A stretch of DNA of 64,000 nucleotides, taken from a bacterium (GTDB taxonomy: Bacteria > Armatimonadota > Zipacnadia > Zipacnadales > UBA11051). The notes under the pieces were generated by a model, which ran no database searches, had not been told where the DNA came from, and worked only from the letters and a program-made list of their open reading frames with translations. Below, one piece after another: positions 1 through 64,000 of the stretch. Made by a program: the position numbers and the translations under genes. The stretch spans positions 7,912 through 71,911 of the forward strand of contig JAJFUB010000093.1 of NCBI GenBank assembly GCA_021372615.1, given 5' to 3'. Position 1 is the first letter of the stretch. Each line of letters starts with the position of its first letter.

Positions 1-2
1 CC

Positions 3-986
3 CTCGCCGGGACGGGCGAGATCAGCCGCGACAACCTCGGCAGCGTCATCTGTCGCCAGCCCGGCACGGCGGGCGAGCCGCGGATCATGGTTGCCGGCCA
101 CATGGACGAGATCGGCTTCATGGTCAAGCTGGTGACCAAGGAGGGGTTCGTCAAGTTCGCGCCCCTGGGTGGCTGGTGGAGCCAGGTGCTGCTCGCCCAG
201 CGTGTCCGCATCCTCACCAACAAGGGCCCGGTGACGGGCGTGGTCGGGAGCAAGCCCCCGCACCTGCTGCGTGACGGCAAGCGCAACGAGGTCGTGGAGA
301 TGCAGGACATGTTCATTGATGTCGGGGCGACGGACCGGGAGCAGGCGCAGGAGGCGTTCGGCATCCTGCCCGGTGACCCCATCGTCCCCGACAGCCCCTT
401 CGCGGCGATGGCCGATGAGCAGATGCTGCTGGCCAAGGCCTGGGACGACCGGGCCGGGGTGGCGATGTTCATCGAGGCGCTCTGGCAACTGGCCGAGAGT
501 GAACATCCCAACACGGTCTACGGGGTGGGGACGGTGCAGGAGGAAGTGGGGCTGCGCGGGGCCCAGACGGCGGCCGAGGCCGTGCAGCCACACGTGGCGC
601 TGGTCTCCGAGACGGCCATCGCCGGGGACATGCCGGGCATCGAGGAGCATGAGTCACCGGTGAAGATGGGCCAAGGGCCGGTCATCTATGTGCTGGATGG
701 CAGCATGATCCCGAACCTGCGCCTGCGCGACCTGGCCCTCGAGACTTGCCGGCAGGAGGGTCTCCCCTACCAGACGACCGTCCTCGAGCGCGGGGGAACC
801 GACGGCGGACGCATCCACGTTTATGCAAGAGGCGTGCCGAGCCTGGTCATCGGCGTGCCCACCCGACACATTCACTGCCACGCCGGCCTCATGCACCTGC
901 GGGACTACCAGCAGTGCGTGCAGTTGCTGGTGGCCCTGTGTCGGAAGCTGGATGCCGCGACCGTGGCGGCGCTGACCGCCGAGTAG
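3..986 (+). CDS. M42 family aminopeptidase (TET/YsdC-like), 5'-truncated by the window edge
   Basis: The frame is open from position 3 (LAGTGEISRDNLGSVI...). It carries the M42 motifs AGHMDEIG, KAWDDRAG, TVQEEVGLRGA, GGTDGG and GVPTRHIH. Confidence 0.92.
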   Translation, partial: LAGTGEISRDNLGSVICRQPGTAGEPRIMVAGHMDEIGFMVKLVTKEGFVKFAPLGGWWSQVLLAQRVRILTNKGPVTGVVGSKPPHLLRDGKRNEVVEMQDMFIDVGATDREQAQEAFGILPGDPIVPDSPFAAMADEQMLLAKAWDDRAGVAMFIEALWQLAESEHPNTVYGVGTVQEEVGLRGAQTAAEAVQPHVALVSETAIAGDMPGIEEHESPVKMGQGPVIYVLDGSMIPNLRLRDLALETCRQEGLPYQTTVLERGGTDGGRIHVYARGVPSLVIGVPTRHIHCHAGLMHLRDYQQCVQLLVALCRKLDAATVAALTAE

Positions 987-1085
987 ATCCTGATAGAACA
1001 TGTCCGGGCCGGATGTACGAGCGGTCACCGACCGCTCGTACACGCGGTTTCGCCTCGTGATTCCGGACCCCAGGGAGCGATTGCC

Positions 1086-2153
<1,068 letters not shown>

Positions 2154-2162
2154 ACGGCCGGG

Positions 2163-2205
2163 ACGGCAACGGCGGGAACGGTGAGGCGGGAACGGTGAGG
2201 CGGGA
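2163..2205 (+). repeat. ACGGCAACGGCG motif followed by a 14-bp tandem duplication (GGGAACGGTGAGGC x2)
   Basis: Read directly at 2163-2205. Confidence 0.8.
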
Positions 2206-2231
2206 CCACGGGAACGGTTGGCGCGAGGGTT

Positions 2232-2300
2232 GTAGTGCGGGCTTCCAGCCCGCCCTGAGTCCTCGGGCCTGACCTGGTGCGGGCTGGAAGCCCGCACCAC
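2232..2300. repeat. GTAG-type REP doublet (inverted pair of palindromes)
   Basis: GTAGTGCGGGCTTCCAGCCCGC (2232-2253) and GCGGGCTGGAAGCCCGCACCAC (2279-2300) are near-perfect inverted copies. Confidence 0.8.
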
Positions 2301-2310
2301 GCCCAAGGGC

Positions 2311-2340
2311 CGCGTGGGCGCGCGTGTCCTCACGCGCGCA
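2311..2340 (+). repeat. REP family A unit (CGCGTGGGCGCGCGTGTCCYCACGCGCGCA)
   Basis: The same or a closely related 30-mer recurs at 22472-22583, 38156-38234 and 38701-38776. Confidence 0.85.
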
Positions 2341-2440
2341 GCCGTGCCAGACGCCCGACGCGGATCGGAAGCCCGCCCTACGAGACCAGGGCGGGGCGTC
2401 GTGGCAGACCCTCGATGGACTGAAATGTAGCTGCAAGACC

Positions 2441-3313
2441 ATGCTGCCAACCGAACTGCTGCGCAGAATCCGCCAGATCGAGATCCGCACGGATCACCTC
2501 GCCAACGACGTGTTCGCCGGCGCCTACCAGTCCACGTTCAAGGGACATGGCATGGAGTTTGCGGAGGTGCGCGAATACCAGGCCGGTGACGACGTGCGGA
2601 CCATTGACTGGCGCGTGAGCGCTCGCACGGGCCGGCCCTATGTGCGCAAGTATGTCGAGGAGCGCGAGCTGACCGTGATGCTGGTGGTGGACGCCAGCGG
2701 CAGCATGAACTTCGGCACCGCCGAGACCACCAAGGCCGAGACGATGGCCGAGGCGGCGGCCACGCTGGCCTTCTCCGCCATCCGCAACAACGACAAGGTG
2801 GGGCTGCTGATCTTCACCGACCAGGTGGAGACCTACGTGCCCCCGCTCAAGGGGCGGCGGCAAGTGCTGCGCGTCATCCGCGAGATCCTGTACGCCAAGC
2901 CCCAGAGCCCTCGCACGGACCTGGCGCGCGCACTGGAGTATGTCAACCATGTGCTCACCCGCCGGGCCATCCTGTTCGTGATCTCCGACTTCCTCACCGG
3001 CGGCTATGCCAAGCCGCTGCAGGTGGCGGCGCGGCGGCATGATGTGGTGTGTCTGCGGGTCGAGGACCCGCGCGAGGTGACGGTGCCGCCGGCCGGGCTG
3101 TTCGAGCTGGAGGATGCCGAGACCGGCGCGCGGCGGATCGTGGACCTGTCCGAGGCGCTGGCCGAGACCATGCGCTTCCAGGCCACCCAGCGCAAGGGGC
3201 AGCTCAAGCAGACCCTGGCGCGCTACCACGCGGACCTGATCGAGATCCAGGCCGGGCAGGCGCCCGCCGAACCCCTCATGGCGTTCTTTGAGAGGCGGGC
3301 GAAGCGGCGATGA
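2441..3313 (+). CDS. DUF58 domain protein (MoxR partner, VWA-like)
   Basis: ELLRRIRQIEIRT, GHGMEFAEVREYQAGDDVRTIDWRVSAR, VVDASGSM and FVISDF. The start was moved from 2324 to ATG 2441 because the upstream extension is REP sequence. Confidence 0.92.
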   Translation: MLPTELLRRIRQIEIRTDHLANDVFAGAYQSTFKGHGMEFAEVREYQAGDDVRTIDWRVSARTGRPYVRKYVEERELTVMLVVDASGSMNFGTAETTKAETMAEAAATLAFSAIRNNDKVGLLIFTDQVETYVPPLKGRRQVLRVIREILYAKPQSPRTDLARALEYVNHVLTRRAILFVISDFLTGGYAKPLQVAARRHDVVCLRVEDPREVTVPPAGLFELEDAETGARRIVDLSEALAETMRFQATQRKGQLKQTLARYHADLIEIQAGQAPAEPLMAFFERRAKRR

Positions 3314-4590
3314 GCGGCCTGACGGCGGAACGGCAACGGCGTCCTCACCCCTACCCCTCTCCCTCGCTCCGCTGCGCTACGCTCCGGAGAGGGGAACGGC
3401 AGCCTCACCCCTTGCCCCTCTCCCTCGCTCCGCTGCGCTGCGCTCTGGAGAGCGGGGGACGACTCTGGGCGACCTTTGCTGGACACAGGAGTCCGTTGCC
3501 GTTGCCAGACACCAACCGCCACACGTCGGTCAAAGCCGCCAACATGTCTACACCCTCCACCCCTCCCCCGTGGGGAGGGGTCGCTGCGAAGCAGCGGGGG
3601 TGGGTTGCCGCTCTCGCGCTGTTGCTCCTGGCTCTCCCCCACCTCGCCGGCGCCGCGGGGACCATTGAGGCCACCGTGGACAAGCAGAAGGTGACTGTGG
3701 GCGAACCGTTCGTCTACATGGTTAACATGCTCGTGCCGCAGGGGGCCCAGGAGGACCTGCCCGGGGAGAAGGCCACCTTCAAGGGCCTGGAGGTCCGCAA
3801 CTACCAGCCGCAGGAAGTCCCGCAGACCGATGGCAGCCGGCAGGTTGTGCTGCGCTACACGCTCGTGTGCTTCGATGTCGGCCTGGCCGGGATCAAGGAC
3901 TTCCGCGTGCCGGTGCGGATGCCCAACGGCGACCAGGAGAAGTGGCTGGCCCCGCCGTGCGAAGTGACCATCGCCAGCGTGCTCCCCGAGAAGGGCCAGG
4001 TGCAGCCCAAGGGGTTTGCCGGGCCGATCATGCTGCCCTCAAGCTGGACGCAGTGGCTGTGGGCGGCGCTCATCGCCCTGCTGATCCTGGGGGCTGTGGT
4101 CGCAGCGATCATCCTGTGGCGGCGACGCCGACAGGCCCGGCCGACCGTGGAGCCCGAGCGCCTCCTGGCGCCAGATGAGGCGGCGCTGGCGGCGCTGGGG
4201 CGGCTGCGTGAGGAGGATCTCGTCGCGACCGGCAGCTTCCTGGCGTTCTACCAGCGGCTCGATGAGATCCTGCGGGCGTGGCTGCAGGCGCGGTTCGACA
4301 TCCCCGCCCTGGAACGCACGACGATGGGGACGATGTACTTCCTGCGCGCGCGGCGCGAGGCTGACTCGTGGCGCACGGGCGTCCTGGAGTTGCTGCACGC
4401 CGCCGACCGCGTGAAGTTCGCGAACCTGCCCCCGAGCGATGGCGAGGCCTATGAGCATGTGGAGCAGGCGGCGCAGGTGATCGAGACGGCCAAGCAAGCC
4501 GTGGCAGAGGCGGAAGCCGAGGCTGCGGCCCGGGCCGCAGCCGAAGCACAGGTGGCTGAGGCGAAGCAGCGGGGGGGGCGCCGGCGATGA
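3310..4590 (+). CDS. Bat-operon exported/membrane protein (BatD-like N-terminal domain, one TM, DUF4381-like C-terminus) with a repeat-derived N-terminal extension
   Basis: Signal-like WVAALALLLLALPHLAGA, then IEATVDKQKVTVGEPF. TM WLWAALIALLILGAVVAAIILWRRRR, then DEAALAALGRL...ADRVKFAN. Its ATGA overlaps the DUF58 stop. Alternative start at ATG 3544. Confidence 0.75.
   Translation: MSGLTAERQRRPHPYPSPSLRCATLRRGERQPHPLPLSLAPLRCALESGGRLWATFAGHRSPLPLPDTNRHTSVKAANMSTPSTPPPWGGVAAKQRGWVAALALLLLALPHLAGAAGTIEATVDKQKVTVGEPFVYMVNMLVPQGAQEDLPGEKATFKGLEVRNYQPQEVPQTDGSRQVVLRYTLVCFDVGLAGIKDFRVPVRMPNGDQEKWLAPPCEVTIASVLPEKGQVQPKGFAGPIMLPSSWTQWLWAALIALLILGAVVAAIILWRRRRQARPTVEPERLLAPDEAALAALGRLREEDLVATGSFLAFYQRLDEILRAWLQARFDIPALERTTMGTMYFLRARREADSWRTGVLELLHAADRVKFANLPPSDGEAYEHVEQAAQVIETAKQAVAEAEAEAAARAAAEAQVAEAKQRGGRRR
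3330..3502. repeat. MITE-like palindromic element (family B) bounded by ACGGCAACGG / CCGTTGCCGT
   Basis: Two tandem CCTCACCCC..CCCTCTCCCTCGCTCCGCTGCGCT..CGCT..GGAGAG units. The terminal 10-mers at 3330-3339 and 3493-3502 are inverted. A related copy lies at 42235-42330. Confidence 0.75.
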
Positions 4591-5597
4591 CCTTCGCCGA
4601 TCCGTGGATGCTGCTGCTGCTCCTCCTGCTGCCGGTGATCGGCTGGCGTCTGGCGCGCCCGGGCAAGACGGGCAGCGCGGTCTCGACCTATCCGGACCTG
4701 CGGCTGACCATGGCCCGCGGGCGCTCGGCCCGACCGTGGCTCGCGCGGCAGTTGCCGTGGGTGCGGCTGCCGGCGCTGGCCCTGCTGATCGTGGCCTGCG
4801 CGCGCCCGCAGGCCCCTGCCGGCGTGCGGGAGATCGGCGGCGCGGGCATTGACATCATGCTGGTGCTCGACATCTCCGGCAGCATGCAGGCCGAGGACTT
4901 CAAGCCCAAGAACCGCTTCACGGTGGCGCGCGAGGTGCTGCGCGAGTTCATCAGCAACGCCGGCGCCAATCGCCTCGGCCTGGTCGTCTTCTCCGGCAAG
5001 GCCTTCACACAGAGCCCCCTGGCCGCCGACCACCAGATCGTGAGCCAGTTGCTCGACCGCGTGCACATCGGGATGCTGGAGGACGGGACGGCCATCGGCA
5101 TGGCCATCGCCACCGCCGCGCACCGGCTGCAGGCATCCCAGGCGCGCAGCAAGGTCATCATCCTGCTGACCGACGGGGTCAACAACCGGGGCGAGGTGGA
5201 CCCGCCCACGGCGGCGGAGGCGGCGGCGGCCCTGGGGATCAAGATCTATGCCATCGGTGTCGGCAAGGAGGGCGGGGCGCCGGTGCCCGTGCCCGGAGCG
5301 CTGCTCGGGCCGCGCTATCTGACCGACCCCAAGACCGGGCGCGTGCTGATGACCAAACTGGACGAGCCGATGCTCAAGAAGATCGCGCAGATCACGGGCG
5401 GGAAGTACTTCCGGGCCACGGATGCCCAGGCGCTGCGCCAGATCTACGACCAGATTGACAAGATGGAGAAGTCGGAGTTCACCGCCAAGCGCGAGCGGCG
5501 CTATACGGAGCTATTCGGCAAGTACGCCGCCTGGGGCCTGGGGCTGCTGGTGCTGCAGACGCTGCTGGGAGCGACGTGGCTGCGCAAGGCGCCTTGA
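4587..5597 (+). CDS. batA: BatA-like VWA domain protein
   Basis: N-terminal MTFADPWMLLLL (BatA N-terminal TM), MIDAS DISGSM, GTAIG, LLTDGVNN and KIYAIGVG. ATGA coupling to the upstream gene. Confidence 0.9.
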   Translation: MTFADPWMLLLLLLLPVIGWRLARPGKTGSAVSTYPDLRLTMARGRSARPWLARQLPWVRLPALALLIVACARPQAPAGVREIGGAGIDIMLVLDISGSMQAEDFKPKNRFTVAREVLREFISNAGANRLGLVVFSGKAFTQSPLAADHQIVSQLLDRVHIGMLEDGTAIGMAIATAAHRLQASQARSKVIILLTDGVNNRGEVDPPTAAEAAAALGIKIYAIGVGKEGGAPVPVPGALLGPRYLTDPKTGRVLMTKLDEPMLKKIAQITGGKYFRATDAQALRQIYDQIDKMEKSEFTAKRERRYTELFGKYAAWGLGLLVLQTLLGATWLRKAP

Positions 5598-5603
5598 CGG
5601 CGA

Positions 5604-5710
5604 GGGGGCTGTCCCGCGGGCCGTACCCGCGGGGCTGTCCCCGACGACGAATGCAGAGGGGGGTCAGCCCCCTGCGGATCAACTGCGTTGACCCTCCGGG
5701 GACAGACCCC
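5604..5710. repeat. REP-like element of the GGGGCTGTCCC / GGGACAGACCCC type (family D)
   Basis: GGGGCTGTCCC twice (5604-5615 and 5631-5642), GGGGTCAGCCCC (5660-5671) and an inverted GGGGACAGACCCC (5698-5710). Confidence 0.65.
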
Positions 5711-5718
5711 GTGACACC

Positions 5719-6765
5719 ATGACTAACTACTTCAAGTGGGGACAACCTGAGGTGCTGGTGTGGCTGTGGGTGGCGCCGGTGCTGGCGCTGCTGGCGTGGC
5801 GGGCCATCCTGCTGCGGCTCGCGGCGGCGCGGCGGTTCTGCCCCACCGCGGGGGACCGACGCCTGGCGCTGCGGCCGCTGCTGGAGCGGCTGGTGCTGCG
5901 CTATGGGTTGGTAGTGCTGGCGACGGCGCTGCTGGTCGTGGCGCTGGCGCGGCCGCAGGTGGGGACGCACCGCGAGCGGGCGCAGCGCAAGGGCGCCGAC
6001 ATCGTGCTGGTGATGGACACCAGCCTGAGCATGGCGGCGGCCGACATGCAGCCCAACCGGCTGACGGCGGCGAAGCTGGCGGCCATCAACCTCGTCAACC
6101 GCCTGCCCAACGACCGCTTCGGGATGATCGTCTTCTCGGGTGATGCGCACCTGTACTGCCCGATCACCATTGACCATGACGCGGTGCAGATGTTCGTTGA
6201 CTCGGTGGAGGTGGGCGCGTCGCCGCAGCCCGGGACGTCGCTCGCGGCGGCGCTGCAATCCGCGGGCGAGGCGCTGGGCAACAGCGAGAGCAAGCACCGC
6301 GCCATCGTGGTGCTGAGCGACGGGGAGGACCTGGCCGGGCAGATGCTCGAGTCCGCCGGGCGGGTGGTCCGCGAGACCGCCGCCCGCATCGAGGTGCTGG
6401 GCTTCGGCAGCCCGCAGGGGGAGCCCATTCCCATCAAGGACGAACAGGGGAACGTGCGCGGGTTCAAGACCGATGAGAAGGGCCAGACCGTGATGTCGAA
6501 GCTGGGTGAGGAGGGGCTGCAGCAACTGGCGACGGTCGGCAAGGGCATGTACTTCCGCGCCATGACCCAGGGGGCGACCGATGAACTGGCCGGGCGCCTG
6601 GAGGCCATGGAGGGATCGCAGGTGGGGATGATGCTCTACACCGACTACGGCGAGCGCTTCCAGTGGCCGCTGGGGCTGGCGCTGGTGCTGCTGGCGCTGG
6701 AGGCGGTGCTACCGGAGCGGGTGCTGCGGCGGCGCAGGCAGGAGGCGGCGCATGAGCAGGGCTAA
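5719..6765 (+). CDS. batB: BatB-like VWA domain protein
   Basis: ALARPQVG, MIDAS DTSLSM, DMQPNRL, DRFGMIVFSG, PGTSL, VLSDGED and a C-terminal ERFQWPL. Confidence 0.9.
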   Translation: MTNYFKWGQPEVLVWLWVAPVLALLAWRAILLRLAAARRFCPTAGDRRLALRPLLERLVLRYGLVVLATALLVVALARPQVGTHRERAQRKGADIVLVMDTSLSMAAADMQPNRLTAAKLAAINLVNRLPNDRFGMIVFSGDAHLYCPITIDHDAVQMFVDSVEVGASPQPGTSLAAALQSAGEALGNSESKHRAIVVLSDGEDLAGQMLESAGRVVRETAARIEVLGFGSPQGEPIPIKDEQGNVRGFKTDEKGQTVMSKLGEEGLQQLATVGKGMYFRAMTQGATDELAGRLEAMEGSQVGMMLYTDYGERFQWPLGLALVLLALEAVLPERVLRRRRQEAAHEQG

Positions 6766-7441
6766 CCGGCGTGTCATCTCCCTGGTGACGTTGCTGCTGG
6801 GGCTGCCCTGGCTGGTGGGCTTTACCTTCCCCGGCGGGCTGCAGCGGCTGTGGCGGCAGGCGGACCGGGCCTTCAAGCGACAGCAGTACGACCGGGCCGA
6901 ACAGCTCTATGACCAGGCGCGGCAGCAGCAGCCGGACGAGTGGCGGCTGGCGTTCAACACCGCCGTGGCGCAGGCGGCGGGGAAGAAGCTCGACGTGGCC
7001 GCCAAGGGCTTTGAGAAGATCGCCGCCAGTGGCCCGCAGGAGTTGCGCGAGCCCGCGGAGTACAATGCGGGCAACTGCTACCTGGCCCAGCAGCAGAAGG
7101 ACCAGGCGATTGAGCACTACAAGCGGGCGCTGTATCTGAACCCCAACGACATGAACGCCAAGTGGAACCTGGAGCTGGCCAAGCGCCAGCAGAAGCAGGA
7201 CCAGCAGCAGAAGCAACAGCAGAAGCAGCAACAGAAGCAGGACCAGAAGAAGCAGAACCAGCCGCAGAAGCAGGACCAGCAGAAGAAGCAGCAACAGCAG
7301 CCCCAGGACCGGAAGATGGACAAGGACGAGGCGCGGCGCCTGCTGCAGTCGTTGAGCCAGGCCGACCGTGACCTGCAAAAGAAGATGGCCAAGCAGCGCC
7401 AGCAGCCGTTCCGCGAGGCGCGGCCGACCAAAGACTGGTAA
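6752..7441 (+). CDS. batC: BatC-like TPR protein with a Q/K-rich tail
   Basis: TPR motifs (AEYNAGNCY, AIEHYKRALYLNPNDMNAKWNLELA), a Gln/Lys tract, EARRLLQSL and a C-terminal KDW. Confidence 0.88.
   Translation: MSRANRRVISLVTLLLGLPWLVGFTFPGGLQRLWRQADRAFKRQQYDRAEQLYDQARQQQPDEWRLAFNTAVAQAAGKKLDVAAKGFEKIAASGPQELREPAEYNAGNCYLAQQQKDQAIEHYKRALYLNPNDMNAKWNLELAKRQQKQDQQQKQQQKQQQKQDQKKQNQPQKQDQQKKQQQQPQDRKMDKDEARRLLQSLSQADRDLQKKMAKQRQQPFREARPTKDW
7186..7310 (+). repeat. Low-complexity CAG/AAG coding tract (QQKQ/QDQQ repeats)
   Basis: CAGCAGAAGCAGGACCAGCAGCAGAAGCAACAG... read directly. Confidence 0.8.
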
Positions 7442-7443
7442 CG

Positions 7444-9201
7444 ATGCACAGGCATGCCCGTCGTCCACGGTGGCTGGTGATCGGGGCCCTGCTGGCCCTG
7501 CCCGCTTGCGCAGGCGCGCAGGCGCAGGTCACCGCGCGCGTGGACCAGCAGGCGGTCAGCCAGGACGAGACGGTGCAGTTGACCGTGACCGTGTCGGGCA
7601 GCGGCCTGAGCATGCTCACCGAACCGACGTTGCCGGACCTCAAGGGCTTCCGTGTCGCCGGCACCTCCACCCAGCAGTCCATCTCGCTCGTGGGCGGGTC
7701 CATGCAGTCGAGCATGAACTACGTCTATGACCTGGAGCCCACCCGCACCGGCAAGCTGACCATCCCCCCCGTCACCGTGACCCTCGGCGGCAAGAGCTAC
7801 CACACGCAGTCGTTCAGCATCATCGTCACTCCCGGCACGGGTGGGGGGGGCAGACGGGTGACACCGAACGTGCCCTTCGGCAGCGATCCCTTCGGGAGCC
7901 TGCCCGCAGGCCAGTCCGCGGACGTCAAGCAGACGGTGGACCGCAAGACTGTGTACGCGGGGCAGCAGATCACCTACACCTTTGCGTTCCTGCAGTGCGA
8001 GCAGCTCTTCGGGGATGTGCAGTACTCGCCGGCGGACACGCCCGGGTTCGTGGCCGAGGAGCTGCCCAATCCGCCCAACTCCACCGAGACGATCGGGGGG
8101 CGGACGTATTCGGTGCAGCGCCGGATGAAGGCCCTGTTCGCGACTTCGCCGGGCAAGCACACCATCGGCCAGGCGAGCGTCGCGGTGACGATGGACCCGA
8201 TGCTGGGCTCCGAGGACCTCGTGGCCGACCCGGTGGGGGTGCAGGTGCTGCCGCTGCCGACGGCGGGGCAGCCGGCCAGGTTCAGCGGGGCGGTGGGGTC
8301 GTTCGCGGTGCGCCTGCGGGTGGACCGGCAGGCTGTGCGGGCCGGGGAGACGCTCAACTGCGTGGTGGAGGTCAGCGGCAGCGGGAACATCCGGTCGCTC
8401 GGCGAGCCCGATCTGGCGCTGCCGGACTGGGTGCGGGTGTACAAGGCGGGCGAGAACCGCCGGGTGAGCCCCGGCGGCGGTGGGGGCGGCCCGGCCGTCA
8501 TCGGCGGGACGGCCACGTTCTCCTACCTGCTGCTGCCGCGCCAGGCCGGGACGCTGCGCGTGGGCCCGGTCAGCTACGCCTACTTCGACCCGCAGGCCCG
8601 TGCGTACCGCACGGCAACCAGCCAGGGGGCGGAGATCACCGTCACGCCGGGGTCGGGCACGGCCGCGCCCGTGGTCCCGGCGGATAACCTGCGCCCGGTG
8701 AAGACGGAGAGCGGCCGGGGTGTGACGCGACCGTGGGCGGGGCAGCGCTGGCTATGGTTCGTGCTCGCGCTGCCGCTGCTGGTGGTGCTGTGGGCGGGGC
8801 GGCAGCGCTGGGAGGCGGAGCGGCTGTTGGCGGCGCCGGAGCACGCGCGCGCCGGCAACGCCCTGGCCCTGGTGCACAAGCGCTTTGACCTCGCCGAGAA
8901 GGCCCTGGCCGCCGGCAACCACGATGTGTTCTATGAGGGTCTGCACGCGGCGCTGCTGGACTACATCGCCGACCGGACGACGGCGCCGCCGTCGGGGCTG
9001 ACGGCCGAGGTGGCCTGCGACCTGCTCGCCGCGCACGGCGCCGATCAGCCACTGGCCGAGGTGGCGCGGGCGCTGGTGGAGCGCACGGCGGCGGGGCGCT
9101 TCGCGCCGGGCGCGACTGATCCGGGCAAAGCTCAACAACTCGTGATCCAGTGCCGGCAGACGGTGGCGGCGTTGCAGCGGCAGGTGAGGCCCGATGCGTA
9201 G
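7444..9201 (+). CDS. batD: BatD family protein
   Basis: Signal peptide, repeated Ig-like BatD domains (VTARVDQQAVSQDETVQLTVTV; FSGAVGSF; SGSGNI; SYAYFDP) and a C-terminal TM. Confidence 0.88.
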   Translation: MHRHARRPRWLVIGALLALPACAGAQAQVTARVDQQAVSQDETVQLTVTVSGSGLSMLTEPTLPDLKGFRVAGTSTQQSISLVGGSMQSSMNYVYDLEPTRTGKLTIPPVTVTLGGKSYHTQSFSIIVTPGTGGGGRRVTPNVPFGSDPFGSLPAGQSADVKQTVDRKTVYAGQQITYTFAFLQCEQLFGDVQYSPADTPGFVAEELPNPPNSTETIGGRTYSVQRRMKALFATSPGKHTIGQASVAVTMDPMLGSEDLVADPVGVQVLPLPTAGQPARFSGAVGSFAVRLRVDRQAVRAGETLNCVVEVSGSGNIRSLGEPDLALPDWVRVYKAGENRRVSPGGGGGGPAVIGGTATFSYLLLPRQAGTLRVGPVSYAYFDPQARAYRTATSQGAEITVTPGSGTAAPVVPADNLRPVKTESGRGVTRPWAGQRWLWFVLALPLLVVLWAGRQRWEAERLLAAPEHARAGNALALVHKRFDLAEKALAAGNHDVFYEGLHAALLDYIADRTTAPPSGLTAEVACDLLAAHGADQPLAEVARALVERTAAGRFAPGATDPGKAQQLVIQCRQTVAALQRQVRPDA

Positions 9202-9952
9202 GCTCCTGCCGGCGGCGCTCATGTGGGTCGCTCTGCTCGCAGCGGGCGGGGGGCACGCGCAGGGAACCTCTCCCTTTGTCGCCGGGAACGCCTACTACCA
9301 GCGCGGCGACTACGAGTTCGCGCGGCAGCAGTATCTGGCGCAGTTGCAGCAGGGCCCGGTGACCCCCGCGTTGCTCTATGACCTGGGGAATGTGTCGCTC
9401 AAGCTGCAGCAGCCCGGCTGGGCCGTCCTGTACTATGAGCGGGCGGCGCTGTATACTCCGCGTGACCGGGACTTGCGGGCGAACCTGGCGGTCGCGCTGG
9501 CGAGCCGCCGGGCGCCGCCGGTTGGCGACGCGCCGGGCTGGCTGGAGTTCATCTGGCAGAACGCGCGGCAACTGTTCACGCTCAATGAGCTGACGGGCGC
9601 CACGATCCTGCTATATCTGGCGTCGTGCGGCCTGCTCGTGTGGCGCTTCCGCACGCGGGAGTTCCGCCGCCGCTACCTGTGGCTCATGGTGGCGACGCTG
9701 GTGCTGCTGGTGCTGGTGGGGACGCTGGCGGCCAGCAAGTGGCGGTCGGACTGGGACCCGGCGCGATCGGTGGTCGTGACGGATGGGACGCTGTACGCCG
9801 GGCCGGCGGACACCTTCCCGGCGGTGCGCAGCGTCTACCAGGGGGAGCTGGCGCGCGCGCTGCGGCACGAGGGGTTCTGGTGCGAGGTGGACCTGGAGAA
9901 CGGCAGCCAGGGCTGGGTGCTGCAGTCGGCCGTCGAGCCGGTGGTGCGGTAA
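9194..9952 (+). CDS. batE: BatE-like TPR + SH3 protein
   Basis: AGNAYYQRGDY, LLYDLGN, LYYERA..PRDRDLRANL, two TMs and an SH3b-like C-terminus (YQGELAR...WCEVDLENGSQGWV). Confidence 0.88.
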   Translation: MRRLLPAALMWVALLAAGGGHAQGTSPFVAGNAYYQRGDYEFARQQYLAQLQQGPVTPALLYDLGNVSLKLQQPGWAVLYYERAALYTPRDRDLRANLAVALASRRAPPVGDAPGWLEFIWQNARQLFTLNELTGATILLYLASCGLLVWRFRTREFRRRYLWLMVATLVLLVLVGTLAASKWRSDWDPARSVVVTDGTLYAGPADTFPAVRSVYQGELARALRHEGFWCEVDLENGSQGWVLQSAVEPVVR

Positions 9953-10005
9953 GGAATGGCGGTTGAGGCGGGCTTCCCCGGCGAAGCCCTCCGACGGAGG
10001 GACTC

Positions 10006-12237
10006 TTGCGAGCCGAGCGCTTACGCCCGTTCTACTACATCGGCGCCGGAGTGATCCTGCAGGGCCTGTCGCCGGTCCTGACCAAGCTGCTACTGACCAG
10101 CCTGTCGCCGGCCACGGTGGTCGGCGCGCGCTACCTGATCGCGGTGCTGTTCCTGCTGCCGTTCGGCTGGCGGCACACTTCGCCCCACGAGCACGAGCCG
10201 CCACGGCGGCGCGACTGGGTGGCGCTGTTCCTGGTGGGGGCGCTGGGTTCGGGCCTGGCCGCCCTGCTGTTCACCCGCGCCATTGACCTGACCTCGGCGG
10301 GCATCGCGACCTCTCTGTCCAAGACGGCTCCCATCTTCGTCGCCTTCTTCGCCTACTTCACGCTCAAGGAGCGCGTCACGTCGGCGCGGCTGCTGCTGGT
10401 GGGGCTGATGGTGGCGGCGGACCTGCTGATCGGCGCCGGGGAGATGCGCGCGGGGACGGAAGTCGGCCAGCGCCTGCTGGGGGACGGCATGGCCATCGGC
10501 GCCGGGGCGTTGCGCGCCATGGCGGAGATCCTCAGCAAGACGTCACTGCGGCGCTTCTACCCCTCGACCGTGGCCCTGTGGCGCTTCGGGATCGGCTTCG
10601 CGTTCACGGGGATCATCGCCGGGGTCAGTGGCGAGGTCGGGGCGCTGCGGCTGCTGGAGCCGCGGGAGTGGTGGCTGCTGCTGGTGCTGGGGATTGGCTG
10701 CACGAGCCTGTCCATGACATTGTACTACCGGGGCCTGCGCGAAGTGCCGGCCCACGTGGCGGTCAGCCTGCGCCTGCTGTCGGCGATCGTGACGGTGCTC
10801 ATATCGTGGGTGGTCCTGGGCGAGGCGCTCAACGCCCTGCACATCGCGGGCATCGCGATCCTGGTGGCGGGGGCGTACCTGATCGTGGTGCGCACCACGC
10901 GGCAGCCGGTGCATCGGGCCGCGCCCGCGGAGGCCGCGGGCCCCGGGGTGCGCCTGGGGCCGATGCAGACCCTGCGGGGCCGCGTGGCCGTGATGGTCGC
11001 CAGCATGATCGTCCTGACCGTCACCGCAGCCACCGTACTGTCGGTGCAGCACACGTGGACGGTGCTGAACGACCAGGTGCGGCTGACGATGGTGAAGACG
11101 GCCACGATGATCCTGCAACTGCGAGGCGTCGCCCAGCCGCCCAGTCCCGAGACCTACCGGCAGTACCTGGACCGTGTCCTGCGCGACAGCTTCACGGGGC
11201 GCTTCTACTCGGTGGACATCGAGTACCTGTGCGTGCTGGACGGTCAGGGGAATGTCATCGCCTTCGCCCGGCGCAGCGAGCTGGACATCCGCGACGCCCG
11301 CGGCCAGCCGATGCTCGGGGACGGGGAAGCGGTGGCGCTGCGCCTGTTGGAGTTGACGGAGACACGCGAGTTGCAGCGGCGGTACGACATCATCCCGATC
11401 GCCGCGGAGCTGAACCAGGGCGGGCGCGTGACGGGCATGGTCAAGATGGGGTGCCGACGCAGCCTCGTCTACCGTACCGCGTATGAGATCGCGCTGCGGA
11501 ACATGAGCCTGGCGATCCTGCTCATCATCGTGGGGGTGGCCATCTCGTACCGCCTGACCGATGTGCTGGCGCGGCCGCTGGAGGACCTGGCCGGCACAGT
11601 GCGACGCGTGGCGCAGGGCGAGCTGGATGCGCCGCTGGTGCCGCTGGGCAGCCGCGAGGTCGCCAGCCTGGGGGCGTCGGTGGCGCGCATGGCAGGAGAT
11701 TTGCGACAGGCGCGGATGCTGCGCGAGACGCTGGCGCGGCTGACGTGCCCGCAGGCACAGCAGGCGCCGCTGCCCCCCGTGAGCCTGTTGGTGCGCCTGG
11801 AGGGCGAGGACGGGGCAGGGCGGGAGGACCTGCTGCAGGCGCTCCTGGATGCTGTCTGCAGCAATGAGGGCCGGCTGGCGGCGGTGGCGCCCGGCCACGT
11901 GCTGGCGGTGTTTGGCGAGGCGGATCCCGAGCAGGATGATGTGCTGCGGGCGGTGGTGGCGGCGCTCGAATGGCGGGGAGCGGCCGGGGGGGCGCAAGTG
12001 GCGCTGGTGGACCTGGCGGGGGGGGAGGGCGCGACGGCGGCGGAACGGCTGGAGGCGCTGCGGGCGGTGCTAGAGCAGGCCGAGCCGGAGGGGGCGGGGG
12101 TCTACGTGACTCAGGCGGCCGCGGAGGCGGCCGGCGAGCACCTGGAGTCGGCGGCGAGCGGCGCCGGAGGGCTGCGGCGGGTGTGCGAACCGGAGGAGGG
12201 TGCCAACGAGGCCGAGACAGAAGAAGAGGAGTGGTAG
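10006..12237 (+). CDS. Fusion: EamA/DMT transporter (two repeats) + TM-sensor-TM + HAMP + degenerate class III nucleotide-cyclase-like domain
   Basis: DMT motifs (TAPIFVAFFAYFTLKERVT; SWVVLGEAL..HIAGIAILVAG), HAMP (ARPLEDLAGTVRRVAQGELD...EVASLGASVARM) and a cyclase-like segment (NEGRLAAVAPGHVLAVFG...DDVLRAVVAAL). TTG start is uncertain. Confidence 0.75.
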   Translation: MRAERLRPFYYIGAGVILQGLSPVLTKLLLTSLSPATVVGARYLIAVLFLLPFGWRHTSPHEHEPPRRRDWVALFLVGALGSGLAALLFTRAIDLTSAGIATSLSKTAPIFVAFFAYFTLKERVTSARLLLVGLMVAADLLIGAGEMRAGTEVGQRLLGDGMAIGAGALRAMAEILSKTSLRRFYPSTVALWRFGIGFAFTGIIAGVSGEVGALRLLEPREWWLLLVLGIGCTSLSMTLYYRGLREVPAHVAVSLRLLSAIVTVLISWVVLGEALNALHIAGIAILVAGAYLIVVRTTRQPVHRAAPAEAAGPGVRLGPMQTLRGRVAVMVASMIVLTVTAATVLSVQHTWTVLNDQVRLTMVKTATMILQLRGVAQPPSPETYRQYLDRVLRDSFTGRFYSVDIEYLCVLDGQGNVIAFARRSELDIRDARGQPMLGDGEAVALRLLELTETRELQRRYDIIPIAAELNQGGRVTGMVKMGCRRSLVYRTAYEIALRNMSLAILLIIVGVAISYRLTDVLARPLEDLAGTVRRVAQGELDAPLVPLGSREVASLGASVARMAGDLRQARMLRETLARLTCPQAQQAPLPPVSLLVRLEGEDGAGREDLLQALLDAVCSNEGRLAAVAPGHVLAVFGEADPEQDDVLRAVVAALEWRGAAGGAQVALVDLAGGEGATAAERLEALRAVLEQAEPEGAGVYVTQAAAEAAGEHLESAASGAGGLRRVCEPEEGANEAETEEEEW

Positions 12238-12290
12238 TCGCGGCCATCGAGAGGCAGGGGCCGAGGAGGGTTGAAGATGTCGGGCCTGGG

Positions 12291-12296
12291 TACAAT
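12291..12296 (+). promoter_or_regulatory. Candidate -10 box (TACAAT) 7 nt upstream of the ATG, possibly a leaderless transcript
   Basis: TACAAT at 12291-12296 and ATG at 12304. No -35 box at canonical spacing. Confidence 0.35.
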
Positions 12297-12303
12297 AAGG
12301 CCA

Positions 12304-12957
12304 ATGTGCTACCGGGATCGGTGGAGAGGCCGTCACGGCTTCACACTCATCGAGCTGCTGGTGGTGATCGCCATCATCGCGATCCTGGCGGCCATCCTTT
12401 TCCCCGTCTTCGCCCGGGCCCGTGAGAAGGCCCGCTCCACGCGCTGCGTCGCCAACCTCAAGCAACTCGGCAACGCCATGCGCATGTACATGGATGACTA
12501 CGACGGGCTCTTCCCCTGGTGTGTGGACATCGCCGACAAGAACCTGCCCGAGATCTGGAGCGACTACCCCGCCTGGCAGGTCCTGATCGCCTCCATGCCC
12601 CTCATGCACGATGTCGTGGACCCGTATGTCAAGAACAAGGAAGTGTGGCACTGCGCGTCGGACAAGGGGTTCGACGTGCTGGAGGATGCCGGCAACCTGC
12701 CGCTGCCGGCGCATCCGACCTGCTACAACGCCTTCGGGTCCAGCTACATGTACCGCACGGAGCTGACCTTCCGGCAGGCCACGCAGGAGAGCCTGCCCGA
12801 CCCGGTCGCGATCAATGTCCTGTTCGACGGGAGCGGCACCTGGCACGGGGGGAATGAGTGGGGGAGCTTCCGCTGGAACGTGCTGTACGGCGACGGGCAC
12901 GTGAAGACCACGAACCGTGGGCAGTACGACACAGCGTGGAACACGGCCGTGCAGTAG
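12304..12957 (+). CDS. Prepilin-type N-terminal cleavage/methylation, DUF1559-like protein
   Basis: [34 protein letters not shown]...C..NLKQLG.A..MY..DYD, and a C-terminal WH...[10 protein letters not shown]. Confidence 0.9.
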
Positions 12958-12970
12958 CGGCCACCCGACA

Positions 12971-15397
<2,427 letters not shown>

Positions 15398-15475
15398 GAA
15401 TCACTCCCAGGCTGGCAGGCAGCGCAAGACGTGGCGTCAGGGAGACACCGTGGCTGCCCGATGATGCGGTGCGTC

Positions 15476-17941
15476 TCAGACCCGTAGGCGCCGCAGCTTG
15501 GTCTGCGCGGCGGCGATAGCGTCACTCAGGCGCAGAGCGTGGCGGAGGCCCTCGGAGGTGGCGGCCATCCGCCAGGGGTGCTGCACGGCCACCGGCTCCA
15601 GCACGAAGCGGATGCCAGTGGGGCGCGGGGGCGGGATCGTCAGCCAGCGCGCCGGCTCCAGACCCTGGACCTTCATGTCGCGGTCATCAAAGCCGACGCG
15701 GCTGGGGTCCACCAGGTTCTCCAACTGCGCCAGCTGAGCATAGCGGCCGTCCATGGCGCCGCGGCCGATGACCCGCATGCGCTCCCAGTGGCGTAAGGCC
15801 GCCTCGACGTCGTTGGGACGGTTGCGGAGCATGTAGGCGATCCCGATGTTCCCGTGCAGGCCGGGGTCGAGTTCGTTGTGCAGCAGCGCCTGTCTAAAGT
15901 AATGCACGGCCACGTCCAGGAGTTCCATGGCGGTGGCGCGCAACTGCCCGCGCCTGGCGTCGGACAGCAGTTGCGTGCGGAAGAGCAGTTGGATGCGATG
16001 CGCCTGGCGGGCTGCGGCCAGAGCAGCCATGGAGTGCAACTCGGGCTTGCTCTCCGCGCGGATGCTCTTGCGGAAGGCCGCCAGGGCATGCTCGTAGTCC
16101 TTGAGCAGATAGAGGCAGCGGCCGAGATTGCGGGCGGCGTAGGCCAACAGGTCGCGCGATTCGCAGGCCGCTTCCAGCAGGGGCACCGCGCGCCGTATGC
16201 AGGCGCGGCCGCCGACGGTGAGGGCGATCTCGCCATCGTCGGTGCGATGGGTCTGCTTCTCCCCCTGCTCAGCCAGGATCGTGCCCATCAGGTAGGTGAT
16301 CTCGGGGCTCTTGGGTTCCAGTTTCGACGCCGCTTCGAGGTGTTCCTCGGCGACCTCGAACTGCTCCTGCATGTAGTGATAGAGTCCGAGGTTGACATGC
16401 GCCTCCGCGGCCAGGTCGTGCCGTTCGAGACCGCTCAGCAGACCGGCGTAGCGGTCCTGCACCGGGGCCAGGAGCGGCTCGCGCTCGGCGAGGGCGACCT
16501 GGCGGTCGAAGTGGCTGGCGGCGTGGGCCAGAGTCGCAGTCGCCGTGTCGAACACGAGGTGGGCATCGTCGGGCCACTGCTTGAGGGCGCGCTCCAGGAC
16601 GTTCAGAGCGGCGCCGATCTCGCCTTGCAGCAGCAGCGCGCGCCCCATGTTGCTGCACGCGATGGGGCCGGCGCCCGACGCCTGCACCGCCGACTGGAAG
16701 TGCGAGAGCGCCTCGGCCCGGCGCCCGAGTTCCCACAGCGCCACCGCGAACACCGTATAGGCCTCGTAGCTGGTGTCGCCCAGCTCGATGGCGTCGGCGG
16801 CCGCGTCGGCGGCCTTGGCTGTCTGGCGGATGGCCAACTCGGATACGGCCAGGTTGTATGAGGCGTCGCCGCGGTAGCTGTCGCCGTGGAGCAGCGATCG
16901 GAACCCGCGCTCGGCCAGGTGCCAATGCCCTGCAGCGGCGTCTGCGGCAGTCATGTTGATGAGAATGGCGCCATCGGAGGGGGCAACCCGGTGGGCGCGC
17001 CGCAGGTACAGGCGCGCCTGCTCGAACTGCCCCGCGGCGGTGAGGATGACACCCAGCCAGTTGGCGAAGGCCGGTTCGGATGGGTCCTGACGGCTGGCCT
17101 GCATGATCTCCCCGGCTGCCTGCTGGAGCTGCTCGCGCTGGTAGGCGACCAGACCCAGGTTGGCGCGGGCGGGGGCCAGCTCAGGCTTGGCCGCGACAGC
17201 CCGCTCGAGCCATGGGGCTGCGGCTTCCCACTGCCCGCGCAGGGCCAGGGCAACCCCGATGTTGTTCATGGCCGGGGCCGTGAGGTCGTGGCCGGTCCGG
17301 GTGATCATCTCGGCCAGGCGCTCGGGCCCTGTGACCAGCGGCGCCAGCAGGGCGCAGTTGGCGGCGGCCTGTCCGTTGGCACCGTTACCCATGGCCCGCA
17401 CGAACAGCTCTGCGGCCCGGTCGGGCTCATCCCGACACGCCAGGACCACGCCGAGGTTGTTGAGCAGATCGTGGTTGGCCGGGTCCAGTTCGAGCGCGTG
17501 GGCCAGTTGCGCTTCGGCAGTGTCGAGGTGCCCCCGCAGGTACTCCGCGACAGCCAGGTCGCACAACACCGGGCCCGAGGGCCCGTCCTCGGCCAGGTGT
17601 GACAGGGCGTGTCGCTCAGCCCGCACGAGGCTTCGCACCTGGCGCCGCCGGCCCCACAGGGAGAAGAACACCCAGCCCCGGCGGAGGACGCGCCAGGCCT
17701 GGCCGGGGATCAGCACTACCAGTGTGGCGACGGCGCCGCCACCGATGGCTGCCAGGCCGATGGCCACATAGCTGAGTGGCTGCACGAAGCGCGCGCACAG
17801 GCAGCCGGCCATGATGGCGGTATCGAGGATGACCAGCAGCACAAGCACCCGCCGGAACCGGAAGGTCTCCAGGCGGATCCGCTCGGTCTTGCGGGCCTCG
17901 TCATGTGGTGGCAGTTGCCACTGATGATGCAGTTGCCACAC
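15476..17941 (-). CDS. Large membrane-anchored TPR repeat protein
   Basis: Two N-terminal hydrophobic segments followed by many TPRs (LLNNLGVVLA, ARANLGLVAY, ASYNLAV, AHVNLGLYHY, LHGNIGIAY). The start is uncertain. Confidence 0.8.
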   Translation of the reverse strand: MWQLHHQWQLPPHDEARKTERIRLETFRFRRVLVLLVILDTAIMAGCLCARFVQPLSYVAIGLAAIGGGAVATLVVLIPGQAWRVLRRGWVFFSLWGRRRQVRSLVRAERHALSHLAEDGPSGPVLCDLAVAEYLRGHLDTAEAQLAHALELDPANHDLLNNLGVVLACRDEPDRAAELFVRAMGNGANGQAAANCALLAPLVTGPERLAEMITRTGHDLTAPAMNNIGVALALRGQWEAAAPWLERAVAAKPELAPARANLGLVAYQREQLQQAAGEIMQASRQDPSEPAFANWLGVILTAAGQFEQARLYLRRAHRVAPSDGAILINMTAADAAAGHWHLAERGFRSLLHGDSYRGDASYNLAVSELAIRQTAKAADAAADAIELGDTSYEAYTVFAVALWELGRRAEALSHFQSAVQASGAGPIACSNMGRALLLQGEIGAALNVLERALKQWPDDAHLVFDTATATLAHAASHFDRQVALAEREPLLAPVQDRYAGLLSGLERHDLAAEAHVNLGLYHYMQEQFEVAEEHLEAASKLEPKSPEITYLMGTILAEQGEKQTHRTDDGEIALTVGGRACIRRAVPLLEAACESRDLLAYAARNLGRCLYLLKDYEHALAAFRKSIRAESKPELHSMAALAAARQAHRIQLLFRTQLLSDARRGQLRATAMELLDVAVHYFRQALLHNELDPGLHGNIGIAYMLRNRPNDVEAALRHWERMRVIGRGAMDGRYAQLAQLENLVDPSRVGFDDRDMKVQGLEPARWLTIPPPRPTGIRFVLEPVAVQHPWRMAATSEGLRHALRLSDAIAAAQTKLRRLRV

Positions 17942-18087
17942 AGGCTGCTGTCCAGACAGTGCGGCCTACAGGGTCCTCCCTCCCTTTACGGCCACACATA
18001 GAGATAATGGAACCGGAGCTTCTCCTCGACCGGAAAAACGCCACCGTATTCCTATTGTGTACATCGCCAGGTGCCCCCCAAACATGA

Positions 18088-18096
18088 TGATATAAC
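18088..18096 (+). promoter_or_regulatory. Candidate extended -10 promoter (TGnTATAAC)
   Basis: TGATATAAC at 18088-18096, in an AT-richer divergent intergenic region about 90 nt upstream of ATG 18188. Confidence 0.4.
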
Positions 18097-18187
18097 CTGT
18101 CGGAGGTCCGCGGCAAGGCCCAAAGCTCCTGCAGGGGCAGGATTCGCGCCGGCGGACGCGAACTTCGCGGTAACGGAGGTAGTACCG

Positions 18188-19270
18188 ATGCGTCTGGCCA
18201 TGTCCGTGCTTGCCGTTAGTCTTGCGGCGTTTGTGGCGGCCCAGCCCGCCGACCTGGGAGCGACTCTGCCGGCGTCCGCGCCGAGCATCCTGTTCACCCG
18301 CAGCGCCGGGGCCCATGCCGTCCAGGAGTTGCCCGTGCAACTCGAGCGGGGCGAGAACCGCCTGCTCGTGGATGCCGCTTCGCTGGAGACCGACCCGAGC
18401 ACGATCCGGGTGCGTCTCCTGGAGCCGGCCGACAAGGCCCGCCTGACAGCAACGACCATCGGGCCGCAGCCCGGGCAGGTCGTGGCGGCCATCAGCGCCG
18501 ATGAGCCGGTGCGCGCCCGCCTCCGCCTCAGCTATGAGATCACGACTCTGCAGGCCGAGGTCAGCTATAGTCTGACGCTGGACCCGAAGCGCCAGCAACT
18601 CGCCCTGCAGGCTGACCTGACGGTTCGCAACAACGGCAAGCGGGACCTGCGCCAGGCGCAGGCGACGCTGGCGCAGGGCCAACAGACGACGCTGAGCCTG
18701 CGCGTGGGTGAGACGGTCCAGCGGCAGCTCCTGACGGTGCCTGACCTGCCATACACGATCAGCTACCTGTATGACAACGGGCGCTTCAAGGACACGGTGC
18801 GGACGCTGCTGACCATCCCGGCCGAGGCGCGGGCCAAGACGCCGCTGCCCGCCGGCAAGGCGCGCCTGTACGCTCCGGACGCCGGCGGCGGACGCACGCT
18901 GGTGGCCGAGGCCGCGATGGCCTATGCCCCGGCAGGGGAGAAGGTCGAACTGGACCTGGGGGCGGCGCCGGAGCTGGCCGTGCTGCGGACGCGCCTGCGC
19001 AGCGACCAGGTCAATGTGCGCACCGACGTGTACCACAAGCTGGCGCTCTTTGACCTGGACGAGGAGTACGAGCTGGAGCTGAGCAATCGCCGACCGGGGC
19101 CGGTGACGCTGGTGGTGCGGGAACGCGTGCCGGGCGACTGGCAACTCGTGAAGAGCTCGCAGCAGCCCGAGCAGACCGACAGCGGCACGCTGGAGTGGAC
19201 CATCCGGCTGAACGCGGGCGCCAAAGAGAAGCTGACCTACTCGGTCAAGCGGCTCAACGTGGAGCCGTAG
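18188..19270 (+). CDS. Exported DUF4139-like protein
   Basis: Signal peptide, WxxSY-like VSYSLTLD, PLPAGKARLY, and a C-terminal YELELSNRR...VRERVPGDWQLVKSS...KLTYSV. The start was placed at ATG 18188 after GGAGG. Confidence 0.75.
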   Translation: MRLAMSVLAVSLAAFVAAQPADLGATLPASAPSILFTRSAGAHAVQELPVQLERGENRLLVDAASLETDPSTIRVRLLEPADKARLTATTIGPQPGQVVAAISADEPVRARLRLSYEITTLQAEVSYSLTLDPKRQQLALQADLTVRNNGKRDLRQAQATLAQGQQTTLSLRVGETVQRQLLTVPDLPYTISYLYDNGRFKDTVRTLLTIPAEARAKTPLPAGKARLYAPDAGGGRTLVAEAAMAYAPAGEKVELDLGAAPELAVLRTRLRSDQVNVRTDVYHKLALFDLDEEYELELSNRRPGPVTLVVRERVPGDWQLVKSSQQPEQTDSGTLEWTIRLNAGAKEKLTYSVKRLNVEP

Positions 19271-19278
19271 GACCTGAC

Positions 19279-19968
19279 ATGCCTGAGGAGAGCACGGAGA
19301 GACTGCGCGGACGGTCCCGGCGGACGCCGCCGGCGGCACCCAAGCGGCTGGAGTTGGAGGCCTGGAGCCGGGGGCTGCGCTACGTCGCGGGTGTGGATGA
19401 GGTGGGACGCGGACCGTTGGCCGGGCCGGTCGTCGCCGCGGCTGTGATCTTCCCCCCGGACGTGCACATCCCGCACGTGACGGACTCCAAGCTGCTGCGG
19501 CCGGAGGAGCGCGAGGAGCTGGCCGAGCGCATCCGCGCGGAGGCGCTGGCGTGGGGCGTGGGGCTGGTGCCCGCGCCGCTGATCGATGCCATCAACATCC
19601 TGCGGGCGACCCATGTGGCCATGCGGGAGGCCATCCGGTCGCTCGATCCGGCGCCCGAGATGCTGCTGGTGGACGGCCGGGCGCTGCCGGACATCGAGTT
19701 CCCCCAGGTCCATGTCATCGGCGGCGACCGGCGCAGCTTCGTCATCGCCGCCGCCTCGATCCTGGCCAAGACACACCGCGACCGGATCATGGAGCACCTC
19801 GACGCGCTGTACCCCCAATACGGCTTCGCCGGCCACAAGGGCTATGCCAGCGCCGAGCACCTGCGGGCGATCGGCGAGCACGGTCCCTGCCCGGCGCACC
19901 GGCTGAGCTTCTCACCGTTCGCCGGGGAGGCGCAGGGGGTGCTGGAGTTCGGGGAGGACGAGGGGTAG
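19279..19968 (+). CDS. rnhB: Ribonuclease HII
   Basis: AGVDEVGRGPLAGPVVAAAV, DSK, LVDG, IAAASILAK and GFAGHKGY. Confidence 0.95.
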   Translation: MPEESTERLRGRSRRTPPAAPKRLELEAWSRGLRYVAGVDEVGRGPLAGPVVAAAVIFPPDVHIPHVTDSKLLRPEEREELAERIRAEALAWGVGLVPAPLIDAINILRATHVAMREAIRSLDPAPEMLLVDGRALPDIEFPQVHVIGGDRRSFVIAAASILAKTHRDRIMEHLDALYPQYGFAGHKGYASAEHLRAIGEHGPCPAHRLSFSPFAGEAQGVLEFGEDEG

Positions 19969-19976
19969 GCGGAGCT

Positions 19977-20774
19977 TCACGGGTCTGAGTCGTACGTCAA
20001 CTGTCGGCTGTGATCCTCGGCCGGGCCGCGGTCGGGGCACGCCTGCACCCGCCACTGTCCCCTCTCCCCCACGAACACCTGCGCGCACTGGCCGTCGTGC
20101 TGGTAGGCCGGGGCGATCAGGTGGTACGTGACGCCACCGCGGCGCTTCCACAGGCACTTGTGCTTGTGGCCCTCGAAGACGCCGAGGAGCCGGTCAGCGT
20201 GGTCGTGCAGCACCTGCTCCAGTACGTTGGCCGGCGGCCAGAACCAGCCATTGTTCGTCTCGACCCACTCGGGCAGGTCCGCCTGCTGGAAGCCGATGGC
20301 CTCGTGAGTGAACGCCAGGACGGGGCCCTCGGCGCGGGCCAGGTCATCGCGCAGCCATGCGACCTGGCGGCCGAGCGTGTCGGCCTGGTCGGGCTGCAAT
20401 AGGCCGATCCACGAGTCCAGCACCACGCAGTGCACCCCGCGGCAGTCGAAGCTGTACCAGCGGCCGGGCATCCCCCAGGTCCCCAGCAGTTCGTCCCAGC
20501 CTAGCTGCCCGAACAGCTCCACCGGCTCGGCCTCATGGTTGCCGATGACGTAGGCGTGCGGGCAGGGCAGGCGCTGGATCTGCCGATGGTACAAGCGCAG
20601 GTCGGCCGGGGTGTCCTGTTCGGGGCGACCGTAGATGTTGTCGCCCAGGGAGACGACGAAGTCCGGCGGGTCGGGCAGGGCCAGGATCTGGTCCACGATC
20701 CGCGGGAGGTGCTTGAGGTTGCCGGCCTGGGTGTGGGCGTCGGCGATGGCGACGAAGTTCAGGATCGGGGTCAT
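19977..20774 (-). CDS. Calcineurin-like metallophosphoesterase
   Basis: DAH, GDNIY, GNHE, THE and GHKH metal-binding motifs. Confidence 0.88.
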   Translation of the reverse strand: MTPILNFVAIADAHTQAGNLKHLPRIVDQILALPDPPDFVVSLGDNIYGRPEQDTPADLRLYHRQIQRLPCPHAYVIGNHEAEPVELFGQLGWDELLGTWGMPGRWYSFDCRGVHCVVLDSWIGLLQPDQADTLGRQVAWLRDDLARAEGPVLAFTHEAIGFQQADLPEWVETNNGWFWPPANVLEQVLHDHADRLLGVFEGHKHKCLWKRRGGVTYHLIAPAYQHDGQCAQVFVGERGQWRVQACPDRGPAEDHSRQLTYDSDP

Positions 20775-21655
20775 GGCTCACGCGGTGGGAAGAAAGGGAA
20801 GTAGCGCGGCCAGTCGGCTTCGCTCAGCCCCCGCCCGTACTGGGAGATCATGATCGTCTCGGCGGTCTTCACCTGCGCGCCGCGTGCGGGGCCGTAGCAG
20901 CGGAGGAGTGTCTCGCGCGCGGCGTCGGCGGTGTGGCCGAAGCGCGCATGCATGTTGCGGGCAGTCATCGCCCGCCGCTCGGCGTCGCTCTCGGGCACCT
21001 GGTCCAGCACGCCCCCGTTGTACGGCAGCCACTCGTACATCTGCGACACATGGCAGTGGACCATGTCGATCTTGCGCTCCATGACCTCATCGGTATCAAT
21101 GGCGACGGTGGGGACATAGGGCGTGGGGTCGGTGAAGCCGTCGAACAGGTAACCCACCACGGGCGGGCGCGTGAGCGGCTCGGTCAGCGGCGCCACGTTG
21201 GGCACGGTGACGGTGTAGGCCGCGTCCTGCACCAGCACCCCGACGGCGCGGTGGTCGGGGTGGTAGTCGTTGGCGCGGTGGCATAGCACCAGGTCGGCCC
21301 GCGCCTCGCGCATGATCTGGATGACCAGCTTGCGGGTGGGGACGTTGGCCTCCAACTCGCCATTGTGGATGTCCAGCACGTCGTAGCGGATGTCGGCGAT
21401 GGCGGCGGAGGCCTGGGCCTCGGCGTGGCGGCGGCGCGCCAGCGGTCCGCCGCCCATGGAGAAGTGGCCCGTGTCGCCATTGGTCACCGAGACGAAGCGA
21501 ACGGCGCAGCCGTGGCGGCGGTACAGCATCGCCGCGCCGCCAAAGCGCAGGTCGCAGTCGTCGGGATGGGCGCCGAAGACAAGGACGCTGAGGGGGCGTT
21601 CAGTGTCGTCAGCCTGCGCGGCGGCGCCGGCCAGGGCGTCTCGCTTGCTGGTCAT
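20771..21655 (-). CDS. PIG-L/LmbE family N-acetyl deacetylase
   Basis: GAHPDDCD, VSVTNGDTG, RRHAEAQASA, NDYHPDH and CHVSQM. Confidence 0.9.
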   Translation of the reverse strand: MTSKRDALAGAAAQADDTERPLSVLVFGAHPDDCDLRFGGAAMLYRRHGCAVRFVSVTNGDTGHFSMGGGPLARRRHAEAQASAAIADIRYDVLDIHNGELEANVPTRKLVIQIMREARADLVLCHRANDYHPDHRAVGVLVQDAAYTVTVPNVAPLTEPLTRPPVVGYLFDGFTDPTPYVPTVAIDTDEVMERKIDMVHCHVSQMYEWLPYNGGVLDQVPESDAERRAMTARNMHARFGHTADAARETLLRCYGPARGAQVKTAETIMISQYGRGLSEADWPRYFPFFPPREP

Positions 21656-21720
21656 GGCGTTGTCTCCTGATTGTAGGGCGGGGGAGCCCGACAGGAGTGT
21701 CGGGCGTACCGGCTCCTTGC

Positions 21721-22446
21721 CTAGTCGCAGGCGTACAGCGTGTTCACCGCCTCGGGGCAGTGGATGATGTGCTGGTAGTGGCTGCGGCGGGCGACTTCGC
21801 GGCCCTCGCTGACGATCGGCGTCGGCGCCTGGCAGATGAAGTAGGCGCCGGTGAACTCGTTGCAGGCACAGTAGGCCCAGCGGAAGCGCCGCATGGGGTC
21901 TGCTTCAGCCATCGCGAAGTCGTAGTACGGGAGCGGGCCGGTGTCGGTCTGGAACAGGCCCCGCTCCGGATTGACGTTCATGGTCTTGACCGGGTACTCC
22001 AGCACGGCGGTTACGCCGCTGGCGGCGTCGCGGAGTTCGTTGCGGGCGATGACGATGCGGCCGGCCAGCGTCGCCTCGATCACATCCTGCTTGGTCAGCA
22101 GCGGCGTGGCCGGCACCTCCACCACGCGGCGTTGCACTGCCGTGAAGCGGTCGGCGATCAGGCCGGTGTCGAACTGCTCGCAGTCGCTGCCGACGTGGAT
22201 GCGCTCGATGCGGTAGCGGTCCGGGGAGAAGATGCCGGAGAAGTCGTAACTGGGGCTGGTCTCCGGGTTGCGGAAGAGGTCCTGCTCTGCGTACGTGTCC
22301 TCGGACTTGCATGAGGCGAACATCAGGAACTGCTCCTCGGCGCCGTCGGGCCCGCGCAGCAGGCAGCGGGCCTCGACACCGATGCGGGCGTTGTTGCCCG
22401 GCACGGTGAAGGTGACGAAGGAGCGGGCATAGTCGCAGACGTTCAT
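21721..22446 (-). CDS. Hypothetical protein (241 aa, family not recognised)
   Basis: ATG after GGAGG (MNVCDYARSF...), with codon usage like its neighbours. The upstream part of the 334-aa ORF is REP translation. Confidence 0.7.
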   Translation of the reverse strand: MNVCDYARSFVTFTVPGNNARIGVEARCLLRGPDGAEEQFLMFASCKSEDTYAEQDLFRNPETSPSYDFSGIFSPDRYRIERIHVGSDCEQFDTGLIADRFTAVQRRVVEVPATPLLTKQDVIEATLAGRIVIARNELRDAASGVTAVLEYPVKTMNVNPERGLFQTDTGPLPYYDFAMAEADPMRRFRWAYCACNEFTGAYFICQAPTPIVSEGREVARRSHYQHIIHCPEAVNTLYACD

Positions 22447-22469
22447 GTCGTACCCTCCGGGTGTGTAGG

Positions 22470-22625
22470 GCCGCGTGGGCGGGCGTGTCCTCACGCCCGC
22501 AGTGCCGTCGGCCGCGTGGGCGGGCGTGTCCCCACGCCCGCAGTGCCGTCGGTCGCGTGGGCGGGCGTGTCCCCACGCCCGCAACGGCTTTGGCCGCGTG
22601 GGGACACGCGGCCCCACGCGACCCT
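22470..22625. repeat. Tandem array of REP family A variants (three 41-bp units plus one inverted unit)
   Basis: GCCGCGTGGGCGGGCGTGTCCYCACGCCCGCA units start at 22470, 22511 and 22552. An inverted CGTGGGACACGCGGCCCCACGCG follows. Confidence 0.85.
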
Positions 22626-22642
22626 TGTGCTCCACGCGACGA

Positions 22643-23677
22643 CTACTGTGCGCCGACGAAGCGCTTGAACTGGTCGAGCAGGTCATCCGGCGGGTCGAAG
22701 GGCAGGTCCACCGGCCGGGCTTCAACGGTGCTCAGATAGCCGGCGAGGATGACCAGCCACTCGTCCAGCGAGGTGGCCAGGTTGGTCGGGCTGGGCTGGC
22801 CGGCGTCTTCGAGCCAGTCGAACATGGCGTTGGTCAGGCCGGCCTGGCCGGGCACGTCCTCTTCGCGGTAGTCCTTCTTGCCCTGCTCCACGGTGCCATC
22901 GGGCAGGGACTTCTCCCACCCGTACATGCGCCAGTGCAGGAAGCCCCTGGTGCCGTAGACCGCGATGCGCTTGTGAGCGTGGGCGGGGCCCTCCTCGAAG
23001 ATCGGGGCGCCCTCACCGGCCTGCAGCGCCGCGCGGACGCCGTTGGTGAAGGTGATCAGTGACTCGGCAGTCTTCGGCGCCGGGTGGGCGCAGCCGAGGT
23101 CGGTATAGCCCGAGGAAGCGCCGAACACGGTCTGGGCCGGGGCGTAGCTGTTGAAGGCGAACATCAGGTCCAGGACGTGCACGCCCTGGCCGGACATGGG
23201 GAGGACGGCCGAGGCGTCAATGAAGCGGACCTCGCCATAGACGCCGTCGGCGACCTCCTGCAGCATCTGCACGATCATCGGGTGGTGGCGCAACTGGTGG
23301 TTGACGGCGAACCGGGTGCGGCTGGTGGCTTCGAGCTGCCGCAGGGCCTTGTAGTCGTCGGCGCCGATGCAGACGGGCTTCTCGACGATGACGCCCGGGA
23401 CGCCCGCGCCGGCCAGCTCGGTCATGAGGCTGACGCGCAGGTCAGGCCGGGTGACCAGGTGCACCACGTCCGGCTGCTCGCGGTCGAGCATCGTCTGCAG
23501 ATCGGTGTAGCGGTTCGGGATGGAGAAGCGCTCGGCGAAGGCGTTGAGGCGTTCCTCATTCATGTCGCAGCAGGCGACGCGAGCGCCGCGGGTGATGAGG
23601 TCGTAGGCTTCGGCATGACCGGCGGCACGCGGGCCGCAGCCCAGGAAGGCGCACTTGTAGCTCATCTTCATCTCCAT
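22643..23677 (-). CDS. Gfo/Idh/MocA family oxidoreductase
   Basis: Rossmann motif LGCGPRA, VACCD, VHLVT, EKP, NHQLRHHP and GVHVLD. Confidence 0.9.
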   Translation of the reverse strand: MEMKMSYKCAFLGCGPRAAGHAEAYDLITRGARVACCDMNEERLNAFAERFSIPNRYTDLQTMLDREQPDVVHLVTRPDLRVSLMTELAGAGVPGVIVEKPVCIGADDYKALRQLEATSRTRFAVNHQLRHHPMIVQMLQEVADGVYGEVRFIDASAVLPMSGQGVHVLDLMFAFNSYAPAQTVFGASSGYTDLGCAHPAPKTAESLITFTNGVRAALQAGEGAPIFEEGPAHAHKRIAVYGTRGFLHWRMYGWEKSLPDGTVEQGKKDYREEDVPGQAGLTNAMFDWLEDAGQPSPTNLATSLDEWLVILAGYLSTVEARPVDLPFDPPDDLLDQFKRFVGAQ

Positions 23678-23777
23678 GCGACGTAGGTGGACGACGCGAA
23701 TGGCGGGTGCTTCGTGCCAGGGGGGGTGCGGACCTTCTCGGCGGCGGAAAAGACGGGCGGCGTCGCGGGGCCCGGCG

Positions 23778-25193
23778 TCAGACGTCAGCGGCCTCCGGCG
23801 GCGCGGCCGACGGCAGCAGGCGCGTGCTGCAGAGCAGCAGGAGCAGCCCCAGCAGGCGACTGACGCTCACGGGGAAGACGTCCAGATGGGGCACGGCGAA
23901 GATGAGGAGGCAGGCGAGGACGGGGAGCGCCAGGCTGCGGCGCGGTCCGCAGCGCAGTGCCCACAGGGCAATCGGGATCGCCAACACGTAGTGGTGAGCC
24001 CAGGCCACGGGGGCGAGCACCAACAGCAGGGCGATCAGGTCCAGGCTGAGGCCACAGCCGCGCCAGAAGCGGGTGTCGCTGCCCTCGCTCTGGGGTAGCT
24101 GCCGCTCGCGGGCCACGATCCGCGAACCGATCCACAGCAGCACCAGGACGGCGGCCACGCCGAAGAGCGGCGGCGTCAGGCGCGCGGCGAGGTCCGCGCT
24201 ATGGGTCGCGAGGCGCACGAGGTTGTAGATGACCGCGTGCAGGCCGTTGTCGTCGGGCCGCGTGCCGCGGGGGAAGTGCAGGCTGTGCCACAGCGCCTGG
24301 CGCCACAGACTCGTCCCGCCCGCCAGGAGGGACAGGCCGCCCAGCACCGCCCCGCCAACCGCCATGCCCGCCACGGCTGACCACCGTCGGTCACGCACCC
24401 AGCACGGCAGCAGCGCGACAGTATACGGCTTGACGAACAGCGCGAGCGCCGCCGCTGCCCCGGCCGCGAACGGCTGGCGCTCCTCGAGCAGCAGCGCGGC
24501 CAGCAGGGGGATCAGCACCCACAGGTCTACCTGGCCCTGGCGCAGCAGCACCACCAGCGGGGCCGACATCAGGAACAGGCCCGCACACAGGCAGGCCGCC
24601 CACGTGCGACCGAACTGCAGGCGCCGGGCGAAGCGATAGGCCAGGACGTACGCCAGACCGATCAGGAGCGCCTGCAGGTAGTTGTAGAAGCTGAACAGGG
24701 CGGCCGCGATGTCCAGGCCCGCCGCGCCCCCCGGGGCGTGGGCGGCCGCGCGCGCGACCAGCAGGTAGCCCAGCTCCCACATCTGCGCGGGCACCGGGGA
24801 GTAGAGGTAGCCGCTGCCGTAGGGGCTGCTGCCCGCCAGGACCGCCTCGCCGGCCAGTTGGTAGCGCTCGTAGTCCCAGTGCACCGGCGGCGACGGCGAG
24901 GTGAGGGTCAGGTAGTGGCAGGTGACGACGATCCACCCCAGCAGGGGCAGCAGCGGGAGCAGCTCGCGGGGCGCCACGCCCCGGCGCAGCAGCCCCCTGC
25001 GCCGGAGACAGTACGCGCAGACGACCGCGACGAGCAGCAGGCCGCCACACACGAAGCCCTGGTCCAGAGGGAAGTCGTACGACCATATGGGGCGGCCCAG
25101 GCGCCACAGCAGCAACGGGACGGCCTGGGTCAACAGGGCCAGGGCGACCCAGCCCGCCAGTGAGCACAACGACTGACGTGTGCGACACGACAT
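23778..25193 (-). CDS. Polytopic membrane glycosyltransferase, GT87/DUF2029-like (GT-C fold)
   Basis: DYERYQLAGEAVLAGSSPY, YLYSP, GQVD, FVKPY, DNGLH and PVAWAHHYV, with many TMs. The start is uncertain. Confidence 0.75.
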   Translation of the reverse strand: MSCRTRQSLCSLAGWVALALLTQAVPLLLWRLGRPIWSYDFPLDQGFVCGGLLLVAVVCAYCLRRRGLLRRGVAPRELLPLLPLLGWIVVTCHYLTLTSPSPPVHWDYERYQLAGEAVLAGSSPYGSGYLYSPVPAQMWELGYLLVARAAAHAPGGAAGLDIAAALFSFYNYLQALLIGLAYVLAYRFARRLQFGRTWAACLCAGLFLMSAPLVVLLRQGQVDLWVLIPLLAALLLEERQPFAAGAAAALALFVKPYTVALLPCWVRDRRWSAVAGMAVGGAVLGGLSLLAGGTSLWRQALWHSLHFPRGTRPDDNGLHAVIYNLVRLATHSADLAARLTPPLFGVAAVLVLLWIGSRIVARERQLPQSEGSDTRFWRGCGLSLDLIALLLVLAPVAWAHHYVLAIPIALWALRCGPRRSLALPVLACLLIFAVPHLDVFPVSVSRLLGLLLLLCSTRLLPSAAPPEAADV

Positions 25194-25348
25194 GGATAGC
25201 GCCCCGCTGCAGTGGTACCTCGAGGTGGGTAGACGGCACAGTCCGGCGTCCGACCGGGACCTACACTCGCCCTATCTGGAGCGAGTCGTTCGCCCCGGGG
25301 CCGGCCTTCGCCTTCAGCGTCCATACCCGCCGCTGGCGCCGGGCTCCC

Positions 25349-26020
25349 CTACCGACGGCGACGCCGGAGCGCCAGCCCACCGAGGCCCAGACCGAGGAGG
25401 GCCAGGGTCGCCGGCTCGGGGGTATGGGCGGTGTCGGTGAGGTCGAGGGTCACGGTATCCACCGGACTGCCGGTGAGCTGCACGACGGCGCCCCAGAAGG
25501 GATAGTCGCCGCCCTCGTAGGTGATGGGGATCTTCCACTCGATGGTGGTGCCACCGTTCTCGGTGGCCTGGCAGTAGCCCGGTGGGAAGACGTACTCGAA
25601 GAACAGGCCCCCGTTGTTCCACTGGTGGTACTCACCGACCAGCACGCCGCTGTTGAAGGTGGCGCTGACATAGTAGTCAATGCCCGACAGCTCGTCGGGC
25701 ACACGGGCGTAGTTGGCGGGCGAGCCGTACGTGGGGCGCAGGTCGGCGTAGATGCCATACGAGTACTCGGTGGTGGTGGAGGGGACGGCGGCCAGGTCCA
25801 TGCGCAGGTAGATGGCGGTGTTGTCACGTCCCCACCAGATGGCGACGATGTCATTGGCGGGGGAGGCGGTGTCGCCGGAGGGGTCGCCCAGGCTGATGAC
25901 CTTGCCGACGGTGCTCCAGTCGTACAGGGAGACGGCGTGGGCGGCACCAGCGCAGCAGAGGGTGAGGGTCAGCAGGCAGGCCAGACGTGTGGGCACGGTG
26001 CGCCTCCAGTCGTGACGCAA
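25349..26020 (-). CDS. PEP-CTERM sorting domain protein
   Basis: Signal peptide and a C-terminal TPEPATLALLGLGLGGLALRRRRR. Confidence 0.92.
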   Translation of the reverse strand: MRHDWRRTVPTRLACLLTLTLCCAGAAHAVSLYDWSTVGKVISLGDPSGDTASPANDIVAIWWGRDNTAIYLRMDLAAVPSTTTEYSYGIYADLRPTYGSPANYARVPDELSGIDYYVSATFNSGVLVGEYHQWNNGGLFFEYVFPPGYCQATENGGTTIEWKIPITYEGGDYPFWGAVVQLTGSPVDTVTLDLTDTAHTPEPATLALLGLGLGGLALRRRRR

Positions 26021-26062
26021 GCTGCGAATGAGAGGGCCCTGTCGGACAAGCGAAGCTCATGA

Positions 26063-26096
26063 ATCAGAAAGGCCGTCCACGGGAGCGGACGGCCTT
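26063..26096 (-). terminator. Intrinsic terminator after the upstream PEP-CTERM gene
   Basis: 10-bp stem AAGGCCGTCC/GGACGGCCTT (26069-26096), followed on the minus strand by TCTGATT. Confidence 0.65.
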
Positions 26097-26115
26097 CATT
26101 TCGCCATGGGGAGGC

Positions 26116-26787
26116 TCAGTCCCTCCGCCGCCGTCGCAGAACGAGGCCGCCGAGACCCAGCCCCAGCAGCGCGAGGGTGGTCGGCTCGGGGGTGATGCCC
26201 TCGCCGGTGACGTCGAGTGTTGTGGCCGGGCTGCCCAGGTTCGTTACCCCGCCCCAGAAGGAGATGGTCTCGCCCGAGGCCGCCAGGGCGGAGGTCGGGA
26301 TGCGCCACTCAGCGGCGTAGTTGCCACCATCGGCCTGTTCGTAGAAGGTGACCGTGCCAAGGGAGACCCAGCTGGAACTGCCGGTGTCCCAACGCAGCAC
26401 CTGGGACCCGCCATCCAGGTCGTGCACGAAATCATTGATCAGCACGATGTCAATGCCCTCGCTGCTGAGCTCGGTGGGCATGTAGTTCGTGGCGCTGCCG
26501 CTGACGCCGGTGCGGGCGTCAATGTAGATGCCGTACATGTCGCCATGGCTGGCCACTGACGGCTGGACGTCGAGGTCCAGACGGAAATAGGTGTACTGGT
26601 CGTCCTGGCCCCACCAGAACGCGACGATGTCGCTGCCGGAGCCACCACCGCTCTGATCGCCCGTGGGGTCGGTGGCATACACCTTGTGCGGCTGCGTCGA
26701 ACTCCAGTCGAACATGAAGGCGGCCTGCGAGACACTGCAGACGCAAAACCCAACGGCCACCAAGACCAGCAGTCGCGGTATGGTCAT
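26116..26787 (-). CDS. PEP-CTERM sorting domain protein, paralog of 25349-26020
   Basis: Signal peptide, a shared core (DPTGD..SDIVAFWWGQDDQYTYFRLDL; YGIYID; ELS.GID; EWRIP) and a C-terminal TPEPTTLALLGLGLGGLVLRRRRRD. Confidence 0.92.
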   Translation of the reverse strand: MTIPRLLVLVAVGFCVCSVSQAAFMFDWSSTQPHKVYATDPTGDQSGGGSGSDIVAFWWGQDDQYTYFRLDLDVQPSVASHGDMYGIYIDARTGVSGSATNYMPTELSSEGIDIVLINDFVHDLDGGSQVLRWDTGSSSWVSLGTVTFYEQADGGNYAAEWRIPTSALAASGETISFWGGVTNLGSPATTLDVTGEGITPEPTTLALLGLGLGGLVLRRRRRD

Positions 26788-26822
26788 TGTGGTACTCCCA
26801 ATCTGGCTTTATCAGCGAGTGT

Positions 26823-26852
26823 ATTATGGAGTGGAATCGCGTGCGGTGTCAA
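26823..26852 (-). promoter_or_regulatory. Sigma70-type promoter for the PEP-CTERM genes
   Basis: Minus strand TTGACA-N18-CATAAT, followed by a GGGAG RBS before ATG 26787. Confidence 0.6.
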
Positions 26853-27235
26853 GACCATTGGCGTTCTTTTCTGCTTTGGACTGGACGTTCCGCCGAGCGG
26901 GGCATGTATGTCGGCTGGCCCGGTTCAGCCGCGGCAGGTGCCCGCAGAGCGCGACAAGAGCGGCGGGAGCGCGACAGCCGGCGCCATTCGTGCGGAGAGC
27001 CACGAGGGTCGGTCCTTCCCGCAGGCTGGCCGCCGTTCGGGCCGGCCTTGCGCACTTCTTGAAGCCGTCTGCTGCCTGTCTGGAGGTATCTGCCCTATTG
27101 TCCAGCATGGAGGCGGCGGGGCTGGCCCGATTCTCGCGTATTAGGAAGCAGTGTCGAAGGATGCGCACGGACGCGCGGCCGCACAAAGCAGTTGGTGTTC
27201 AGGGACCCGGGGAGAACAGGAGCGGCAGCCCCCCG

Positions 27236-28855
27236 ATGGCACTTCACCAACCCGACGACGCCCCGCAGACGTCCCCGGCCTCCGGCCTGAAGCACCGCCC
27301 GGGCGGAGGCGACTACAACGGCTACTTTGCGCGACTGGTCCTCCTGGCAGCGACGTTCGGCGTGGGGTACCTGCTCAACTACCTGTCGGGCGGGCGGCCG
27401 TATTTCGCCTTTCTGGCCGTCAGCGGCGTGATTCTGGTCTGCATCGGGCTGGTTTTGGGGCCGCGGATGCAGGCACGGTCGGCACGCGTGGCCGTCCCGC
27501 TGTTCGACCTGGCGTGGATCACCTTCGCCATGTACCTGACCAACGGCCTGGGCAGCGTCCTGCTGCCGCTGCTGTACATCGTCGTGGCCATGGCGGCGAT
27601 GCGCGGGGGACGCTGGGAGATTGGCACCAGCGTGGCAGGCGCGATCACGGCGATCTTCATCCTGGCCAGCACGAGGCACACCGGCCCCTCCCTGACGCTG
27701 GCGGTCGCGCAGGCGACGCTCCTGGCCGCCGGGGCGCTGGCGGTCCGCCTGACGGTCAACGAGGCGCCGTCGGAGGGGGAGGAGGACGGCAACGCCCGTC
27801 TGTACGAGACGCTGCTGCAGAAGACCTCGGACGCGGTGTTCACCCTGACACCGGACACCTGGCAGGTGTTGGAGGCCAACCCGGCCGCGCGGATCCTGTG
27901 CGGCGACGGGTCGGGGACGCGTGTAGAGGGCGAACCCCTCGACCGGCTCGTGGGCTTCCAGGACAAGGCCTTTGCCAAGACCTGCCGGAAGGCTCTGGCC
28001 GAGGGCCAGCCGGTCGTGGACGCCATCACGCACGCCAGCGGCCCCGACGGGCACAAGCTGCTGCTCCGCTGCAACATGATGCCGGTGCGTCCCGAGGGGG
28101 ACGGCGAGTCCATCCAGACAATCATCCAGGTCGTCGAGGAGGCGGAGATACAGCCCGCCCCCACGCCGCTGCGCGACGACTTCAGCCTCAACTACATCCC
28201 CTCTCTGACCCATGAGTTGAACAACCACCTGGCGGCCATCCGCCTGAGCGCCGAACTGGCGGCCACGACGGGACGGGCGCCGGACTTCAACGAGATCCAG
28301 CGCCAGGTGGATCGCTGTCAGGAAGTGCTGCAGACGGTCGTCGTGCAGATACTGCGCTCGTCCCAGCCCTCGGTCATGCCCGAGACGCCGCCGCAGGCTG
28401 ACCTCGCGCTGGCGATTGAGCGGGTTCTGCTCCTGACGCGCCCGCACATCCTCACCAACGGCGTGCAGCTGCAGGTGGAGATCGCGGACTTTCTGCCGCC
28501 GGTCCTGGGCTTCATGCACGAGGTGCAGGAGGCGCTGGTGCGGGTCATCATCGAGTCCGTGCAGCGCATGGCGCGGCATGACGGCCCGCGGGGGCTGACC
28601 CTGACCGTGACGCCGCGACGGAACACCGTCGAGATGCTCATCACCGATGCCAGCGAGGGCCTCAACACGCGCGAACTGGCGCTCATCAGCGGCCGGGCGG
28701 TGGCTGTGTCGCGCGCCGAGGACCGGACCTGGGAGATCGTGCGTGACGCCATCTGCCGCTTCGGTGGCGAAGTCCACGCAGACAATGGCCTCAACGGGGG
28801 CATGAGGCTGCGCCTTAGCTTGCCGATCTGTGACGAACAGCAGGTGGTGGCTTGA
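27236..28855 (+). CDS. Membrane PAS sensor with an intact H-box but a degenerate HATPase domain
   Basis: About 5 TMs, a PAS (TSDAVFTL...VLEANPAARIL) and H-box LTHELNNHL. The N, G1, F and G2 boxes are not recognisable. Start placed at ATG 27236. Confidence 0.75.
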   Translation: MALHQPDDAPQTSPASGLKHRPGGGDYNGYFARLVLLAATFGVGYLLNYLSGGRPYFAFLAVSGVILVCIGLVLGPRMQARSARVAVPLFDLAWITFAMYLTNGLGSVLLPLLYIVVAMAAMRGGRWEIGTSVAGAITAIFILASTRHTGPSLTLAVAQATLLAAGALAVRLTVNEAPSEGEEDGNARLYETLLQKTSDAVFTLTPDTWQVLEANPAARILCGDGSGTRVEGEPLDRLVGFQDKAFAKTCRKALAEGQPVVDAITHASGPDGHKLLLRCNMMPVRPEGDGESIQTIIQVVEEAEIQPAPTPLRDDFSLNYIPSLTHELNNHLAAIRLSAELAATTGRAPDFNEIQRQVDRCQEVLQTVVVQILRSSQPSVMPETPPQADLALAIERVLLLTRPHILTNGVQLQVEIADFLPPVLGFMHEVQEALVRVIIESVQRMARHDGPRGLTLTVTPRRNTVEMLITDASEGLNTRELALISGRAVAVSRAEDRTWEIVRDAICRFGGEVHADNGLNGGMRLRLSLPICDEQQVVA

Positions 28856-28856
28856 A

Positions 28857-29264
28857 ATGAGCATACTCACCGAGGGCAGCATTGGGACGGGACACCACGC
28901 ACTCGTCGTGGACGACGAGCCCGTGGTGGGTCATATCATCTGCAGTGTGCTCGAGCAGATGGGATACCAGGTGGATCAGGCGCTGGACGGCGACCAGGCG
29001 CTGGGCCTGGCGCGCCAGACGCCCTATGACATCGTCGTGTGCGACCTGCTGATGCCGCGCCTCAACGGCATGAATCTGTACGAAGTCTGGCGGGAAGAGG
29101 CGCCTCGCATCGCCCGACGCACGGTGTTCGTCACCGGCGACAGCCTGGGGAACGAGACCAGCGACTTCATCAACCGCACGGGGTGCCGCTGCATCTTCAA
29201 GCCCTTCCGGCTGAGCGAACTGGCCGAAGTCGTGGCCCAGGTGGAGCAAGAACAGGTGGCCTGA
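28857..29264 (+). CDS. Single-domain response regulator receiver
   Basis: LVVDDE, CDLLMPRLNG, FVTG and FKPF. Confidence 0.92.
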   Translation: MSILTEGSIGTGHHALVVDDEPVVGHIICSVLEQMGYQVDQALDGDQALGLARQTPYDIVVCDLLMPRLNGMNLYEVWREEAPRIARRTVFVTGDSLGNETSDFINRTGCRCIFKPFRLSELAEVVAQVEQEQVA

Positions 29265-29294
29265 GGGCACGAGCCCACACCGCTAGTCATCCCA

Positions 29295-29319
29295 GGGGTC
29301 GGGCGATACGCCCGGCCCC
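29295..29319 (+). terminator. Hairpin, possible terminator
   Basis: GGGGTCGGGCG-ATA-CGCCCGGCCCC downstream of the receiver gene. The U-tract is weak. Confidence 0.4.
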
Positions 29320-29416
29320 ATGCCGTTTCCGCCCCCGCAGGCAGGAGTGTCCGCGTCGGACCTCGAAGGCGTTCCCCACGTTCGCAACCTGAGTTATCCA
29401 CGACCCGAGGGTAGCC

Positions 29417-32400
29417 ATGAGACAGATGATCCTGGCGATGGGCCTGGCTGTGGCGCTGGCGTCGGCGGCCGGCGCGGCGGTGGTGTCGGACGGAAACGGG
29501 CTGACAGGCGCCTGGGACGGGCAGACGCTGTCAGGCCTGAAGCTGGGCGGGCGGATGCTGGACGGCGTCACCGCCACGGTGGCGCTGCGCGACCCGCGCA
29601 CCGGCCGTCCTGCGGACTCGGCGCAGTTCAAGCTGACCTGCCAACTGACTGGCCGGAACGGCGCGCTGTGGCTGCAGGGCCGCGTCACGGCCGCCGGCGA
29701 AGCCGACACCGTGGCTGACCTGGTGCTGCGCTGGGAGGGGGTGTCGCTGCCCACGGGCAACGGCGACACGGACCTGCTGCTGGCCGCCAAGCTCGTGAAC
29801 AAGCTGCCACTGTGCCCACTGCGGCGCCTGGCCGACGGCAGCGACGTGCTGGCGATGGCCGTGCCGGCCGACGATCCGGTTGTCTACGCCTTCAAGGACC
29901 TGCCGGGCGAGCAGGCAGTGGAGCTGCGGCTGCCGCTGGGCTTCACGCGCGACGCCGCGCCGGCCCTGCGGATGCAGGCGCCGTTCCGCCTGGTGCTCTT
30001 CCAGACTGACCCGCGGTGGCACTTCCGCTCCGTGCTGGCGCAGTACTACCGCCTCTTCCCGAAGCAGTTCGCGCGGGTCGAGAAGCGCGACGGCGGCTGG
30101 TTCTTCGCCAACGAGGTGCCGCAGATCCCCAACCCGCAGCACTTTGCGTTCTTTGAGGGGCTCGGCGACGCGAAAGTCACGCATGACCGTGGGCTGGGAA
30201 TGTATCCGTATAGTGAGACCAGCTCCGAGACCATCCACCTACCCGGCCCCGGCCTGCCCAGGGGCTATGACGAGGCTATGCAGCAGCTTGAGGCACTGGA
30301 GCAAGCGCGCGCGCCGCAGGGATGGGAAGTCGCCGGTGGCGACCTGGACGAGGCCGTCAAGCACGGCGGACGCTTCTCGTACCAGGCCTCCGCTGACAAG
30401 CCCGGCTCGGCCTATGCGCGCCAGATCGTGCCCTTGAGGCCGGCCATCGCCGAGCCGGTGGTGGTGGAGGGCTGGAGCAAGACCGAGAACGTCAGCGCCG
30501 GCGGCAATCCCAACGACTACTCGATCTACGTGGACTGCCAGTTGGCCGACGGGAGCTACCAGTTCGGCCAGTGCGCCACGTTCCGCGCCGGGACGCATGA
30601 CTGGGAGAAGGCGACCTTCGTCATTCAGCCGCGCCAGCCGCTGACCGACCTGCGGGTGTACGCCATGTTCCGCAACCGCACCGGCACGGCGTGGTTCGAC
30701 GATGTGCGCCTGTACCGGCAGAGCAAGCCCGGAGAGAACCTCATCGCCAACACGGACTTCGAGACGCTGGGGAAGCGGGCGGACATCCAGTACTGCCGCG
30801 ACAACGCGCTGACCGACGCGGAGGGGCGGTACCGCTTCATCATCACGGATAACCTCGCGGCAGACATCCCGCCGGCGCACCCGCTGAGCCTGCTGCGGTT
30901 CGCCTGCAACGTGGACCCGGACTGGCAGGCGCCGGAGGGGCGGCCGACGCCCTGCGGCCGGGCGGTAGCCATGTACGACAACCTGTTCGCCACGGTGGAC
31001 ATTGATGGGGCCTACATCGACTCGGTGTGCGCGTGGTGCGTGTGGTACCTGAACTTCCGGCGTGACCACTGGCCGGCGGCCACGTCCCTGTTCACGTACG
31101 ACCCGGCGACCTTCAAGGTGGCCCAGGCCGGGAAGCTGGCGATGGTCAAGTACCTGCGCTTCATCGGCGATCGCTTCCATCGTGCGGATGCAGGCATCCG
31201 CCAGGGCAAGACGATCTTCGGCAACATGGGGCCCTCGACCGAGGCGTGGGACAACTACCCGGCCCTGGACATCATCGGCATCGAGAGCAGTCAGTTCCGC
31301 GACCGGGCGCTGATGGGCTATCACCGCTTCGGCGGCTACCACAAGCCCGTGCTGCCGATGAACTTCGTGAACCTGCACCACCTCGACGACCGCGCCACGG
31401 CCGAGGAGTTCGTGCTCGCCAGCGCCCAGTGGGGCGAGTTCCCCAGCACCGGACGCTATGTGCGGGAGGGCTACACCAGCTACGGGGATGTGTGCCACTC
31501 GTACTATCCGCCGCTGGTGGAGATGTCGCGGGCCGGGTGGGAGCCCGAGCCGCTGTGTGAGGGCGTGCGGGCCGAGCGGTTCGGGACGGGCGACCCGCTC
31601 TACTTCACGGTGCGCGCCCCGCACGAGGCGCGGCAGGCTCAGATGCTGATCCTCAAGCAGGCGCTGGGGGCGATCAAGAACCCTGTCGTCATGGATGCGG
31701 TGCAGTTGACGCCGGTGCCCGCGAAGCTGACACCACAGGGGCTCGCAGTCAGCATCACTGACGGGGCTGATGTGCTGACGATCCTGCGGGTGTCGTCGGC
31801 CGAGAACGCGCGGGGGTGGCTGCTGGAGCGCGCGGCGTTGCACTGCGAGTACGGCTCGCGGGTGCAGGCGATCTCCCCGCACACGGCGCCCCTGCAGGCC
31901 CTCGCCCGGGAGCTGCGCCAGCCCGGCCGCAGGAACGCCAGCATCCTGCTGGCAGCCGTGAAGCGCCTGCAGTCCGAGGAGGCGAAGGTCGAGGCCGAGC
32001 CCGACAGCCTGGAGAAGACGAGCCTGCTCTTCGAGCTGCGCGACGCCGAGCGGGCGCTGGCCGAGTGGCTGCTGGCCGCAGACGGCGCCAGCCTGCAGGC
32101 CCCCGGCCTCGGCCTGACCCCGGTGTCGGAAGCCGCCAGCCTCTCCCCCACCTTCGCCGCCGGCACGAGCGGGGCGAAGCTGCTGGGCAGTTGGGGCGAG
32201 GACGGGCGCAACATCCTGCGGCGGCAGCATGAGAAGATCCCGGCCGATCTGGCGGCACCCGGGCAGCCAGCCGTCCTGCGGAGCAGCCAGCCGGGCGCGG
32301 CGCACGTGCTCTCGGCGATCCATGTGCCCATCCCCGGGGCGGCGCCGATCATCGTGCTGCGCGCCCAGAACGTGTTCTTCGCCTCCGTCCTGAAGGCGCG

Positions 32401-33130
32401 CGTGGAGCGCACCGCTGACCCGGCGGACAAGAGCTTCGTCTACAAGGTCACCGTAGAGCGCCTGACGACGCCGACGGCGCTCACGGTGAGGGCGTCCGGC
32501 GCCGGGGCGCAGATCGAGCCGGCACAGGTGACGCTGCAGCCGCAGGAGCCCGTGGCGCAGTTCCGCGTGCGGGCGCGCGAGGGCAACACCGAGGTCGTGC
32601 AGTTGCGCTTCACGGTGGAGATGGCCGGCCAGCAGGTGGCCGAGGCGACGTCGGAGTTCCGCAACCTCCCCATGCCGCCGCCGCACCCGCTGGCGACACT
32701 GGCCGGGGGCGCCACGGCGACCGCCGACAGCAGCTACTCGGGCTACAGCCCCGAGGTGGCCATTGACGGCGTGTGGGAGACGACGGGGCTGCACTGGACG
32801 AAGCGGGCGTGGGCGTCGCAGGATGCCGCGCAGCCGGAGGGGCACTGGCTGGAGATCAAACTGCCGAAGCCGACGGCCGTGTCGCAGGCGTGGGTCTACT
32901 GGGCCATTGACGACAACCTGGTGTTCTCGTCGCGTGACTACGACATCGAGACCTGGGACGGCCAGCAGTGGCAGTCGGCGGCGCAGGTGCGCGGCAACCC
33001 GCTGAGCACGGTGACGGTCAGCCAGTGGCCGACCCGCACGACGGACCGGGTGCGCCTCCACCAGCTCAAGAGCGGCGGCGCGGCCCGCCGCCCCGAGATC
33101 ATGTGGGTGACGGAGGTCGGGTTGTACTGA
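29417..33130 (+). CDS. Large secreted putative glycoside hydrolase with an inserted CBM4/9-like module and a C-terminal F5/8 (discoidin) domain
   Basis: Signal peptide, a CBM-like segment (HGGRFS...HDWEK...WFDDVRL), a TIM-barrel-like segment (IDGAYIDS) and an F5/8 domain (ATADSSYSGYSPEVAIDG...WLEIKL). Confidence 0.7.
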   Translation: MRQMILAMGLAVALASAAGAAVVSDGNGLTGAWDGQTLSGLKLGGRMLDGVTATVALRDPRTGRPADSAQFKLTCQLTGRNGALWLQGRVTAAGEADTVADLVLRWEGVSLPTGNGDTDLLLAAKLVNKLPLCPLRRLADGSDVLAMAVPADDPVVYAFKDLPGEQAVELRLPLGFTRDAAPALRMQAPFRLVLFQTDPRWHFRSVLAQYYRLFPKQFARVEKRDGGWFFANEVPQIPNPQHFAFFEGLGDAKVTHDRGLGMYPYSETSSETIHLPGPGLPRGYDEAMQQLEALEQARAPQGWEVAGGDLDEAVKHGGRFSYQASADKPGSAYARQIVPLRPAIAEPVVVEGWSKTENVSAGGNPNDYSIYVDCQLADGSYQFGQCATFRAGTHDWEKATFVIQPRQPLTDLRVYAMFRNRTGTAWFDDVRLYRQSKPGENLIANTDFETLGKRADIQYCRDNALTDAEGRYRFIITDNLAADIPPAHPLSLLRFACNVDPDWQAPEGRPTPCGRAVAMYDNLFATVDIDGAYIDSVCAWCVWYLNFRRDHWPAATSLFTYDPATFKVAQAGKLAMVKYLRFIGDRFHRADAGIRQGKTIFGNMGPSTEAWDNYPALDIIGIESSQFRDRALMGYHRFGGYHKPVLPMNFVNLHHLDDRATAEEFVLASAQWGEFPSTGRYVREGYTSYGDVCHSYYPPLVEMSRAGWEPEPLCEGVRAERFGTGDPLYFTVRAPHEARQAQMLILKQALGAIKNPVVMDAVQLTPVPAKLTPQGLAVSITDGADVLTILRVSSAENARGWLLERAALHCEYGSRVQAISPHTAPLQALARELRQPGRRNASILLAAVKRLQSEEAKVEAEPDSLEKTSLLFELRDAERALAEWLLAADGASLQAPGLGLTPVSEAASLSPTFAAGTSGAKLLGSWGEDGRNILRRQHEKIPADLAAPGQPAVLRSSQPGAAHVLSAIHVPIPGAAPIIVLRAQNVFFASVLKARVERTADPADKSFVYKVTVERLTTPTALTVRASGAGAQIEPAQVTLQPQEPVAQFRVRAREGNTEVVQLRFTVEMAGQQVAEATSEFRNLPMPPPHPLATLAGGATATADSSYSGYSPEVAIDGVWETTGLHWTKRAWASQDAAQPEGHWLEIKLPKPTAVSQAWVYWAIDDNLVFSSRDYDIETWDGQQWQSAAQVRGNPLSTVTVSQWPTRTTDRVRLHQLKSGGAARRPEIMWVTEVGLY

Positions 33131-33165
33131 CCGGGGGGCGGGTCCCGCGACCGACCCTGGGGCCC

Positions 33166-33228
33166 GTAGCGCGGGCGGCCTCGCCCGCGCGAGTCACATC
33201 ACCGGGCAGGCGAGGCCGCCTGCCCTAC
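33166..33228. repeat. GTAG-type REP doublet between convergent genes
   Basis: GTAGCGCGGGCGGCCTCGCCCGC (33166-33188) and GCAGGCGAGGCCGCCTGCCCTAC (33206-33228) are inverted copies. Confidence 0.75.
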
Positions 33229-33248
33229 TGGACCCCTGCCGAGCCGTG

Positions 33249-35798
33249 CTACCGCAGCCGCAGGATCCAGCGGATCATCTGGTCACGCACGGCGTACAGG
33301 TCGCCGGTCACGTCGAGTTGATCCAGGAACGCCTGCGCCTGTTTGGCGTCGCGGCGGTTCTTCGCGGACGCGATGGCCTGGCGTAGCGTCCCCAGGTAGC
33401 GCAGGTCGTCAATCCCCTCGCGATAGCCCTCCCACTGCACCGTGTCCACGACGCCATCCACCGTCGGGTAGACGAAGTTGTGCTGGCGGTAGTGGCCGAT
33501 GGACCAGTCGTTCCACGACGGGCCGCCGCTGTAGTAGATGTACGTCATGCCGCCGTCGTAGTTGTTCGCGGCCAGCAGCAGGCCGAAGTTGCGCCGGTAG
33601 GTCTCCGGCTCCTCGATCCCGCCCTGCGGGTTGGCATAGCAGAAGATCTTGTGGCCCTTGCTGTGCCAGTTGGCCGCCTCTTCCTTGGTTGGGTCGCCGT
33701 AGCAGACCAGCAGGTCTTGCAGGTCGCCGACCAGCGGGAAGTTCTGCCCCGGCGAACCGGCCACGAACACCTTGCCCCCGTTGGCGTGCACCTGCTCCCA
33801 CGCCGGGCGCTGCGCGGTGAGCTTGTCCCCCTGGGCCTCGTCATTGCCATAGAAGTAGAACTCGCTGAAGCCGAAGCCCCTGGCGGTCTCGATGATCTGC
33901 TTGATCTCCTCGGGGGTGACGCGCGAGGTGTAGGCGGTCAGGTAGTACAGGCGGTCGTGGCGCATCCCCGCTTCCTGGCGCAGGCGTAGCTCCTCGGGGA
34001 ACTGCCCGGCCGAGGGCTGGCAGCCGACCGTGGGGTTGTCTATGCCGTGCTCGCGCAGATTGACCAGCTCCGCCCTGAACTGCGCCGGGGTGCGCTTGCG
34101 GATGCCGATCTGGCCCGGCCCGGTCGTGTCCAGCTCTAGACCCCAGTGGAAGTAGATGCTGGACTCCAGAGGGTTGGGGGCGAGGTCGAAGGGGAGGACC
34201 TCCACGGCGAGCGGCAGCGTCTCCACCGTCTGGCCGGCTGACAGCAGCTCCACCCGGCCCCGGTACAGGCCGCTCGTGGCGTCCTGTGGCACATGGACCG
34301 TGACCCAGAACTGCTTGGCGGTGCGGGGGCGGATCGCGACGGGCTGCAGCGTGGCGGCATCGCGGATCGGCAGGGCATCGGCGGCGCAATTGCTCTCCTC
34401 GGCGGTCGGCTTCGGGTTGCTCATGCAGCGCCAGACTTCGCGGCCGTCGGGGAACCGGAGCTTCACGTAGTTGGCGCGGGCGGCTTCATCCACGCGGACG
34501 AGTTCGTCGTCCTTGAGCAGCAACTCGGGGGTTAGCAGGTACTTGCCCTCGTTGATCGGGAAGCGCCCGCTCCCACCACTCTGGTACCACACCTTCACCG
34601 CGCGGACATCCACCGCCGCCGCCGGGATGACGCCGGGGCCGCGCAAGTCCGAGGTCTTCACTTCCAGGCGCACCGCCCGGCGCAGCGGATAGACGACGAA
34701 GGAGGCGGGCTCGTACTCGCCACGGCAGGCGCGGAGGGACAGGTCGCGCGACAGGCGCGCCGGGGGCTCCGGGGCCGGCAGGATCTTGCGGTTCGTGACG
34801 GCCACGGTGGCGTAGGCGAGCAGCTCCTGCCCCGGTGCGGCCAGCTTCGCCATCTGCCGGGCGGCCTCGGCCCCGGCGATGGCGTTGTTGAGGTCCTCGG
34901 TGGCGACAGCGAGTTGCCCCAGGGCGGCCTGACCCGTGCCCAGCAGCTCGCCGAGGGCCTCGGAGGAGACCGGCTTGCCGGCTGCGACGGCGACTCGCAG
35001 GGGCTGGAGGCTGGCCTCGGCGGGGCCGAGAGTGGCTTCCAGCTGGCGTCGGGCGCTGGCGCGGATCATGGCCCGCTGCCGCAGCGTCGCCGCCTGCCGG
35101 TCGAAGGGCTGCAGGAAGCGCCCGGCCAGCGCGCCGGTGCAGGCGTCATCGAAGGTCATCGCGGCGAAGGCGGGGACGTTGTGGAAGCTGCTGCCGGTGG
35201 GCGACCAGGCGCTCAGTTGCAGCCCGCCCGGCTGGCGCTGGCGGCACAGGTTGAACCACCAGATGGCCCCGTGCTGCGGCGCCCCGCCGAGTACCGCCAG
35301 CGGAATCGTGAAGGTGGCGGTCCAGCGGTCGGCGCCGCGGGAGGTCTCGACGGTCCACGGTGCATCCCATTTCGGGGCGCCCTTGCCCTTCTCGTCCCAT
35401 TTGGCGCCGAGGGCGTTGGTGACGAAGTGGTAGTACTCCTGCTCGGTCCCCCGGGGGCTGATGAAGACCTCCAGGCAATCGTCGCTGAACAGGTTGCCGT
35501 CATCGTCCTTCCGACACTTGGCGACCAGCGCGTCCATCTTCGGCTCGAGGCACTCGACCACGAAGATGAGCTTGTCCCGGCTGAGGCAGGCCGCGGCGCG
35601 AGTCTGGGCGGCCGCCGGCTTGCCGGCGCTGTCTAGGAAGTCGGTCATGACCTGGCCTGCAGGCAGCAAGGCCAGCGTCGGCGTCGCGGTGGGCGCCGGC
35701 AGGACACGGTAGACGCGCACGGCGGCCGGGGCGGCGGCAGCAGACAGGAGCGCCAGCAGGCACGCTGCCATAGCGAAGCGGCGCGGGGAGGTGGTCAT
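33249..35798 (-). CDS. Secreted CBM9-like + GH123/DUF4091-like putative glycoside hydrolase
   Basis: Signal peptide, a CBM9_1-like segment (FSDDCLEVFISP...YYHFVTNALG; WWFNLCR), ACRGEYEPASFVVY and a C-terminal WEGYREGIDDLRY. Start placed at ATG 35798. Confidence 0.7.
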   Translation of the reverse strand: MTTSPRRFAMAACLLALLSAAAAPAAVRVYRVLPAPTATPTLALLPAGQVMTDFLDSAGKPAAAQTRAAACLSRDKLIFVVECLEPKMDALVAKCRKDDDGNLFSDDCLEVFISPRGTEQEYYHFVTNALGAKWDEKGKGAPKWDAPWTVETSRGADRWTATFTIPLAVLGGAPQHGAIWWFNLCRQRQPGGLQLSAWSPTGSSFHNVPAFAAMTFDDACTGALAGRFLQPFDRQAATLRQRAMIRASARRQLEATLGPAEASLQPLRVAVAAGKPVSSEALGELLGTGQAALGQLAVATEDLNNAIAGAEAARQMAKLAAPGQELLAYATVAVTNRKILPAPEPPARLSRDLSLRACRGEYEPASFVVYPLRRAVRLEVKTSDLRGPGVIPAAAVDVRAVKVWYQSGGSGRFPINEGKYLLTPELLLKDDELVRVDEAARANYVKLRFPDGREVWRCMSNPKPTAEESNCAADALPIRDAATLQPVAIRPRTAKQFWVTVHVPQDATSGLYRGRVELLSAGQTVETLPLAVEVLPFDLAPNPLESSIYFHWGLELDTTGPGQIGIRKRTPAQFRAELVNLREHGIDNPTVGCQPSAGQFPEELRLRQEAGMRHDRLYYLTAYTSRVTPEEIKQIIETARGFGFSEFYFYGNDEAQGDKLTAQRPAWEQVHANGGKVFVAGSPGQNFPLVGDLQDLLVCYGDPTKEEAANWHSKGHKIFCYANPQGGIEEPETYRRNFGLLLAANNYDGGMTYIYYSGGPSWNDWSIGHYRQHNFVYPTVDGVVDTVQWEGYREGIDDLRYLGTLRQAIASAKNRRDAKQAQAFLDQLDVTGDLYAVRDQMIRWILRLR

Positions 35799-35940
35799 CG
35801 GGGAGTTCCTTTCTCGTCCGGGCATGTCGGGAAGCAGCACGCCATTCGGCGCGCGGGGCCAGTGAACCTGCCCGGGTGTGCAGGGCCGGGGGCGGGGACG
35901 GGGAACCCTCCGCCATCTCTGCCTCCCAAGAGGTGCCCCC

Positions 35941-38115
35941 GTGAAGCATCTACCTGACGTGAAGCCGCTGACGTGGAAGGGCGATCTGGCTGCCCGGATG
36001 GTTGCCGGGATGGACAAGTTCCTGCGCCGCGCTACGGTCGAGCGCGCCGGGCAACGCGAGCGCTACTGGAAGCGCGACACAAAGTCCTGGGCGCGGCACG
36101 AGAAGTCTGTCGCGCCGAATCGCGCGCGGCTGGCGAAGTTCCTCGGGGTGGTAGATGAGCGGGTCGAGGCGGAGATGTTGCTGGAGGAGAGCGGGTCCAG
36201 AGGCGCCATCCACTACATCGGGGACATGAGCCAGTCGCAGCACACCGTCCGTGATGCGCGACTGATGGTGTTGCCTGGCGTCACGGCAGAAGGCCTGCTC
36301 CTGCGGCCGAAGGGCCCGATGGTTGCGAGTGTCGTCGCGATGCCTGACTGCGACGAGACACCCGAGTCCGTGGCGACGGGCCTCGGGGCGCGGTTGGCGC
36401 AGAATGGCTGCCAGGTGTTCATCCCGACGCTCATCAACCGTGACTGCGAGTGGTCCGGGGTCGCCGGCGCCATGACCAACGAGCCGCACCGGGAGTTCAT
36501 CTATCGCGCCGCGTATGAGTTGGGGCGGCACATCATCGGGCTGGAGATACAGAAGGTGCTGGCGGCGGTGGACTGGTTCAGCAAGGCGGGCTTGCCCATC
36601 GGGGTCATCGGCTACGGCGAGGGGGGGCTGATCGCTCTGAATGCCGCGGCACTGGACACGCGCCTTGACGCCGCGGTCGTCAGCGGGTACTTCGGTCCGC
36701 GCGAGGGGCTCTTCGCCGAGCCGATCTACCGCAATGTCTGGCGGCTGCTGGAGGAGTTCGGGGACGCGGAAGTGGCTAGTCTCATCGCCCCGCGGACGCT
36801 CATCGTCGAGCACTGCCCATTCCCGGCGGTTGACGGGCCGCCGCCGGTGAGCGAGGGGCGCTCGGGTGCGGCACCCGGGGCGATCACGACCCCGTCGGCG
36901 GCCGCGGTCCGCAAGGAACTCGGCCGTACCGAGAAGCTGCTGGGCGGGCTAGAGCCGGCGCTGAGCTTGGTCGAGACGGAGGCGCCGGGCAGCGCGGCGG
37001 CGCTGGAGGCATTGCTGGGAGCCCTGGGCGCGCCCTCAGCCGGCGGGCACAGCGAACGGTGCTGGACGGTCCACGCCAGCGCCCGCCTCAAGCGCCAGTT
37101 CGACGAGATGGTCGAGTGGACGCAGGCGCTGATGCGCGAGTCCGAGTACATCCGGCGCGACTACTGGGCGCAGGCCGACGCGACCGACGTGAAGTCGTGG
37201 GTGAAGACGACCAAGGCCTACCGCAAGCGCTTTCATGAGGAGGTCATCGGGGCGCTGCCGGAGCCGGACATGCCACCGAACCCCCGCGCCCGGCGAGTCT
37301 TCGCCACCGAGGCCTTTACCGGCTATGAGGTTGTGCTCGACGTGTATCCGGATGTGTTCGCCTACGGCATTCTGCTCGTGCCGCATGATGTGCAGCCCGG
37401 CGAGCGCCGGCCTGTCGTCGTGTGCCAGCACGGGCTGGAGGGCCGGCCGCAGGATGTGGCCGACCCGTCGGTCGAGGGGAACTGCTACTACCAGTTCGCC
37501 TGCCGGCTGGCCGAGCGGGGCTTCGTGACCTTCGCCCCGCAGAACCCCTACATCGGGTATGACGCCTTCCGCGTGCTGCAGCGGATGGCCAACCCGCTGG
37601 GGCTGTCGCTGTTCTCGTTCATCATCCGCCAACACCAGCGCCTGCTGGGGTTTCTGAAGACGCTGCCGTATGTGGATGGCAAGCGGCTGGCGTTCTACGG
37701 GCTGAGCTATGGCGGGAAGACGGCCATGCGGGTACCGGCGGTGCTGGAGGACTACTGCCTGTCCATCTGCTCGGGGGACTTCAACGAGTGGATCTGGAAG
37801 AACGCCTCGACCCGCGCGCCGTTCAGCTACATGCGCACCGGCGAGTATGAGATGTTCGAGTTCGACCTGGGGATGACGTTCAACTACGCCGAGATGAGCT
37901 ACCTCATCTGCCCACGCCCCTTCATGGTCGAGCGCGGGCACTGGGACGGCTGCTCATGGGATGAGTGGGTCGCATACGAGTACGCCAAGACGAACTACCG
38001 CTACGACCTGCTGGGGATCGGCGACCGGACCGAGATCGAGTACTTCAACGGCCCGCACGAGATCCACGCGGTGGGAACGTCCGCGTTCCTGGAGAAGCAC
38101 CTGAGGGGGCAGTAG
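35941..38115 (+). CDS. Tandem alpha/beta-hydrolase (dienelactone hydrolase/acetylxylan esterase-like)
   Basis: Two hydrolase units with elbows IGYGEGG and YGLSYGG, plus VVCQHGLEG and NGPHEI. GTG start after GAGG. Confidence 0.8.
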   Translation: MKHLPDVKPLTWKGDLAARMVAGMDKFLRRATVERAGQRERYWKRDTKSWARHEKSVAPNRARLAKFLGVVDERVEAEMLLEESGSRGAIHYIGDMSQSQHTVRDARLMVLPGVTAEGLLLRPKGPMVASVVAMPDCDETPESVATGLGARLAQNGCQVFIPTLINRDCEWSGVAGAMTNEPHREFIYRAAYELGRHIIGLEIQKVLAAVDWFSKAGLPIGVIGYGEGGLIALNAAALDTRLDAAVVSGYFGPREGLFAEPIYRNVWRLLEEFGDAEVASLIAPRTLIVEHCPFPAVDGPPPVSEGRSGAAPGAITTPSAAAVRKELGRTEKLLGGLEPALSLVETEAPGSAAALEALLGALGAPSAGGHSERCWTVHASARLKRQFDEMVEWTQALMRESEYIRRDYWAQADATDVKSWVKTTKAYRKRFHEEVIGALPEPDMPPNPRARRVFATEAFTGYEVVLDVYPDVFAYGILLVPHDVQPGERRPVVVCQHGLEGRPQDVADPSVEGNCYYQFACRLAERGFVTFAPQNPYIGYDAFRVLQRMANPLGLSLFSFIIRQHQRLLGFLKTLPYVDGKRLAFYGLSYGGKTAMRVPAVLEDYCLSICSGDFNEWIWKNASTRAPFSYMRTGEYEMFEFDLGMTFNYAEMSYLICPRPFMVERGHWDGCSWDEWVAYEYAKTNYRYDLLGIGDRTEIEYFNGPHEIHAVGTSAFLEKHLRGQ

Positions 38116-38155
38116 GGGTCGGGTGGGGTGCATGTCGCGCGAGTGCTGCGAGTGC

Positions 38156-38234
38156 CGCGTGGGCGCGCGTGTCCCCACGCGCGCATCGGGTAGCGACAGA
38201 AGACTGCGCGCGTGGGGACACGCGCGCCCACGCG
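38156..38234. repeat. REP family A doublet with perfect 30-bp inverted arms
   Basis: Arms at 38156-38185 and 38205-38234, spacer TCGGGTAGCGACAGAAGAC. Confidence 0.9.
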
Positions 38235-38243
38235 ACCCGATGG

Positions 38244-39806
38244 CTACAGCGTCTTGCCGTAGATGACCTGGCCGTCGCCGACGCCGTAGAACTCGGGCAC
38301 GTGGCCGTAGGGCTCGTAGCCGGCGCGTTCGTACAGGCGCCGGGCGGGAGCGTATGAGGGCGTGTCCGAGGTCTCGATGATCAGGACGCGCCCCCCGAGC
38401 CGGCGCGTCTCGTCCTCCACCCGCCGCAGGAGCTTGCGCCCCACGCCCTGCCCGTGGCACGCCGGGTCTACCGCGAGCCAGTACAGGTCATAGGTGCGGT
38501 CGGTCAGCGGCCGCGGGCCGAAGATGGCGAAGCCGACGGGCTGCCGACTCACCGTGGCGACGATGACCGCGTAGTCCTCCCCCGTGAGACTCTCACCCAG
38601 GAGTTCGCCGATCGTCTCGACTTCCTCGGGGGTGAAGACGCGACAGTCCGACGAGAGGCGGACGAGGGCGGGAATGTCGGCCTTGCGGAGCCGCCGCAGG
38701 CGCGTGGGCGCGCGTGTCCCCACGCGCGCATCGGGTGGCGACAGACTGCGCGCGTGGGGACACGCGCGCCCACGCGACACCGTCTCAGGCCGGTCCAGGC
38801 CCAGTCGCGTCGTTGCGGCTGCGAGGATGGCTGCGATGACCTCGACGTGCTCGATCCCCAGGCGGTTCGCCAGGATGATGAGGTCGCTTACCACCGGCTT
38901 GAGGCCGGGGAGGGGGTTGGCCTCGATGAAGTGCGCCACGTGGTCGCGGAGGCGGAAGTCTATCCGCGCGACATCGCGGCAGCCGAGGGCCTGCCAGCAG
39001 GTCAGGGCCGCCGCGCGGACCGCTGCCTCGTCCTCGGGCGTGAGGGGCGCCGGGGCCTCATAGCGCATCAGTTGGCGGTACTCGCGCTTTTCGCGCAGGC
39101 CGTAGACGAAGGTGTCGGCCTGGGCCCGGGTAGGGATTGCCTGCATGATGCCCAGGACATGCGGGGGATCGTTGCCGACGAGGCCCACCGTCAGGTCGGG
39201 GCCTGCCACGAACTCCTCCACGAGCACCGGCTGGTCGTAGCGCCGGCGCACACGGCGGATGGCGGCGGGCAGGCGGCGGCGGCTCGTGATGACGCTGTCG
39301 GCGCCAATGCCCTTGCTGGAGCCCTCGTACGCGGGCTTGAGGATCACCGGCAGCGGCAGCCGCGCGAGGTCGTCGGCGACGGCGGCCGGGTCGTCGGCGA
39401 CGAGCACCCACTGCGGAGTGGCCGCGCCGGCGGCACGCACCAGGCGCTTGGCGCAGTCCTTGTCCAGCGTCGCGGCCATCGTCAGGGCGTCCGAGCCCGT
39501 GTACGGCAGGCCGAAGCTCTCCAGGAGCGCGGGCACCCACGACTCGCGGCAACGCCAGGCGCCCCGGCCCTCGGCCAGATTCAGCACCAGCTCGGGCCGA
39601 GCGCCAGTCAGCAAGCGCCGCACGAGCTGCTCACCATCGCCCAGCAACATGACCTCGTGGCCGAGCAGCGCGATGGCGTCGGCGATCTCGCGGATCGTCT
39701 CGGGGGAGTCCAGCTCCTCCTCGGCGTCATCGGGATGGTCGGTGGAGACCAGGGGTAGACGCTGGGGTGGGGCGCTCTTGACGGAGTAGGTGAAGCCGAT
39801 GATCAC
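38244..39806 (-). CDS. D-Ala-D-Ala-ligase-like ATP-grasp enzyme fused to a C-terminal GNAT acetyltransferase
   Basis: NLAEG, LDKDCAK, ILKPAYEGSSKGI, LVEEF, RIDFR and EANPLPGL. GNAT motifs YDLYWLAVDPACHGQGVGRKL, IETS and LYERAGY. Confidence 0.85.
   Translation of the reverse strand: MIIGFTYSVKSAPPQRLPLVSTDHPDDAEEELDSPETIREIADAIALLGHEVMLLGDGEQLVRRLLTGARPELVLNLAEGRGAWRCRESWVPALLESFGLPYTGSDALTMAATLDKDCAKRLVRAAGAATPQWVLVADDPAAVADDLARLPLPVILKPAYEGSSKGIGADSVITSRRRLPAAIRRVRRRYDQPVLVEEFVAGPDLTVGLVGNDPPHVLGIMQAIPTRAQADTFVYGLREKREYRQLMRYEAPAPLTPEDEAAVRAAALTCWQALGCRDVARIDFRLRDHVAHFIEANPLPGLKPVVSDLIILANRLGIEHVEVIAAILAAATTRLGLDRPETVSRGRACPHARSLSPPDARVGTRAPTRLRRLRKADIPALVRLSSDCRVFTPEEVETIGELLGESLTGEDYAVIVATVSRQPVGFAIFGPRPLTDRTYDLYWLAVDPACHGQGVGRKLLRRVEDETRRLGGRVLIIETSDTPSYAPARRLYERAGYEPYGHVPEFYGVGDGQVIYGKTL
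38701..38776. repeat. REP family A doublet inside the ATP-grasp/GNAT linker
   Basis: Arms at 38701-38730 and 38747-38776, identical to those at 38156-38234. Translated in frame as RGRACPHARSLSPPDARVGTRAPTR. Confidence 0.9.
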
Positions 39807-41122
39807 CGGGGCCCAGCGCTCCCGCGCCGGCGGCGGCGCTGTAGCCGGGGCGTACTCTCGGGCGCGAGCACCGTCTCCTGCCCGGCCAGCAGCCCGCTGA
39901 CGCCCTGGCGCAGCGCACTGTCGCAGGCGGCAGGCGCCCCGCTCTGCGGGTTGTAGCGGAACAGCACGCCCTCGTAGTTGCGCAGCACGACGGAGTCCTC
40001 GGAGGCGGAGACGAGGTAGTTGGGCATGATCGGCACCTTGCCGGCGCCGTGCAGCCCATCCACGGCATAGGTGGGCACCGCCACGCCGGAGACGTGCCCG
40101 CGTAGCCCCTCAATGATCTCCAGGCCCTTCCACAGCGAGGTGCGAAAGTGCCCCGCGCCGCGCACGGGGTCACAGTGGAACATGTAGTAGGGCCGCACCT
40201 TGATGCGCAGCAACCCGCGCACGAGGGCATGCATGGCCTCGACGGAATCATTGACGCCCTGCAGCAGGGTCGTCTGGTTGTTCACGGGAATACCCGCCTC
40301 GATCAGCAGGCGGCAGGCGAGGGCGGACTCGCGGGTGATCTCGCGCACGTGGTTGAAGTGGGTCTGCACCCAGACCTTGCGCTGGGCGGCGAGCATGTCC
40401 ACCAACTCGCCGTCGAGCAGGCGCTGGGGGAGGGTGACGGGTACGCGCGTGCCGACGCGGATGAGGTCCACGTGCTCGATCTCGGCCAGCGGGGCGATCA
40501 GGCGGCGCAGGCGGGCGGCCGACAGCATCAGCGGGTCGCCGCCGGAGACGATGATGTCATGCACCTCGGGATGGTCGCGCACGTACTGCACGACGGCGTC
40601 TACATCGGCCTGCAGGTGAGGCTCGGCGTCGCGGGCCATCGTGTTGCGCTTGCGGGTGCAGAAGCGGCAGTACATGGGACAGACCTGGCTGGCGAGCACC
40701 AGCACGCGGTCGGGATACCGATGCGTCAGCCCCCGCACCGGGGAGTCCTCTTCCTCCTCCAGCGGGTCCTCCATCTCGTCGGCCGCGGCTTCGTTCAGCT
40801 CCAGCGGCGAGGGTACGGCCTGCAGGCGGATGGGGTCGTCCGGGTCGTCGGGGTCAATCAGTGACAGGTAGTACGGGGGAATGGCCAGGCGGTAGGCGTC
40901 CGCCACGACGGCGAGGGCCTCGACGGTCGGCGGAGGCAGAGGCAACACGCGGGCCAGTTGCGCCACGGTGCGGACCGTGTGCTTGTGCTGCCAGCGCCAG
41001 TCAGTCCACTGCTCGGGGGCGACACCTTGCCAGGGGGCAGGGGGCCGAGTAGGCTCAAGGGAGTACTCTCCCCCTTCACCAGGATCGAGCTGCGGCAGGC
41101 GGATCGGATGTGAAGGGGTCAA
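39803..41122 (-). CDS. kamA: Lysine 2,3-aminomutase (KamA family radical SAM, PLP-dependent)
   Basis: WTDWRWQ, GLTHRYPDRVL, CPMYCRFCTRKR (CxxxCxxC), SGGDPL, RVGTRVPVTLPQR, THFNH, RPYYMFHCD and VPTYAVDGLHGAGKVP. Confidence 0.92.
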   Translation of the reverse strand: MTPSHPIRLPQLDPGEGGEYSLEPTRPPAPWQGVAPEQWTDWRWQHKHTVRTVAQLARVLPLPPPTVEALAVVADAYRLAIPPYYLSLIDPDDPDDPIRLQAVPSPLELNEAAADEMEDPLEEEEDSPVRGLTHRYPDRVLVLASQVCPMYCRFCTRKRNTMARDAEPHLQADVDAVVQYVRDHPEVHDIIVSGGDPLMLSAARLRRLIAPLAEIEHVDLIRVGTRVPVTLPQRLLDGELVDMLAAQRKVWVQTHFNHVREITRESALACRLLIEAGIPVNNQTTLLQGVNDSVEAMHALVRGLLRIKVRPYYMFHCDPVRGAGHFRTSLWKGLEIIEGLRGHVSGVAVPTYAVDGLHGAGKVPIMPNYLVSASEDSVVLRNYEGVLFRYNPQSGAPAACDSALRQGVSGLLAGQETVLAPESTPRLQRRRRRGSAGPR

Positions 41123-41173
41123 GTGAGGTCAACGACCTCCCGATGCCGAAATGTGGCCCTTGTTTGGTGCGCG

Positions 41174-41202
41174 ATTGTAGACCCGACCTGAGGGAGAGTC
41201 AA
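41174..41202 (-). promoter_or_regulatory. Sigma70-type promoter for kamA and the ATP-grasp/GNAT gene
   Basis: Minus strand TTGACT-N17-TACAAT, ending about 50 nt upstream of the kamA start. Confidence 0.7.
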
Positions 41203-41203
41203 G

Positions 41204-42220
41204 TTGCTTGATGGCCTTGGCGGGAAGATTGTGGTGCTGTATACCTCGGTGGCCGAGGCGCTGCTCGACGTACCCGAGGAATTGCGGGACTCGATGGACC
41301 TGGGCGTCCATGCGCAGGAGGTGGCGCGGGTGCTGTTGGCGGGAGAGCACGACGCCTGCGCGCTGTGCTGGGATGACGCCGTCTGGCCGACCCTCACGGC
41401 CCTGCAGGACCTGCAGCCGGAGGTCATCTTCAACCTGGCCGAGTGCCCCCAGCGCACCTGCCTGAAGGCCCCCCACGTCGCGGCAGTGCTGGAGTTGCTG
41501 CGGCTGCCGTACACCGGCAACGGGCCGCTGGCGCTGGCCCTCGCGACGGACAAAGCGCGGGCGAAGCGCCTGCTGCGCGCCCAGGGCATCGCGACCCCGG
41601 ACGGGGCGGTCTGTGCGGCCCCGCCCGAGCAGTGCACGATGCCCTTCCCCCTGATCGTCAAGCCGCTCTACGAGGACGGGTCGCTGGGCATCACGGAGGA
41701 CAGCGTCGTCGAGAACTTGCCGCAGTTGCGGGAGCGGGTCGCACGCGTCGTCGCAGAGCTGCAGCAGCCGGCGCTGGTGGAGGGGTTCCTGCCGGGCCGG
41801 GAGTTCCAGATCGCGGTGCTGGGCAACGGCACGCCCGACGACCCGCACCGCCTCCTCCCCCCGGCCGAGGTGCTCTATCAGCCCGGCTGGCGCCTCGTGT
41901 CCTACGCGGCCAAGTGGGAGCCGGACCATCCGGCGTACTCCGGCACGCCGACGACATGCCCGGCCGACATCGCCCCGAAGCTGGCGGAGCGCCTGGCGCA
42001 GTTGGGGCGGCGGTGCGCGGAGGCGTTCGGGCTGACGGGTTACGCGCGGATGGATGTGCGCCTGGACGCGCGCGGCGAGCCACATGTGCTCGAGGTGAAC
42101 CCGAACCCGGACCTGAGCGAGGATGCGGGCTTCGCCAACACGGCGCGCGCGGCGGGGCTGAGCTACGAGGCGTTGCTGTGGGAGATCGTGCGGCTGGGGC
42201 GGGCGTTGGGGGGAAGGTGA
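41204..42220 (+). CDS. D-Ala-D-Ala-ligase-like ATP-grasp enzyme
   Basis: IFNLAE, PYTGN, TDKARAK, IVKPLYEDGSLGI, LVEGFLPGREF, GYARMDVR and LEVNPNPDL. Confidence 0.88.
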   Translation: MLDGLGGKIVVLYTSVAEALLDVPEELRDSMDLGVHAQEVARVLLAGEHDACALCWDDAVWPTLTALQDLQPEVIFNLAECPQRTCLKAPHVAAVLELLRLPYTGNGPLALALATDKARAKRLLRAQGIATPDGAVCAAPPEQCTMPFPLIVKPLYEDGSLGITEDSVVENLPQLRERVARVVAELQQPALVEGFLPGREFQIAVLGNGTPDDPHRLLPPAEVLYQPGWRLVSYAAKWEPDHPAYSGTPTTCPADIAPKLAERLAQLGRRCAEAFGLTGYARMDVRLDARGEPHVLEVNPNPDLSEDAGFANTARAAGLSYEALLWEIVRLGRALGGR

Positions 42221-42234
42221 GAGGGGGACGGCTT

Positions 42235-42340
42235 ACGGCAACGGCGTCCTCACCCCGCAGACTGCTGCGCAGTCTGAGCCCTCTCCCGCGCGCGATAGGG
42301 CTGCGCGCCGGAGAGGGGAACGGCAGCGGCGACGGCGGTG
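42235..42340. repeat. Family B palindromic element between convergent ATP-grasp genes
   Basis: ACGGCAACGGCGTCCTCACCCC...CCCTCTCCCGCGCGC...GCGCGCCGGAGAGGGGAACGGCAGC, sharing its ends with 3330-3410. Confidence 0.75.
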
Positions 42341-42344
42341 CGGG

Positions 42345-43304
42345 CTAGGTGTCCGCCAGAATCCGCTCCACGGCTTGCCCCATCGTCAGGCCCGCCCGCT
42401 TCACTGCCGCTGCGAAGCCCGCATCCGGGGCGAGGCACGGGTTGGTGTTGACCTCCAGCACCCACGGCTCACCGGCCTCATCCACCCGGAAGTCCACCCG
42501 TGCATAGCCCCGCAGACCGAAGCACTCCCAACACCGCCGGGCCAGCTCGCGCAGGCGCGCAAGCAGGGGCGCAAGCAGGGGCGCATCGCGCCGCGGGAAG
42601 CGGAAGCGACGGGTGGCGCGCTCGGCGTCCCCCCACTTCTCGGCATAGTCCACCACGTGCGGCTCGTCGGCGGCGTAGCCACCGAAGACCATCTCCGCCG
42701 GGGGGAGGACTGCTGGACCAGCGGCGCCGGCCAGCAGGGACAGGCTGAACTCGCGCCCGGCGATGAAGGCCTCGGCGAAGCACTCCCGGCCCAGACGACG
42801 CTCGGCGGCGCGCACGGCCCTCGCCAACTCCCCGGCACCTCGGACTTCGACCACCGACTCGCGCGTCAGGCCGATGGAGGCGTGCTCCCAGACGGACTTG
42901 ATGATGAAGACGCCCCGCGCCGGAGCGCCGGCACCGGCCCAGGGCGGTGTCGGGAGGCCCTCCGCAACCATCTGCCGCTTGGCCAGGAGCTTGTGGGAGG
43001 TCAGGAAGATGGCCTCAGCGGGGGAGCCGGTGTAGGGCAGTCCCAGCGCGTCCAGCCACGAGGGGAGCAGGTGGATCAGGCGGCCCTGGCCCGCCGGGGC
43101 CTCGACGAGGTTGAACGCGAGGTCCGGTCGCAGGTCGGCGAGGGTCTGCTGCAGGGCGGGCAGGTCCAGCGTCACCGGCACGGCAACTGGGGCATGCCCC
43201 AACCGCTTGAGCACCGTGGCGACATGCCGGGCCTGCACGAGCGCATCCGCAACATCGGCCGGCGCGCCTGGGGGGACCTCATCATGGAGAATGGCAATTC
43301 GCAT
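42345..43304 (-). CDS. D-Ala-D-Ala-ligase-like ATP-grasp enzyme
   Basis: AFNLVE, PYTGS, SHKLLAK, IIKSVWEHASIGL, EAFIAGREF, GYARVDFR and LEVNTNPCL. Confidence 0.88.
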   Translation of the reverse strand: MRIAILHDEVPPGAPADVADALVQARHVATVLKRLGHAPVAVPVTLDLPALQQTLADLRPDLAFNLVEAPAGQGRLIHLLPSWLDALGLPYTGSPAEAIFLTSHKLLAKRQMVAEGLPTPPWAGAGAPARGVFIIKSVWEHASIGLTRESVVEVRGAGELARAVRAAERRLGRECFAEAFIAGREFSLSLLAGAAGPAVLPPAEMVFGGYAADEPHVVDYAEKWGDAERATRRFRFPRRDAPLLAPLLARLRELARRCWECFGLRGYARVDFRVDEAGEPWVLEVNTNPCLAPDAGFAAAVKRAGLTMGQAVERILADT

Positions 43305-43363
43305 GGTGGCTCAGGCAGTTCGCGAGGCGTTGACCGGAGGCCTGCACAGCGACGCGCGGGCGT

Positions 43364-45433
43364 CTAGTTCAGGAAGAAGTGGTGTCCTGTCTGGCCGCAC
43401 AGGAAGTCAATCCCCAGCCACAGGCCCGCAGCCGAGAACTCCCCGACGACCAGCCCCAGGAAGAACGGCTTGGCCTCGCGGAAGCGCTTGAAGCCCCCGT
43501 AGCGCAGGATGACGGACTTCAGCGCCCAGCCGACCAGGACCGAGAACCAGAGCTGGATCATCGGCCAACTGGGTCCCATGGCATAGCCCAGCGGGTGGAA
43601 CGGCCACCACGTATAGAGGGCGCGCATGATCGCCAGGAAGACTGTCATCGCGGCGCCCCCGAGCATCAGGACCCAGTTCGCCGCGCTCGTCGGGTACGGC
43701 TGGTTGAGGTAGCCTGTGACGAAGCTGAGCGTCTGCTGGGGAGAGATGGTCAGGAACCAGCTCGTGAAGCGGATGGCGCCGAGATGATAGGCCATGAGCA
43801 GGAAGGCGACGTACGAGCTGACGACGCTCGCGATGATCGCCAGCCCCAGCCATGGCAGCAAGCGGCGGGGGTTGAGGCCCGAGGCGTCGGCCAGCTTGTG
43901 GGCATCCATCAGGCTGGGCATCAGGAAGCCGCGCAGGTCGAACATGAAGACCTTCTGGATGAAGCTCAGCACCGTGAGGCTGCGAGCGCCGAGGGCGCGC
44001 GTGCCGGCGCAGGCGACGATGACATCGGTGGGGCGGAAGGCCTGCACGAACAGCAACCCACCCTCGGACACCAGCCGCGTGAGCACCAGGGCGAACATGA
44101 AGAACAGCACGATCACCAGCCCGATCAGTCCGGACGCCACGCCCGTGGCCAGGCACCACAGGGCCAACAGCACCAGGCCGACGGCGCCCCCGAAGATCGC
44201 GGTGCGGAAGGGCAGCGGCTCGCGGGCGTCGTCGGCCGCCACCCGGCCCAGGGCCTGCGCCCAGACCTGCCCCAGGTGGCGGCGGCTGGTCCAGGTCATC
44301 GTCCCGGCGAGCATGACGAAAGCGCCGATCATCTGCAGGGCGCTGTGCGGCGGGGTCGGGTAGCCCGGCAGCGGCTTGAGCTGCAGGCCGGCGCCGGCGA
44401 ACAGCGCCCCCTGCGCGATGAAGAACAGGAAGAAGAACCAGAAGCTGAAGGACAGCTCGGTGGAGATCAAGTAGGTGAAGCCGATGACACTGAAGTGGAT
44501 GAACATGGTGAAGATGCCCATGTTGCTCCACACGCGCCCCGGGAAGTACTGCCGCAGCGGGATGACCAGCTTGATCTCCGGCACGGCGGGGAAGTAGAAG
44601 TGCAGGCCGTTGATGGAGTGGATGAGCAGGGGAATAGCGCAGCCGATCCACATCCAGCGATGGCGGAAGAACGGCGGGAGGGGCGAGGCCGGGGACTGGT
44701 CGGCGGCCAGCGCCAGGGGCACCTGGACCAGCGGGAAGACCAGGCGCTCGTGGTCGAGCCAGCGCCGCCGCAGGATGACGCTCAGGCAGACCATGCAGAA
44801 GAAGATGACCAGCGCCGCCAGCGTCCACGCCGCGATCGGCACCGACCACGCCCCCCACGGCACGCCGTGGCCCGGCCGCAACCCCTCGTAGAAGTCCACG
44901 ACGACGGACCGCCCACCCGGCTGCAGACCCGCCGGCAGCAGCGTGTACAGGTCGGAGGTGACGACCGACCCGCCGCCGGGCGTCATCTGCATCGCGCCCT
45001 TGAGGTCGAAGGGGAACAGCCACTGGGGCAGGTACTGGAACAGCCGCTCGACCCACCCGTTCTCGGGCGTGGCGAAGTAGTAGGCCCCGGCCAACGTCGG
45101 GAACAGGTACTCGGTCAGGCCGAACGAGGGGATGCCCGCCGCCACCAGCATCATGGCGTAGACCGTGTACAACTCGCGCGGGGTGAAGCCCCGCCCGGCC
45201 AGCCACATCTGCAGCGGCGTGTTGACGGCCAGGAGCAGGATGAAGAGCACGAAGACGCCGATGGGGAGATGGCAGCAGGCGATCCACGTGCCCCGGAGCA
45301 CCAGGTCGCAGTAGGGCGTGATGACCCCCAGGACGACACTGCACAGCACGCCCAGGATGACAGCCCGGGGCGTGATGTCGCGGCCTGTGGTGAGTGGGGC
45401 GGGCCCGGCCGGCATGAGCGGGTCCTCGGACAT
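43364..45433 (-). CDS. Large polytopic membrane protein, DUF6785/DUF6784-like (putative transporter)
   Basis: More than 15 hydrophobic segments, RRRWLDHERLVFPLVQVP, WWPFHPLGYA, WFSVLVGWALKSVILRYGG and KPFFLGLVVGE. Start at 45433 or 45415. Confidence 0.7.
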   Translation of the reverse strand: MSEDPLMPAGPAPLTTGRDITPRAVILGVLCSVVLGVITPYCDLVLRGTWIACCHLPIGVFVLFILLLAVNTPLQMWLAGRGFTPRELYTVYAMMLVAAGIPSFGLTEYLFPTLAGAYYFATPENGWVERLFQYLPQWLFPFDLKGAMQMTPGGGSVVTSDLYTLLPAGLQPGGRSVVVDFYEGLRPGHGVPWGAWSVPIAAWTLAALVIFFCMVCLSVILRRRWLDHERLVFPLVQVPLALAADQSPASPLPPFFRHRWMWIGCAIPLLIHSINGLHFYFPAVPEIKLVIPLRQYFPGRVWSNMGIFTMFIHFSVIGFTYLISTELSFSFWFFFLFFIAQGALFAGAGLQLKPLPGYPTPPHSALQMIGAFVMLAGTMTWTSRRHLGQVWAQALGRVAADDAREPLPFRTAIFGGAVGLVLLALWCLATGVASGLIGLVIVLFFMFALVLTRLVSEGGLLFVQAFRPTDVIVACAGTRALGARSLTVLSFIQKVFMFDLRGFLMPSLMDAHKLADASGLNPRRLLPWLGLAIIASVVSSYVAFLLMAYHLGAIRFTSWFLTISPQQTLSFVTGYLNQPYPTSAANWVLMLGGAAMTVFLAIMRALYTWWPFHPLGYAMGPSWPMIQLWFSVLVGWALKSVILRYGGFKRFREAKPFFLGLVVGEFSAAGLWLGIDFLCGQTGHHFFLN

Positions 45434-45557
45434 CAGCGCTGGGCGGGCAGTTCGCACCTCAGGACGCCGACACCTGCCGCGCCCGACCGCCGGCGCCGCA
45501 AGCAGGCGCGCGGCGGGTGGCCGGAGAAGTATGTGCTGGCAATCCCCGGAGTGTGAC

Positions 45558-47384
45558 ATGAGGTACGGTTGGCGCTGTCTGTCTGTCGGCTGCGTACTCG
45601 TGGTGCTGCTGCTCGCCGGGCTGTCAACGCCACCGGGGGCGCTCGGCAACTATCACTCCCCGACGGCCCTGGCCCTGTCGCCGGACGGCCAGACGCTGTA
45701 TGTGGCCGACCAGACGCAGGATGCGGTCGCGACGGTGGCGGTGGCGACGGGGAAGGTCACCGGCACGATCCCGGTCACCGACCCGCGCGCGCTGGCCCTG
45801 TCGCCCGACGGCAGAACCCTCTATGTCGCCAGCGGCGACCGGGACGAGGTCGTCAAGATAGATGTGACCTCGCGGCGGATTGTCGCGCGGGCCGAGGCGC
45901 ACCGGCAACCTGCCGGCCTGACGCTGTCCGCCGACGGCCGGACCCTCTACTGCGGCAACCAGTTCAGTGACGATGTGCTCGTCTACGAGGCCGCGAGCCT
46001 GAAGCGCACGGCGCGCCTGCCGGCCGTGCGCGAGCCGCGCTTCTGCGCCCTGACCCCGGACGGCAAGACGCTGGCCGTGGCGAATCACTTGCCGCTGGGG
46101 TCGAACCTGGATGACGGGCTGGGCGCGGTGTTGTCGCTGGTGGACCTCACCGGCGGCAGCGGTACGACACAGGTGCTGCTGGCCCACGGCGCCACCGATG
46201 TGGGCCAGGTCGTGTGCTCGGCGGACGGGCGCTATGCCTTCGTCGTCCACGTGCTGGCGCGGTGGCTGGTGCCGCCGACGCAACTGGAGCGCGGCTGGAT
46301 CGCCACCAACGCCCTGACCATCGTGGACCTGACCCAGCGGCAGCGCGTGAACACGGTGCTGCTTGACGACCTCGACCGCGGGGCGGCCAACCCCTGGGCC
46401 CTGGCGCTCAGCCCCGACGGCAAGACGCTCTACTCCACCCACGCCGGCACCGACGAAGTCCAGGTCATGGACACGGCCAAGCTACTGAAGCTCGTGACCG
46501 AGCGGCCGGCGAACAGCCCCACGGCGCTGGAGGATGACCTGACGGCCGTGTACCGGGCGGGGGTGCGGCAGCGCGTGGCATGCGGGGGCATCGGCCCGCG
46601 GGCGGTCGTCGCCACGAACGACGGGGCGTTCGTCGCCAACTACTTTTCAGGGACCGTGACGCGGCTGTCGGCGCAAGGCCGGGTGACGCAGACCGTGGCG
46701 CTGGGGACCCAGCCGCCGGAGGACGAGATCCGACAGGGAGAGAGGCTCTTCAACTCCGCGCAGGTCTGCTTCCAGAACTGGCAGTCGTGCGCGACTTGCC
46801 ACCCGGATGGCCGCACCGACGGCCTGGCCTGGGACCTGATGAACGACGGCCTGGGCAACCCCAAGAACGCCAAGTCGCTGCTGCTGTCGGGGCGCACGCC
46901 GCCGGTGATGGCCCACGGCGTGCGGGACAACATGGAGGTGGCGGTGGCCTCGGGCTACAAGTACATCCTCTTCCATGTCCCGACCGCCGAGGAACTGGCG
47001 GCGACCTCGGCCTACATCGAGACGCTGCCTTCGGCCCGCAGCCCCTACCGCACGCGCGACGGGAAGCTGTCGGCGGCCGCCCTCCGGGGCAAGGCGATCT
47101 TCGAGCGCCAGGACGTCGCCTGCGCCACCTGCCACCCCGCGCCGCTGTTCACCGACCTGAAGGCCTACGATGTGGGCACGAAGGGGCCGTTCGACAGCCG
47201 CGCCGACTTCGATACGCCGACGTTGGTGGAGATGTTCCGCAGCGCCCCGTATCTGCACGACGGCAGTGCCGTGACGCTGCGCGAGGTGCTCGTCGAGCAC
47301 AACAAGGGCGACAAGCATGGCGTGACCTCGAAGCTGAAGGAAAGGGAGCTACAGGACCTCATTGAGTACCTCCTGTCGCTATAG
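45558..47384 (+). CDS. Exported YVTN-type beta-propeller fused to a di-heme cytochrome c peroxidase/MauG-like domain
   Basis: Signal peptide, repeated P.ALALSPDG.TLYV blades, CATCH at 46788-46802 and 47121-47135, KNAKSL and DTPTL...APYLHDGS. Confidence 0.85.
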   Translation: MRYGWRCLSVGCVLVVLLLAGLSTPPGALGNYHSPTALALSPDGQTLYVADQTQDAVATVAVATGKVTGTIPVTDPRALALSPDGRTLYVASGDRDEVVKIDVTSRRIVARAEAHRQPAGLTLSADGRTLYCGNQFSDDVLVYEAASLKRTARLPAVREPRFCALTPDGKTLAVANHLPLGSNLDDGLGAVLSLVDLTGGSGTTQVLLAHGATDVGQVVCSADGRYAFVVHVLARWLVPPTQLERGWIATNALTIVDLTQRQRVNTVLLDDLDRGAANPWALALSPDGKTLYSTHAGTDEVQVMDTAKLLKLVTERPANSPTALEDDLTAVYRAGVRQRVACGGIGPRAVVATNDGAFVANYFSGTVTRLSAQGRVTQTVALGTQPPEDEIRQGERLFNSAQVCFQNWQSCATCHPDGRTDGLAWDLMNDGLGNPKNAKSLLLSGRTPPVMAHGVRDNMEVAVASGYKYILFHVPTAEELAATSAYIETLPSARSPYRTRDGKLSAAALRGKAIFERQDVACATCHPAPLFTDLKAYDVGTKGPFDSRADFDTPTLVEMFRSAPYLHDGSAVTLREVLVEHNKGDKHGVTSKLKERELQDLIEYLLSL

Positions 47385-47387
47385 GGA

Positions 47388-47465
47388 CTGTAGGGCGGGG
47401 GCTCGTACCCCGCCCAGCCGTTCCGTTCGTGCCATGCGGGGCGGGGTACAAGCCCCCGCCCTACA
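47388..47465. repeat. GTAG-type REP doublet overlapping the start of the next gene
   Basis: CTGTAGGGCGGGGGCTCGTACCCCGCC ... GGCGGGGTACAAGCCCCCGCCCTACAG are inverted arms. Confidence 0.8.
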
Positions 47466-50400
47466 GGACGGCACGGCCAGCGGGGCTGGCCGTGGCACCC
47501 GGATCCTGGCTCTGGCTGTGCCCCTGCTACTCGCTGTTCTGGCGGCGTCCGCCCAGCCCCTCGACGAAGCCCACCTGTACGTCAAGCAGGCGACATGGCA
47601 GGATACGCTGGCTGCCTCGTGGCGGAACCTGATCCAGCTCGAACGGGCCGAAGCCGACGCCGCGGCGGCGACCGGACCGCTGGTGCTCGGGCCGTGGCAT
47701 GTGATCGGCTCCTTCAGCAACGCCGACGGCAAGGGCTTCGCCGCCGCCTATCCCCCCGAGACCGGGATCGCGCTGGATAAGACGTACCCCGGCATGGCCA
47801 ACTCCGAGGCGAAGTGGCGGCGGATGGACAGCTTCGTGGACGGCCAGGTCCACACGCTCAACCCGCACTTCCGGCTGACCGAATGGGCCATCGCGTACCT
47901 GTACCGCAAGATCACCGCGCGCGAGGCGATGGAGATCACCGGCTACTTCGGCAGCGATGACGGGCTCGTCGTGTGGCTCAATGGGGAGAAGCTCATCTCT
48001 GAGGACGTGCCGCGCGGCCCGGCGCCGGACCAGAGCAAGGCGACGCTGAAGCTCAAGGCCGGCGACAACCACCTACTGCTCAAGATCGTCAACCGGACCG
48101 GCGGCTGGGGCTTCTACTTCTCGACCAAGCCCGGCGGGGGCAACCCGGCCGACAACCCGACGCATCGCCAGCGCGTCGGCGCCCTGTGGGACAAGCTGCG
48201 CGCCGACTTCCCCGGCCCTGAGGACCGCCTGGCGATGCAGACCGAGAGCGCCGACGGCGTCTGGCCCCTGGATTGGGACGGGACGGAGGCAGCGCTGGCG
48301 CGGCGGTTGCATGGCGCGCTGGGGGCGCACCTGGCCCGGTCGCGGGAGGTGCTGACCGGCCTGGGCGCCGATCTGGGTGAGACGGCCGTAGCCGACCCGG
48401 CGAAGCTGCTGGCGGCGCTGGAAGGACAGGCGGGCGACCTCGCCCCCACGCTCGAACAGGCCGGGGCGGCGGCGAGGCTGCGCGGGCCGATGCACCTGGC
48501 GGCGCGGCTGCAGGCGGTGCTGGAGACGCGAGCCCGGCTCGTCAGCACCGGCCTGGCCATCGCCGATCTGGCCGCGTCCTATGGCGACCAGTGCCGGGGC
48601 GCCGACGGGTTCCGCGACAGCCTCATTGAGCTGACGAAGCGCGGGGAGGCGCTGGTACGGCGGGCCGAGGCGAGCCGTGCCCTGCCCGCGGCCGACTTGC
48701 AGGACTGGCAGGCGGCCGTCGCGCGCCTGCAGCATTCCGCCCTGGTGAAGGCCAACCCGCTGCTGCAGTTCGGCAAGCTCATGGTCCTGATCCGCAAGCC
48801 CGGGGGCGGCAACCCCGGCCTGCCGCAGAACTGGCAGAGCAACTCCAGCATGCGGCGCACCGGCTGGGACACGACGATCGCCACGGTGGACTCGACCGAC
48901 CCGGCCGCCGCGCCGCAGGCGATCTTCCACTCCGACAAGTACTTCGTGGGCGACCTGTGCCTGTCGTTCGACGGCAAGCGGGTGCTGTTCTCGATGCCCG
49001 ACGCGCAGAAGGCCGACCGCTACCAGGTGTGGGAGATCGGCGTGGGCGGCCAGGGCCTGCGTGATGTCACCGCCACCGCCGACAACGACTACGACAACTA
49101 TGATGCGTGCTATCTGCCCAACGGGCAGATCATGTTCACCTCCAGTCGCTGTTTGCAGGCCGTCCCGTGCACCGGCGGGGACCATGTGGCGCTGATGTAC
49201 CTGATGGACGCCGACGGCAGCCAGGTGCGGCAGTTGACGTTCGACCAGGACCATAGCTGGTGCCCGCGGGTGCTCAACGACGGGCGCGTCGTCTACACCC
49301 GCTGGGAGTACAACGACATCCCGCACTACTTCAGCCGCCTGCTGTTTTCGATGAACCCCGACGGCACCCGCCAGATGGCCTTCTACGGGACGAACTCGTT
49401 CTTCCCCAACACGATGATGTACGCGCGGCCACTGCCGGGCAGCAACAGCCGCGTCGTGTGCATCCTGTCGGGCCATCACGGCAACCCGCGCATGGGCCAG
49501 GTCGCGCTCCTGGACACCGCCGAGGGCGAACAGGAGGCCGGGGGCGTCGTGCGCCTGCTGCCGGGCCGCCATCGGAAGATCGCCAACCCGATCATTGACC
49601 AGTACGCGACCGGCGAGTGGCCGCAGTTCGTCCACCCGTTCCCGCTGTCGGACAAGTTCTTCCTCGTGTCGTGCAAGAGCGAACCGGACGGCTGGTGGGG
49701 GCTGTACTTGCTGGATGTGTTCGACAACCTCGTACCCCTGCGCGTCGAGCCCGGGGCGGCGGTGTTCGAGCCGATCCCGCTGCGTCCCACCGTTACGCCG
49801 CCGGTCATCCCCCCGGCAGTGGACCTGGCCCGCTCGGACGCGCTGGTCTACATGTACGACGTGTACCGGGGGGCGGGGCTGGCGGGGGTGCCGCGCGGGA
49901 CGGTGAAGGCGTTGCGCGTGGTTGAGCCCGTCTACCGCTACTGGGGCAACGGCGAGACGCACAGCACGGCCATTGACGGGGGCTGGGACGTCAAGCGCAT
50001 CCTGGGGACGGTGCCGGTGGAGGCGGACGGGTCGGCGCTGTTCCGCGTGCCGGCCAACACGCCGCTGATCGTGCAGCCGCTCAACGCCGAGGGCATGGCG
50101 CAGCAGCAGATGCGCAGTTGGTTCACGGCCATGCCGGGCGAGACGCTGTCGTGCGTGGGCTGCCACGAGCGTCGGGCGCAGGGCCCCGGGGCGGGGCTGC
50201 GGGCACGGGCCCAGTTGCTCAAGCCCGCCGACATCACGCCCTGGTACGGCCCGGCGCGGGGCTTCAGCTTCGCCCGGGAAGTGCAGCCCGTGCTGGACCG
50301 CAACTGTCTGCGCTGCCACGCCTCGGCGCCGGTGGACTTCCGCCCCGACCCGCAGCCGGGCGGCCGCTTCAGCATTGCCTACAACACGCTGCACCCGTAC

Positions 50401-50682
50401 GTGCGACGGCCGGGCCTGGAGGCAGACATCCACATGCTGCCTCCGCGCGAGTTCGAGGCCAACACGAGCCAGCTCGTGCAGATGCTCAAGAAGGGGCACC
50501 ACCGGGTGAGGCTCAGCGCTGAGGACTGGGACCGGCTCATCACGTGGATTGACCTGAACGTGCCCTATGCCGGCGACTGGCGCGAGGCCGTGCCGCCCGC
50601 GCCCGAGAACCTGATCCGCCGCCGCGAGGAGATCCGCGGCCAGGACGCGGCCGTCCGGGCGCAACAGGCGGGGCGCCAATGA
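47434..50682 (+). CDS. Hydrazine synthase alpha-subunit-like (HzsA-like) heme c protein with an N-terminal PA14-like sugar-binding domain
   Basis: PA14-like segment (FGSDDGLVVWLNG..LKAGDNHLLLK), WD40/TolB-like propeller (DACYLPNGQIMFTSSR; VLNDGRVVYTRWEY), HZS-alpha middle-like segment (VPRGTVKALRV...LGTVPVEADGSALFRVP...QPLNAEGM..QQMRSW) and the hemes CVGCH and CLRCH. The start is uncertain. Confidence 0.8.
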   Translation: MRGGVQAPALQDGTASGAGRGTRILALAVPLLLAVLAASAQPLDEAHLYVKQATWQDTLAASWRNLIQLERAEADAAAATGPLVLGPWHVIGSFSNADGKGFAAAYPPETGIALDKTYPGMANSEAKWRRMDSFVDGQVHTLNPHFRLTEWAIAYLYRKITAREAMEITGYFGSDDGLVVWLNGEKLISEDVPRGPAPDQSKATLKLKAGDNHLLLKIVNRTGGWGFYFSTKPGGGNPADNPTHRQRVGALWDKLRADFPGPEDRLAMQTESADGVWPLDWDGTEAALARRLHGALGAHLARSREVLTGLGADLGETAVADPAKLLAALEGQAGDLAPTLEQAGAAARLRGPMHLAARLQAVLETRARLVSTGLAIADLAASYGDQCRGADGFRDSLIELTKRGEALVRRAEASRALPAADLQDWQAAVARLQHSALVKANPLLQFGKLMVLIRKPGGGNPGLPQNWQSNSSMRRTGWDTTIATVDSTDPAAAPQAIFHSDKYFVGDLCLSFDGKRVLFSMPDAQKADRYQVWEIGVGGQGLRDVTATADNDYDNYDACYLPNGQIMFTSSRCLQAVPCTGGDHVALMYLMDADGSQVRQLTFDQDHSWCPRVLNDGRVVYTRWEYNDIPHYFSRLLFSMNPDGTRQMAFYGTNSFFPNTMMYARPLPGSNSRVVCILSGHHGNPRMGQVALLDTAEGEQEAGGVVRLLPGRHRKIANPIIDQYATGEWPQFVHPFPLSDKFFLVSCKSEPDGWWGLYLLDVFDNLVPLRVEPGAAVFEPIPLRPTVTPPVIPPAVDLARSDALVYMYDVYRGAGLAGVPRGTVKALRVVEPVYRYWGNGETHSTAIDGGWDVKRILGTVPVEADGSALFRVPANTPLIVQPLNAEGMAQQQMRSWFTAMPGETLSCVGCHERRAQGPGAGLRARAQLLKPADITPWYGPARGFSFAREVQPVLDRNCLRCHASAPVDFRPDPQPGGRFSIAYNTLHPYVRRPGLEADIHMLPPREFEANTSQLVQMLKKGHHRVRLSAEDWDRLITWIDLNVPYAGDWREAVPPAPENLIRRREEIRGQDAAVRAQQAGRQ

Positions 50683-51620
50683 GGAGGCCCCTGCCCCTCG
50701 CGATGGCGCTGCTCGCGTTGAGCGCCCTCCCTCTGGGGGCCGCGCCCACGGTCCACACCGGCTGGCCGTTTGACAGCGCCGAGGCGAAGCGACGGCAGGC
50801 GGAGACGGCGCGGGCCCTGGGCTGCGCCACCGAGCGCACGCTGGACCTGCCTGGCGGAGGGCAGCTCACGCTGGTGCTCATCCCGGCCGGCGAGTTCACG
50901 ATGGGCGCCCCGCCAGGCGAGCCGCATCCCGACCCCGATGAGGTCCCCGCCTTCAAGGTCATCGTTTCGCGCCCGCTGTGGGTGAGCCAGTGCGAGATCA
51001 CGAACGGGCAGTTCCGCCTGTTCCGTCCCGACCACGACAGCCGCGCCATTGACACCCACTGGAAGGACCGCGTGGGGCCGGGGCCGTCGCTCAACGGCGA
51101 CCAGCAGCCGGCGGTGCGCCTCTCGTGGTTCGCCGCACGCGACTTCTGCCTGTGGCTCGGGAAGACCACGGGCCTGAACTGCCGCCTGCCGGATGAGACC
51201 GAGTGGGAGTATGCCTGCCGCGCCGGCACGGACACGCCCTGGGTGTGCGCGCCGGGCGAGTTGGCGCGCGTGGCCAACTTCGCTGACGCCAGCCTGCGCA
51301 GCCTGAAGCCGTGGGCGCTGCGTGACGACACCCAGAACGATCGTGCCGCGGCCTCGGCGGACGTGGGGCGGTACGAGCCGAATGCCTGGGGGCTGCGGGA
51401 CATGCACGGGAACGTGGCGGAGTGGTGTGGCAGCGACTACGGGCCGTACCCGCTGGCGGAGAAGCGCTCGGCGAGTGAGAGCGCCCCGAAGGCCGTGCGC
51501 GGGGGCTCGTGGGACGACCGGCTGCGGCGCGTGCGGTCAGCGTTCCGGCAGAGCTACGCGCCGGACTATGCGGTGTACAACGTGGGGTTCCGGGTGGTGT
51601 GTGACGTGGAGGGGAAGTAG
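50679..51620 (+). CDS. Exported FGE-sulfatase/SUMF1-fold protein
   Basis: LVLIPAGEFTMG, EITNGQF, PAVRLSW..A..FC.WL, RLPDETEWEYACRAG, PNAWGLRDMHGNVAEW, RGGSW and NVGFRVV. ATGA coupling to the HzsA-like gene. Confidence 0.9.
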   Translation: MRRPLPLAMALLALSALPLGAAPTVHTGWPFDSAEAKRRQAETARALGCATERTLDLPGGGQLTLVLIPAGEFTMGAPPGEPHPDPDEVPAFKVIVSRPLWVSQCEITNGQFRLFRPDHDSRAIDTHWKDRVGPGPSLNGDQQPAVRLSWFAARDFCLWLGKTTGLNCRLPDETEWEYACRAGTDTPWVCAPGELARVANFADASLRSLKPWALRDDTQNDRAAASADVGRYEPNAWGLRDMHGNVAEWCGSDYGPYPLAEKRSASESAPKAVRGGSWDDRLRRVRSAFRQSYAPDYAVYNVGFRVVCDVEGK

Positions 51621-51636
51621 AGGACGCCGTTCGCCT

Positions 51637-54600
51637 CTACTCCCCCGTCGCCGCCAGGACCCGTTTCTTCATCTCGACGTAGCCAGCCTCGTTCGTGCTC
51701 CCCCAGGTCTGCTTGCATTGCCCCCAACCGCCCGCGCCGGTTGCCAGCGGGGCTTGCAGGACCCGGCTCTCCAGCGGCGCCGCCACGTTCACCAACGCCG
51801 CCAGCGGCTGATCGCTCATCCCCGCATGACAGGAGTTGCACGACTGCGCCACGTAGGCGCGGAGTGCCTTGACACCCGCCTCCGACGGGGCACGGCGCTC
51901 GTGGCGCTGGAAGCTGTAGTCGCCGTAGTACTGGCCGTTCAGGTCCATCCACTCGGCGATCCGCGTGAAGCTGTCGCGGTCGAGCTTCGCCTTGCCGCGA
52001 TGCTCGTCGAGCAGGAAGCGGGCCAGCTTCCCCGCCTGGGCGCCGTAGTCACCCGGCTGGCTGATGTCGGTCTGCACATTGCGGTAGGCCAGCTTGAGCC
52101 ACCCCGGTCCCGCCACGAGGGCATCGTACGCTTCGTTGAACTGCGCCGTGGGCGTCCCCAGCAGGCTGAGGCCGGCGGCGCGGTGCTTGAGGCCGTGGCA
52201 GCGGAGACACGAGCGATCCAGGACGGGCTGCACCGTGCGGGCGAAGCTGAAGCCGCCCGGGTACTGGGGGCCCGGTGGCGGTGTCAGGGCCTGGGCGGTG
52301 GCCGCGTGTTCATAGCGCCTGGCCACCGGTGACGACCCGCGCGGCTCATGGCAGCCGGCGCAACTCATCGTCTCGCCAGGCTGCAGGTACACCTGGCTGC
52401 GCATGCTGAACAGCGAGACGTTGTTCTCGTCGAGGAGCTGGAACAGCAGCGGGCGCCGGGCCGGGGCGCGGAAGGCCGCCGAGCCATCGGCCGCCACCGG
52501 CACCGTCCCCACGACCGACTTGACGATCTCCTGGCTGACGGCGCTGCGCTCGGCGGCGCTGGCCGTCGGTTGCTCGTGCATCGCCACCACCCGCAGGGTC
52601 TTCACACTCCCCGGCTCCAGCGGCACGAAGCTGTTGTAGACGTTCTGGACGAGGAACACCCCATCGGTCTGGCCGGGCGTCAGGGCCGAGGGGATGGTGG
52701 GCGGCAGCGGGCGTGGCTGGACGGGCAGCGGCGCGAAGCAACACGTCGCCGGATCGCGGTAGAGCAGCTCCCGCCCGCCGAGGGTGTCCACGAGATGGAC
52801 GCCGTAGCCGTCAGGCCGGGCGACCTTGCCCTGCGTGATGAGCGGGTTGGGGTCATATGCCGCCAGGAACAGATCGGACGACAGCGGGCAGGGGTCGGTG
52901 TACGAGCCCATGGACCAGCCCTCGGTCTCCGGGAAGCTGCACTCGGGCGTGATCCGTGTGACCGGGTCCATCCCCTCTTCCCCGGCGCGGCGGTTCACCG
53001 TGAAGATCGAGCCGGCGCTGTAGGAGTGGTGCGCCGTGGCCAGCGCGACCAGCAGGTCGGTGCCGGGGATCGCCTTCGCCTGGGCGGCCATGCACGGGTT
53101 GCGTGTGGAGTTGGCGTAGTAGTGCGCCGTCGCGGTGCCGTCCGGGCGCGTGGTCCAGAGGCTCTGGAAGAGCACGTCGTGCCGGTTGATGTAGTCCCAG
53201 CGCGTGTAGATGATCTGCCCGTCGGGCAGCACGCCGGGGTTCCACTCGTTCGCTTCGCCATACGACAGGCGCGTGATCTTGCTGCCATCAGCCTCGCAGC
53301 GGTACAGCACATACGAGGGCGTGTAGCGCCCGCCGTGGCAGCGGCCGAAGCCCTGGTTGCGGGTCGAGACGAAGGCGATCCCGCCATCGGGCAGGTAGCA
53401 CGGGTCGAAGTCCTCGATCAGCACCGTCTGGCGGCCGTCCCAGCCCTCGAGCGGGTCCACGCCGGCCTTCCCGGTGATCTGCCGCACCTGCCGGGTCTGC
53501 AGGTCGAGTTCATACAGGAAGAAGCGGCGCTGCTCGCGGGGCTCGACCGTGTTGTCGCAGTAGTTGAAGACGACCCGCCGGGCGTCGAAGGACAGGTCGG
53601 GATGGCCGACGGTGCCGCGCGGCAGGCGGTCCCGGAGCAGGACCTCCACCTGCGGCTGCGTCTTCCAGTGGCTCAGCATGACGAGGCCGTCGCCGGGTTG
53701 GCTGTGTCGGCCCTCGTACTGGTCCACCATGTGGCTGTACAGCGGCGGGCCGCGCTTGACCAGCAGCATGCGGTCGAAGTCCAGCCGCGGGTGGCTGAGG
53801 ATGATCTCCCGGCGCAGGCGGCGGGTGCGCAGGTACAGGTCCTGCCAGTCTGCCGTGGCGGGCGCGGCCTCGCTGGCCTGCTGCAGGTCCGCCAGCTCGC
53901 GCGCGGCGTCGGGCAGCGGGCGAACGGACTGCACGAAGGCCAGCGTCTGGCGCGCCAACTGCAGGGCGTCCGCCGTCGCGGCGCGGAAGCGGGCGCGGTC
54001 GGCGGCCTCATTGGCCGTGCGCGGGCCCTTGTATGGCGTGTAGGTGGACCAGGGGCTGGAGGAGCTTTCGGTGCAGGGGCGGTCGAGGGCCAGGTTCGTC
54101 TCCGGGTCCGCGGCGCCGTAGAGCTCGACCTCATCGAGGTGCAGGAACTCGCGGCCCGGCTGCTGCAGGCGCACGTAGCGCGCCCGCTGCCCCGTCAGCG
54201 CCACCCGCAGCGGCTTGCCGTCGGTGCCGCCGTGGAAGACCGTGCCATCGTTCTGCCAGACCTGCCGCCAGCTTTGCCCGTCGTCGGAGAGCAGCATCAG
54301 GATGTGCGCGGCGCGGGCAGCGCAATCCTCGCGGTTGTACAGCAGCGCGTGATCGAGCGCGACCACCTGCCCTAGGTCCACCTGCCACCAGGGCTTGTCC
54401 TCCAGTTGCGTATGGAAGCCCGTCCCGCCCTGTTTGACGCCGTCGCAGGCGCCGGGGGCATCGTCCTCGGGCGCGATGGCCGTGCCCGGCGGCAGCCTCT
54501 GGGCTTTGGCCTGCCGCAGCCAGTCCAACTCCAGCAGCAGGTCGTTGATCTGGTCGGGGAAGTCGGCGGCGATGCGGGTGAGCAGCTGGTCGGCGCCGGT

Positions 54601-55185
54601 GTCCAGGCCGAACGCGAAGCCGCACGGTCCGCCGCCCTGGCAGACCTTCAGGAGCAGATCGTTCTTCCCGGCGCGAAGGTTCAACGTCAGGCGCTCATCG
54701 CCCAACACGCAGGCGCGGCCGACGTTGTGGGCCAGGAGCCGCTCGCCGTTGAGCCACACCGTCAGCGTGTCATCGCTGCCCAGCGCGACCGGCAGCGCGC
54801 GGGCCTCCGGGACCGTGATGGTGCGATACAGGTAGGCGGCCATGTTCTCGTTGTCGGGGAAGACGGCCAGGGAGTTGCTCTCGCCATCGCGGAACGCGCC
54901 GCGCTGCCAGCGGACCTCATGCCCGCCCTTGCCGGGGTACGCGGCGTGCAGGTCCACTTTCTCTTCCGGGGGATACTTCGTGTCGAAGCCCGCGCCGTTG
55001 GTGGAGTCGAAGGGGCCGATGACGTACCAGGGGCCGAGGGTCGCCACCGCCGAGGCCGCCGCCTGCGAGGCGACGTAGGTCTCGCGCGCGGTGGCGCGCT
55101 TGACATAGGCGCCCTGCGCGTGCAGCGGCGCCCACGCCAGCCAGGCCAGGCACAAGGCCATCGTCATGCGCAGCACGGGACGCAT
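51637..55185 (-). CDS. Second HzsA-like heme c protein with PA14-like and F5/8 (discoidin) domains
   Basis: Signal peptide, LGSDDTLTVWLNG, FHTQLEDKPWWQVDLG, DPCYLPDGGIAFVSTR, GQIIYTRWDY, VGTVPVAADGSAAFRAP, and the hemes CAGCH, CLRCH and CNSCH. Start placed at ATG 55185. Confidence 0.82.
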   Translation of the reverse strand: MRPVLRMTMALCLAWLAWAPLHAQGAYVKRATARETYVASQAAASAVATLGPWYVIGPFDSTNGAGFDTKYPPEEKVDLHAAYPGKGGHEVRWQRGAFRDGESNSLAVFPDNENMAAYLYRTITVPEARALPVALGSDDTLTVWLNGERLLAHNVGRACVLGDERLTLNLRAGKNDLLLKVCQGGGPCGFAFGLDTGADQLLTRIAADFPDQINDLLLELDWLRQAKAQRLPPGTAIAPEDDAPGACDGVKQGGTGFHTQLEDKPWWQVDLGQVVALDHALLYNREDCAARAAHILMLLSDDGQSWRQVWQNDGTVFHGGTDGKPLRVALTGQRARYVRLQQPGREFLHLDEVELYGAADPETNLALDRPCTESSSSPWSTYTPYKGPRTANEAADRARFRAATADALQLARQTLAFVQSVRPLPDAARELADLQQASEAAPATADWQDLYLRTRRLRREIILSHPRLDFDRMLLVKRGPPLYSHMVDQYEGRHSQPGDGLVMLSHWKTQPQVEVLLRDRLPRGTVGHPDLSFDARRVVFNYCDNTVEPREQRRFFLYELDLQTRQVRQITGKAGVDPLEGWDGRQTVLIEDFDPCYLPDGGIAFVSTRNQGFGRCHGGRYTPSYVLYRCEADGSKITRLSYGEANEWNPGVLPDGQIIYTRWDYINRHDVLFQSLWTTRPDGTATAHYYANSTRNPCMAAQAKAIPGTDLLVALATAHHSYSAGSIFTVNRRAGEEGMDPVTRITPECSFPETEGWSMGSYTDPCPLSSDLFLAAYDPNPLITQGKVARPDGYGVHLVDTLGGRELLYRDPATCCFAPLPVQPRPLPPTIPSALTPGQTDGVFLVQNVYNSFVPLEPGSVKTLRVVAMHEQPTASAAERSAVSQEIVKSVVGTVPVAADGSAAFRAPARRPLLFQLLDENNVSLFSMRSQVYLQPGETMSCAGCHEPRGSSPVARRYEHAATAQALTPPPGPQYPGGFSFARTVQPVLDRSCLRCHGLKHRAAGLSLLGTPTAQFNEAYDALVAGPGWLKLAYRNVQTDISQPGDYGAQAGKLARFLLDEHRGKAKLDRDSFTRIAEWMDLNGQYYGDYSFQRHERRAPSEAGVKALRAYVAQSCNSCHAGMSDQPLAALVNVAAPLESRVLQAPLATGAGGWGQCKQTWGSTNEAGYVEMKKRVLAATGE

Positions 55186-55240
55186 AGTGACCAGTTCGAC
55201 GGGCGGGGAGGGCTTTCCTGTTGGCGCCGCCGACCGGGCC

Positions 55241-56005
55241 CTACCGCAACTGCGCCAGGGCCGCCCGCGCCCCGCTGAGCATGTGGCCGGCTTCGTCGCC
55301 CACGCCGACGAAGCGGAAGCCCTCGTCGAGACGCTGGCGGCCGATCTGGGGCGTCGGGGCGTAGATGCCGGGGGCGACCCCATGGGCCTCGGCGCGCTCG
55401 CGGATGTGGGCGACAGTCTCGATGAAGCGCGGGTCGCCATGGGACTCGAAGGGGCTCAAGCCCATCGAGGCGCTCAGGTCGTTGGGGCCGATGAAGGCGA
55501 CATCCACGCCCGGCACACTGAGGATGTCGTCGAGGGCGTCCACGGCCTCCACCTGCTCGATCTGCACGATGACCAGGGTCTCGTCGTTGGCGTGCTCGAA
55601 GTATGTCCGGGCGTCTGTCTCGAAGCCGATCACGGCGAGGGTGGGGCCATAGCCGCGGAGGCCCTGCGGCGGGTACTTGGCCCACGCGACGGCCTGTTCC
55701 ACGTCGGCGCGGCTACTCTGCATGGGGAAGATGACGCCGAAGGCGCCGCTGTCGAGCGCGTGCTTCACGTTCTCGTTGGTGTTCCACGGCACGCGCACGA
55801 TGGGCGTCGAGCCGGCGTGGGCGATCAGCTGGCACATGATCGCGGCCGTCTGGTAGTCGGTGCTGCTGTGCTCCAGGTCAATGGTGAGCCAGTCGAAGCC
55901 CACGGTGGTCATCTGCAGCGCGGCGACCGGGTCGGGCAGCGTGAGCCACGAGCCGACGGTGGCGCGGCCCTCGCGCAGGGCTTGTTTGACGGTGTTGGTG
56001 CGCAT
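55241..56005 (-). CDS. HpcH/HpaI class II aldolase family protein
   Basis: GFDWLTIDLEHS, IVRVPWN, PPQGLRG, VQIE and FIGPNDLS. Confidence 0.92.
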   Translation of the reverse strand: MRTNTVKQALREGRATVGSWLTLPDPVAALQMTTVGFDWLTIDLEHSSTDYQTAAIMCQLIAHAGSTPIVRVPWNTNENVKHALDSGAFGVIFPMQSSRADVEQAVAWAKYPPQGLRGYGPTLAVIGFETDARTYFEHANDETLVIVQIEQVEAVDALDDILSVPGVDVAFIGPNDLSASMGLSPFESHGDPRFIETVAHIRERAEAHGVAPGIYAPTPQIGRQRLDEGFRFVGVGDEAGHMLSGARAALAQLR

Positions 56006-56053
56006 GGTGTCTCCCTTGCCTGGATACCGTGGGGTTCGCGGGCGCGGCTGTCT

Positions 56054-57298
56054 CTACCTGCGGTTCGCGTCGGCCACCGCGCGGATGGCGGCGGCCGCGA
56101 TCTCGCAGTGCTGTTCGGTGTACTTCTCGCAGAGTGTGGCCCAGCGGATGAAGCGCTGCAGGAACTCGGCCGCCACCGGGGTGCTGTCGGCGCCGTAGTG
56201 GTAGGTGCGGCTGGCGGGAGGCCGGGAGAACGGGAAGCGCTCGGCGCGCGCGTACTGCTCGAGGAACGTGCAGGCCTCGGGCATCAGGTAGTACGCGCCC
56301 ATGCCGACGGCCGGGATGACGTCGGTCAGTTGCGCGGCGAACGCGGCGGTGTCGCAGGCGAACCGCTCGGGCTCGATCGTGAAGCCGAACATCCAGCAGG
56401 AGTACACCTCCTGCCAGGGCGGAATGGGGAGGGCCTGCACGCCGGGGATCTCGTCGAGCAGGTCGGTCAGCAGCCGGGCCATCCGGTCGCGTGTGGCCAC
56501 GTTCTCGCCGATGATCTCCAGTTGGGCCAGGGTGATCGCCGCGGTGGATTGCGTCATGCGGAAGGCATAGCCCGGCTCGGTGTGCAGGCGTCCGTAGCCG
56601 GGCTTGCCCACGCCGCCGCGACTGTGGCCGATGAACCGCAGGCGCTCGGCCAGTGCGTCGTCATCGGTCACCACACAACCCCCGACATCGGAGCCGAGGG
56701 TCTTCTCCGAGTCAAACGAGAAGCCGGCCGCGCGCCCGATGGTCCCGGCGAGGCGGCCCTTGTAGGTGCTGAAGGCGCCCTGGCAGGCGTCCTCGTAGAC
56801 GATCAGCCCGTGGCGGTCGGCCAGGGCGAGGATGGGGTCCATGTCACACATCAGGCCGGTCTTGTGGACGCACAGCAGGCCCCGCGTCCGGTCGGTGATC
56901 AGCGGCGCGATCGTGTCGGCGCTCATGTTGATCGTGCCGGGGGCGGTGTCGGCGAAGACGGGAATGTAGCCCTCGCGGAACAGGCCCTGGATCGTGCCAT
57001 AGTCGGTGACGCAATTGACGATGATCTCGTCCCCCGGCTCGAAGGGGAAGGCGGCGGCGAGAATCGCCAGGGCAGGGGTACAGCCGGGCGTGGAGATGCA
57101 GTGCTTCACGCCGAGGGCCCTGGCGAAGGCCGTTTCAAAGCGGGTGACCATGTCGCTGGTCAGGCCGCTGTCCACGACCTCCTGGAGGTACCCCATGGCG
57201 TTGGGGCCAATGGCCCGCGGGAAGGGGTTGGGCAGTTGACCCTTCAGGTGGGCGATGGCGGCGGCTCCGTACTGAGCGCGTTGGTGTGAACCGGGCAT
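56054..57298 (-). CDS. DegT/DnrJ/EryC1/StrS family PLP aminotransferase
   Basis: FETAFA, PGDEIIV, PVFADT, VHKTG, IVYEDACQG and FSFDSEKTLGSDVGG (PLP lysine). Confidence 0.9.
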   Translation of the reverse strand: MPGSHQRAQYGAAAIAHLKGQLPNPFPRAIGPNAMGYLQEVVDSGLTSDMVTRFETAFARALGVKHCISTPGCTPALAILAAAFPFEPGDEIIVNCVTDYGTIQGLFREGYIPVFADTAPGTINMSADTIAPLITDRTRGLLCVHKTGLMCDMDPILALADRHGLIVYEDACQGAFSTYKGRLAGTIGRAAGFSFDSEKTLGSDVGGCVVTDDDALAERLRFIGHSRGGVGKPGYGRLHTEPGYAFRMTQSTAAITLAQLEIIGENVATRDRMARLLTDLLDEIPGVQALPIPPWQEVYSCWMFGFTIEPERFACDTAAFAAQLTDVIPAVGMGAYYLMPEACTFLEQYARAERFPFSRPPASRTYHYGADSTPVAAEFLQRFIRWATLCEKYTEQHCEIAAAAIRAVADANRR

Positions 57299-57384
57299 CG
57301 GGACATCATCCCTTCGTGGCGAGACGAACCGTGTGAGTCGCCCCTCCGGGGCTCCGGGCGAGGGAGGGAAGGAGGGGCGGCGGA

Positions 57385-57595
57385 GGGACGGGGGCTTCCG
57401 CCCCCGCCTAGATTGAGCCGGCCCTCCGGGCCTTACGGCGACGGCGTCACGGCAACGGCGCCGGGTGCCACGGCCAGGCTCCCTGGCCGTGCCGGGGTCG
57501 CTGATGCACTGCCAGCGGGGCTGGCAGTGGCACCCACGCGGTGGTGAGCGCCGGAGGCGCGGCTCACGCTAGGCGGGGGCGGAAGCCCCGGTCCC
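57385..57595. repeat. Highly structured intergenic element (long terminal inverted repeats enclosing a multibranch fold)
   Basis: Outer arms 57385-57428 and 57551-57595. Inner stem GGGTGC/GCACCC encloses the hairpins CACGGCCAGG/CCTGGCCGTG and CACTGCCAGC/GCTGGCAGTG. Confidence 0.7.
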
Positions 57596-57637
57596 CGGCG
57601 TCGCCCTCTCCCCCTTCGCCCCCTCTGATGGCGGAGG

Positions 57638-58405
57638 CTAGGCGCTGAGTCGCGCCATCGCTGCCGCGCCCAGAGCGAAGGTCTCCTCCGCCTCGGCGGC
57701 GGTGCCGATGCCCACGACCACACCGTTCACCCCCGCCACGGAGGCGACGTACTCCATGCCCTCGGCCGGCGCGATCCGCCCCATCGCCAGCGGCTTCATG
57801 GCGACGATCTGCTTGCTGGAGGCCCGCACGGCGCCCAGCACCTGCTCGACGCACGGACACATCCGCCAGGCGATCTTGTTGATCGGCGTGTTGACGACCG
57901 CCACGTCGAAGTCCTCGGCCACCGGAAGGGTCTCGCCGCCGTTGTGGGAGGACATGCCGGGCACAAAGCCCAGATCGCGGATCTCAGCGAGCATCTCGGC
58001 GAACTCGGGGGCGAACGTGCGCTCGGAGCGGCGGAAGAAGGAGTCGGTGCTCTGGCCGTGGACGAGGCAGACCTGGCAGCTCACCCGGCGCAGCCAGTCG
58101 GCGCGCTCGCGTACGCCCGGCGACACGATGACGAAGTTCGCTAGCTCCACCCCGCTCTGCTCCTGGGCCTGCTCAATGGCCTCGCCAATCGCCTCGTTGT
58201 AGCTGATCATCATGCTTCGCACACCGGCGGCGATGGCGGCAAGGATGATGTCGCGGATCGGCTCGGGGCCGCAGAACCGGGCCTGGTACTCCTGCGACCG
58301 CGCCCCACTGAGATACGAGTAGCCCAGGAAGGGATTGTGCCCCAGGATCAGCCGCGTGAAGGTGCGGTCCTCGACGGCGAAGGTGGGCAGGACGGCGGCG
58401 CTCAT
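57638..58405 (-). CDS. Aldo/keto-reductase-like TIM-barrel protein
   Basis: RLILGHNPF, CLVHG, PGMSSH, TPIN and AMKPLAMGR. Start placed at ATG 58405. Confidence 0.65.
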   Translation of the reverse strand: MSAAVLPTFAVEDRTFTRLILGHNPFLGYSYLSGARSQEYQARFCGPEPIRDIILAAIAAGVRSMMISYNEAIGEAIEQAQEQSGVELANFVIVSPGVRERADWLRRVSCQVCLVHGQSTDSFFRRSERTFAPEFAEMLAEIRDLGFVPGMSSHNGGETLPVAEDFDVAVVNTPINKIAWRMCPCVEQVLGAVRASSKQIVAMKPLAMGRIAPAEGMEYVASVAGVNGVVVGIGTAAEAEETFALGAAAMARLSA

Positions 58406-58480
58406 GGATGACCTCTCTGGTAGCAGACTGCGACGGGTATTCGCGGCCCGGGGTCCGCGGCCCTGCCTCCCGCAGCGAAC

Positions 58481-58511
58481 GGGCCCACTTCCCGCATCGG
58501 GAGGTGGGCCC
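58481..58511. terminator. Hairpin downstream of the DUF1559 gene
   Basis: GGGCCCACTTCCC-GCATC-GGGAGGTGGGCCC. No clear U-tract. Confidence 0.4.
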
Positions 58512-58537
58512 ACGCCGTGTGCGCAGAGGACGGTGGG

Positions 58538-59131
58538 CTACTTGGCGCCCAGGGTGCCCAGGTACGATGGACAGCCGCTGCGGTCATACACCACGTTGTA
58601 CTTCAGGGACTTGACATGGCCGTCGGCGAAGGCAGCATTGCCCATCTCGTTGTGGCGGGCATCGAACCGGCCATTGACGCAGTCGCCATGCGAGCACGTG
58701 CCCAGGCCGGCCCGCCAGAAGCCCCGGGTGGAGTTCGTATCACAGCACAGGATGGTCTCGGCAGGCCTGCCGATGTCGCCCAGGGCGTAGCCGGCGCGTG
58801 GAATCTGCACGTGCCAGCCGTAGCCCAGCGAGCCGGAAGTCCACGACGGGCACTTCCTCAGTTGGTCGTTCTTGGTGTAGGGCTGGAAGAGGTCATACCA
58901 CATGGGGAACCCCTCGGTGCTGCTGGGGTTCATGGTCTGGGAGGGGACGCGCTCGTCATAGTCCTGGGCGTACATCAGCCCGGCGAGCATGAGTTGCTTG
59001 AGGTTGGATTGACACGTGGCCTGCCGCGCCTTCTCGCGGGCCTTGGCGAAGACAGGGAAGAGAATCGCCGCGAGGATGGCGATGATCGCAATGACCACGA
59101 GCAACTCAATGAGCGTGAAACCTCGGCGCAT
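58538..59131 (-). CDS. Prepilin-type N-terminal cleavage/methylation, DUF1559-like protein with an H-X9-DG motif
   Basis: [45 protein letters not shown] and a C-terminal [16 protein letters not shown]. Confidence 0.93.
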
Positions 59132-59257
59132 CTCAGATCACTCCCTTGCAGAGAACTGATGCTGAGTCTGAGGCTCACGGACCCGCAACTGGCCCGCGCT
59201 ATGGCACGTATTCATCGCATCTGTGGCACATTCCTGCTACTTCGGGAGTAAGGCGCA

Positions 59258-60016
59258 CTATTGTCGGTAGACGATGCTGCTGATCTTCCATCCGGCGTCC
59301 GTCTTGATCACGCGGTACGTGATGTTCATCTTGTAGCTCTCGCCGGACTCCAGGTCCGAGGCTCCCATGACGACCTGGAATACCACCACCTCGGCATCCT
59401 CGACCTGCGTGGAGACCACGTCCACCGACTTGATCTCGGTGTCGTGGGCGGTCTGGGTCGCATCGAACTCCCTGGCGGCCTGGCCGGTCAGGTAGGTGGC
59501 CATCTTGGGGCTGTTGCGGGCCCGCTCGGCGGCGATGTACTGGTCGAGCACGGCGCGGGCCCCGGCCTTGGCTTCGGCCTCGCGGGCGGCGGTGTCGTCC
59601 TCGCCGCTGGTGTCGGCTGAGGGGGTCTCGGTGGCAGTGGCGTCGGGGCTCTCAGTCTCGGTCTCGTCGGTCGCTTCGGGCGTCTGCTCCGTCTCGGTCG
59701 TGGTGGAGGTCCCGGTCTCCTCCGCGACCTGCGTATCCGACGCCAGCTCGTGCGCCTTGGCCATGTTCCTGTAGACGAGCACGCCGGTCACGAGGGAGGC
59801 AATGACCAGCACGACGATCAGCGCCACCAGGCACCCGATGAGCCAGCCTGGCACGCCACCGCGAGGGGACGGGGCGACAGGCGGGCCGGCAGCGGCCGGC
59901 GCGGGAGGAGGGCTTGCGGGTGTGTCGGGGGGAACGGGCGCGGCCATGGCCACGCCGCAGGCTTTGCAGAACCTGGCGTCATCGTCCTGAACGGCGCCAC
60001 AGCGCGGGCAGTTCAT
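59258..60016 (-). CDS. Zinc-ribbon membrane protein (CxxC..CxxC, Pro-rich, TM, T/E-rich linker, exported C-terminal domain)
   Basis: MNCPRCG...FCKACG, TM WLIGCLVALIVVLVIASLVTGVLVY and a C-terminal YRVIKTDAGWKI. Confidence 0.75.
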   Translation of the reverse strand: MNCPRCGAVQDDDARFCKACGVAMAAPVPPDTPASPPPAPAAAGPPVAPSPRGGVPGWLIGCLVALIVVLVIASLVTGVLVYRNMAKAHELASDTQVAEETGTSTTTETEQTPEATDETETESPDATATETPSADTSGEDDTAAREAEAKAGARAVLDQYIAAERARNSPKMATYLTGQAAREFDATQTAHDTEIKSVDVVSTQVEDAEVVVFQVVMGASDLESGESYKMNITYRVIKTDAGWKISSIVYRQ

Positions 60017-60205
60017 CTTCGGCCTCCATGGCTCGTGAAGCCGGGAGACACACCCCGTCCCGGCCGCTGGAGAAGACGCGAGATGCCACGTCCGGCGCGT
60101 ATGATCTGTCTTCGCCGCGGCAGAGCGGTTTCCTGCGCCCACCCGGAGGGACGCAGGCGGCCACGATGAATATCACCACTATCTGCACACACACGAGGTA
60201 CCGTT

Positions 60206-63200
60206 ATGTCACGATGGCTGCTTCCGCCGTGTCTTGTTCTGGCCGCGATCGCCGGGGTCGGCGCCGCGCCGCGCCTGCTGCTCCTGGACGGTGAGGGCGG
60301 GATGACCGCGCGGGCGCTCCAGGCGCTCAACGTGCCGTGCACCGTCGGCGCTCCCGGCGACTACGCCTCCGGGAAGCTCTCACCCTTCGACTTCCAGATC
60401 GTCGTCGCCGGGATGGATGTGGACCGGGCCTCGCTGGGGGCCAGCCCCGAGCGCCTGTTGGCGTTCGTGCGGACCGGAGGGGTCTTCCTGGGAATGCGCG
60501 CCAGCCAGGAGGACACGTGGCTCCCGACCCCGGTGAAGATGGACAAGGCGTACGAACTGGGTGAGATCATCAAGCCGGAGCACCCGCTCTTCAGCCAGCC
60601 GACGAAGTTCACGAAGCCGGAGCTGAACAAGGTGCACGGCGGCAGCATCTACCGCGCGTTCTACGACCTCGGCGAGGGCTGGGTACCGCTGGTTGGCACC
60701 GGCCGCGAGCAGAGCTGGGACAAGACGCCCGCGGCAAGTGCCGGCCCGCACTACGGGATCATCGAGCTGGCATACGGCCGGGGCCGCATCATCCTGTGCC
60801 AGATGATCCCTGACTATGGCTTCGTCAACGATGACAAGGGCCAGCCAGGCCTGTCCAGCCAGTTCGTGCAGAACCTGCTGACTTACACCACGTCGCTGGC
60901 GCCGAATTGGCCGGCGCCCAAGCCTCGCGTCGTGCCGGCCAGCTTCCACGCGAGCCTGGGTGACGTGCTGCGCGAGCCGACCGCCGCCGGGACGCTCCCG
61001 ATGGCGGACGGGGCCTGGCAGGTCACCAGCCAGGGCGCGTACGCCTGCAAGCCCGACCGGCGCGGCGTGGTGACCGTCTCGGCCGCCGACCGCCCGGCCG
61101 TTGCCGGCTCGTTCCTGCAACTGGAGCGCACCGTACAGATTGCGCCGGGCCGGGCCTTTCTGCGCTTCTACAACTCCGACGACTACTGCGGGGGGATGGA
61201 CCCGCACATGGTCGGTGACCGGCGCGAGTCGCAGCGCGAGAACCGCATCAAGGACACGCGCTTCAAGCAGGTGCTCGTGAACGGGAAGGTCGTTTGGGAG
61301 CAGGATGCGCTGGGGCTCAACGAGCGCCCGGCCAGCCAGCGCTTCCACCTGGTGGACATCACCGAAGCGGCCGGCAGCAAGGGGAGCTTCACGCTGGCCC
61401 TGCGCGTCGAGGACCGCAAGTCCACCGCCGAGGATGAGCCCTTCGCGACGGATGTGTACTGGGCGGGGGTGGATGTGCTGCCGGGCATCACGCAGGTGCC
61501 GGTGGCCGAGAAGCAGACGAGCGTGAAGACGGCCTTCAGTGGCGCGAAGGGCCGCTACGCCGTGCTCGTCCGGGCGCTGGACGAGCACACCGGCCGGGGG
61601 AAGCTGACCGTGGCCGCGGACGGCAAGGCCCTCGGCAGCGTGCAACTGACCGCCGATGACTACGGCTGGTACTGGATCAGCTTCGGCCAGGCGGATCTCA
61701 GGCCTGGCAGCACCGTCACCCTCAAGGCGACTCCCGACGCCGGCGAGTCCTGCACGATGCATTCCCTCGCCTTCGTGCCCGTGTCGTTACTGGGACCGCG
61801 GGCTTCCAGCCCGCGAACGCCGTTGCCGTCGTCCCCCCTCTTCAAGCCCGGCCCGGCCGTCACCCGCGCCACCTTCCCCCTCCTCGTCTCCGGCCCCGAG
61901 GCCTACAAGCCGCAGGGCGAGGTCGTCTCGGGCGGGATGCCCTTCGCCTATGGGGCGGTGAAGTCCGAGCAGAGCATCCGGCTCCTCAATGACCAGGGCA
62001 GGGAAGTGCCCCTGCAGACGCGCGTGCTCGCCAAGTGGCCCGACGGCTCGCTCAAGTGGGTGCTCTTCACCCTCCCCACCGCACCGGGCGAGGTGCGGTG
62101 CGAGTACGGGACGCAGGTGAAGCGGGAGCCCCAGGGCGCGTCCATGGCCGTCGAGAGCGGCGACACCATCACGATCAATACCGGAGTGTTGCAGGCGCGC
62201 CTCCGGAAGCGCGACGGGGCGTTCGTCCAGCAGATCAGCCTGGGCGGCAAGCAGTTCGGCGGCTGGCGGCTGGTGATGACGACCGAGGACGGGAAGCAGT
62301 ACGCCTCCGACCTCGCGCCGCCCACACGCTGCGAGGTCGTCGAGGCCGGGCCGCTGCGCACCATCGTGCGCCGGGTGGGCCGTCTGCAAAGCAAGGACGG
62401 CGCGACGCTGCTGGAGTATGACGTGCTGCTGCAGTTCGATGCCAACAGCGGCGCCATCCGCGTGCAGCCTGCCCTCACGCACAAAGAGAGCAGCGCCGAG
62501 GAGAAGATCAAGTCCGTCTGGTTCGAGATGCCTGTGGCCCGGGGCGACGGCCCCGCGTGGGTCCAGGTGGACGGCCAGTGGCTGCGGGCGCGCGAGGCTG
62601 TTGTCAGTCAGATTGACGACCAAGCCTCCAGTACGCACCTCGTGACACCCGACGGCAAGGAGGCCGATGGCCCCGGCAAGCGCCAGAACGGCTTCGTCCG
62701 CCTGGCCGGTGGGGGCGTCAGCGTGGACCTCATCCCCCGCTGGTTCTGGCAGATGGCGCCCAAGAGCATCGCGGTAGAGCCGAACGGACTCCGCTACACG
62801 CTGCTGAGCGGCGATCCGTTCGTCCTGCACCAGGGCGAGGGGATCTGGAACGACTTCGCCCTGCGCTTCTCTGACGACACCCGCGAGCCGAACACCGCCG
62901 ACTTCGACGCTCTTGCCAACCCGGCCGTCGCGCTCGCTGAGCCGCAGTACATTGCCTCGACGTTGGCCCTCGGGCAGTTCGCACCGGAGAACCCGACGGT
63001 CTTCCCCGACTACGAGGCTGCCGCCGAGAGGTCCTACCAGGGCTACCTCGCCAAGCGCGAGCAGCGCCGTGAATACGGCGTCCAGAACTTCGGCGACGAC
63101 ACCTTCGAGTGGGGCTATGGGCCGTCGTACACCTTCTGGTCCAACCAGGAGTATGACCACCACTACGGGATGCTGCTGCAGTTCCTGCGCAGCGGCGACT

Positions 63201-64000
63201 GGCGCTGGTGGGAGATCGGCGACGAGGGCGCGCGGCACCATGTGAACGAGGACTGCGTACACTGGGCGCCGGGGCGTGAGTATCTGCTCGGCGCGCCACA
63301 CCACCACAACGCTCGGCACATCGTGGAGAAGGGCTGGTTCCCCGATCACACCGTGTCCGGCTGCGATGTGAGCCATTCATGGGTCGAGGGACAGATCACC
63401 TACTACGTCCTGACCGGCGACATGCGGACCTTCGAGAACTGGAACGCCATGGGCGACTGGTATGTGTGGTGTGTGAACAACAACCGCTACGGCGCCGGCG
63501 GCCAGGAGCGCGGACCGGGGTGGACGCTGATCGCCCTGTCGGCGCTGTACAACACCACCCACGAACAGAAGTACCTCGACGCGGGCAGCAAGGTCATGGA
63601 CTGGCTGCGCGGCATCCAGGACTCCGTGCGCGGCGTCGTGTCCATCCCCGTCTCCGAGCAGCCCTCGTATGAGGGCGGCAGCTCCTTCATGCACGGCATC
63701 GTGGCGCGGGGGGCCGGGCGCTGGTACGAGGCGACCGGCGACGGGCGCGGCCGGCTCGCGGCCGTGGGCATCGCCGACTGGCTGACGGCCGAGTCCATGG
63801 GCCCGCCCGCGCGCTTCTACTACAAGCAGGCCCCGCGCATCAAGGGCAACTATGGCAGCGACTGGCAGTGCCTCACGGCCATGACCTACGGGATGAAGTA
63901 CGGCGACCCGGCGTGGTACGGGCCGCTGGCCGAGACGCTGTACGACTCCGGCCGGCCGGACACGCGCAGCATGGCCTGGGTGCCCCAATCACTGGCCCAC
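60206..64000 (+). CDS. Giant secreted protein (over 1264 aa, 3'-truncated), probably exo-rhamnogalacturonan lyase (PcRGLX/YetA)-like, with extra N-terminal domains
   Basis: Absent from the ORF track because it has no stop in the window. ATG 60206 follows GAGG (MSRWLLPPCLVLAAIAG). Spot checks stay in frame: GGMPFAYGAV...VPLQTRVLAKWPDGSLKWVL, EYGVQNFGD, WSNQEYD and LQFLRSGD. Confidence 0.7.
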   Translation, partial: MSRWLLPPCLVLAAIAGVGAAPRLLLLDGEGGMTARALQALNVPCTVGAPGDYASGKLSPFDFQIVVAGMDVDRASLGASPERLLAFVRTGGVFLGMRASQEDTWLPTPVKMDKAYELGEIIKPEHPLFSQPTKFTKPELNKVHGGSIYRAFYDLGEGWVPLVGTGREQSWDKTPAASAGPHYGIIELAYGRGRIILCQMIPDYGFVNDDKGQPGLSSQFVQNLLTYTTSLAPNWPAPKPRVVPASFHASLGDVLREPTAAGTLPMADGAWQVTSQGAYACKPDRRGVVTVSAADRPAVAGSFLQLERTVQIAPGRAFLRFYNSDDYCGGMDPHMVGDRRESQRENRIKDTRFKQVLVNGKVVWEQDALGLNERPASQRFHLVDITEAAGSKGSFTLALRVEDRKSTAEDEPFATDVYWAGVDVLPGITQVPVAEKQTSVKTAFSGAKGRYAVLVRALDEHTGRGKLTVAADGKALGSVQLTADDYGWYWISFGQADLRPGSTVTLKATPDAGESCTMHSLAFVPVSLLGPRASSPRTPLPSSPLFKPGPAVTRATFPLLVSGPEAYKPQGEVVSGGMPFAYGAVKSEQSIRLLNDQGREVPLQTRVLAKWPDGSLKWVLFTLPTAPGEVRCEYGTQVKREPQGASMAVESGDTITINTGVLQARLRKRDGAFVQQISLGGKQFGGWRLVMTTEDGKQYASDLAPPTRCEVVEAGPLRTIVRRVGRLQSKDGATLLEYDVLLQFDANSGAIRVQPALTHKESSAEEKIKSVWFEMPVARGDGPAWVQVDGQWLRAREAVVSQIDDQASSTHLVTPDGKEADGPGKRQNGFVRLAGGGVSVDLIPRWFWQMAPKSIAVEPNGLRYTLLSGDPFVLHQGEGIWNDFALRFSDDTREPNTADFDALANPAVALAEPQYIASTLALGQFAPENPTVFPDYEAAAERSYQGYLAKREQRREYGVQNFGDDTFEWGYGPSYTFWSNQEYDHHYGMLLQFLRSGDWRWWEIGDEGARHHVNEDCVHWAPGREYLLGAPHHHNARHIVEKGWFPDHTVSGCDVSHSWVEGQITYYVLTGDMRTFENWNAMGDWYVWCVNNNRYGAGGQERGPGWTLIALSALYNTTHEQKYLDAGSKVMDWLRGIQDSVRGVVSIPVSEQPSYEGGSSFMHGIVARGAGRWYEATGDGRGRLAAVGIADWLTAESMGPPARFYYKQAPRIKGNYGSDWQCLTAMTYGMKYGDPAWYGPLAETLYDSGRPDTRSMAWVPQSLAH

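Follow-up and report, generated by a model that had tools for sequence, protein, structure and literature searches.

An EamA permease joined to a periplasmic sensor, a HAMP domain and a degenerate cyclase-homology domain at the end of the Bat operon in one order of Armatimonadota

Why would a small-molecule permease carry, in the same polypeptide, a sensor, a HAMP domain and something that resembles a nucleotide cyclase without its catalytic residues? The question is raised by an ORF at 10006..12237 (+ strand) of the window, i.e., the whole stretch of DNA that was analysed, with a length of 64,000 nucleotides. The ORF encodes 743 amino acids, uses a TTG start and has zero internal stops; its TGA stop is included in these coordinates. 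A sequence-only reading had proposed that it joins an EamA permease to a TM-sensor-TM-HAMP unit and a cyclase-like domain, and our analysis found each domain where it had been placed. From the N-terminus, the protein has a 10-helix EamA/DMT permease and a basic linker, then TM11, a sensor of about 150 aa, TM12, a HAMP domain and the cyclase-like domain. That reading had also not recognised the architecture, and in this it was right: database entries carry the names "EamA family transporter" or "DMT-like permease/HAMP", and because the databases label these proteins as EamA transporters only, the signalling half goes unnoticed. In our literature searches, no paper describing the architecture came up for EamA+HAMP, with or without cyclase, and those on pseudo-cyclases returned only general reviews of pseudo-enzymes.

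Full-length homologues come from independent assemblies and are 43-93% identical to the window protein. The uninterrupted architecture is present in 21 database proteins and in about 25 MAG or metagenome loci from different studies, the gene is single-copy in each of the 22 genomes of the order that carry it, and the linker at the fusion junction is in frame in all homologues. Because more than 40 homologues from independent assemblies have the same fusion, it is no artefact. The ORF encodes a genuine membrane protein that is conserved in one group of uncultured Armatimonadota.

The N-terminal half matches PF00892 (EamA) with 136 bits in two stretches, well above the Pfam gathering cut-off of 28.2 bits. 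The better stretch is repeat 1 (aa 14-142, TM1-5; 10045..10431, + strand), and the second is repeat 2 (about aa 155-297, TM6-10; 10468..10896, + strand), where the AlphaFold2 (AF2) model has helices at 152-297. Helices between residues 7 and 297 make up a 10-TM DMT fold, and with the full model Foldseek matched the DMT transporters LicB, SLC35B1, TPT and YddG at TMt 0.65-0.78. With a dN/dS of 0.10-0.18 and numerous invariant polar residues inside TM helices, this half is predicted, on the strength of its conservation, to be a transporter. It is followed by a basic, disordered linker (aa 298-325; 10897..10980, + strand; pLDDT <50), which is the fusion junction and has a dN/dS of 0.7-1.3. With 6 K+R vs 1 D+E, the positive-inside charge of the linker region at 296-326 is consistent with a location on the cytoplasmic side.

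The linker leads into TM11 (aa 326-346; 10981..11043, + strand), which coincides with a hydropathy peak at 327-345 and with the start of a long AF2 helix at 323-373. Next comes a family-specific alpha/beta sensor domain, predicted to be periplasmic (aa 347-494; 11044..11487, + strand). Its modelled secondary-structure order is H-H-E-E-H-H-E-E, a WalK-YycH model is among the Foldseek matches of the full-length model, and NCBIfam WalK matches weakly at aa 380-574; the sensor profile matched nothing meaningful among PDB sequences. We describe the domain as PDC/sCache-like from the predicted secondary-structure order and the WalK model match. It has a dN/dS of 0.03-0.23 and an identity of 81-99%. 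TM12 (aa 495-518; 11488..11559, + strand) was located by the AF2 model and hydropathy, and the HAMP domain (aa 521-568; 11566..11709, + strand) stands directly after it, matching PF00672 at 32.3 bits (cut-off 25 bits). A helical connector in the AF2 model (aa 569-590; 11710..11775, + strand) is about 11 aa shorter than in P0030, a relative with a canonical cyclase. The AF2 model of the full-length protein is moderate (pLDDT 69, pTM 0.42), and inter-domain contacts are not readable from it.

The C-terminal domain (aa 591-727; 11776..12186, + strand) gives no match to PF00211 in Pfam even at E<=1. Neither Pfam nor NCBIfam recognises it; a family profile and a structure model were needed to see the homology. 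The AlphaFold2 model of aa 572-743 has a pLDDT of 87.2 and a pTM of 0.83, and the 50 best Foldseek matches in the PDB are all class III nucleotide cyclases (prob 0.99-1.00, TMq 0.42-0.62), as expected from the cyclase fold that had been suspected. In hmmsearch, the family profile matches Cya2 (2w01) at E 3.6e-5 and also 6fht; hhalign against canonical cyclases gives 93% and E 3.4e-7, and the domain profile recovers bona fide PF00211 proteins from 1.84 billion representatives. The top PDB profile matches were to de novo TIM barrels, whose repeats pair with a short low-complexity stretch, and these were disregarded. Two motif alignments had been made by eye. The second, of AAVAPGHVLAVFG with DKFIGDAVMAVFG, was reproduced both by hmmsearch (to Cya2 2w01) and by hhalign. 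The first, of VSLLVRLEG with VLFADIxG, is supported in part, by a predicted beta1 strand at 592-597, but hhalign did not reach that stretch. The domain is indeed shortened, having lost helix alpha1, the arm between beta4 and beta5, and the Lys hairpin at its end. The acidic C-terminal tail that had been noticed (aa 728-743, ending in ...EPEEGANEAETEEEEW; 12187..12234, + strand; pLDDT <50) occurs family-wide.

We then considered the catalytic residues across 43 non-canonical family members, i.e., those of the dead-cyclase type. The specificity Lys of the beta2-beta3 hairpin is kept in 0/43, and by hhalign its place in the window protein is taken by A626. Metal Asp 2 is kept in a single homologue (1/43) and is replaced by Gly in 35/43; in the window protein its place is taken by G630. 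For metal Asp 1, no conserved acidic residue follows beta1 anywhere in the family, but the beta1 alignment is less certain, since it lies outside the profile alignment. The proposal that both metal-binding Asp residues are missing holds for the second and, less certainly, for the first. In alpha4, where the alignment is weak, the transition-state Asn is present in 0/43 and the Arg in 3/43, and the terminal phosphate-binding Lys/Arg hairpin is deleted in 43/43. Other features persist: the structural motif E-x-D-D-x-L-R is kept in 41-43 of the 43 proteins, and the motifs NEG, FG/WG and E-x-DD-x-LR hardly vary across the family. The C-terminal domain is thus a cyclase-homology domain without the catalytic residues.

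The dead-cyclase family is limited to one Armatimonadota order (22/301 genomes), and two relatives, the uncharacterised metagenomic proteins P0030 and P0057, indicate what it may have come from. They share the sensor domain and the E-x-QDD-x-LRAV motif with the dead-cyclase proteins and have the same EamA-sensor-HAMP chassis, but they retain a canonical cyclase, with PF00211 matched at 92 bits and the catalytic D, K, D, N, R and K all intact. P0030 is 41% identical over aa 4-659 and also has an acidic C-terminus. Neither locus is beside Bat genes; an SBP_bac_1 gene comes next instead. In a tree of the N-terminal 580 columns the two form one clade; because this tree has no outgroup and its base is unresolved, it does not decide between one and several losses of catalysis. 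A further relative, of 468 aa, consists of sensor, HAMP and dead cyclase.

Upstream of the ORF, a co-directional Bat operon (1086..9952, + strand), assigned with Pfam and recurring in the same order in relatives, comprises MoxR (1086-2153), DUF58 (2324-3313), a membrane protein of no named family (3310-4590), BatA (4587-5597), BatB (5719-6765), a BatC-like TPR protein (6752-7441), BatD (7444-9201) and a BatE-like TPR-SH3 protein (9194-9952), all on the + strand. The BatE-like gene and our ORF are separated by 53 nt, in which no promoter-like or terminator-like site was seen. In the window, and at no fewer than 24 loci of relatives, the dead-cyclase gene stands directly after this series. Adjacency to the Bat genes on the same strand was seen in the window and in L007, L009, L011-L013, L015-L021, L023-L034, L041 and L042, and wherever a dead-cyclase locus of subfamilies A-C or family f2 extends upstream of the gene, the gene comes directly after the BatE-like one. 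In families f1, f2 and f4, 18/19 BatD-positive genomes have the gene, whereas 31 BatD-positive genomes elsewhere in the phylum are without it. It is therefore nearly always the last gene of the Bat (MoxR-vWA) operon in its order. Since family f3 (genus g5) keeps the dead-cyclase version in a genome with no BatD, the protein can work without Bat. Unlike BatA-E, MoxR and DUF58 are devoid of TM segments and signal peptides, and the vWA domain of BatA type is periplasmic in Borrelia (PMC5700661). The function of Bat is still unknown, with proposals that include export of reducing equivalents and a periplasmic signalling complex (PMC3557215).

Taken together, we consider it probable that the product of the ORF is a signalling protein of the inner membrane, homodimeric and derived from an EamA-sensor-HAMP adenylate cyclase, that its cyclase is now a pseudo-enzyme and that it serves as an accessory of Bat. 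We infer the topology, dimerisation, signalling direction, partners and substrate as follows. The N-terminus would be cytoplasmic, followed by the 10-TM EamA part, the cytoplasmic basic linker and TM11, the periplasmic PDC-like sensor, TM12 and then, again in the cytoplasm, HAMP, the short helix, the dead cyclase and the acidic tail. In the one order, the gene has come to occupy a fixed place at the end of the Bat (MoxR-DUF58-BatA-E) operon. The periplasmic domain, and possibly also occupancy of EamA by its substrate, would set the state of HAMP, which in turn would shift the conformation of the dead-cyclase dimer and acidic tail. Readout would be by protein-protein contact, most plausibly with the two operon products of the cytoplasm, the AAA+ ATPase MoxR and the vWA protein DUF58, and would involve no cAMP or cGMP. 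Meanwhile, the EamA half may serve Bat by transporting a small metabolite through the membrane. A more specific version, which we regard as speculative and rather unlikely, is that the protein is the functional handle that Bat has been missing: a small reductant or metabolite, long postulated for envelope protection by Bat, would be exported (or sensed) by the EamA half, with the dead cyclase and acidic tail coupling this transport to cytoplasmic MoxR/DUF58.

Alternatively, the protein may by now act only as an EamA transporter regulated through its periplasmic domain, with a C-terminal domain that is decaying and is at most a scaffold for folding or dimerisation. Among the folded parts, the C-terminal domain evolves fastest (56-87% identity, as opposed to 81-99% for the sensor) and its loops have been trimmed; since the rest of the protein changes more slowly, constraint may have been relaxed on part of the domain. 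However, its dN/dS of 0.28-0.45 is well below 1, and the domain is under purifying selection. It is in frame and of similar length in all subfamilies of the order-level clade, its near-invariant motifs and confident model do not resemble decay, and it can be argued that the C-terminal half has its own function, because the 468-aa relative keeps sensor, HAMP and dead cyclase without an EamA part. We therefore think a vestigial tail unlikely. Decidedly unlikely, too, is that the domain uses its remodelled pocket to bind a nucleotide or some other small molecule, and so is a second cytoplasmic input rather than an output. Degenerate sites of cyclase dimers do bind ligands elsewhere, e.g., forskolin in mammalian cyclases, and four conserved acidic residues remain in the domain (E621, E642, D644 and D645). 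However, every residue that would contact phosphate, metal or base is gone, as is the alpha1 segment, and the residues that are conserved are those that canonical cyclases keep for structural reasons.

Class III cyclase domains act as dimers, and in mammalian cyclases the C1 and C2 halves form one active and one degenerate site. As the sequence-only reading had suggested, the dead domain might accordingly be one subunit of a heterodimer, pairing with and regulating an active cyclase of the genome, which has six canonical PF00211 proteins (five CHASE2-TM-cyclases and one cyclase-AAA-TPR). An active partner encoded nearby was rejected, as all six are on other contigs; none is adjacent to the locus, and none shows co-variation with the gene. 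The dead domain lacks the beta4-beta5 arm for dimerisation, a layout with HAMP and two TM helices speaks for homodimers, and the conserved neighbours are Bat genes rather than cyclases, so we judge this pairing very unlikely. It is highly improbable that the domain is still an enzyme that makes a cyclic nucleotide or other product with relocated catalytic residues: pseudo-enzymes sometimes retain activity in this way (PMC10211241) and homologue L015 has an Asp at the second metal position, but no conserved acidic residue is present near beta1 or in the beta2-beta3 hairpin, and the Lys, Asn, Arg and terminal Lys are absent or deleted family-wide. The chance that an assembly or frameshift error fused two genes is negligible, as nothing in its favour was found other than the low-complexity, fast-evolving linker at the junction, and it is refuted by the conservation in independent assemblies.

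Among the nearest known systems to the signalling protein that we propose are HAMP-linked class III adenylate cyclases, such as those of the mycobacterial Rv3645 type; solved cyclase domains are Cya2 2w01, CyaC 1wc1 and Rv1625c 4p2f. They have the same TM-sensor-TM-HAMP-cyclase-homology layout and share the alpha2-beta2-beta3-alpha3 core, whereas the window protein has lost the catalytic residues, alpha1, the dimer arm and the Lys hairpin, fails PF00211 and has a 10-TM EamA permease before the sensor. Degenerate GGDEF/EAL domains, the pseudo-site of mammalian cyclase C1/C2 and pseudokinases are non-catalytic modules with known ligands or partners. In these, likewise, an enzyme fold was kept under selection after losing its catalytic residues, although the domain studied here is also truncated. 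The gene set and order upstream of our ORF are those of Bat/MoxR-vWA operons (MoxR, DUF58, BatA, BatB, TPR, BatD, TPR-SH3); we know of no transporter-sensor gene described as part of one, and the present gene occurs in a single Armatimonadota order. Single polypeptides that combine a complete secondary-transporter fold with a signalling module in the cytoplasm are found in CbrA, an SSS transporter fused to a histidine kinase (bioRxiv 10.64898/2026.03.10.710862), and in Ks-Amt5, an Amt protein fused to a histidine kinase (PMC5764959). The window protein differs from both in its DMT/EamA transporter, in a dead-cyclase output instead of a kinase, and in the extra periplasmic sensor and HAMP between transporter and output. 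By analogy, it is reasonable to call it a putative transceptor, as the sequence-only reading had suggested.

The live cyclases of P0030 and P0057 and the dead ones, on one chassis, form a before/after pair for the role of a non-catalytic domain. The live versions are in themselves transporter-cyclase fusions, and so bear on the long-standing question whether adenylate cyclases have receptors or transporters as their membrane anchors. The strict Bat linkage of the dead version is a testable clue, because it places a small-molecule permease and a periplasmic sensor in an operon that has been elusive since the 1990s (PMC3557215). If the proposed coupling of transport to MoxR/DUF58 is true, the pseudo-cyclase would be an adaptor between an AAA+ machine and a transporter.

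The open reading frame at 10006-12237 (+) is uninterrupted, encodes 743 aa from a TTG start and lies in DNA of ~70% G+C whose composition is unbroken across the proposed fusion point. Pfam identifies two EamA repeats, which score 136 bits and are strongest over aa 14-142, and a HAMP domain at aa 521-568 (32.3 bits), with no cyclase domain among the results for this ORF, even at E<=1; NCBIfam yields weak DMT and sensor-kinase HAMP matches, and nothing further. Using aa 300-743 as the query, we found 21 full-length homologues (666-757 aa) in JGI, ENA, NCBI and Logan assemblies. All have EamA and HAMP, they are 43-93% identical to the ORF product within aa 300-743, and their alignment is collinear across the EamA/sensor junction. 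Scanning GTDB species genomes added 20 loci, each with a single open frame of ~720-850 aa; nearly all carry Armatimonadota, Armatimonadia or 'Ca. Zipacnadia' in their titles. It is untenable that the fusion arose as an assembly or frameshift artefact, because the architecture is conserved among homologues. The joining of an EamA permease to a HAMP-bearing half, as the sequence-only reading had it, is genuine.

A whole-protein AlphaFold2 model from a 22-sequence alignment (pLDDT 69, pTM 0.42) places ten helices at aa 7-297, leaves the linker (298-322) disordered, and continues with one very long helix (323-373), an alpha/beta unit (H381-393, E402-412, E417-422, H441-452, H455-460, E462-471, E474-484), a helix at 488-517 followed by the HAMP helices, a further helix (550-580) and then a C-terminal domain of order beta-alpha-beta-beta-alpha-beta-alpha-beta... 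In Foldseek comparisons, the N-terminal part resembles the DMT transporters LicB, SLC35B1, TPT and YddG (TMt 0.65-0.78), and the middle part matches a WalK model. Strong TM hydropathy peaks at 327-345 and 495-518 flank the alpha/beta unit, in keeping with the TM-sensor-TM-HAMP order previously read after the two-repeat permease. Both termini of DMT proteins, e.g., YddG, are cytoplasmic. From this fact, the hydropathy peaks and the basic character of the linker (aa 296-326; 6 K+R versus 1 D+E), we infer that the linker is cytoplasmic, that TM11 runs outward to a periplasmic region (347-494), and that TM12 returns inward to a cytoplasmic HAMP and C-terminal domain.

Profile and structure comparisons identify the C-terminal domain as a cyclase-homology domain. 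Among PDB sequences, a profile built from 22 homologues over aa 572-743 (A2) matches the guanylyl cyclase Cya2 (2w01) at E 3.6e-5 and a phytochrome-cyclase (6fht) at E 1.2e-4, with the cyclase matches spanning profile positions 41-95. Designed TIM barrels ranked above cyclases in this search, and we disregarded them as short repeat matches. For an AlphaFold2 model of aa 572-743 (pLDDT 87.2, pTM 0.83), the best 50 Foldseek PDB matches are class III cyclases in 50 of 50 cases (prob 0.99-1.00, TMq 0.42-0.62). Searching 1.84 billion representative proteins with A2 gave 89 matches at E<=1e-3, and ordinary PF00211 cyclases are among those scanned (P0048, P0087, P0094, P0106 and P0040). Finally, hhalign relates A2 to A3, an alignment of six canonical cyclase domains (database protein P0030 and five from the window's genome), at 93% probability (E 3.4e-7, 119 columns). 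The proposed class III resemblance is thus confirmed by structure prediction, PDB profile matches and hhalign.

Both hhalign and hmmsearch align NEGRLAAVAPGHVLAVFG with HDGMLDKYMGDSIMAVWG, which puts A626 in place of the specificity Lys and G630 in place of the second metal Asp. Among 43 non-canonical family members, none has the specificity Lys or the transition-state Asn, the second metal position is occupied by 35 Gly, 4 Arg, 2 Ala, 1 Val and 1 Asp, the canonical Arg occurs in 3 at a site where the alignment is weak, and the terminal Lys hairpin is deleted in all 43. The structural motif E-x-D-D-x-L-R is retained in 41-43 of the 43. It had been proposed that both metal Asp residues are lost; this holds directly for the second, and for the first it is suggested by the lack of any conserved acidic residue in the family after predicted beta1 (592-597). 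The domain is indeed shortened, since the alpha1 segment (including the phosphate-binding GFT stretch) and the beta4-beta5 arm are absent along with the hairpin. The helix from HAMP to the domain is ~11 residues shorter than in P0030, a region that probably corresponds to what is called the 'cyclase transducer element' in HAMP-linked cyclases. Judged by its sequence, the C-terminal domain is predicted to be catalytically dead.

This domain is nonetheless under constraint, which is weaker than on the rest of the protein. Nei-Gojobori dN/dS between the window gene and three homologues (at loci L039, L040 and L015) is 0.10-0.18 for EamA, 0.03-0.23 for TM11-sensor-TM12, 0.23-0.36 for HAMP, 0.28-0.45 for the dead cyclase domain and 0.7-1.3 for the linker (298-325).

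Two relatives, P0030 (842 aa) and P0057 (833 aa), combine two EamA repeats and HAMP with PF00211 at ~92 bits. P0030 has the full catalytic set (FADITGF, DKYMGD, SVNLAQRIE and LKGK), shares 41% identity with the window protein across aa 4-659 and has sensor-domain motifs in common with it. A tree built on the N-terminal 580 columns groups P0030 and P0057 in one well-supported clade (99) off an unresolved base. Regain of catalytic residues is unlikely, and the most economical explanation is that an active EamA-sensor-HAMP cyclase was the ancestor and that catalysis was lost at least once. Directly 3' of both live-cyclase genes and of subfamily-B dead-cyclase genes is a gene for a periplasmic solute-binding protein (SBP_bac_1/8/11/6 profile; L010 11262-12398, L038 4216-5349, L013 12311-13435, L014 2338-3462), a possible co-sensor or substrate clue; the window has no such gene.

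The same-strand genes 5' of the ORF encode, in order, an M42 peptidase, MoxR AAA+, DUF58 (vWA), an unknown membrane protein, BatA, BatB, a TPR protein, BatD and a TPR-SH3 protein. These genes overlap or stand at small gaps, and the 53 nt between the last of them and the ORF contain no promoter-like or terminator-like site. The same series, with the EamA-HAMP gene last, occurs at L007, L009, L011, L012, L013, L015-L021, L023-L034, L041 and L042, i.e., at every dead-cyclase locus with upstream sequence in subfamilies A-C and family f2, and the dead domains at these loci fall into three sequence subfamilies. Neither live-cyclase gene adjoins Bat genes. The sensor-domain family is present in 22 of 301 Armatimonadota genomes, in one order only and as a single copy per genome. 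BatD is present in 50 of the 301; the EamA-HAMP gene accompanies it in 18 of 19 BatD-positive genomes of families f1, f2 and f4, and is missing from 31 BatD-positive genomes in other parts of the phylum. The Bat operon has therefore acquired this gene in one lineage only. Genus g5 (family f3) has a dead-cyclase version without BatD, one full length and one without the EamA part.

Several further observations concern these loci. Short relatives (~335-470 aa) with sensor, HAMP and dead cyclase domain and no EamA permease (L044, G027:C39, 11875-13281; also P0027, P0035 and P0029) were found in the genus without BatD. The sole BatD-positive f1/f2/f4 genome without the EamA-HAMP gene (G041:C40:97417-98517) has its BatD repeats in a frame of 845 aa, which is unusually long. 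The fourth gene of the window's Bat-type operon, 3310-4590 (+), has no Pfam match, encodes two hydrophobic segments and is positionally conserved in all relatives' operons (28-79% identity). At L013, a second, stand-alone EamA gene (580-1563) lies between M42 peptidase and MoxR at the operon's head. In the window (12271-12957, +) and its closest relatives (L011 12314-12964; L015 12275-12970), a gene of the prepilin-type N-methyl/DUF1559 family begins ~30-70 nt after the ORF, and at other loci more copies are dispersed near the Bat operon. Convergent on the locus is a hybrid histidine kinase gene, 12971-15397 (-), encoding an N-terminal multi-TM region, two PAS, HisKA, HATPase_c and a receiver; it is not conserved beside the EamA-HAMP gene elsewhere.

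The genome encodes six canonical cyclases, all on other contigs (C100, C55, C153, C159, C74 and C37; L001-L006): five CHASE2-TM-cyclases and one cyclase-AAA-TPR protein, each with canonical catalytic motifs. The organism would thus have cyclases able in principle to make cAMP; nothing links them to the EamA-HAMP protein.

Bat proteins have been proposed to export reducing equivalents to the periplasm or to form a periplasmic signalling complex (PMC3557215), and in Borrelia a BatA-type protein has its vWA domain in the periplasm (PMC5700661). In the window, BatA-E have TM segments or signal peptides, and MoxR and DUF58 have neither. With its permease, periplasmic sensor and cytoplasmic non-catalytic output, the window protein appears well placed to join the periplasmic Bat proteins to the cytoplasmic MoxR/DUF58 pair, and may act as a connector between them. 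The acidic C-terminal tail noted earlier is present (12187-12234) and common to the whole family (homologues in L007-L034, P0024, P0030 and P0033). Subfamily A ends in ...EEEEW, B in ...ESTDE, C in ...REPED and P0030 in ...DDGGE, with near-fixed endings in B (...A(E/A)S(T/P)DE) and C (...VA(R/E)(E/D)PED). Speculatively, this tail could be a docking motif, e.g., for a vWA MIDAS site.

Source databases name the family's proteins solely as EamA or DMT transporters, and our full-text literature searches found no description of the EamA-sensor-HAMP-cyclase architecture. The closest parallels are HAMP-linked class III cyclases, degenerate signalling domains, and bacterial transceptors such as CbrA and Amt-kinase fusions (PMC5764959). 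We rate the protein as a new combination of known kinds, with a putative pseudo-cyclase output carried by a transporter-sensor chassis that has joined the Bat operon, and it gives testable handles on two open questions.

Follow-up and report, generated by a model that had tools for sequence, protein, structure and literature searches.

Repetitive extragenic palindromes (REPs) with GTAG/CGTC tags have been described within genes as well, over half of these inserts being dimers that encode 20-30 aa (Di Nocera, De Gregorio & Rocco, 2013, PMC3733652). The host proteins are mutually unrelated, which argues against a function of the insert (PMC3733652). The Rickettsia palindromic elements, as cited in that paper, were reported earlier (Ogata et al., 2000, cited in PMC3733652). 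REPINs, in which two inverted REPs and a spacer form one long hairpin, are mobilised by RAYT transposases (Bertels & Rainey, 2011, PMC3116915; PMC3337134).

Here we analysed a 64,000-nt stretch of bacterial DNA (contig JAJFUB010000093.1 of assembly GCA_021372615.1, Armatimonadota), called the window below and numbered from its first letter, in which one REP doublet is translated within an ATP-grasp~GNAT fusion gene and a near-identical one lies just beyond the gene. A lysine-2,3-aminomutase-like gene precedes the fusion gene, and the nearest characterised KamA plus GNAT system is AblA/AblB, that of N-epsilon-acetyl-beta-lysine; to our knowledge, the AblAB system has no ATP-grasp ligase.

Results

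A REP doublet translated as an inter-domain linker

The locus comprises the following features.

35878..38115, + strand: dienelactone-hydrolase-family (DLH) gene, convergent (Pfam); synteny anchor with L039
38156..38236: outer REP doublet, 81 nt, intergenic
38244..39806, − strand: ATP-grasp~GNAT fusion ORF, 520 aa (translation, Pfam, AF2 and codon-usage gene call)
38247..38702, − strand: part coding for the GNAT domain, ortholog of the stand-alone P0122 in L039 (68% aa identity)
38701..38778: inner REP doublet (REPIN-like), 78 nt or 26 codons, read on the − strand as residues 343-369
38802..39806, − strand: part coding for the AG1 domain, 55-60% identity to stand-alone AG1 genes
39803..41122, − strand: lysine-2,3-aminomutase-like radical SAM gene (LAM/KamA-like; Pfam Radical_SAM, LAM_C)
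41231..42220, + strand: second ATP-grasp gene, AGx, divergent, 54% identity to its equivalent in the G029 cluster

The fusion ORF encodes a Ddl-like ATP-grasp ligase, AG1 (residue 1 to about 335; Pfam Dala_Dala_lig_C at residues 127-328), the REP-coded linker, and a GNAT domain (about 369-520; Pfam GNAT at about 401-508). Its start is overlapped by 4 nt by the LAM gene, and stand-alone AG1 relatives come after LAM genes in other lineages; the cluster holds three ATP-grasp paralogues. The inner doublet has the properties of an in-frame insert, namely a length that is a multiple of three, zero stops in all six frames and an unbroken host frame, so that the − strand ORF crosses it without a stop and reads it as SRGRACPHARSLSPPDARVGTRAPT-R (residues 343-369), a peptide rich in Arg, Pro and Ala. 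The AF2 model has a mean pLDDT of 90.4 and falls below 50 solely at residues 342-363, with the flanking helix 320-335 and strand 369-372 confident, and by this model the 26-residue linker is predicted to be floppy and the folded domains undisturbed. Both flanks of the inner doublet share one frame and the same coding signature. It is probable that the ATP-grasp~GNAT protein is real and that its Arg/Pro-rich linker derives from the repeat and has no function.

The arms of the outer doublet lie at 38156-38185 and 38205-38234, and those of the inner doublet at 38701-38730 and 38747-38776. Each arm has 30 nt, is 100% complementary to its partner and is identical between the two doublets; the spacers, TCGGGTAGCGACAGAAGAC (19 nt) in the outer and TCGGGTGGCGACAGAC (16 nt) in the inner doublet, are set apart by one substitution and a 3-nt indel. 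Two further common bases (..GAC) extend the shared blocks to 38156-38236 and 38701-38778, and the doublets stand in direct orientation, 545 nt from start to start. The hairpins predicted for them have 30-bp stems, at −78 kcal/mol (z −8.7) for the inner and −79 for the outer one (reported span −77 to −79). A 29-mer unit has 8 matches in the window at ≤3 mismatches against 0 in 100 shuffles, and a chance origin of the REP units is thereby excluded. The known RNA families searched with the doublets returned nothing but sub-threshold, generic hairpin (miRNA-precursor) matches, for which reason an identity with any of them was dropped.

The outer doublet lies 41 nt past the stop of the convergent + strand gene and 7 nt past that of the − strand gene, within the 128-nt spacer separating the two, and a weak terminator-like tail accompanies it on the − strand; it is an ordinary intergenic REP between convergent genes. 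The original prediction had described both doublets as direct REP pairs with identical arms and near-identical spacers that bracket the GNAT-coding region, the inner one being translated as the ATP-grasp/GNAT linker. The pairs proved real with these very features, the bracketing was confirmed by the coordinates and the Pfam GNAT match, and the linker is borne out by translation, Pfam and AF2; the one refinement is that the outer doublet, which does flank GNAT, lies beyond the stop codon and outside the gene.

The REP family of the genome

The REP unit is a 32-nt sequence, G[TC]CGCGTGGG-CGCGCGTG-TCC[TC]-CACGCGCG-CA, headed by GTGG and with a 9-bp stem and a 4-nt loop, and 29 units with a compensatory exchange of C10/G25 for G10/C25 back this hairpin. 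The tetranucleotide GTAG is seen at the head of rare variants alone (e.g., C110:23191 and G003:C247). The CGCGTGGG head is common to other hairpin subfamilies, 935 CGCGTGGG sites being counted. The 6.4-Mb genome (G000) holds 126 units at 101 loci at ≤4 mismatches, and 141 units at 104 loci at ≤5 mismatches. Only one of 40 relatives, a congener with 2 units, carries any unit of the family, and none was found in the GTDB species-representative genomes scanned. From this distribution, the family of about 120-140 units, almost confined to one genome, is lineage-specific and young.

As placed by crude gene calls, 51 of the 104 loci are unidirectional, 11 convergent, 5 divergent and 25 intragenic. 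The family shows two marks of REPs, a short GC-rich imperfect palindrome in many genome copies and a place chiefly intergenic and 3′ of genes with unidirectional or convergent neighbours, and the outer and inner doublets share with REPINs the two inverted REPs and a spacer that make up one hairpin and are copied whole. Among the genome's doublets these two alone have a spacer in common, the rest having unrelated spacers, and their four units, unlike those of any other doublet, are all free of mismatches. The other intragenic doublets are compact, at about 60 nt, and form weaker folds than the inner doublet, which, despite its intragenic place, belongs to the long-spacer "intergenic" type and has a perfect 30-bp stem. 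A CRISPR-like reading was dropped for the triple at 22473-22583 (41-nt spacing), as its 12-nt spacers are near-identical and mark a REP array.

Seven Y1_Tnp (PF01797) genes are present in the genome, and the REP family lies within about 1 kb of 0 of the 7, the loci examined being flanked by other repeats; as the assembly is 96.7% complete, a cognate RAYT gene may just be missing from it.

Relatives of the fusion locus

The nearest relative of the GNAT domain, P0122 in L039, is a stand-alone gene of 157 aa whose N-terminus is typical and whose upstream neighbour is unrelated; it adjoins the same DLH gene (93% aa identity across its last 136 residues). At the nucleotide level, L039 and the window are homologous precisely up to the edge of the REP (window 38702), and the L039 site equivalent to the outer doublet holds another REP family, with an identical head. 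A syntenic AGx<>LAM-AG1~GNAT cluster is found in G029, a genome of the same order (AGx 54%, LAM 65%, AG1~GNAT 54-57% identity), where the fusion is present with no REP and the 29-aa linker is not REP-derived. At the fusion locus, only this distant orthologue is without the insert; a 95%-identical contig from the metagenome scan (L055; MTKZ01020680.1) ends 100 nt short of the inner REP. No second copy of the GNAT segment was found in the genome; the search with the GNAT region gave no match besides the window's own protein, that with GNAT alone gave nothing nearer than P0122, and the genome contig scans gave no REP copies and no GNAT above 48%. In the whole-protein search, the fused matches were the window's own protein and P0003 only.

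Among the homologues, fusion of ATP-grasp to GNAT through a linker of about 8-45 aa is common; the fused proteins include P0003, a 528-aa protein of L029 and many of 482-544 aa, and those with short linkers, P0134, P0171 and P0262, have 498-501 aa. ATP-grasp and GNAT also commonly come as neighbouring separate genes in this protein family, spaced by 15 or 30 nt or overlapping by 4 nt, and the AG1 tail before the REP (RLGLDRPETV) matches the C-termini of stand-alone AG1 proteins in length. In a first GNAT tree, the GNATs of the window and P0122 fell among stand-alone ones and away from that of G029; after removal of one long branch, the window and G029 GNATs were joined at 79% SH-aLRT. The AG1 tree was unresolved, and with the GNAT topology shifting in this way, the trees were dropped as an arbiter between one and two fusion events.

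Discussion

Based on these findings, we consider that the inner doublet probably arose by a recent in-frame insertion, simple and of the REPIN type, into a pre-existing ATP-grasp~GNAT linker. On the − strand the context is GAG ACG GT/[78 nt]/C CTG CGG, and excision of the 78 nt in silico joins the flanks as ..ETV-LRRLRK.. in a stop-free frame, so that the frame is as expected from a simple insertion; the resulting REP-less protein of 494 aa resembles the short-linker class of fusions. A sister insertion in a DUF6785 gene (C127:7877-7935) is matched by a gap of exactly 20 aa in the orthologue of a congener (89% identity), and the site is empty in three relatives, the congener and two further ones. 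This clean empty site shows that the same REP family does make simple in-frame insertions elsewhere.

Accordingly worded as a sequence of events, one doublet would have been copied from the other very recently, or both from one master, and the inner copy may have entered the gene at the short linker of an already existing fusion, a linker which it would have lengthened from about 8 to about 34 residues by a disordered peptide. It could have survived there because its 78 nt are a multiple of three, hold no stop in any frame and fall between independently folding domains; its presence would require no function. In the mRNA, the 30-bp hairpin (roughly −78 kcal/mol) could slow ribosomes or attract RNase III as a putative side effect, and the direct-repeat pair may possibly make the 545 nt coding for GNAT prone to deletion. 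The simple insertion at the fusion site, its recency and these side effects are steps that we infer.

The points counted against the insertion reading are that no empty site was found at this exact locus, with L055 ending before the REP, the stand-alone P0122 with its homology break at the REP, which would equally suit a REP-associated rearrangement, the gene-end-like flanks, the unsettled trees and the lack of a RAYT.

Alternatively, AG1 and GNAT could have been separate or non-adjacent in the ancestor shared with L039, and a REP event could have welded the two ORFs in frame, with the doublet taking the place of the AG1 stop codon, the intervening spacer and roughly the first 5 codons of GNAT, through insertion plus deletion or through recombination at a REP. 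This account, unlikely in our judgement but deserving weight, draws on the closest GNAT being a stand-alone gene beside the same DLH gene, with homology ending at the REP's first base, on the frequency of adjacent separate genes in the ATP-grasp/GNAT family, and on both REP flanks looking like natural gene ends; moreover, a stop-free REP would read through in frame to the next gene one time in three by chance. However, a plain 78-nt insertion cannot delete a stop, and an extra, precise deletion would therefore be needed although the REP is perfect, whereas the sequence without the 78 nt is already an open frame. The homologous cluster of G029 is fused and REP-free, fusions of the REP-less length with short linkers are common, and the family inserts cleanly at C127. 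The one tree that set the GNATs of the window and P0122 among stand-alone ones, away from that of G029, would favour the welding, but this separation vanishes once the long branch is removed. In one form of this account, the inner doublet would be what is left of a domain graft mediated by a REPIN-type element, which joined a resident stand-alone GNAT to the end of the ATP-grasp ligase; we regard this as rather improbable, but if it were true, stop-free mobile palindromes could act as ready linker cassettes in building multidomain enzymes, and the twin doublet would keep the new GNAT domain deletable.

A fusion created by a REP that removed a stop, as the original prediction had suggested, is thus not the best reading, given the open excised frame, the REP-free fusion in G029 and the common short-linker fusions. 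Of the two observations that the prediction had named as speaking against it, relatives with the same fusion but no REP and an absence of deletion alleles, the first was made, in G029, so that this half of its own test has turned against it. Its other suggestion, that GNAT is a mobile REP-bounded cassette, is highly unlikely, whether the cassette is taken as a composite moved by a RAYT or as a module lost and regained by recombination, switching between a ligase-only and a ligase-acetyltransferase form. The doublets do bracket GNAT exactly, 545 nt distant and only one substitution and a 3-nt indel apart, and direct repeats of 78/81-nt length are known deletion substrates; a deletion by recombination between them is plausible and might occur. 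However, GNAT is orthologous and syntenic with its counterpart in L039, resident beside the same DLH gene, and did not arrive as a cassette; it has a single copy in the genome, the contig assembles through both doublets with distinguishable spacers, and the deletion product, as read from the sequence, would run untidily on the strand antisense to the DLH gene for some 75 codons. An assembly artefact, in which the inner doublet or the continuity across it is a repeat mis-join in this metagenome-assembled genome of 171 contigs, is scarcely credible even though the close contig L055 breaks 100 nt before the REP, because the differing spacers mark the doublets as distinct sequences, the flanks of the inner one share frame and coding signature, and the domain order agrees with that of homologues.

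With the in-frame insertion as the preferred reading, the locus would provide a clear case of a selfish hairpin repeat that is tolerated in a protein as a disordered inter-domain linker, in a little-studied host lineage where perhaps a quarter of the copies of the REP family lie within genes, and an entire REP doublet with its spacer would have been copied across a few hundred bases, as a REPIN would be. A fusion made by the REP would supply a concrete instance in which mobile palindromes build multidomain proteins, but the data do not favour this.

In comparison with known systems, the cluster resembles AblA/AblB in that a KamA-like radical SAM gene is followed by a GNAT function, ATP-grasp and GNAT being adjacent genes or fused among the homologues found; it differs in its three ATP-grasp paralogues. 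The doublets resemble REPINs in the two inverted REPs and spacer within one long hairpin and in a family confined to one lineage, and copying of the whole doublet, spacer included, is the defining REPIN behaviour; however, most doublets of the genome have unrelated spacers and do not make up one REPIN population, the search for a RAYT with this REP family at its flanks found none, and about a quarter of the loci seem to be intragenic. With the intragenic GTAG/CGTC REPs and the Rickettsia elements, the inner doublet shares the nature of a small palindrome lying in frame in a seemingly functional gene. It differs from the REPs of PMC3733652 in its GTGG head, GTAG being restricted to rare variants, in its position exactly at an inter-domain linker, and in its near-identical twin 545 nt away. 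Insertion into genes is an already known kind of event, and intragenic REP dimers have been described (PMC3733652); the window's case adds to this phenomenon, with the REP most likely a late guest in the fusion and not its maker.

Two near-identical REP doublets surround the GNAT-coding region

The original prediction that near-identical doublets with identical 30-nt arms lie in direct orientation around the GNAT-coding part was confirmed in the sequence, and so was its claim that the inner doublet is translated as the ATP-grasp/GNAT linker, as a 520-aa ORF runs through it with a domain on either side.

Features of the fusion locus
38156-38236: outer REP doublet, 81 nt, intergenic; arms 38156-38185 and 38205-38234
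38701-38778: inner REP doublet, 78 nt, translated on the minus strand; arms 38701-38730 and 38747-38776
39806..38244, minus strand: fusion ORF, 520 aa, open through the inner doublet; Ddl-type ATP-grasp domain at residues 127-328, GNAT domain at about 401-508
Upstream of the fusion gene: lysine-2,3-aminomutase (LAM)-like radical SAM gene, overlapping the start of the fusion gene by 4 nt

The 30-nt arms are perfectly complementary inside each doublet and identical between the two, a single substitution and an indel of 3 nt separate the two spacers, and the lengths of 81 and 78 nt include two further bases common to both. Each doublet folds as a 30-bp stem (-77 to -79 kcal/mol) that fits no Rfam family, and the 29-nt unit had no match in shuffled sequence. 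The outer doublet lies outside the gene, beginning about 7-8 nt past the stop codon of the fusion, between it and a convergent dienelactone-hydrolase-family gene ending at 38115. On the minus strand at 38206-38227, the T-richer spacer (AGTCTTCTGT) after its first hairpin gives a weak intrinsic-terminator-like score, and its extra TCT is absent from the inner doublet.

Among all doublets of this genome, only these two have a common spacer, and only they show zero mismatches in all four units, which indicates that one was probably copied from the other recently, or that both came from one master, the whole doublet having moved in a REPIN-like manner. In an AlphaFold2 model of the 520-aa protein (57-sequence alignment, mean pLDDT 90.4), the sole segment with pLDDT below 50 is the REP-coded peptide (residues 342-363), lying between helix 320-335 and strand 369-372.

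A REP family nearly private to one genome

The genome (6.4 Mb, 68% GC, 171 contigs) carries 126 units of this family at 101 loci (≤4 mismatches), with the consensus G[TC]CGCGTGGGCGCGCGTGTCC[TC]CACGCGCGCA, in which a GTGG head precedes a stem of 9 bp capped by a TCCY loop. The hairpin is supported by 29 units that combine C>G at position 10 with the compensatory G>C at position 25. Copies occur in just one of 40 relatives, a congener with two, and a scan of GTDB species-representative genomes gave no exact match; the family thus appears nearly private to this genome.

When 104 loci were placed on crude gene calls based on codon usage (90% coding), 51 lay between unidirectional, 11 between convergent and 5 between divergent genes and about 25 were intragenic, a distribution like that of REPs in general except that unusually many copies lie inside genes. 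All doublets other than the pair at the fusion locus have unrelated spacers of 0-43 nt. Intragenic doublets are mostly tight (~60 nt, 0-1 nt spacer), join two different stem variants and have weaker folds than intergenic doublets. The inner doublet, at -74 kcal/mol, has the long spacer and perfect arms that typify intergenic copies; the other five intragenic doublets are tight ~60-nt units of -41 to -57 kcal/mol.

Further repeats were also observed. At 22473-22619 of the window (G000:C147:30384-30530), three direct REP units of this same family, with a CGGGCG stem variant and 41-nt spacing, precede a fourth, inverted one; their short spacers are almost the same (GTGCCGTCGGCC and GTGCCGTCGGTC), which suggests local tandem amplification. 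A second REP subfamily, which shares the GTCGCGTGGG head but differs in its hairpin (GGCCGGGACTTCCAGGACCGGCC), occurs on contigs C40, C31, C68, C110 and C133 of this genome and at 644-768 of the metagenome contig L039, and is common to both organisms. The head CGCGTGGG is found at 935 sites of the genome, ahead of many different stems.

None of the seven Y1-transposase genes in the genome was found flanked by this REP family, those examined being bordered by other repeats, so that the cognate RAYT was not identified. Y1-transposase (RAYT-like) genes on L021 (G000:C11), L022 (G000:C87), L023 and L024 each have inverted repeats or repeat arrays of their own on their flanks, and the one on C87 is surrounded by many copies of a AGCGCCGGAGGCGCG...GGCGGAAGCCCCCGTC element. 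Therefore, the genome hosts several REP/RAYT-type systems.

The ATP-grasp/GNAT pair is often fused and often split

The cluster at 38244-43304 comprises the LAM-like gene, three Ddl-like ATP-grasp genes, the second and third of which lie further upstream of LAM, and GNAT, and its product is possibly a beta-lysine-derived peptide. Its core, a divergent ATP-grasp gene (AGx), LAM, and the fusion of the Ddl-like half (AG1) with GNAT, is kept in the same-order genome G029 at identities of 54% (AGx), 65% (LAM) and 54-57% (the fusion). Other lineages have LAM-AG1-AG2 arrangements, AG1~AG2 fusions or AG2~GNAT fusions, some with an MFS transporter. For the ATP-grasp part, the nearest homologues (55-60% identity) are AG1 genes that stand alone after LAM genes; behind many of them comes a second ATP-grasp gene (AG2), itself stand-alone, fused to AG1 (~700 aa) or fused to GNAT (~480-545 aa). 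Separate GNAT genes of the same family also lie directly behind an ATP-grasp gene, at a distance of 15 or 30 nt or overlapping it by 4 nt. Therefore, the proposed check of whether relatives encode ligase and GNAT separately gave both outcomes: separate adjacent genes are common, and so are fusions, including that of G029.

Contig L055 (MTKZ01020680.1), from another metagenome, matches 38880-42787 at 95% nucleotide identity, spanning LAM, AG1 and the ATP-grasp genes further upstream, and stops 100 nt short of the inner doublet, which points to an about species-level population present elsewhere.

Probable insertion into an existing fusion

We consider it probable that the REP is a passenger inserted in an already existing AG1~GNAT fusion. 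The G029 fusion is one 517-aa ORF whose linker, a 29-aa Pro/Ala-rich stretch, contains no REP and no palindrome. The junctions of the inner doublet read GAG ACG GT/78 nt/C CTG CGG, and excising the 78 nt gives the stop-free reading ..DRPETV-LRRLRKADIP.. in the same frame; simple insertion therefore suffices to account for the sequence. The REP-less protein would have 494 aa, with about 8 residues from the last ATP-grasp helix to the first GNAT strand; similarly short linkers occur in many fused homologues of 482-501 aa. The doublet has no stop in any of the six frames, and hence any insertion with a length that is a multiple of three stays open. Clean in-frame insertions by the same family occur elsewhere in the genome: at C127:7877-7935, a 20-codon in-frame doublet lies in a DUF6785 membrane-protein gene, the Pfam domain aligning across it, and it corresponds to an exact 20-residue gap, an empty site, in the orthologue from the congener G003 (89% identical), with gaps also in G004 and G001. 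Another doublet, in a GH38 gene (C95), has domains on each side.

The more novel alternative, that a REP-associated rearrangement welded AG1 to a resident stand-alone GNAT and so itself created the fusion, seems unlikely to us. It accords with the nearest GNAT relative (P0122, 68% aa) being a 157-aa stand-alone gene on the 1.2-kb contig L039, downstream of an unrelated gene absent from this genome; with the 77% nucleotide homology, which runs from the hydrolase gene through GNAT, ending at 38702, the inner doublet's first base; and with the AG1 tail ahead of the REP having the length of stand-alone AG1 C-termini. However, it requires a precise additional deletion beside a perfectly preserved element, and a break at the domain boundary in L039 is also expected if selection kept a working GNAT after loss of the upstream genes. 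The G029 cluster indicates that the AG1-then-GNAT order is old, and the GNAT tree parting the window from G029 reversed after one long branch was dropped, the AG1 tree being without resolution. Of the original suggestion that a REP fused two genes by removing a stop, the rearrangement is thus compatible with L039, but the REP-free fusion in G029 and the open excised frame argue against it.

The idea of GNAT as a mobile REP-bounded cassette is not supported, since the orthologous GNAT on L039 is likewise followed by a spacer with a REP in it and then by the convergent hydrolase gene (93% aa over 136 residues), and no second copy of the GNAT segment was found in the genome; GNAT is resident. On L039 the REP in that spacer is of the second subfamily, which shares the GTCGCGTGGG head, and it begins right at the stop codon instead of 8 nt further on. 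This indicates that REPs land at this site and are replaced over time, and that the two window doublets arose after the split from L039. Recombination between the direct repeats of 78/81 nt could delete 545 nt; the product would continue for ~75 codons antisense to the hydrolase gene and hardly resembles a designed switch.

Comparison with known intragenic REPs

The perfect 30-bp stem within a coding region may cause ribosome stalling or RNase III cleavage, which, together with its perfect sequence, suggests a very recent and perhaps mildly harmful insertion. Translated in-frame REPs have already been described, and over half of these are dimers that encode 20-30 residues (PMC3733652); Rickettsia palindromic elements and further kinds of translated repeat are also on record (PMC3184786). 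In REPINs the doublet is moved whole (PMC3116915), as in the pair with a common spacer reported here. What is particular to this case, compared with known intragenic REPs, is its position exactly in an inter-domain linker, the twin copy with which it brackets the GNAT domain, and the direct evidence of whole-doublet copying.

Follow-up and report, generated by a model that had tools for sequence, protein, structure and literature searches.

In methanogens, AblA and AblB, a KamA-type aminomutase and an acetyltransferase, produce the osmolyte N-epsilon-acetyl-beta-lysine (PMC1224877). The cassette described here, found in a 64,000-nucleotide stretch of DNA from a bacterium of the Armatimonadota (the whole of which is referred to as the window), resembles this pair in that a KamA-type enzyme is operon-linked to a GNAT acetyltransferase, the known product of AblA/AblB being a soluble cytoplasmic beta-lysine derivative. 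It differs, however, in that two or three Ddl-like ATP-grasp ligases constantly accompany the KamA, and in its GNAT of around 155 aa, which does not match the AblB model and is optional in many copies. The KamA of the window also scores under the cut-off of the AblA equivalog.

The ATP-grasp subfamily of the N-acetylglutaminylglutamine amide (NAGGN) pathway is RimK-like, and Ngg is one enzyme that unites GNAT and ATP-grasp activities. NAGGN is an osmolyte, and the genes associated with it are Ngg and AsnO (PMC8146288, PMC1224877). It is similar to the present case in being an acetylated small peptide made without a ribosome or NRPS, and in the combination of GNAT with ATP-grasp. The differences are that the cassette ATP-grasps are Ddl-type and not the RimK type of NAGGN, and that NAGGN relies on glutamine substrates and an amidotransferase partner, with no aminomutase. 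No asparagine-synthase-like (AsnO) gene was found beside the cassette, either among the window neighbors or among the recurrent neighbors of 80 related loci.

In the neg cluster for negamycin, KamA supplies beta-lysine and an ATP-grasp superfamily enzyme is thought to form an amide or hydrazide bond, so the pairing of both enzyme types has precedent; the cluster also requires the heme-containing, N-N-forming NegJ, a nitrite supply, a lysine hydroxylase and a methyltransferase (bioRxiv 10.1101/2025.05.27.656397, 10.1101/2025.07.31.667836). This is an actinomycete antibiotic cluster, whereas the cassette is common to several phyla, and neither a KinJ/NegJ-type enzyme nor a lysine hydroxylase or N-methyltransferase was seen among the window neighbors or the recurrent neighbors of the 80 loci. 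EpmA/EpmB also joins beta-lysine made by a KamA-family enzyme through an amide bond, in that case to EF-P, but there the ligase is paralogous to LysRS rather than an ATP-grasp, and EpmB, a short KamA, lacks LAM_C; no linkage to efp was seen at the cassette. AblA/AblB, NAGGN synthesis and the neg cluster are the nearest known systems; a literature search found no paper on a pathway composed of KamA, Ddl-like ATP-grasps and a GNAT, in agreement with the original prediction, which knew of no characterized pathway of such composition.

Organization of the Locus

The cassette and its flanking elements are arranged in the window as follows.

38156..38236, no strand: REP-like palindrome, second copy, just past the fusion stop codon, near-identical to 38701..38778
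38244..39806, minus strand: type-A Ddl-like ATP-grasp with C-terminal GNAT fusion, 520 aa, GTG start (PF07478 and GNAT models)
38244..38711, minus strand: GNAT acetyltransferase domain of the fusion (Pfam GNAT models)
38701..38778, no strand: REP-like palindromic element, 78 nt, in frame within the fusion gene (linker residues ~343–369)
38772..39806, minus strand: type-A ATP-grasp domain of the fusion (aa 1–345)
39803..41122, minus strand: kamA, predicted KamA-family radical-SAM/PLP lysine 2,3-aminomutase, 439 aa, TTG start (PF12544 and PF04055)
41174..41202, minus strand: promoter-like site upstream of kamA, TTGACT-17-TACAAT, a 10/12 consensus match only
41204..42220, plus strand: AG2, type-B Ddl-like ATP-grasp ligase, 338 aa (PF07478 at 5e-24)
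42345..43304, minus strand: AG3, second type-B Ddl-like ligase, 319 aa (PF07478 at 9e-19)
43364..45649, minus strand: DUF6785/DUF6784 membrane protein, 12-TM (Pfam, 3e-149)

The overlap of kamA with an ATP-grasp/GNAT fusion was predicted originally and was borne out, with the kamA stop and the GTG start of the fusion sharing 4 nt (39803–39806), through which the fusion is translationally coupled to kamA. Two further ATP-grasp genes had been predicted and both exist, but one of them, AG2, is encoded on the plus strand; the minus-strand ORF at 41129–42085 (318 aa) is an Arg-rich antisense artefact. AG2 is divergent from kamA, and AG3 is convergent with AG2. There are no TM-like segments in any of the four cassette proteins.

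The arms of the REP-like palindrome are 30 nt long and perfectly complementary, and the sole terminator-like hairpin near the operon end lies inside the copy at 38156..38236. The linker encoded by the in-frame copy is different in the related locus L001, and the same peptide (SRGRACPHARS) is present in locus L092. The DUF6785/DUF6784 gene lies 59 nt upstream of AG3, but its membership of the cassette is unsupported, as this neighbor is not conserved beside the cassette: its position is taken by an unrelated 12-TM PMT_2 protein in L092 and by GH123 in L093.

The Predicted Lysine 2,3-Aminomutase

KamA matches PDB 2A5H with an E value of 5e-131 and comprises LAM_C (PF12544) and Radical_SAM (PF04055) domains. 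The CxxxCxxC of the radical-SAM cluster is kept (C125/C129/C132, 2A5H numbering), and the PLP Lys337 and the lysine-binding Arg134, Asp293 and Asp330 are all present. These same seven residues (the Cys triad, R134, D293, D330 and K337) are invariant in 62/62 ligase-linked KamAs. Asp293 and Asp330, which were named in the original prediction and which tell lysine from glutamate in aminomutases, correspond precisely to the Asp of HCD and that of AVDG.

The protein exceeds the cut-off of the KamA family model TIGR00238 (327 bits vs 199), but falls below that of the AblA equivalog TIGR03820 (465 bits vs 525), which is still its top-scoring equivalog, ahead of Glu 2,3-AM (406 bits) and Arg 2,3-AM (364 bits), with the EpmB model at 227 bits. 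It is the single KamA in the whole genome, and the conserved residues suggest that it would isomerize L-lysine to beta-lysine.

The Ligases and the Acetyltransferase

The ATP-grasp of the fusion matches PF07478 at 3e-28, and an AF2 model of this type-A domain (pLDDT 84) has Ddl and VanA as its best Foldseek matches, at 20–27% identity. The domain retains the equivalents of K144, E148, S150, K215, R255, D257, E270 and N272, with substitutions of H63 to E, Y216 to R and the D-Ala2 loop to SDL. The ATP-grasp catalytic residues K144, E148/S150, R255, D257, E270 and N272 are retained in all three ligases, which supports their working like ATP-dependent carboxylate-amine ligases; all three have Glu for H63, R or W for Y216, and another sequence in place of the D-Ala2 loop. 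The K215-Y216 omega loop has become KR or KW, and the S281-L282 loop SDL or DAG-F. As predicted, the LHG..GEDG of Ddl is also missing, with NLAE/NLVE in its place (NLAEG, NLAEC and NLVEA). With Ddl and VanA, the ligases have in common the fold and the catalytic residues for ATP/Mg, and they presumably also work through an acyl-phosphate, but they differ at the substrate site (H63, Y216, and the GEDG and S281/L282 loops), and their genomic linkage is to KamA rather than to cell-wall genes.

All three ligases score below the cut-offs of NF002378 (140, 133 and 94 bits vs 243) and TIGR01205 (123, 106 and 89 bits vs 246). The best-scoring Ddl-type gene of the genome is on another contig (158 bits, Pfam model) and has the canonical motifs, with NALHGGDGEDG. 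These comparisons support the view that the cassette ligases are not housekeeping Ddl.

The three ligases, all described originally as Ddl-like without the Ddl motif, are not equivalent. The tree splits them into two separate clades, A and B, with one type A (fused to the GNAT) and two type B (AG2 and AG3) in the window. AG2 falls in the type-B clade with a support of 0.99, and its positional counterpart in L001 shares 53% identity with it. AG3 belongs to a separate type-B subclade (support 1.0), which it shares with ligases that neighbor a GNAT in KamA operons on other environmental contigs; its position and orientation are repeated in L092, and it has weak TTL and RimK-like matches (Pfam, NCBIfam).

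The GNAT domain matches Acetyltransf_1, _7 and _10 (Pfam) and shares 32–64% identity with its counterparts in other cassettes. It has no match to the AblB model TIGR03827 at E ≤ 0.01, and NCBIfam gives only generic RimI-like/AAC-like matches, which are sub-cut-off. The A-GNAT fusion also occurs in L001 (54% identity) and L092, and A-B (P0245) and B-GNAT fusions were found in addition to it, suggesting that the parts work together.

Distribution and Linkage of the Cassette

KamA is immediately upstream of a type-A ligase in 57 of the 80 related loci, type B is downstream in 64, and KamA, A and B are found together in 50. In a sample of 301 Planctomycetota genomes, the ligase was found in 62 and KamA in 77, with both in 52 and both within 5 kb in 41 (Fisher odds ratio 44, p 5e-29, not phylogeny-corrected). 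The KamA-ligase association is far beyond chance, and with dozens of such loci, the expectation that the genes would co-occur elsewhere as one unit was upheld. An adjacent KamA-ligase pair is present in ∼14% of the sampled Planctomycetota, and in ∼20% of ligase-bearing genomes KamA is elsewhere or undetected. The GNAT was present in only 9/80 Planctomycetota loci, so acetylation is not universal.

Cassette components are also present in L089, L090, L091, L092 and L001, and in most of the 80 Planctomycetota loci. There are 942 type-B clusters at E ≤ 1e-30, and unrelated metagenome contigs carry KamA/A/B/GNAT operons; proteins closely homologous to the type-B ligases of these contigs are named as Deltaproteobacteria, Nitrospirota and KSB3. 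Related tandem ligases of Myxococcota have no KamA beside them, and the ligase family may therefore not be strictly beta-lysine dependent.

In the window, KamA, A-GNAT, B and the second B are adjacent, with type A beside KamA. An identical three-ligase layout was seen in L092 and in an Armatimonadia MAG, and the commoner form of the cassette carries two ligases only. The cassette was found in just 2/201 genomes of Armatimonadota, the phylum of the window, and the KamA, A and B parts have their greatest similarity to Planctomycetota versions. This rarity suggests horizontal transfer, by which the cassette was probably acquired in this phylum.

Alternative Explanations

One alternative is a tagging role like that of RimK, LysX/LysW or EpmA/EpmB, in which the ligases would load beta-lysine, or amino acids, onto a protein or a small carrier and no free metabolite would be made. 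There are protein-modifying members among ATP-grasp enzymes, AG3 has TTL/RimK-like matches, if weak, and EF-P modification is fed by KamA-type enzymes in other bacteria, with the EpmB model reaching 227 bits here. However, the 80 loci show no recurrent neighbor gene for a carrier, a target or a peptidase, the closest sequence and fold relatives of the ligases are small-molecule Ddl/Van ligases, and KamA is of the long LAM type with LAM_C, scoring far higher on the AblA model (465 bits) than on that of EpmB; we therefore regard such tagging as unlikely.

A beta-lysine poly- or oligo-isopeptide resembling cyanophycin or poly-lysine, capped or regulated by the GNAT, would account for two to three ligases and draw on the two amines of beta-lysine, while the Glu at Ddl H63, an additional and invariant acidic residue, could hold a cationic chain. 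Such a product is nevertheless improbable, as the two distinct, anciently split ligase clades argue for two different bonds rather than iterative homopolymerization, and the 80 loci have no conserved neighbor gene for a depolymerase, an exporter or a primer-related function.

As beta-lysine natural products are known and the neg cluster itself pairs KamA with an ATP-grasp superfamily enzyme, a specialized pathway to an antibiotic or antimetabolite, like those for negamycin or streptothricin, could be envisaged. We consider this quite improbable: the cassette has no conserved association with genes for an N-N-forming enzyme, a hydroxylase, a methyltransferase, an NRPS, resistance or dedicated export, and a minimal gene set is kept across many lineages (including ∼14% of sampled Planctomycetota, with 942 type-B clusters), a breadth that fits physiology better than a niche antibiotic.

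It is very unlikely that KamA and the GNAT alone make N-epsilon-acetyl-beta-lysine, with the ligases unrelated or merely regulatory. The known osmolyte pathway does consist of a KamA and an acetyltransferase, but here the GNAT is without an AblB-model match and missing in most Planctomycetota copies, whereas the ligases are constant KamA partners and are fused to the GNAT.

Least likely of all is a role of the ligases in the cell wall, as alternative D-Ala-D-X ligases or as beta-lysine peptidoglycan side-chain ligases, since despite Ddl/Van being their top family matches, they score far under all Ddl and Van cut-offs with substrate-site motifs replaced, a better-scoring Ddl-type gene is elsewhere in the genome, and mur, fem and van genes are absent from the neighborhood (window and 80 loci), leaving the cell-wall modifier role of the original prediction unsupported.

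Proposed Pathway and Significance

On balance, the locus is probably a three-ligase form, particular to this lineage, of a cytoplasmic cassette that is widely conserved and would produce an N-acetylated beta-lysine di- or tripeptide or amide; an acetylated beta-lysyl di- or tripeptide had been proposed originally, and we infer both the product and its role. KamA, with its fully conserved catalytic and lysine-binding residues, would first convert L-lysine to beta-lysine. Each ligase type would then make a different ATP-dependent amide bond via an acyl-phosphate, at least one of the bonds involving beta-lysine, and the GNAT would cap a free amino group using acetyl-CoA. The extra type-B paralogue, AG3, may add or substitute one more residue in the product. 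Its most likely role is that of a small soluble metabolite, for instance a stress protectant or compatible solute, rather than a cell-wall precursor.

More tentatively, the KamA/A/B cassette, with or without the GNAT, may represent a widespread and undescribed class of beta-lysine-based cytoplasmic metabolites, made in many phyla without ribosomes or NRPS, one candidate being an N-acetyl-beta-lysyl isopeptide that acts as a compatible solute or polycation. The three-ligase, Armatimonadota-type version in the window would then yield a variant that is extended or branched.

Locus Layout

Four real genes occupy positions 38244-43304 of the window, encoding one aminomutase (KamA) and three Ddl-like ATP-grasp ligases, of which the first is fused to a GNAT domain. 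These genes, with the associated promoter-like site and a neighboring module, are as follows:

38244-39806, minus strand: A-GNAT fusion, 520 aa, with a Ddl-like ATP-grasp domain (AG1), a C-terminal GNAT and a GTG start
39803-41122, minus strand: kamA, whose stop overlaps the GTG start of the 520-aa fusion by 4 nt
41202-41174, minus strand: promoter-like site, TTGACT-17-TACAAT, upstream of kamA
41204-42220, plus strand: AG2, ATP-grasp, 338 aa, divergent from kamA
42345-43304, minus strand: AG3, ATP-grasp, 319 aa, convergent with AG2
45318-50682, plus strand: beta-propeller/di-heme peroxidase-like protein, then a large protein downstream (hydrazine-synthase-like module), 2 kb from the cassette

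No hydrophobic segment is present in any of the four proteins, and the pathway is therefore predicted to be cytoplasmic. A G+C-rich hairpin lies 3' of the fusion gene, and searching for riboswitches or leader RNAs gave no credible Rfam match, the sole match being the REP hairpin, far under the gathering score. The G+C content of the window is approximately 70% throughout, so that long spurious ORFs are plentiful; one of these (41129-42085, minus strand, 318 aa) was rejected as a gene, being an Arg-rich ORF antisense to the true plus-strand ATP-grasp gene, and is the kind of high-G+C artefact by which annotation could be misled.

The Ligases Retain the Ddl Fold With an Altered Substrate Site

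All three ligases match PF07478, yet their scores of 89-140 bits lie well below the Ddl subfamily cut-offs (243-246 bits), and a better Ddl (158 bits, Pfam model) is encoded on another contig of the same genome. When aligned with the ligases, this Ddl was seen to keep the canonical GGKTGEREVSL, NALHGGDGEDG, EAKY and SRCDMHLD...EVNSCPGMT motifs. The ATP/Mg and acyl-phosphate machinery is retained in all three ligases, as evidenced by equivalents of Ddl residues K144, E148/S150, K215, R255, D257, E270 and N272. The elements of the substrate site are changed. An invariant Glu (NLAE/NLVE) stands in for His63 of Ddl, no GEDG loop is left, Tyr216 has become Arg or Glu in one ligase group and Trp in the other, and the loop that binds the D-Ala2 carboxylate in Ddl is replaced by SDL, with an invariant Asp, or by DAG-F. 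When the first ligase domain was modeled with AlphaFold (pLDDT 84), its only structural matches were Ddl and VanA, with 20-27% identity. Housekeeping Ddl was rejected as the identity of the ligases on account of the sub-cut-off scores, the replaced motifs and the better Ddl elsewhere in the genome; judged by their sequences, the three are Ddl-fold enzymes and not Ddl. With their extra acidic residues, they may be suited to a substrate that is a cationic diamino compound.

Lysine as the Probable Substrate of KamA

The window KamA aligns over approximately 400 residues with the lysine 2,3-aminomutase of Clostridium subterminale (2A5H; E 5e-131), with Cys125, Cys129, Cys132, Arg134, Asp293, Asp330 and Lys337 all kept. 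The original prediction had equated Asp293 and Asp330 with the Asp of HCD and of AVDG, and counting positions along the 2A5H alignment bore this out. Across 62 aligned KamAs that are linked to ligases at the loci of this study, none of these seven residues varies. The window KamA passes the cut-off of the KamA-family model, and its top NCBIfam equivalog is the AblA-type lysine 2,3-aminomutase (465 bits, below its cut-off of 525), followed by glutamate 2,3-aminomutase (406 bits), arginine 2,3-aminomutase (364 bits) and EpmB (227 bits). The conserved residues and the AblA-type best equivalog together make L-lysine the best-supported substrate. No second KamA is encoded in the 6.4-Mb genome.

Ligase Types, Distribution and Gene Neighborhood

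Rooting a tree of 163 ligase sequences on the Ddl of the same genome separated a type-A clade of 91 sequences (support 0.67) from a type-B clade of 71 (support 0.99). The GNAT-fused AG1 falls in type A, whilst AG2 (B) and AG3 (B') are both type B, AG3 lying in a separate subclade with support of 1.0. Single-domain homologs of the type-A domain, 55-58% identical to it, are found directly downstream of a KamA gene. An exhaustive search recovered 942 type-B clusters at E<=1e-30, including B-GNAT fusions of approximately 500 aa and A-B fusions of approximately 700 aa, one of which (P0245) was confirmed to have a type-A N-terminal half and a type-B C-terminal half. The GNAT domains of all versions of the cassette are homologous to one another (32-64% identity) and are not AblB. 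Many matches of the type-A homolog search were Myxococcota proteins of approximately 700 aa with two tandem ligase domains, both closest to type A, as in Archangium primigenium (L002, 10001-12172); no KamA lies near these tandem ligases, and in the A. primigenium genome two tandem KamA-like genes are approximately 2.2 Mb away.

Scanning species-representative genomes gave 80 loci, nearly all in Planctomycetota MAGs, together with one Armatimonadia MAG (L001), the closest relative. KamA is immediately upstream of type A at 57 of the 80 loci, a type-B ligase is downstream of type A at 64, and all three occur together at 50; nine loci carry a GNAT, fused to type B. In an even sample of 301 Planctomycetota genomes, the ligase was present in 62, KamA in 77 and both in 52, within 5 kb of each other in 41, giving an odds ratio of 44 (p 5e-29) in statistics that ignore phylogeny. 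About 14% of the Planctomycetota species sampled carry an adjoining pair, and in non-adjacent cases KamA is still encoded elsewhere in the genome (52 of the 62 ligase genomes have both). Homologs of AG3 are 51-57% identical to it, and some are named by their sources as Deltaproteobacteria, Nitrospirota, KSB3 or Pseudomonadota; in the three metagenome contigs examined (L089, L090, L091) they lie within KamA/type A/type B/GNAT operons. In several long-read Planctomycetota MAGs (L025, L029, L055, L060, L067, L086) the KamA match is split into two or three frames, a pattern probably due to indels in the assemblies and not to pseudogenes.

All-against-all clustering of ORFs from the 80 loci found no further conserved partners beyond KamA and the ligases, and the flanking ORFs without assignment, up- and downstream in loci L003, L005 and L006, are not shared among loci. 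A 12-TM membrane protein is encoded directly upstream of B' both in the window (43364-45649, minus strand) and in L092 (176-1843), a metagenome contig, but the two are unrelated (DUF6785/DUF6784 and the GT-C-like PMT_2, respectively). As it is unconserved beside the cassette and unrelated to its positional counterpart in L092, the DUF6785 protein was rejected as a component. A functional link to the hydrazine-synthase-like module, an idea arising from analogy with the negamycin hydrazide, was likewise rejected, as no such neighbor recurs beside the cassette at other loci. Other gene clusters were observed near some cassettes: beside the KamA-A-B/GNAT cassette of L089 (9781-15518) lies a second amidoligase cluster encoding a C39-like peptidase, a RimK/RLAN ATP-grasp, a GCS2 carboxylate-amine ligase, an FGase and an MFS transporter, and in L003 (14365-20200) and L004 the KamA-A-B operon is followed, after a few kb, by a cluster of genes for a circularly permuted ATP-grasp (CP_ATPgrasp_1/2), an Alpha-E protein and a transglutaminase.

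Origin of the Cassette and Its Fusion

The window layout, in which the membrane protein gene leads into B', B lies on the opposite strand and KamA leads into A-GNAT, is identical in L092 (KamA 77% identical) and in the Armatimonadia MAG, where it is divided over two contig ends. The type-A ligase was detected in only two of 201 sampled genomes of the window's own phylum and was not found in a same-genus genome, and the KamA, A and B parts are closest to Planctomycetota proteins (55-65% identity). This rarity, together with the Planctomycetota-like parts, suggests that the cassette was likely acquired horizontally in this lineage.

A REP-like palindrome of approximately 80 nt, with 30-nt perfect arms, is present in two near-identical copies. 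The copy at 38156-38236 lies 3' of the fusion gene's stop codon, and that at 38701-38778 is in frame inside the gene, encoding the linker between ATP-grasp and GNAT (aa about 343-369). The linker peptide SRGRACPHARS is common to the window fusion and L092 but absent from L001, and the A-GNAT fusion therefore appears to predate the palindrome insertion.

Proposed Pathway and Significance

The proposed pathway starts from domain content, conservation of catalytic residues, operon linkage and fusions, all of which were observed directly. KamA would supply beta-lysine, the type-A and type-B ligases would each form a different amide bond, and the GNAT would acetylate a free amine, with the third ligase perhaps extending or varying the product. 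Ngg has a GNAT plus ATP-grasp architecture. The acetylated dipeptide osmolyte NAGGN is made via ngg and asnO (PMC8146288), the AblA/AblB pair of KamA and acetyltransferase produces the osmolyte N-epsilon-acetyl-beta-lysine (PMC1224877), and the negamycin cluster has KamA alongside an ATP-grasp superfamily enzyme (bioRxiv 10.1101/2025.05.27.656397, 10.1101/2025.07.31.667836). None of these three systems shares the full composition of the cassette, and the additional components that set each of them apart are missing from the window's version. No published account of a cassette of KamA and Ddl-like ligases was found in the full-text literature, the possibly relevant amidoligase survey of Iyer/Aravind 2009 falling outside the scope of the search.

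If the proposal is true, a compact four-enzyme cassette makes a so far undescribed beta-lysine-derived compound, and as the cassette is small, self-contained and, by prediction, cytoplasmic, this is directly testable via heterologous expression. The breadth of the type-B ligase extends to approximately 940 distinct protein clusters. The identity of the product would supply biocatalysis with ATP-grasp ligases that take beta-amino acids, would show what is done by two large families whose present annotation as D-alanine--D-alanine ligase is wrong, and would add a new branch of beta-amino-acid metabolism, possibly with a new compatible solute or polycation.

Follow-up and report, generated by a model that had tools for sequence, protein, structure and literature searches.

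An exported hydrazine synthase-like haem protein locus in an Armatimonadota bacterium unable to do anammox

The closest characterised system to the locus described here is the hydrazine synthase (HZS) of anammox bacteria, typified by HzsA, HzsB and HzsC of Kuenenia stuttgartiensis (PDB 5C2V), with the beta and gamma subunits being fused in Scalindua. At its haem alphaI, Tyr591 serves as the proximal ligand and His587 is diverted to zinc. For a long time HZS was, to our knowledge, regarded as having no related enzymes. At haem gammaI a third thioether comes from gammaCys165, with gammaAsp168 on the distal side (PMC12758564, PMC12607021), and the HZS-beta loop 245-260, which carries a conserved Glu, is located at the inter-subunit tunnel (PMC12607021). 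Co-localised hzsA-like and hzsBC-like genes of non-anammox bacteria have already been described by Dalcin Martins et al. 2023 (PMC10732223) and Hagglund et al. 2025 (PMC12758564), and such pairs are, as a kind, not new. The GTDB hit lists of these published pairs include Armatimonadota and "SUMF1/EgtB/PvdO" proteins; PA14-type and FGE-fold modules, their fusion or fission, and a DhaKL/LsrF-type neighbourhood are not mentioned in the main text of PMC12758564. A literature search found no family member with a tested function.

The window (the whole stretch of 64,000 nucleotides that was analysed) comes from an Armatimonadota bacterium that is unable to do anammox and encodes true relatives of all three HZS subunits. 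Every part described in the first-pass annotation was found in place, and the homology to HZS beta-gamma and alpha proved real, with PDB, Pfam and Foldseek matches. On the forward strand, BG (45558..47384) encodes an exported, fused beta-gamma-like protein made of a propeller and a di-haem domain (Pfam, NCBIfam, PDB and family alignment), A1 (47434..50682) encodes an exported HzsA-like protein (Pfam HZS_alpha, AF2 model and Foldseek), and a translationally coupled gene (50679..51620) encodes a PvdO/PorK-like FGE-fold protein with its own signal peptide (Pfam and PDB alignment). Convergent to these, A2 (51637..55185, reverse strand) encodes a second HzsA-like protein, as identified by Pfam and CxxCH motifs. 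The HZS-like proteins are members of an exported haem protein family that is very large and had been noticed before, the superfamily comprising about 11,000 clusters at 50% identity. Divergently upstream of BG lies a DUF6785/DUF6784 gene (43364..45500, reverse strand; Pfam DUF6785 3.2e-149, DUF6784 5.6e-32), the true start of which is inside the long ORF. It is a neighbour only, as no recurring cluster with it appeared in the neighbourhood analysis of related loci.

Like the pairs of PMC12758564 and PMC10732223, the locus combines, outside anammox bacteria, an alpha-like gene with a co-localised fused beta-gamma-like gene whose gamma part has two CxxCH, and it shares with them the lack of key HZS catalytic residues and the retained structural similarity. 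Clades I-III of PMC12758564 have a Trp at the gammaHis144 position, lack the beta-loop Glu and carry an FG-GAP/CRTAC1 gene in the cluster, whereas in the BG family the gammaHis144 position is variable (Ala-His here) and the beta-loop Glu is conserved; Pfam found no FG-GAP gene within the window. Like the loosely defined clade IV of that study, the locus has variable gene order and no FG-GAP or ABC-transporter gene, and its sequence features would be compatible with membership of that clade.

BG starts with a signal-like peptide (MRYGWRCLSVGCVLVVLLLAGLSTPPGALG), followed by a 7-bladed propeller of the YVTN/lactonase type (Pfam Lactonase/SGL/YVTN) and a haem domain whose two CxxCH motifs stand at positions 491 and 602 in the numbering of the long ORF. 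Its C-terminal half has the CCP_MauG fold signature (37 bits against a cut-off of 25.6, the match spanning only positions 3-75 of 149) and the usual CxxCH spacing of the di-haem CCP and MauG/MbnH proteins, from which it differs in the fusion to a propeller and in a family-specific Cys. No CCP or MauG in the PDB is as close to BG as HZS gamma: the top PDB matches of BG are 5c2v_B (HZS beta, 2.2e-42) and 5c2v_C (HZS gamma, 2.6e-31), and the NCBIfam models agree (hydrazine_BC 3.3e-64, beta 4.5e-44, gamma 3.6e-34). The extra Cys ahead of the first haem motif, to which the first-pass annotation had drawn attention (VCFQNWQSCATCH), is real; it lies seven residues upstream of the first haem Cys within the motif CFQxWQSCxxCH and is kept in 20 of 22 BG-family members. 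A blade-6 loop, TQLERGW, is nearly invariant, its Glu being present in 18 of the 22, and the BG segment NWLPVCEAENGQVFTN aligns with the HZS-beta loop 245-260 (RWLVPPTQLERGWIATN), where the residue number of the Glu rests on an inferred numbering offset.

A1 consists of a signal peptide, a PA14-like beta-sandwich (about residues 80-235), a helical linker of about 200 amino acids, a propeller, the HZS_alpha domain and a C-terminal cytochrome-type domain. Haem 1 (CVGCH) is in the HZS_alpha middle domain and haem 2 (CLRCH) in the C-terminal domain, and both motifs are invariant across 66 homologs. Pfam HZS_alpha (PF18582) was matched at 2.4e-30 (105.4 bits against a cut-off of 26.6). A structural match of the alpha-like protein to HzsA had been set beforehand as a test, and such a match was found: the AF2 model (pLDDT 87.5, pTM 0.83) has HzsA, 5c2v_A, as its best Foldseek match (E 1.8e-23, TM 0.61 on the target, 804 columns), covering the full-length fold of propeller, middle domain and C-terminal haem domain. 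The second match was TolB (4.6e-10), leaving HzsA as the only strong PDB fold match of the A1 core. The earlier PA14-like label holds at the level of fold, as the domain (pLDDT 90) finds the PA14 domains of GH31 and GH3 enzymes, MpAFP, Cea1A and Flo1 as best PDB matches (E 3e-5 to 1e-3, TM 0.3-0.45), but is weak by sequence, with Pfam PA14 (PF07691) at E 0.015 and 15.6 bits, under the cut-off of 24; a GSDDG motif in the module is invariant in the family. HZS_alpha occurs three times in the genome, in A1, A2 and a third paralog, A3, on contig C42. A2 is 29-38% identical to A1 and has PA14-like, F5/8 type C discoidin, propeller and HZS_alpha domains with two CxxCH, plus a third, C-terminal cytochrome c-type motif, CNSCH (Pfam HZS_alpha 1e-20, 74.5 bits against 26.6; F5_F8_type_C 1e-11; Cytochrome_CBB3 2.2e-4). 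The lectin-type modules differ from one A paralog to the next, and a further paralog in the related locus L005 carries Laminin_G_3.

BG is present in single copy here beside three A genes, and related genomes have 1-3 BG against up to 10 A paralogs, as would be expected if one maturase served several substrates. BG could be a di-haem enzyme of the MauG or MbnH type that equips the A proteins with a protein-derived cofactor or cross-link at the expense of H2O2 or O2, with the A proteins then acting alone as quinohaemoprotein-like dehydrogenases. The BG haem domain does match MauG, MbnH and His-Xaa-Ser-associated MauG-like models (1.3e-12 to 1.5e-7) as well as Pfam CCP_MauG, many Trp, Tyr, Cys and His residues of the A propeller are invariant, such as C579, W609, W624, Y626 and H681-H682, and the adjacency of BG and A is frequent and not obligatory. 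A maturase is nonetheless unlikely: the family alignment revealed no conserved equivalent of the inter-haem Trp through which MauG and CCP relay electrons, the TPPxMxxGVRD position being variable, BG is by far closest to HZS beta and gamma, two subunits with structural and catalytic roles and not maturases, and the conserved beta-type tunnel loop fits a stable complex.

The FGE-fold protein, of 313 amino acids, is not an additional passenger of the operon; in this lineage the C-terminal domain of A1 has become a separate protein. Fusion of A and FGE into one protein in 71 of 77 related loci, the overlap of the FGE-fold start with the A1 stop (ATGA) and a new signal-like peptide directly ahead of the conserved GWPFD domain start all lead to this reading, and the split is a peculiarity of Armatimonadota. 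Pfam FGE-sulfatase was matched at 3e-46, and the identity of a formylglycine-generating enzyme was considered and rejected: in the alignment to 2q17/6muj, the first of the copper cysteines (LCHDSYC in the Streptomyces FGE) falls in a gap and the second is Leu. Since the copper site is missing, a binding or structural module is the likelier role. PvdO (5hha, 8.6e-22) and PorK/GldK, the best PDB and NCBIfam matches, are likewise periplasmic and without the cysteine pair; the domain here differs from them in that it usually forms the C-terminus of a di-haem, HzsA-like protein and has no pyoverdine or T9SS context.

Conserved adjacency in other genomes had been named as another test, and both adjacency and co-occurrence of A and BG were seen to recur in other genomes and phyla. 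Of 151 Armatimonadota genomes, 19 have A, 18 have a strong BG and 17 have both; without correction for phylogeny, Fisher's test gives p = 2.5e-19. The two genes are adjacent, in either order, in 11 of these 17; across phyla, BG is less than 10 kb from A in 16 of 44 well-flanked loci, and adjacency recurs in at least seven taxonomic groups, as judged by record title. These figures also bear on the idea that the two proteins work independently, with BG an ordinary periplasmic peroxidase-type enzyme, the A proteins unrelated lectin-anchored cytochromes and their adjacency incidental. The genes do stand apart in 6 of the 17 Armatimonadota genomes, including G013, the nearest relative sampled that carries both (its A is 72% identical), where 31 kb separate them, and in about two-thirds of the cross-phylum loci; gene order is not fixed, and YVTN-CCP fusions, seen as weaker BG hits, exist in 11 Armatimonadota genomes without A. 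Such independence is nevertheless quite improbable, given that strong BG is almost confined to A-positive genomes (17 of 18), that A-positive genomes nearly always have BG (17 of 19), that adjacency recurs so broadly and that both proteins are homologs of subunits of one known complex. The order of beta-gamma followed by alpha, which the first-pass annotation had likened to anammox together with the domain content, is present here and is not a family trait: most related loci have A-FGE and then BG, both orders occur within Armatimonadota, and the order in the window is a local rearrangement.

Compared with HZS, the locus has all three subunit types, four CxxCH in BG and A1 together and a beta-loop equivalent with its Glu kept, and differs in the added PA14-like, helical and FGE-fold parts, the several alpha paralogs and the host, a heterotrophic-looking member of the Armatimonadota with no HDH/HAO candidate in its genome. 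An identity as hydrazine synthase was rejected, as NCBIfam scores fall far below the equivalog cut-offs (BC 217 against 1250, beta 151 against 560, gamma 118 against 625, alpha 44.6 against 800) and alphaTyr591, gammaCys165 and gammaAsp168 are absent. CSGCH-YGSY of HZS aligns to CVGCH-ERRA of A1, placing Ala at alphaTyr591, a position that is not conserved in the A-family consensus, and this makes a catalase-like Tyr/Zn site unlikely; BG has a deletion of seven residues (CGRDPGF in HZS) that takes out gammaCys165 and gammaAsp168. In the putative two-active-site complex proposed by the first-pass annotation, these HZS active-site residues would thus be missing. The same changes weigh against a simpler relative of HZS in which the pair would handle NO, hydroxylamine or a related nitrogen compound, for detoxification or for N-N/N-O bond chemistry. 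In its favour, no members of either family other than HZS alpha, beta and gamma have been characterised, BG keeps the beta loop and an acid (Asp) equivalent to gammaGlu122, and an open CCP-type haem site could bind NO. Nitrogen-oxide chemistry is still a poor prospect, with no HAO/HDH-type multihaem candidate in the genome and with lectin-type modules and glycan or sugar-catabolic neighbourhoods that give no nitrogen-cycle signal. The earlier statement that the window has no hao extends to the whole genome, which is 96.7% complete and has no ORF with more than three CxxCH; at least two CxxCH are found only in BG, A1, A2, A3 and one ORF of 1887 amino acids, so that BG and the three A paralogs are nearly all of its multi-haem proteins. 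A CcsA-type cytochrome c assembly gene in the genome makes haem attachment possible.

The sugar-oriented flavour seen in the first-pass annotation is supported by the paralog-specific lectin-type modules, by the glycan-active neighbours in the window, which encode PcRGLX-like, GH123-like and F5/8 type C proteins, and by a sugar-fragment catabolic cluster beside the orthologs in other phyla. The cluster, found in about 25 of 80 loci that span several phyla, reads DhaK, DhaL, LsrF-type thiolase, (TAT-exported unknown), A-FGE, BG, chorismatase/RidA-like and NHL propeller. The genome under study has no close orthologs of the DhaKL/LsrF-type genes, and that context is therefore borrowed from other phyla.

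Our best guess at the function is carbohydrate-directed redox chemistry. At a probability of roughly 45%, the locus encodes parts of an exported haem-protein system that is built on the HZS scaffold, does not make hydrazine and carries out glycan-docked carbohydrate redox chemistry. We infer that the single BG would bind a single A subunit in each complex, in the way that beta-gamma pairs with alpha in HZS. A1, A2 and A3 would be the alpha-type subunits, each with a propeller, a c haem with canonical His ligation in the HZS_alpha middle domain and another c haem besides. The surface haems may exchange electrons with a soluble carrier, the lectin-type modules would tether the enzyme to a glycan or glycoconjugate, and redox chemistry, most likely oxidative, would take place on a carbohydrate-derived substrate at the open haem site or sites. 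The target of the lectin-type modules could also be the cell's own envelope and not the substrate.

A broader proposal, which we regard as doubtful, is that the HzsA-like/FGE-fold protein and its beta-gamma-like partner make up a class of exported haem enzymes with two subunits that is widespread and has gone unrecognised. These enzymes would dock onto glycans through their lectin-type modules and oxidise carbohydrates, the products would enter a dedicated DhaKL kinase/LsrF-type thiolase pathway, and HZS would be a late, specialised offshoot of what is a family of carbon-metabolism enzymes. The window contributes a compact case in which a single beta-gamma gene accompanies three alpha paralogs, an instance of the FGE-fold domain split off naturally, and residue-level contrasts with HZS that are useful to guide experiments. 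Non-anammox HZS homologs now number thousands of clusters; knowing their role would explain the origin of anammox chemistry and might bring to light a new kind of periplasmic haem enzyme among bacteria that degrade polysaccharides.

Three co-directional genes occupy positions 45558-51620 of the window, a stretch with a G+C content of about 70% on contig C147 of a 6.4 Mb genome (96.7% complete), and the nearest named relatives of the window's proteins are found in metagenome-assembled genomes of Armatimonadia/Armatimonadota. The first gene, BG (45558-47384, + strand), encodes the exported propeller fused to a di-haem domain that the first-pass annotation had described, with a signal-like peptide, a YVTN/lactonase-type propeller, a CCP/MauG-type di-haem domain and two CxxCH motifs. 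Its best NCBIfam matches are the models for the beta-gamma fusion (3.3e-64), beta (4.5e-44) and gamma (3.6e-34) subunits of the anammox hydrazine synthase (HZS), with all three scores far under the equivalog cut-offs, and among PDB sequences it best matches the beta and gamma chains of Kuenenia HZS (5c2v_B, 2.2e-42; 5c2v_C, 2.6e-31). The second gene, A1 (47434-50682, + strand), was correctly read as HzsA-like, since its middle domain matches Pfam HZS_alpha (105 bits) and its sequence contains CxxCH twice. An AlphaFold model of A1 built from 66 homologs (pLDDT 87.5, pTM 0.83) has one sole strong match among PDB folds, HzsA itself (5c2v_A, E 1.8e-23, target TM 0.61, 804 aligned columns), followed by a bare TolB propeller at 4.6e-10, and the structural likeness to HzsA that had been put forward for checking is thereby borne out.

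The PA14-like domain also proposed for A1 is better supported as a fold than by sequence. When the N-terminal beta-sandwich was folded alone (pLDDT 90), its best matches were the PA14 domains of glycosidases and adhesins, but its Pfam PA14 score (E 0.015) is below threshold, and a Pfam search of this region, the A2 N-terminus, the helical linker and the A3 insert gave only this sub-threshold match. A2 and A3 are paralogs of A1, the genome having one BG and three of these HzsA-like (A) proteins. A2 (51637-55185, − strand) points towards the operon in convergent orientation, the two stop codons being 16 bp apart, and contains PA14-like and discoidin (F5/8 type C) modules and, in a cytochrome c-like C-terminal tail, the haem motif CNSCH as its third; a scan of 45200-55700 for promoter and terminator consensus sequences found none. 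A3 (contig C42:47-3151, − strand) does not have the N-terminal PA14-like module; it has instead a lectin-like beta-sandwich as an insertion that follows haem motif 2 and precedes the C-terminal helices. The gene next to A3 encodes a giant protein of Gly-rich repeats (over 1900 amino acids). Lectin-type modules differ among the A paralogs, and the A family as a whole shows no variation in either haem motif or at many propeller positions (e.g., SGHHG, RWEY.D..HYF.R and DQDH.W.P).

The product of the operon's third gene (50679-51620, + strand) has the FGE fold and a signal-like peptide of its own, and the coupling of this gene to A1, as first noted, is seen in an ATGA overlap with the A1 stop codon. 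Of 77 related loci, 71 instead have the FGE-fold domain fused to A as its C-terminus; only the other 6, all from the nearest relatives within Armatimonadota, have a separate gene for it. Judged by these comparisons of sequence, the window's FGE-fold protein is a detached domain of an A-type protein, and its signal peptide is set directly ahead of the conserved GWPFD domain start. The best matches are PvdO and PorK/GldK. A function in sulfatase maturation was ruled out, because both copper-binding cysteines of FGE are absent.

On the residues that it has and lacks, the BG/A1 system is not a hydrazine synthase. The HZS alphaTyr591, which makes haem alphaI special, aligns with Ala in A1, where the motif is a plain CxxCH, and gammaCys165 and gammaAsp168, respectively the third haem thioether and the distal acid in HZS (PMC12758564, PMC12607021), both fall inside a seven-residue deletion of BG. 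BG might act as a MauG-like maturase, a role that its di-haem domain brings to mind and that we consider unlikely; the position of gammaHis144 is Trp in both CCP and MauG and is variable across the BG family. The extra Cys reported ahead of the first haem motif of BG is real, lying seven residues before the first haem Cys in 20 of 22 BG members, and is absent from HZS gamma. The HZS-beta loop 245-260, which approaches the inter-subunit tunnel (PMC12607021), also has a counterpart in BG, the nearly invariant family motif TQLERGW, whose Glu is kept in 18 of the 22 members; in the published non-anammox clades I-III, the beta-loop Glu is reported lost (PMC12758564).

A whole-genome motif count found two or more CxxCH only in BG, A1, A2, A3 and one ORF of 1887 amino acids (C109:2198-7858, − strand), and more than three in none, so that there is no candidate for an octahaem protein of the HAO/HDH type. 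The genome is thus very poor in multi-haem cytochromes, with four of the five such ORFs being HZS-like. A cytochrome c assembly gene of the CcsA type is present, making haem attachment feasible. A cryptic anammox organism was ruled out by the sub-cut-off equivalog scores, the missing catalytic residues and the lack of an HAO/HDH-like multihaem ORF in the genome.

A superfamily search with A1 of 1.84 billion representative proteins returned 11,054 clusters at E ≤ 1e-3 and 1,540 at E ≤ 1e-30, with close relatives in at least 587 species genomes and record titles naming Armatimonadota, Planctomycetota, Hydrogenedentota, Nitrospirales, Verrucomicrobiota, Lentisphaerae, Kiritimatiellia and others. 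Among control genomes, Bacteroides thetaiotaomicron matched PF18582 (HZS_alpha); it is a candidate cultivable carrier of orthologous genes, as are Anaerohalosphaera lusitana and Thermogutta terrifontis, which PMC12758564 names. In an even set of 151 Armatimonadota genomes, 19 carry A and 18 a strong BG ortholog, with 17 having the two together (Fisher p 2.5e-19, uncorrected for phylogeny). Conserved adjacency, on which the first reading had been made to depend, was found in 11 of these 17 genomes, in either order, and of the 44 loci with enough flank in the comparison across phyla, 16 have BG no further than 10 kb from an A gene. Genomes have up to ten A paralogs versus one to three BG genes. 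Unrelated functions for BG and A seem improbable. Across phyla, BG is usually directly downstream of A~FGE, an A protein fused to the FGE-fold domain, so the beta-gamma-then-alpha order that had been likened to anammox is local to the window and not a family trait; a meaningful anammox-like gene order was ruled out, since Armatimonadota genomes show either arrangement and in other groups A~FGE mostly precedes BG. Neither A nor BG is present in a genome of the same genus (G149) or one of the same family (G067), and in one of the same order (G013) they are 31 kb apart on one contig, a patchy distribution suggesting that the module has been gained, lost or transferred.

The neighbours in the window fit the sugar-oriented setting without anammox genes that was first described, as they include PcRGLX-like, GH123-like and F5/8 type C proteins, a GT87 and a DegT-type aminotransferase, and no nitrogen-cycle gene. 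Nitrogen-oxide chemistry, with homology to HZS on one side and this neighbourhood on the other, would be a surprising outcome. A further neighbour, a DUF6785/DUF6784 gene (43364-45649, − strand; E 3e-149), is divergent from BG and does not recur at the other loci. Because the long ORF of this gene extends past the start of BG, translation must begin at an internal site. Upstream, at 38244-43304, are a lysine 2,3-aminomutase gene and three ATP-grasp genes of the D-Ala-D-Ala-ligase type, one fused to a GNAT domain, and these are unrelated to the haem proteins.

A recurring cluster that contains the A ortholog is found at some 25 of the 80 related loci, in several phyla (L003, L005, L030, L031, L055, L056, L060, L068, L071, L074 and others); its order is DhaK, DhaL, LsrF-type thiolase (NF006081, 2.7e-133), a TAT-exported protein of about 220 amino acids that matched no Pfam or NCBIfam model, A~FGE, BG, a chorismatase/RidA-like protein and an NHL-type propeller. 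The window's own genome has only distant, unclustered homologs of the DhaKL/LsrF-type cluster, and this context bears only indirectly on the window's locus. The genome's only close homolog of the chorismatase/RidA-like member (42% identity) is in the C120:98232-106561 region, not near any HZS-like gene, among unrelated neighbours (a PQQ-like propeller and genes that by eye resemble DUF1549/DUF1553 and DUF1501).

The three exported homologs of the HZS subunits, the natural A-FGE fusion, the strong co-occurrence and frequent adjacency of A and BG, and the lectin-type modules that vary among paralogs are the basis of a tentative model, to which we give a probability of roughly 45%. BG would pair with one A subunit at a time, by analogy with HZS, and the second haems of BG and A may exchange electrons with soluble carriers, A2 adding a cytochrome c-type motif. 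The lectin modules and the FGE fold would place the enzyme on a carbohydrate-derived substrate, and redox chemistry, probably oxidative, would take place at the open haem site or sites.

In Phycisphaerae, hzsA-like genes were already known to adjoin fused hzsBC-like genes, and a broader enzyme family with other substrates was proposed (Dalcin Martins et al. 2023, PMC10732223). Co-localised alpha and beta-gamma homologs were since placed in four clades in which the key HZS residues are not conserved (Hagglund et al. 2025, PMC12758564); the hit tables of that study already hold Armatimonadota and "SUMF1/EgtB/PvdO" proteins, and its main text makes no mention of PA14, FGE or sulfatase. The window's proteins are therefore members of a known, functionally uncharacterised family, and what is new lies in local details: the fission of the FGE-fold domain, the beta-loop Glu retained in BG, the family-specific Cys of BG, and a genome in which HZS-like proteins are nearly the sole multi-haem proteins.
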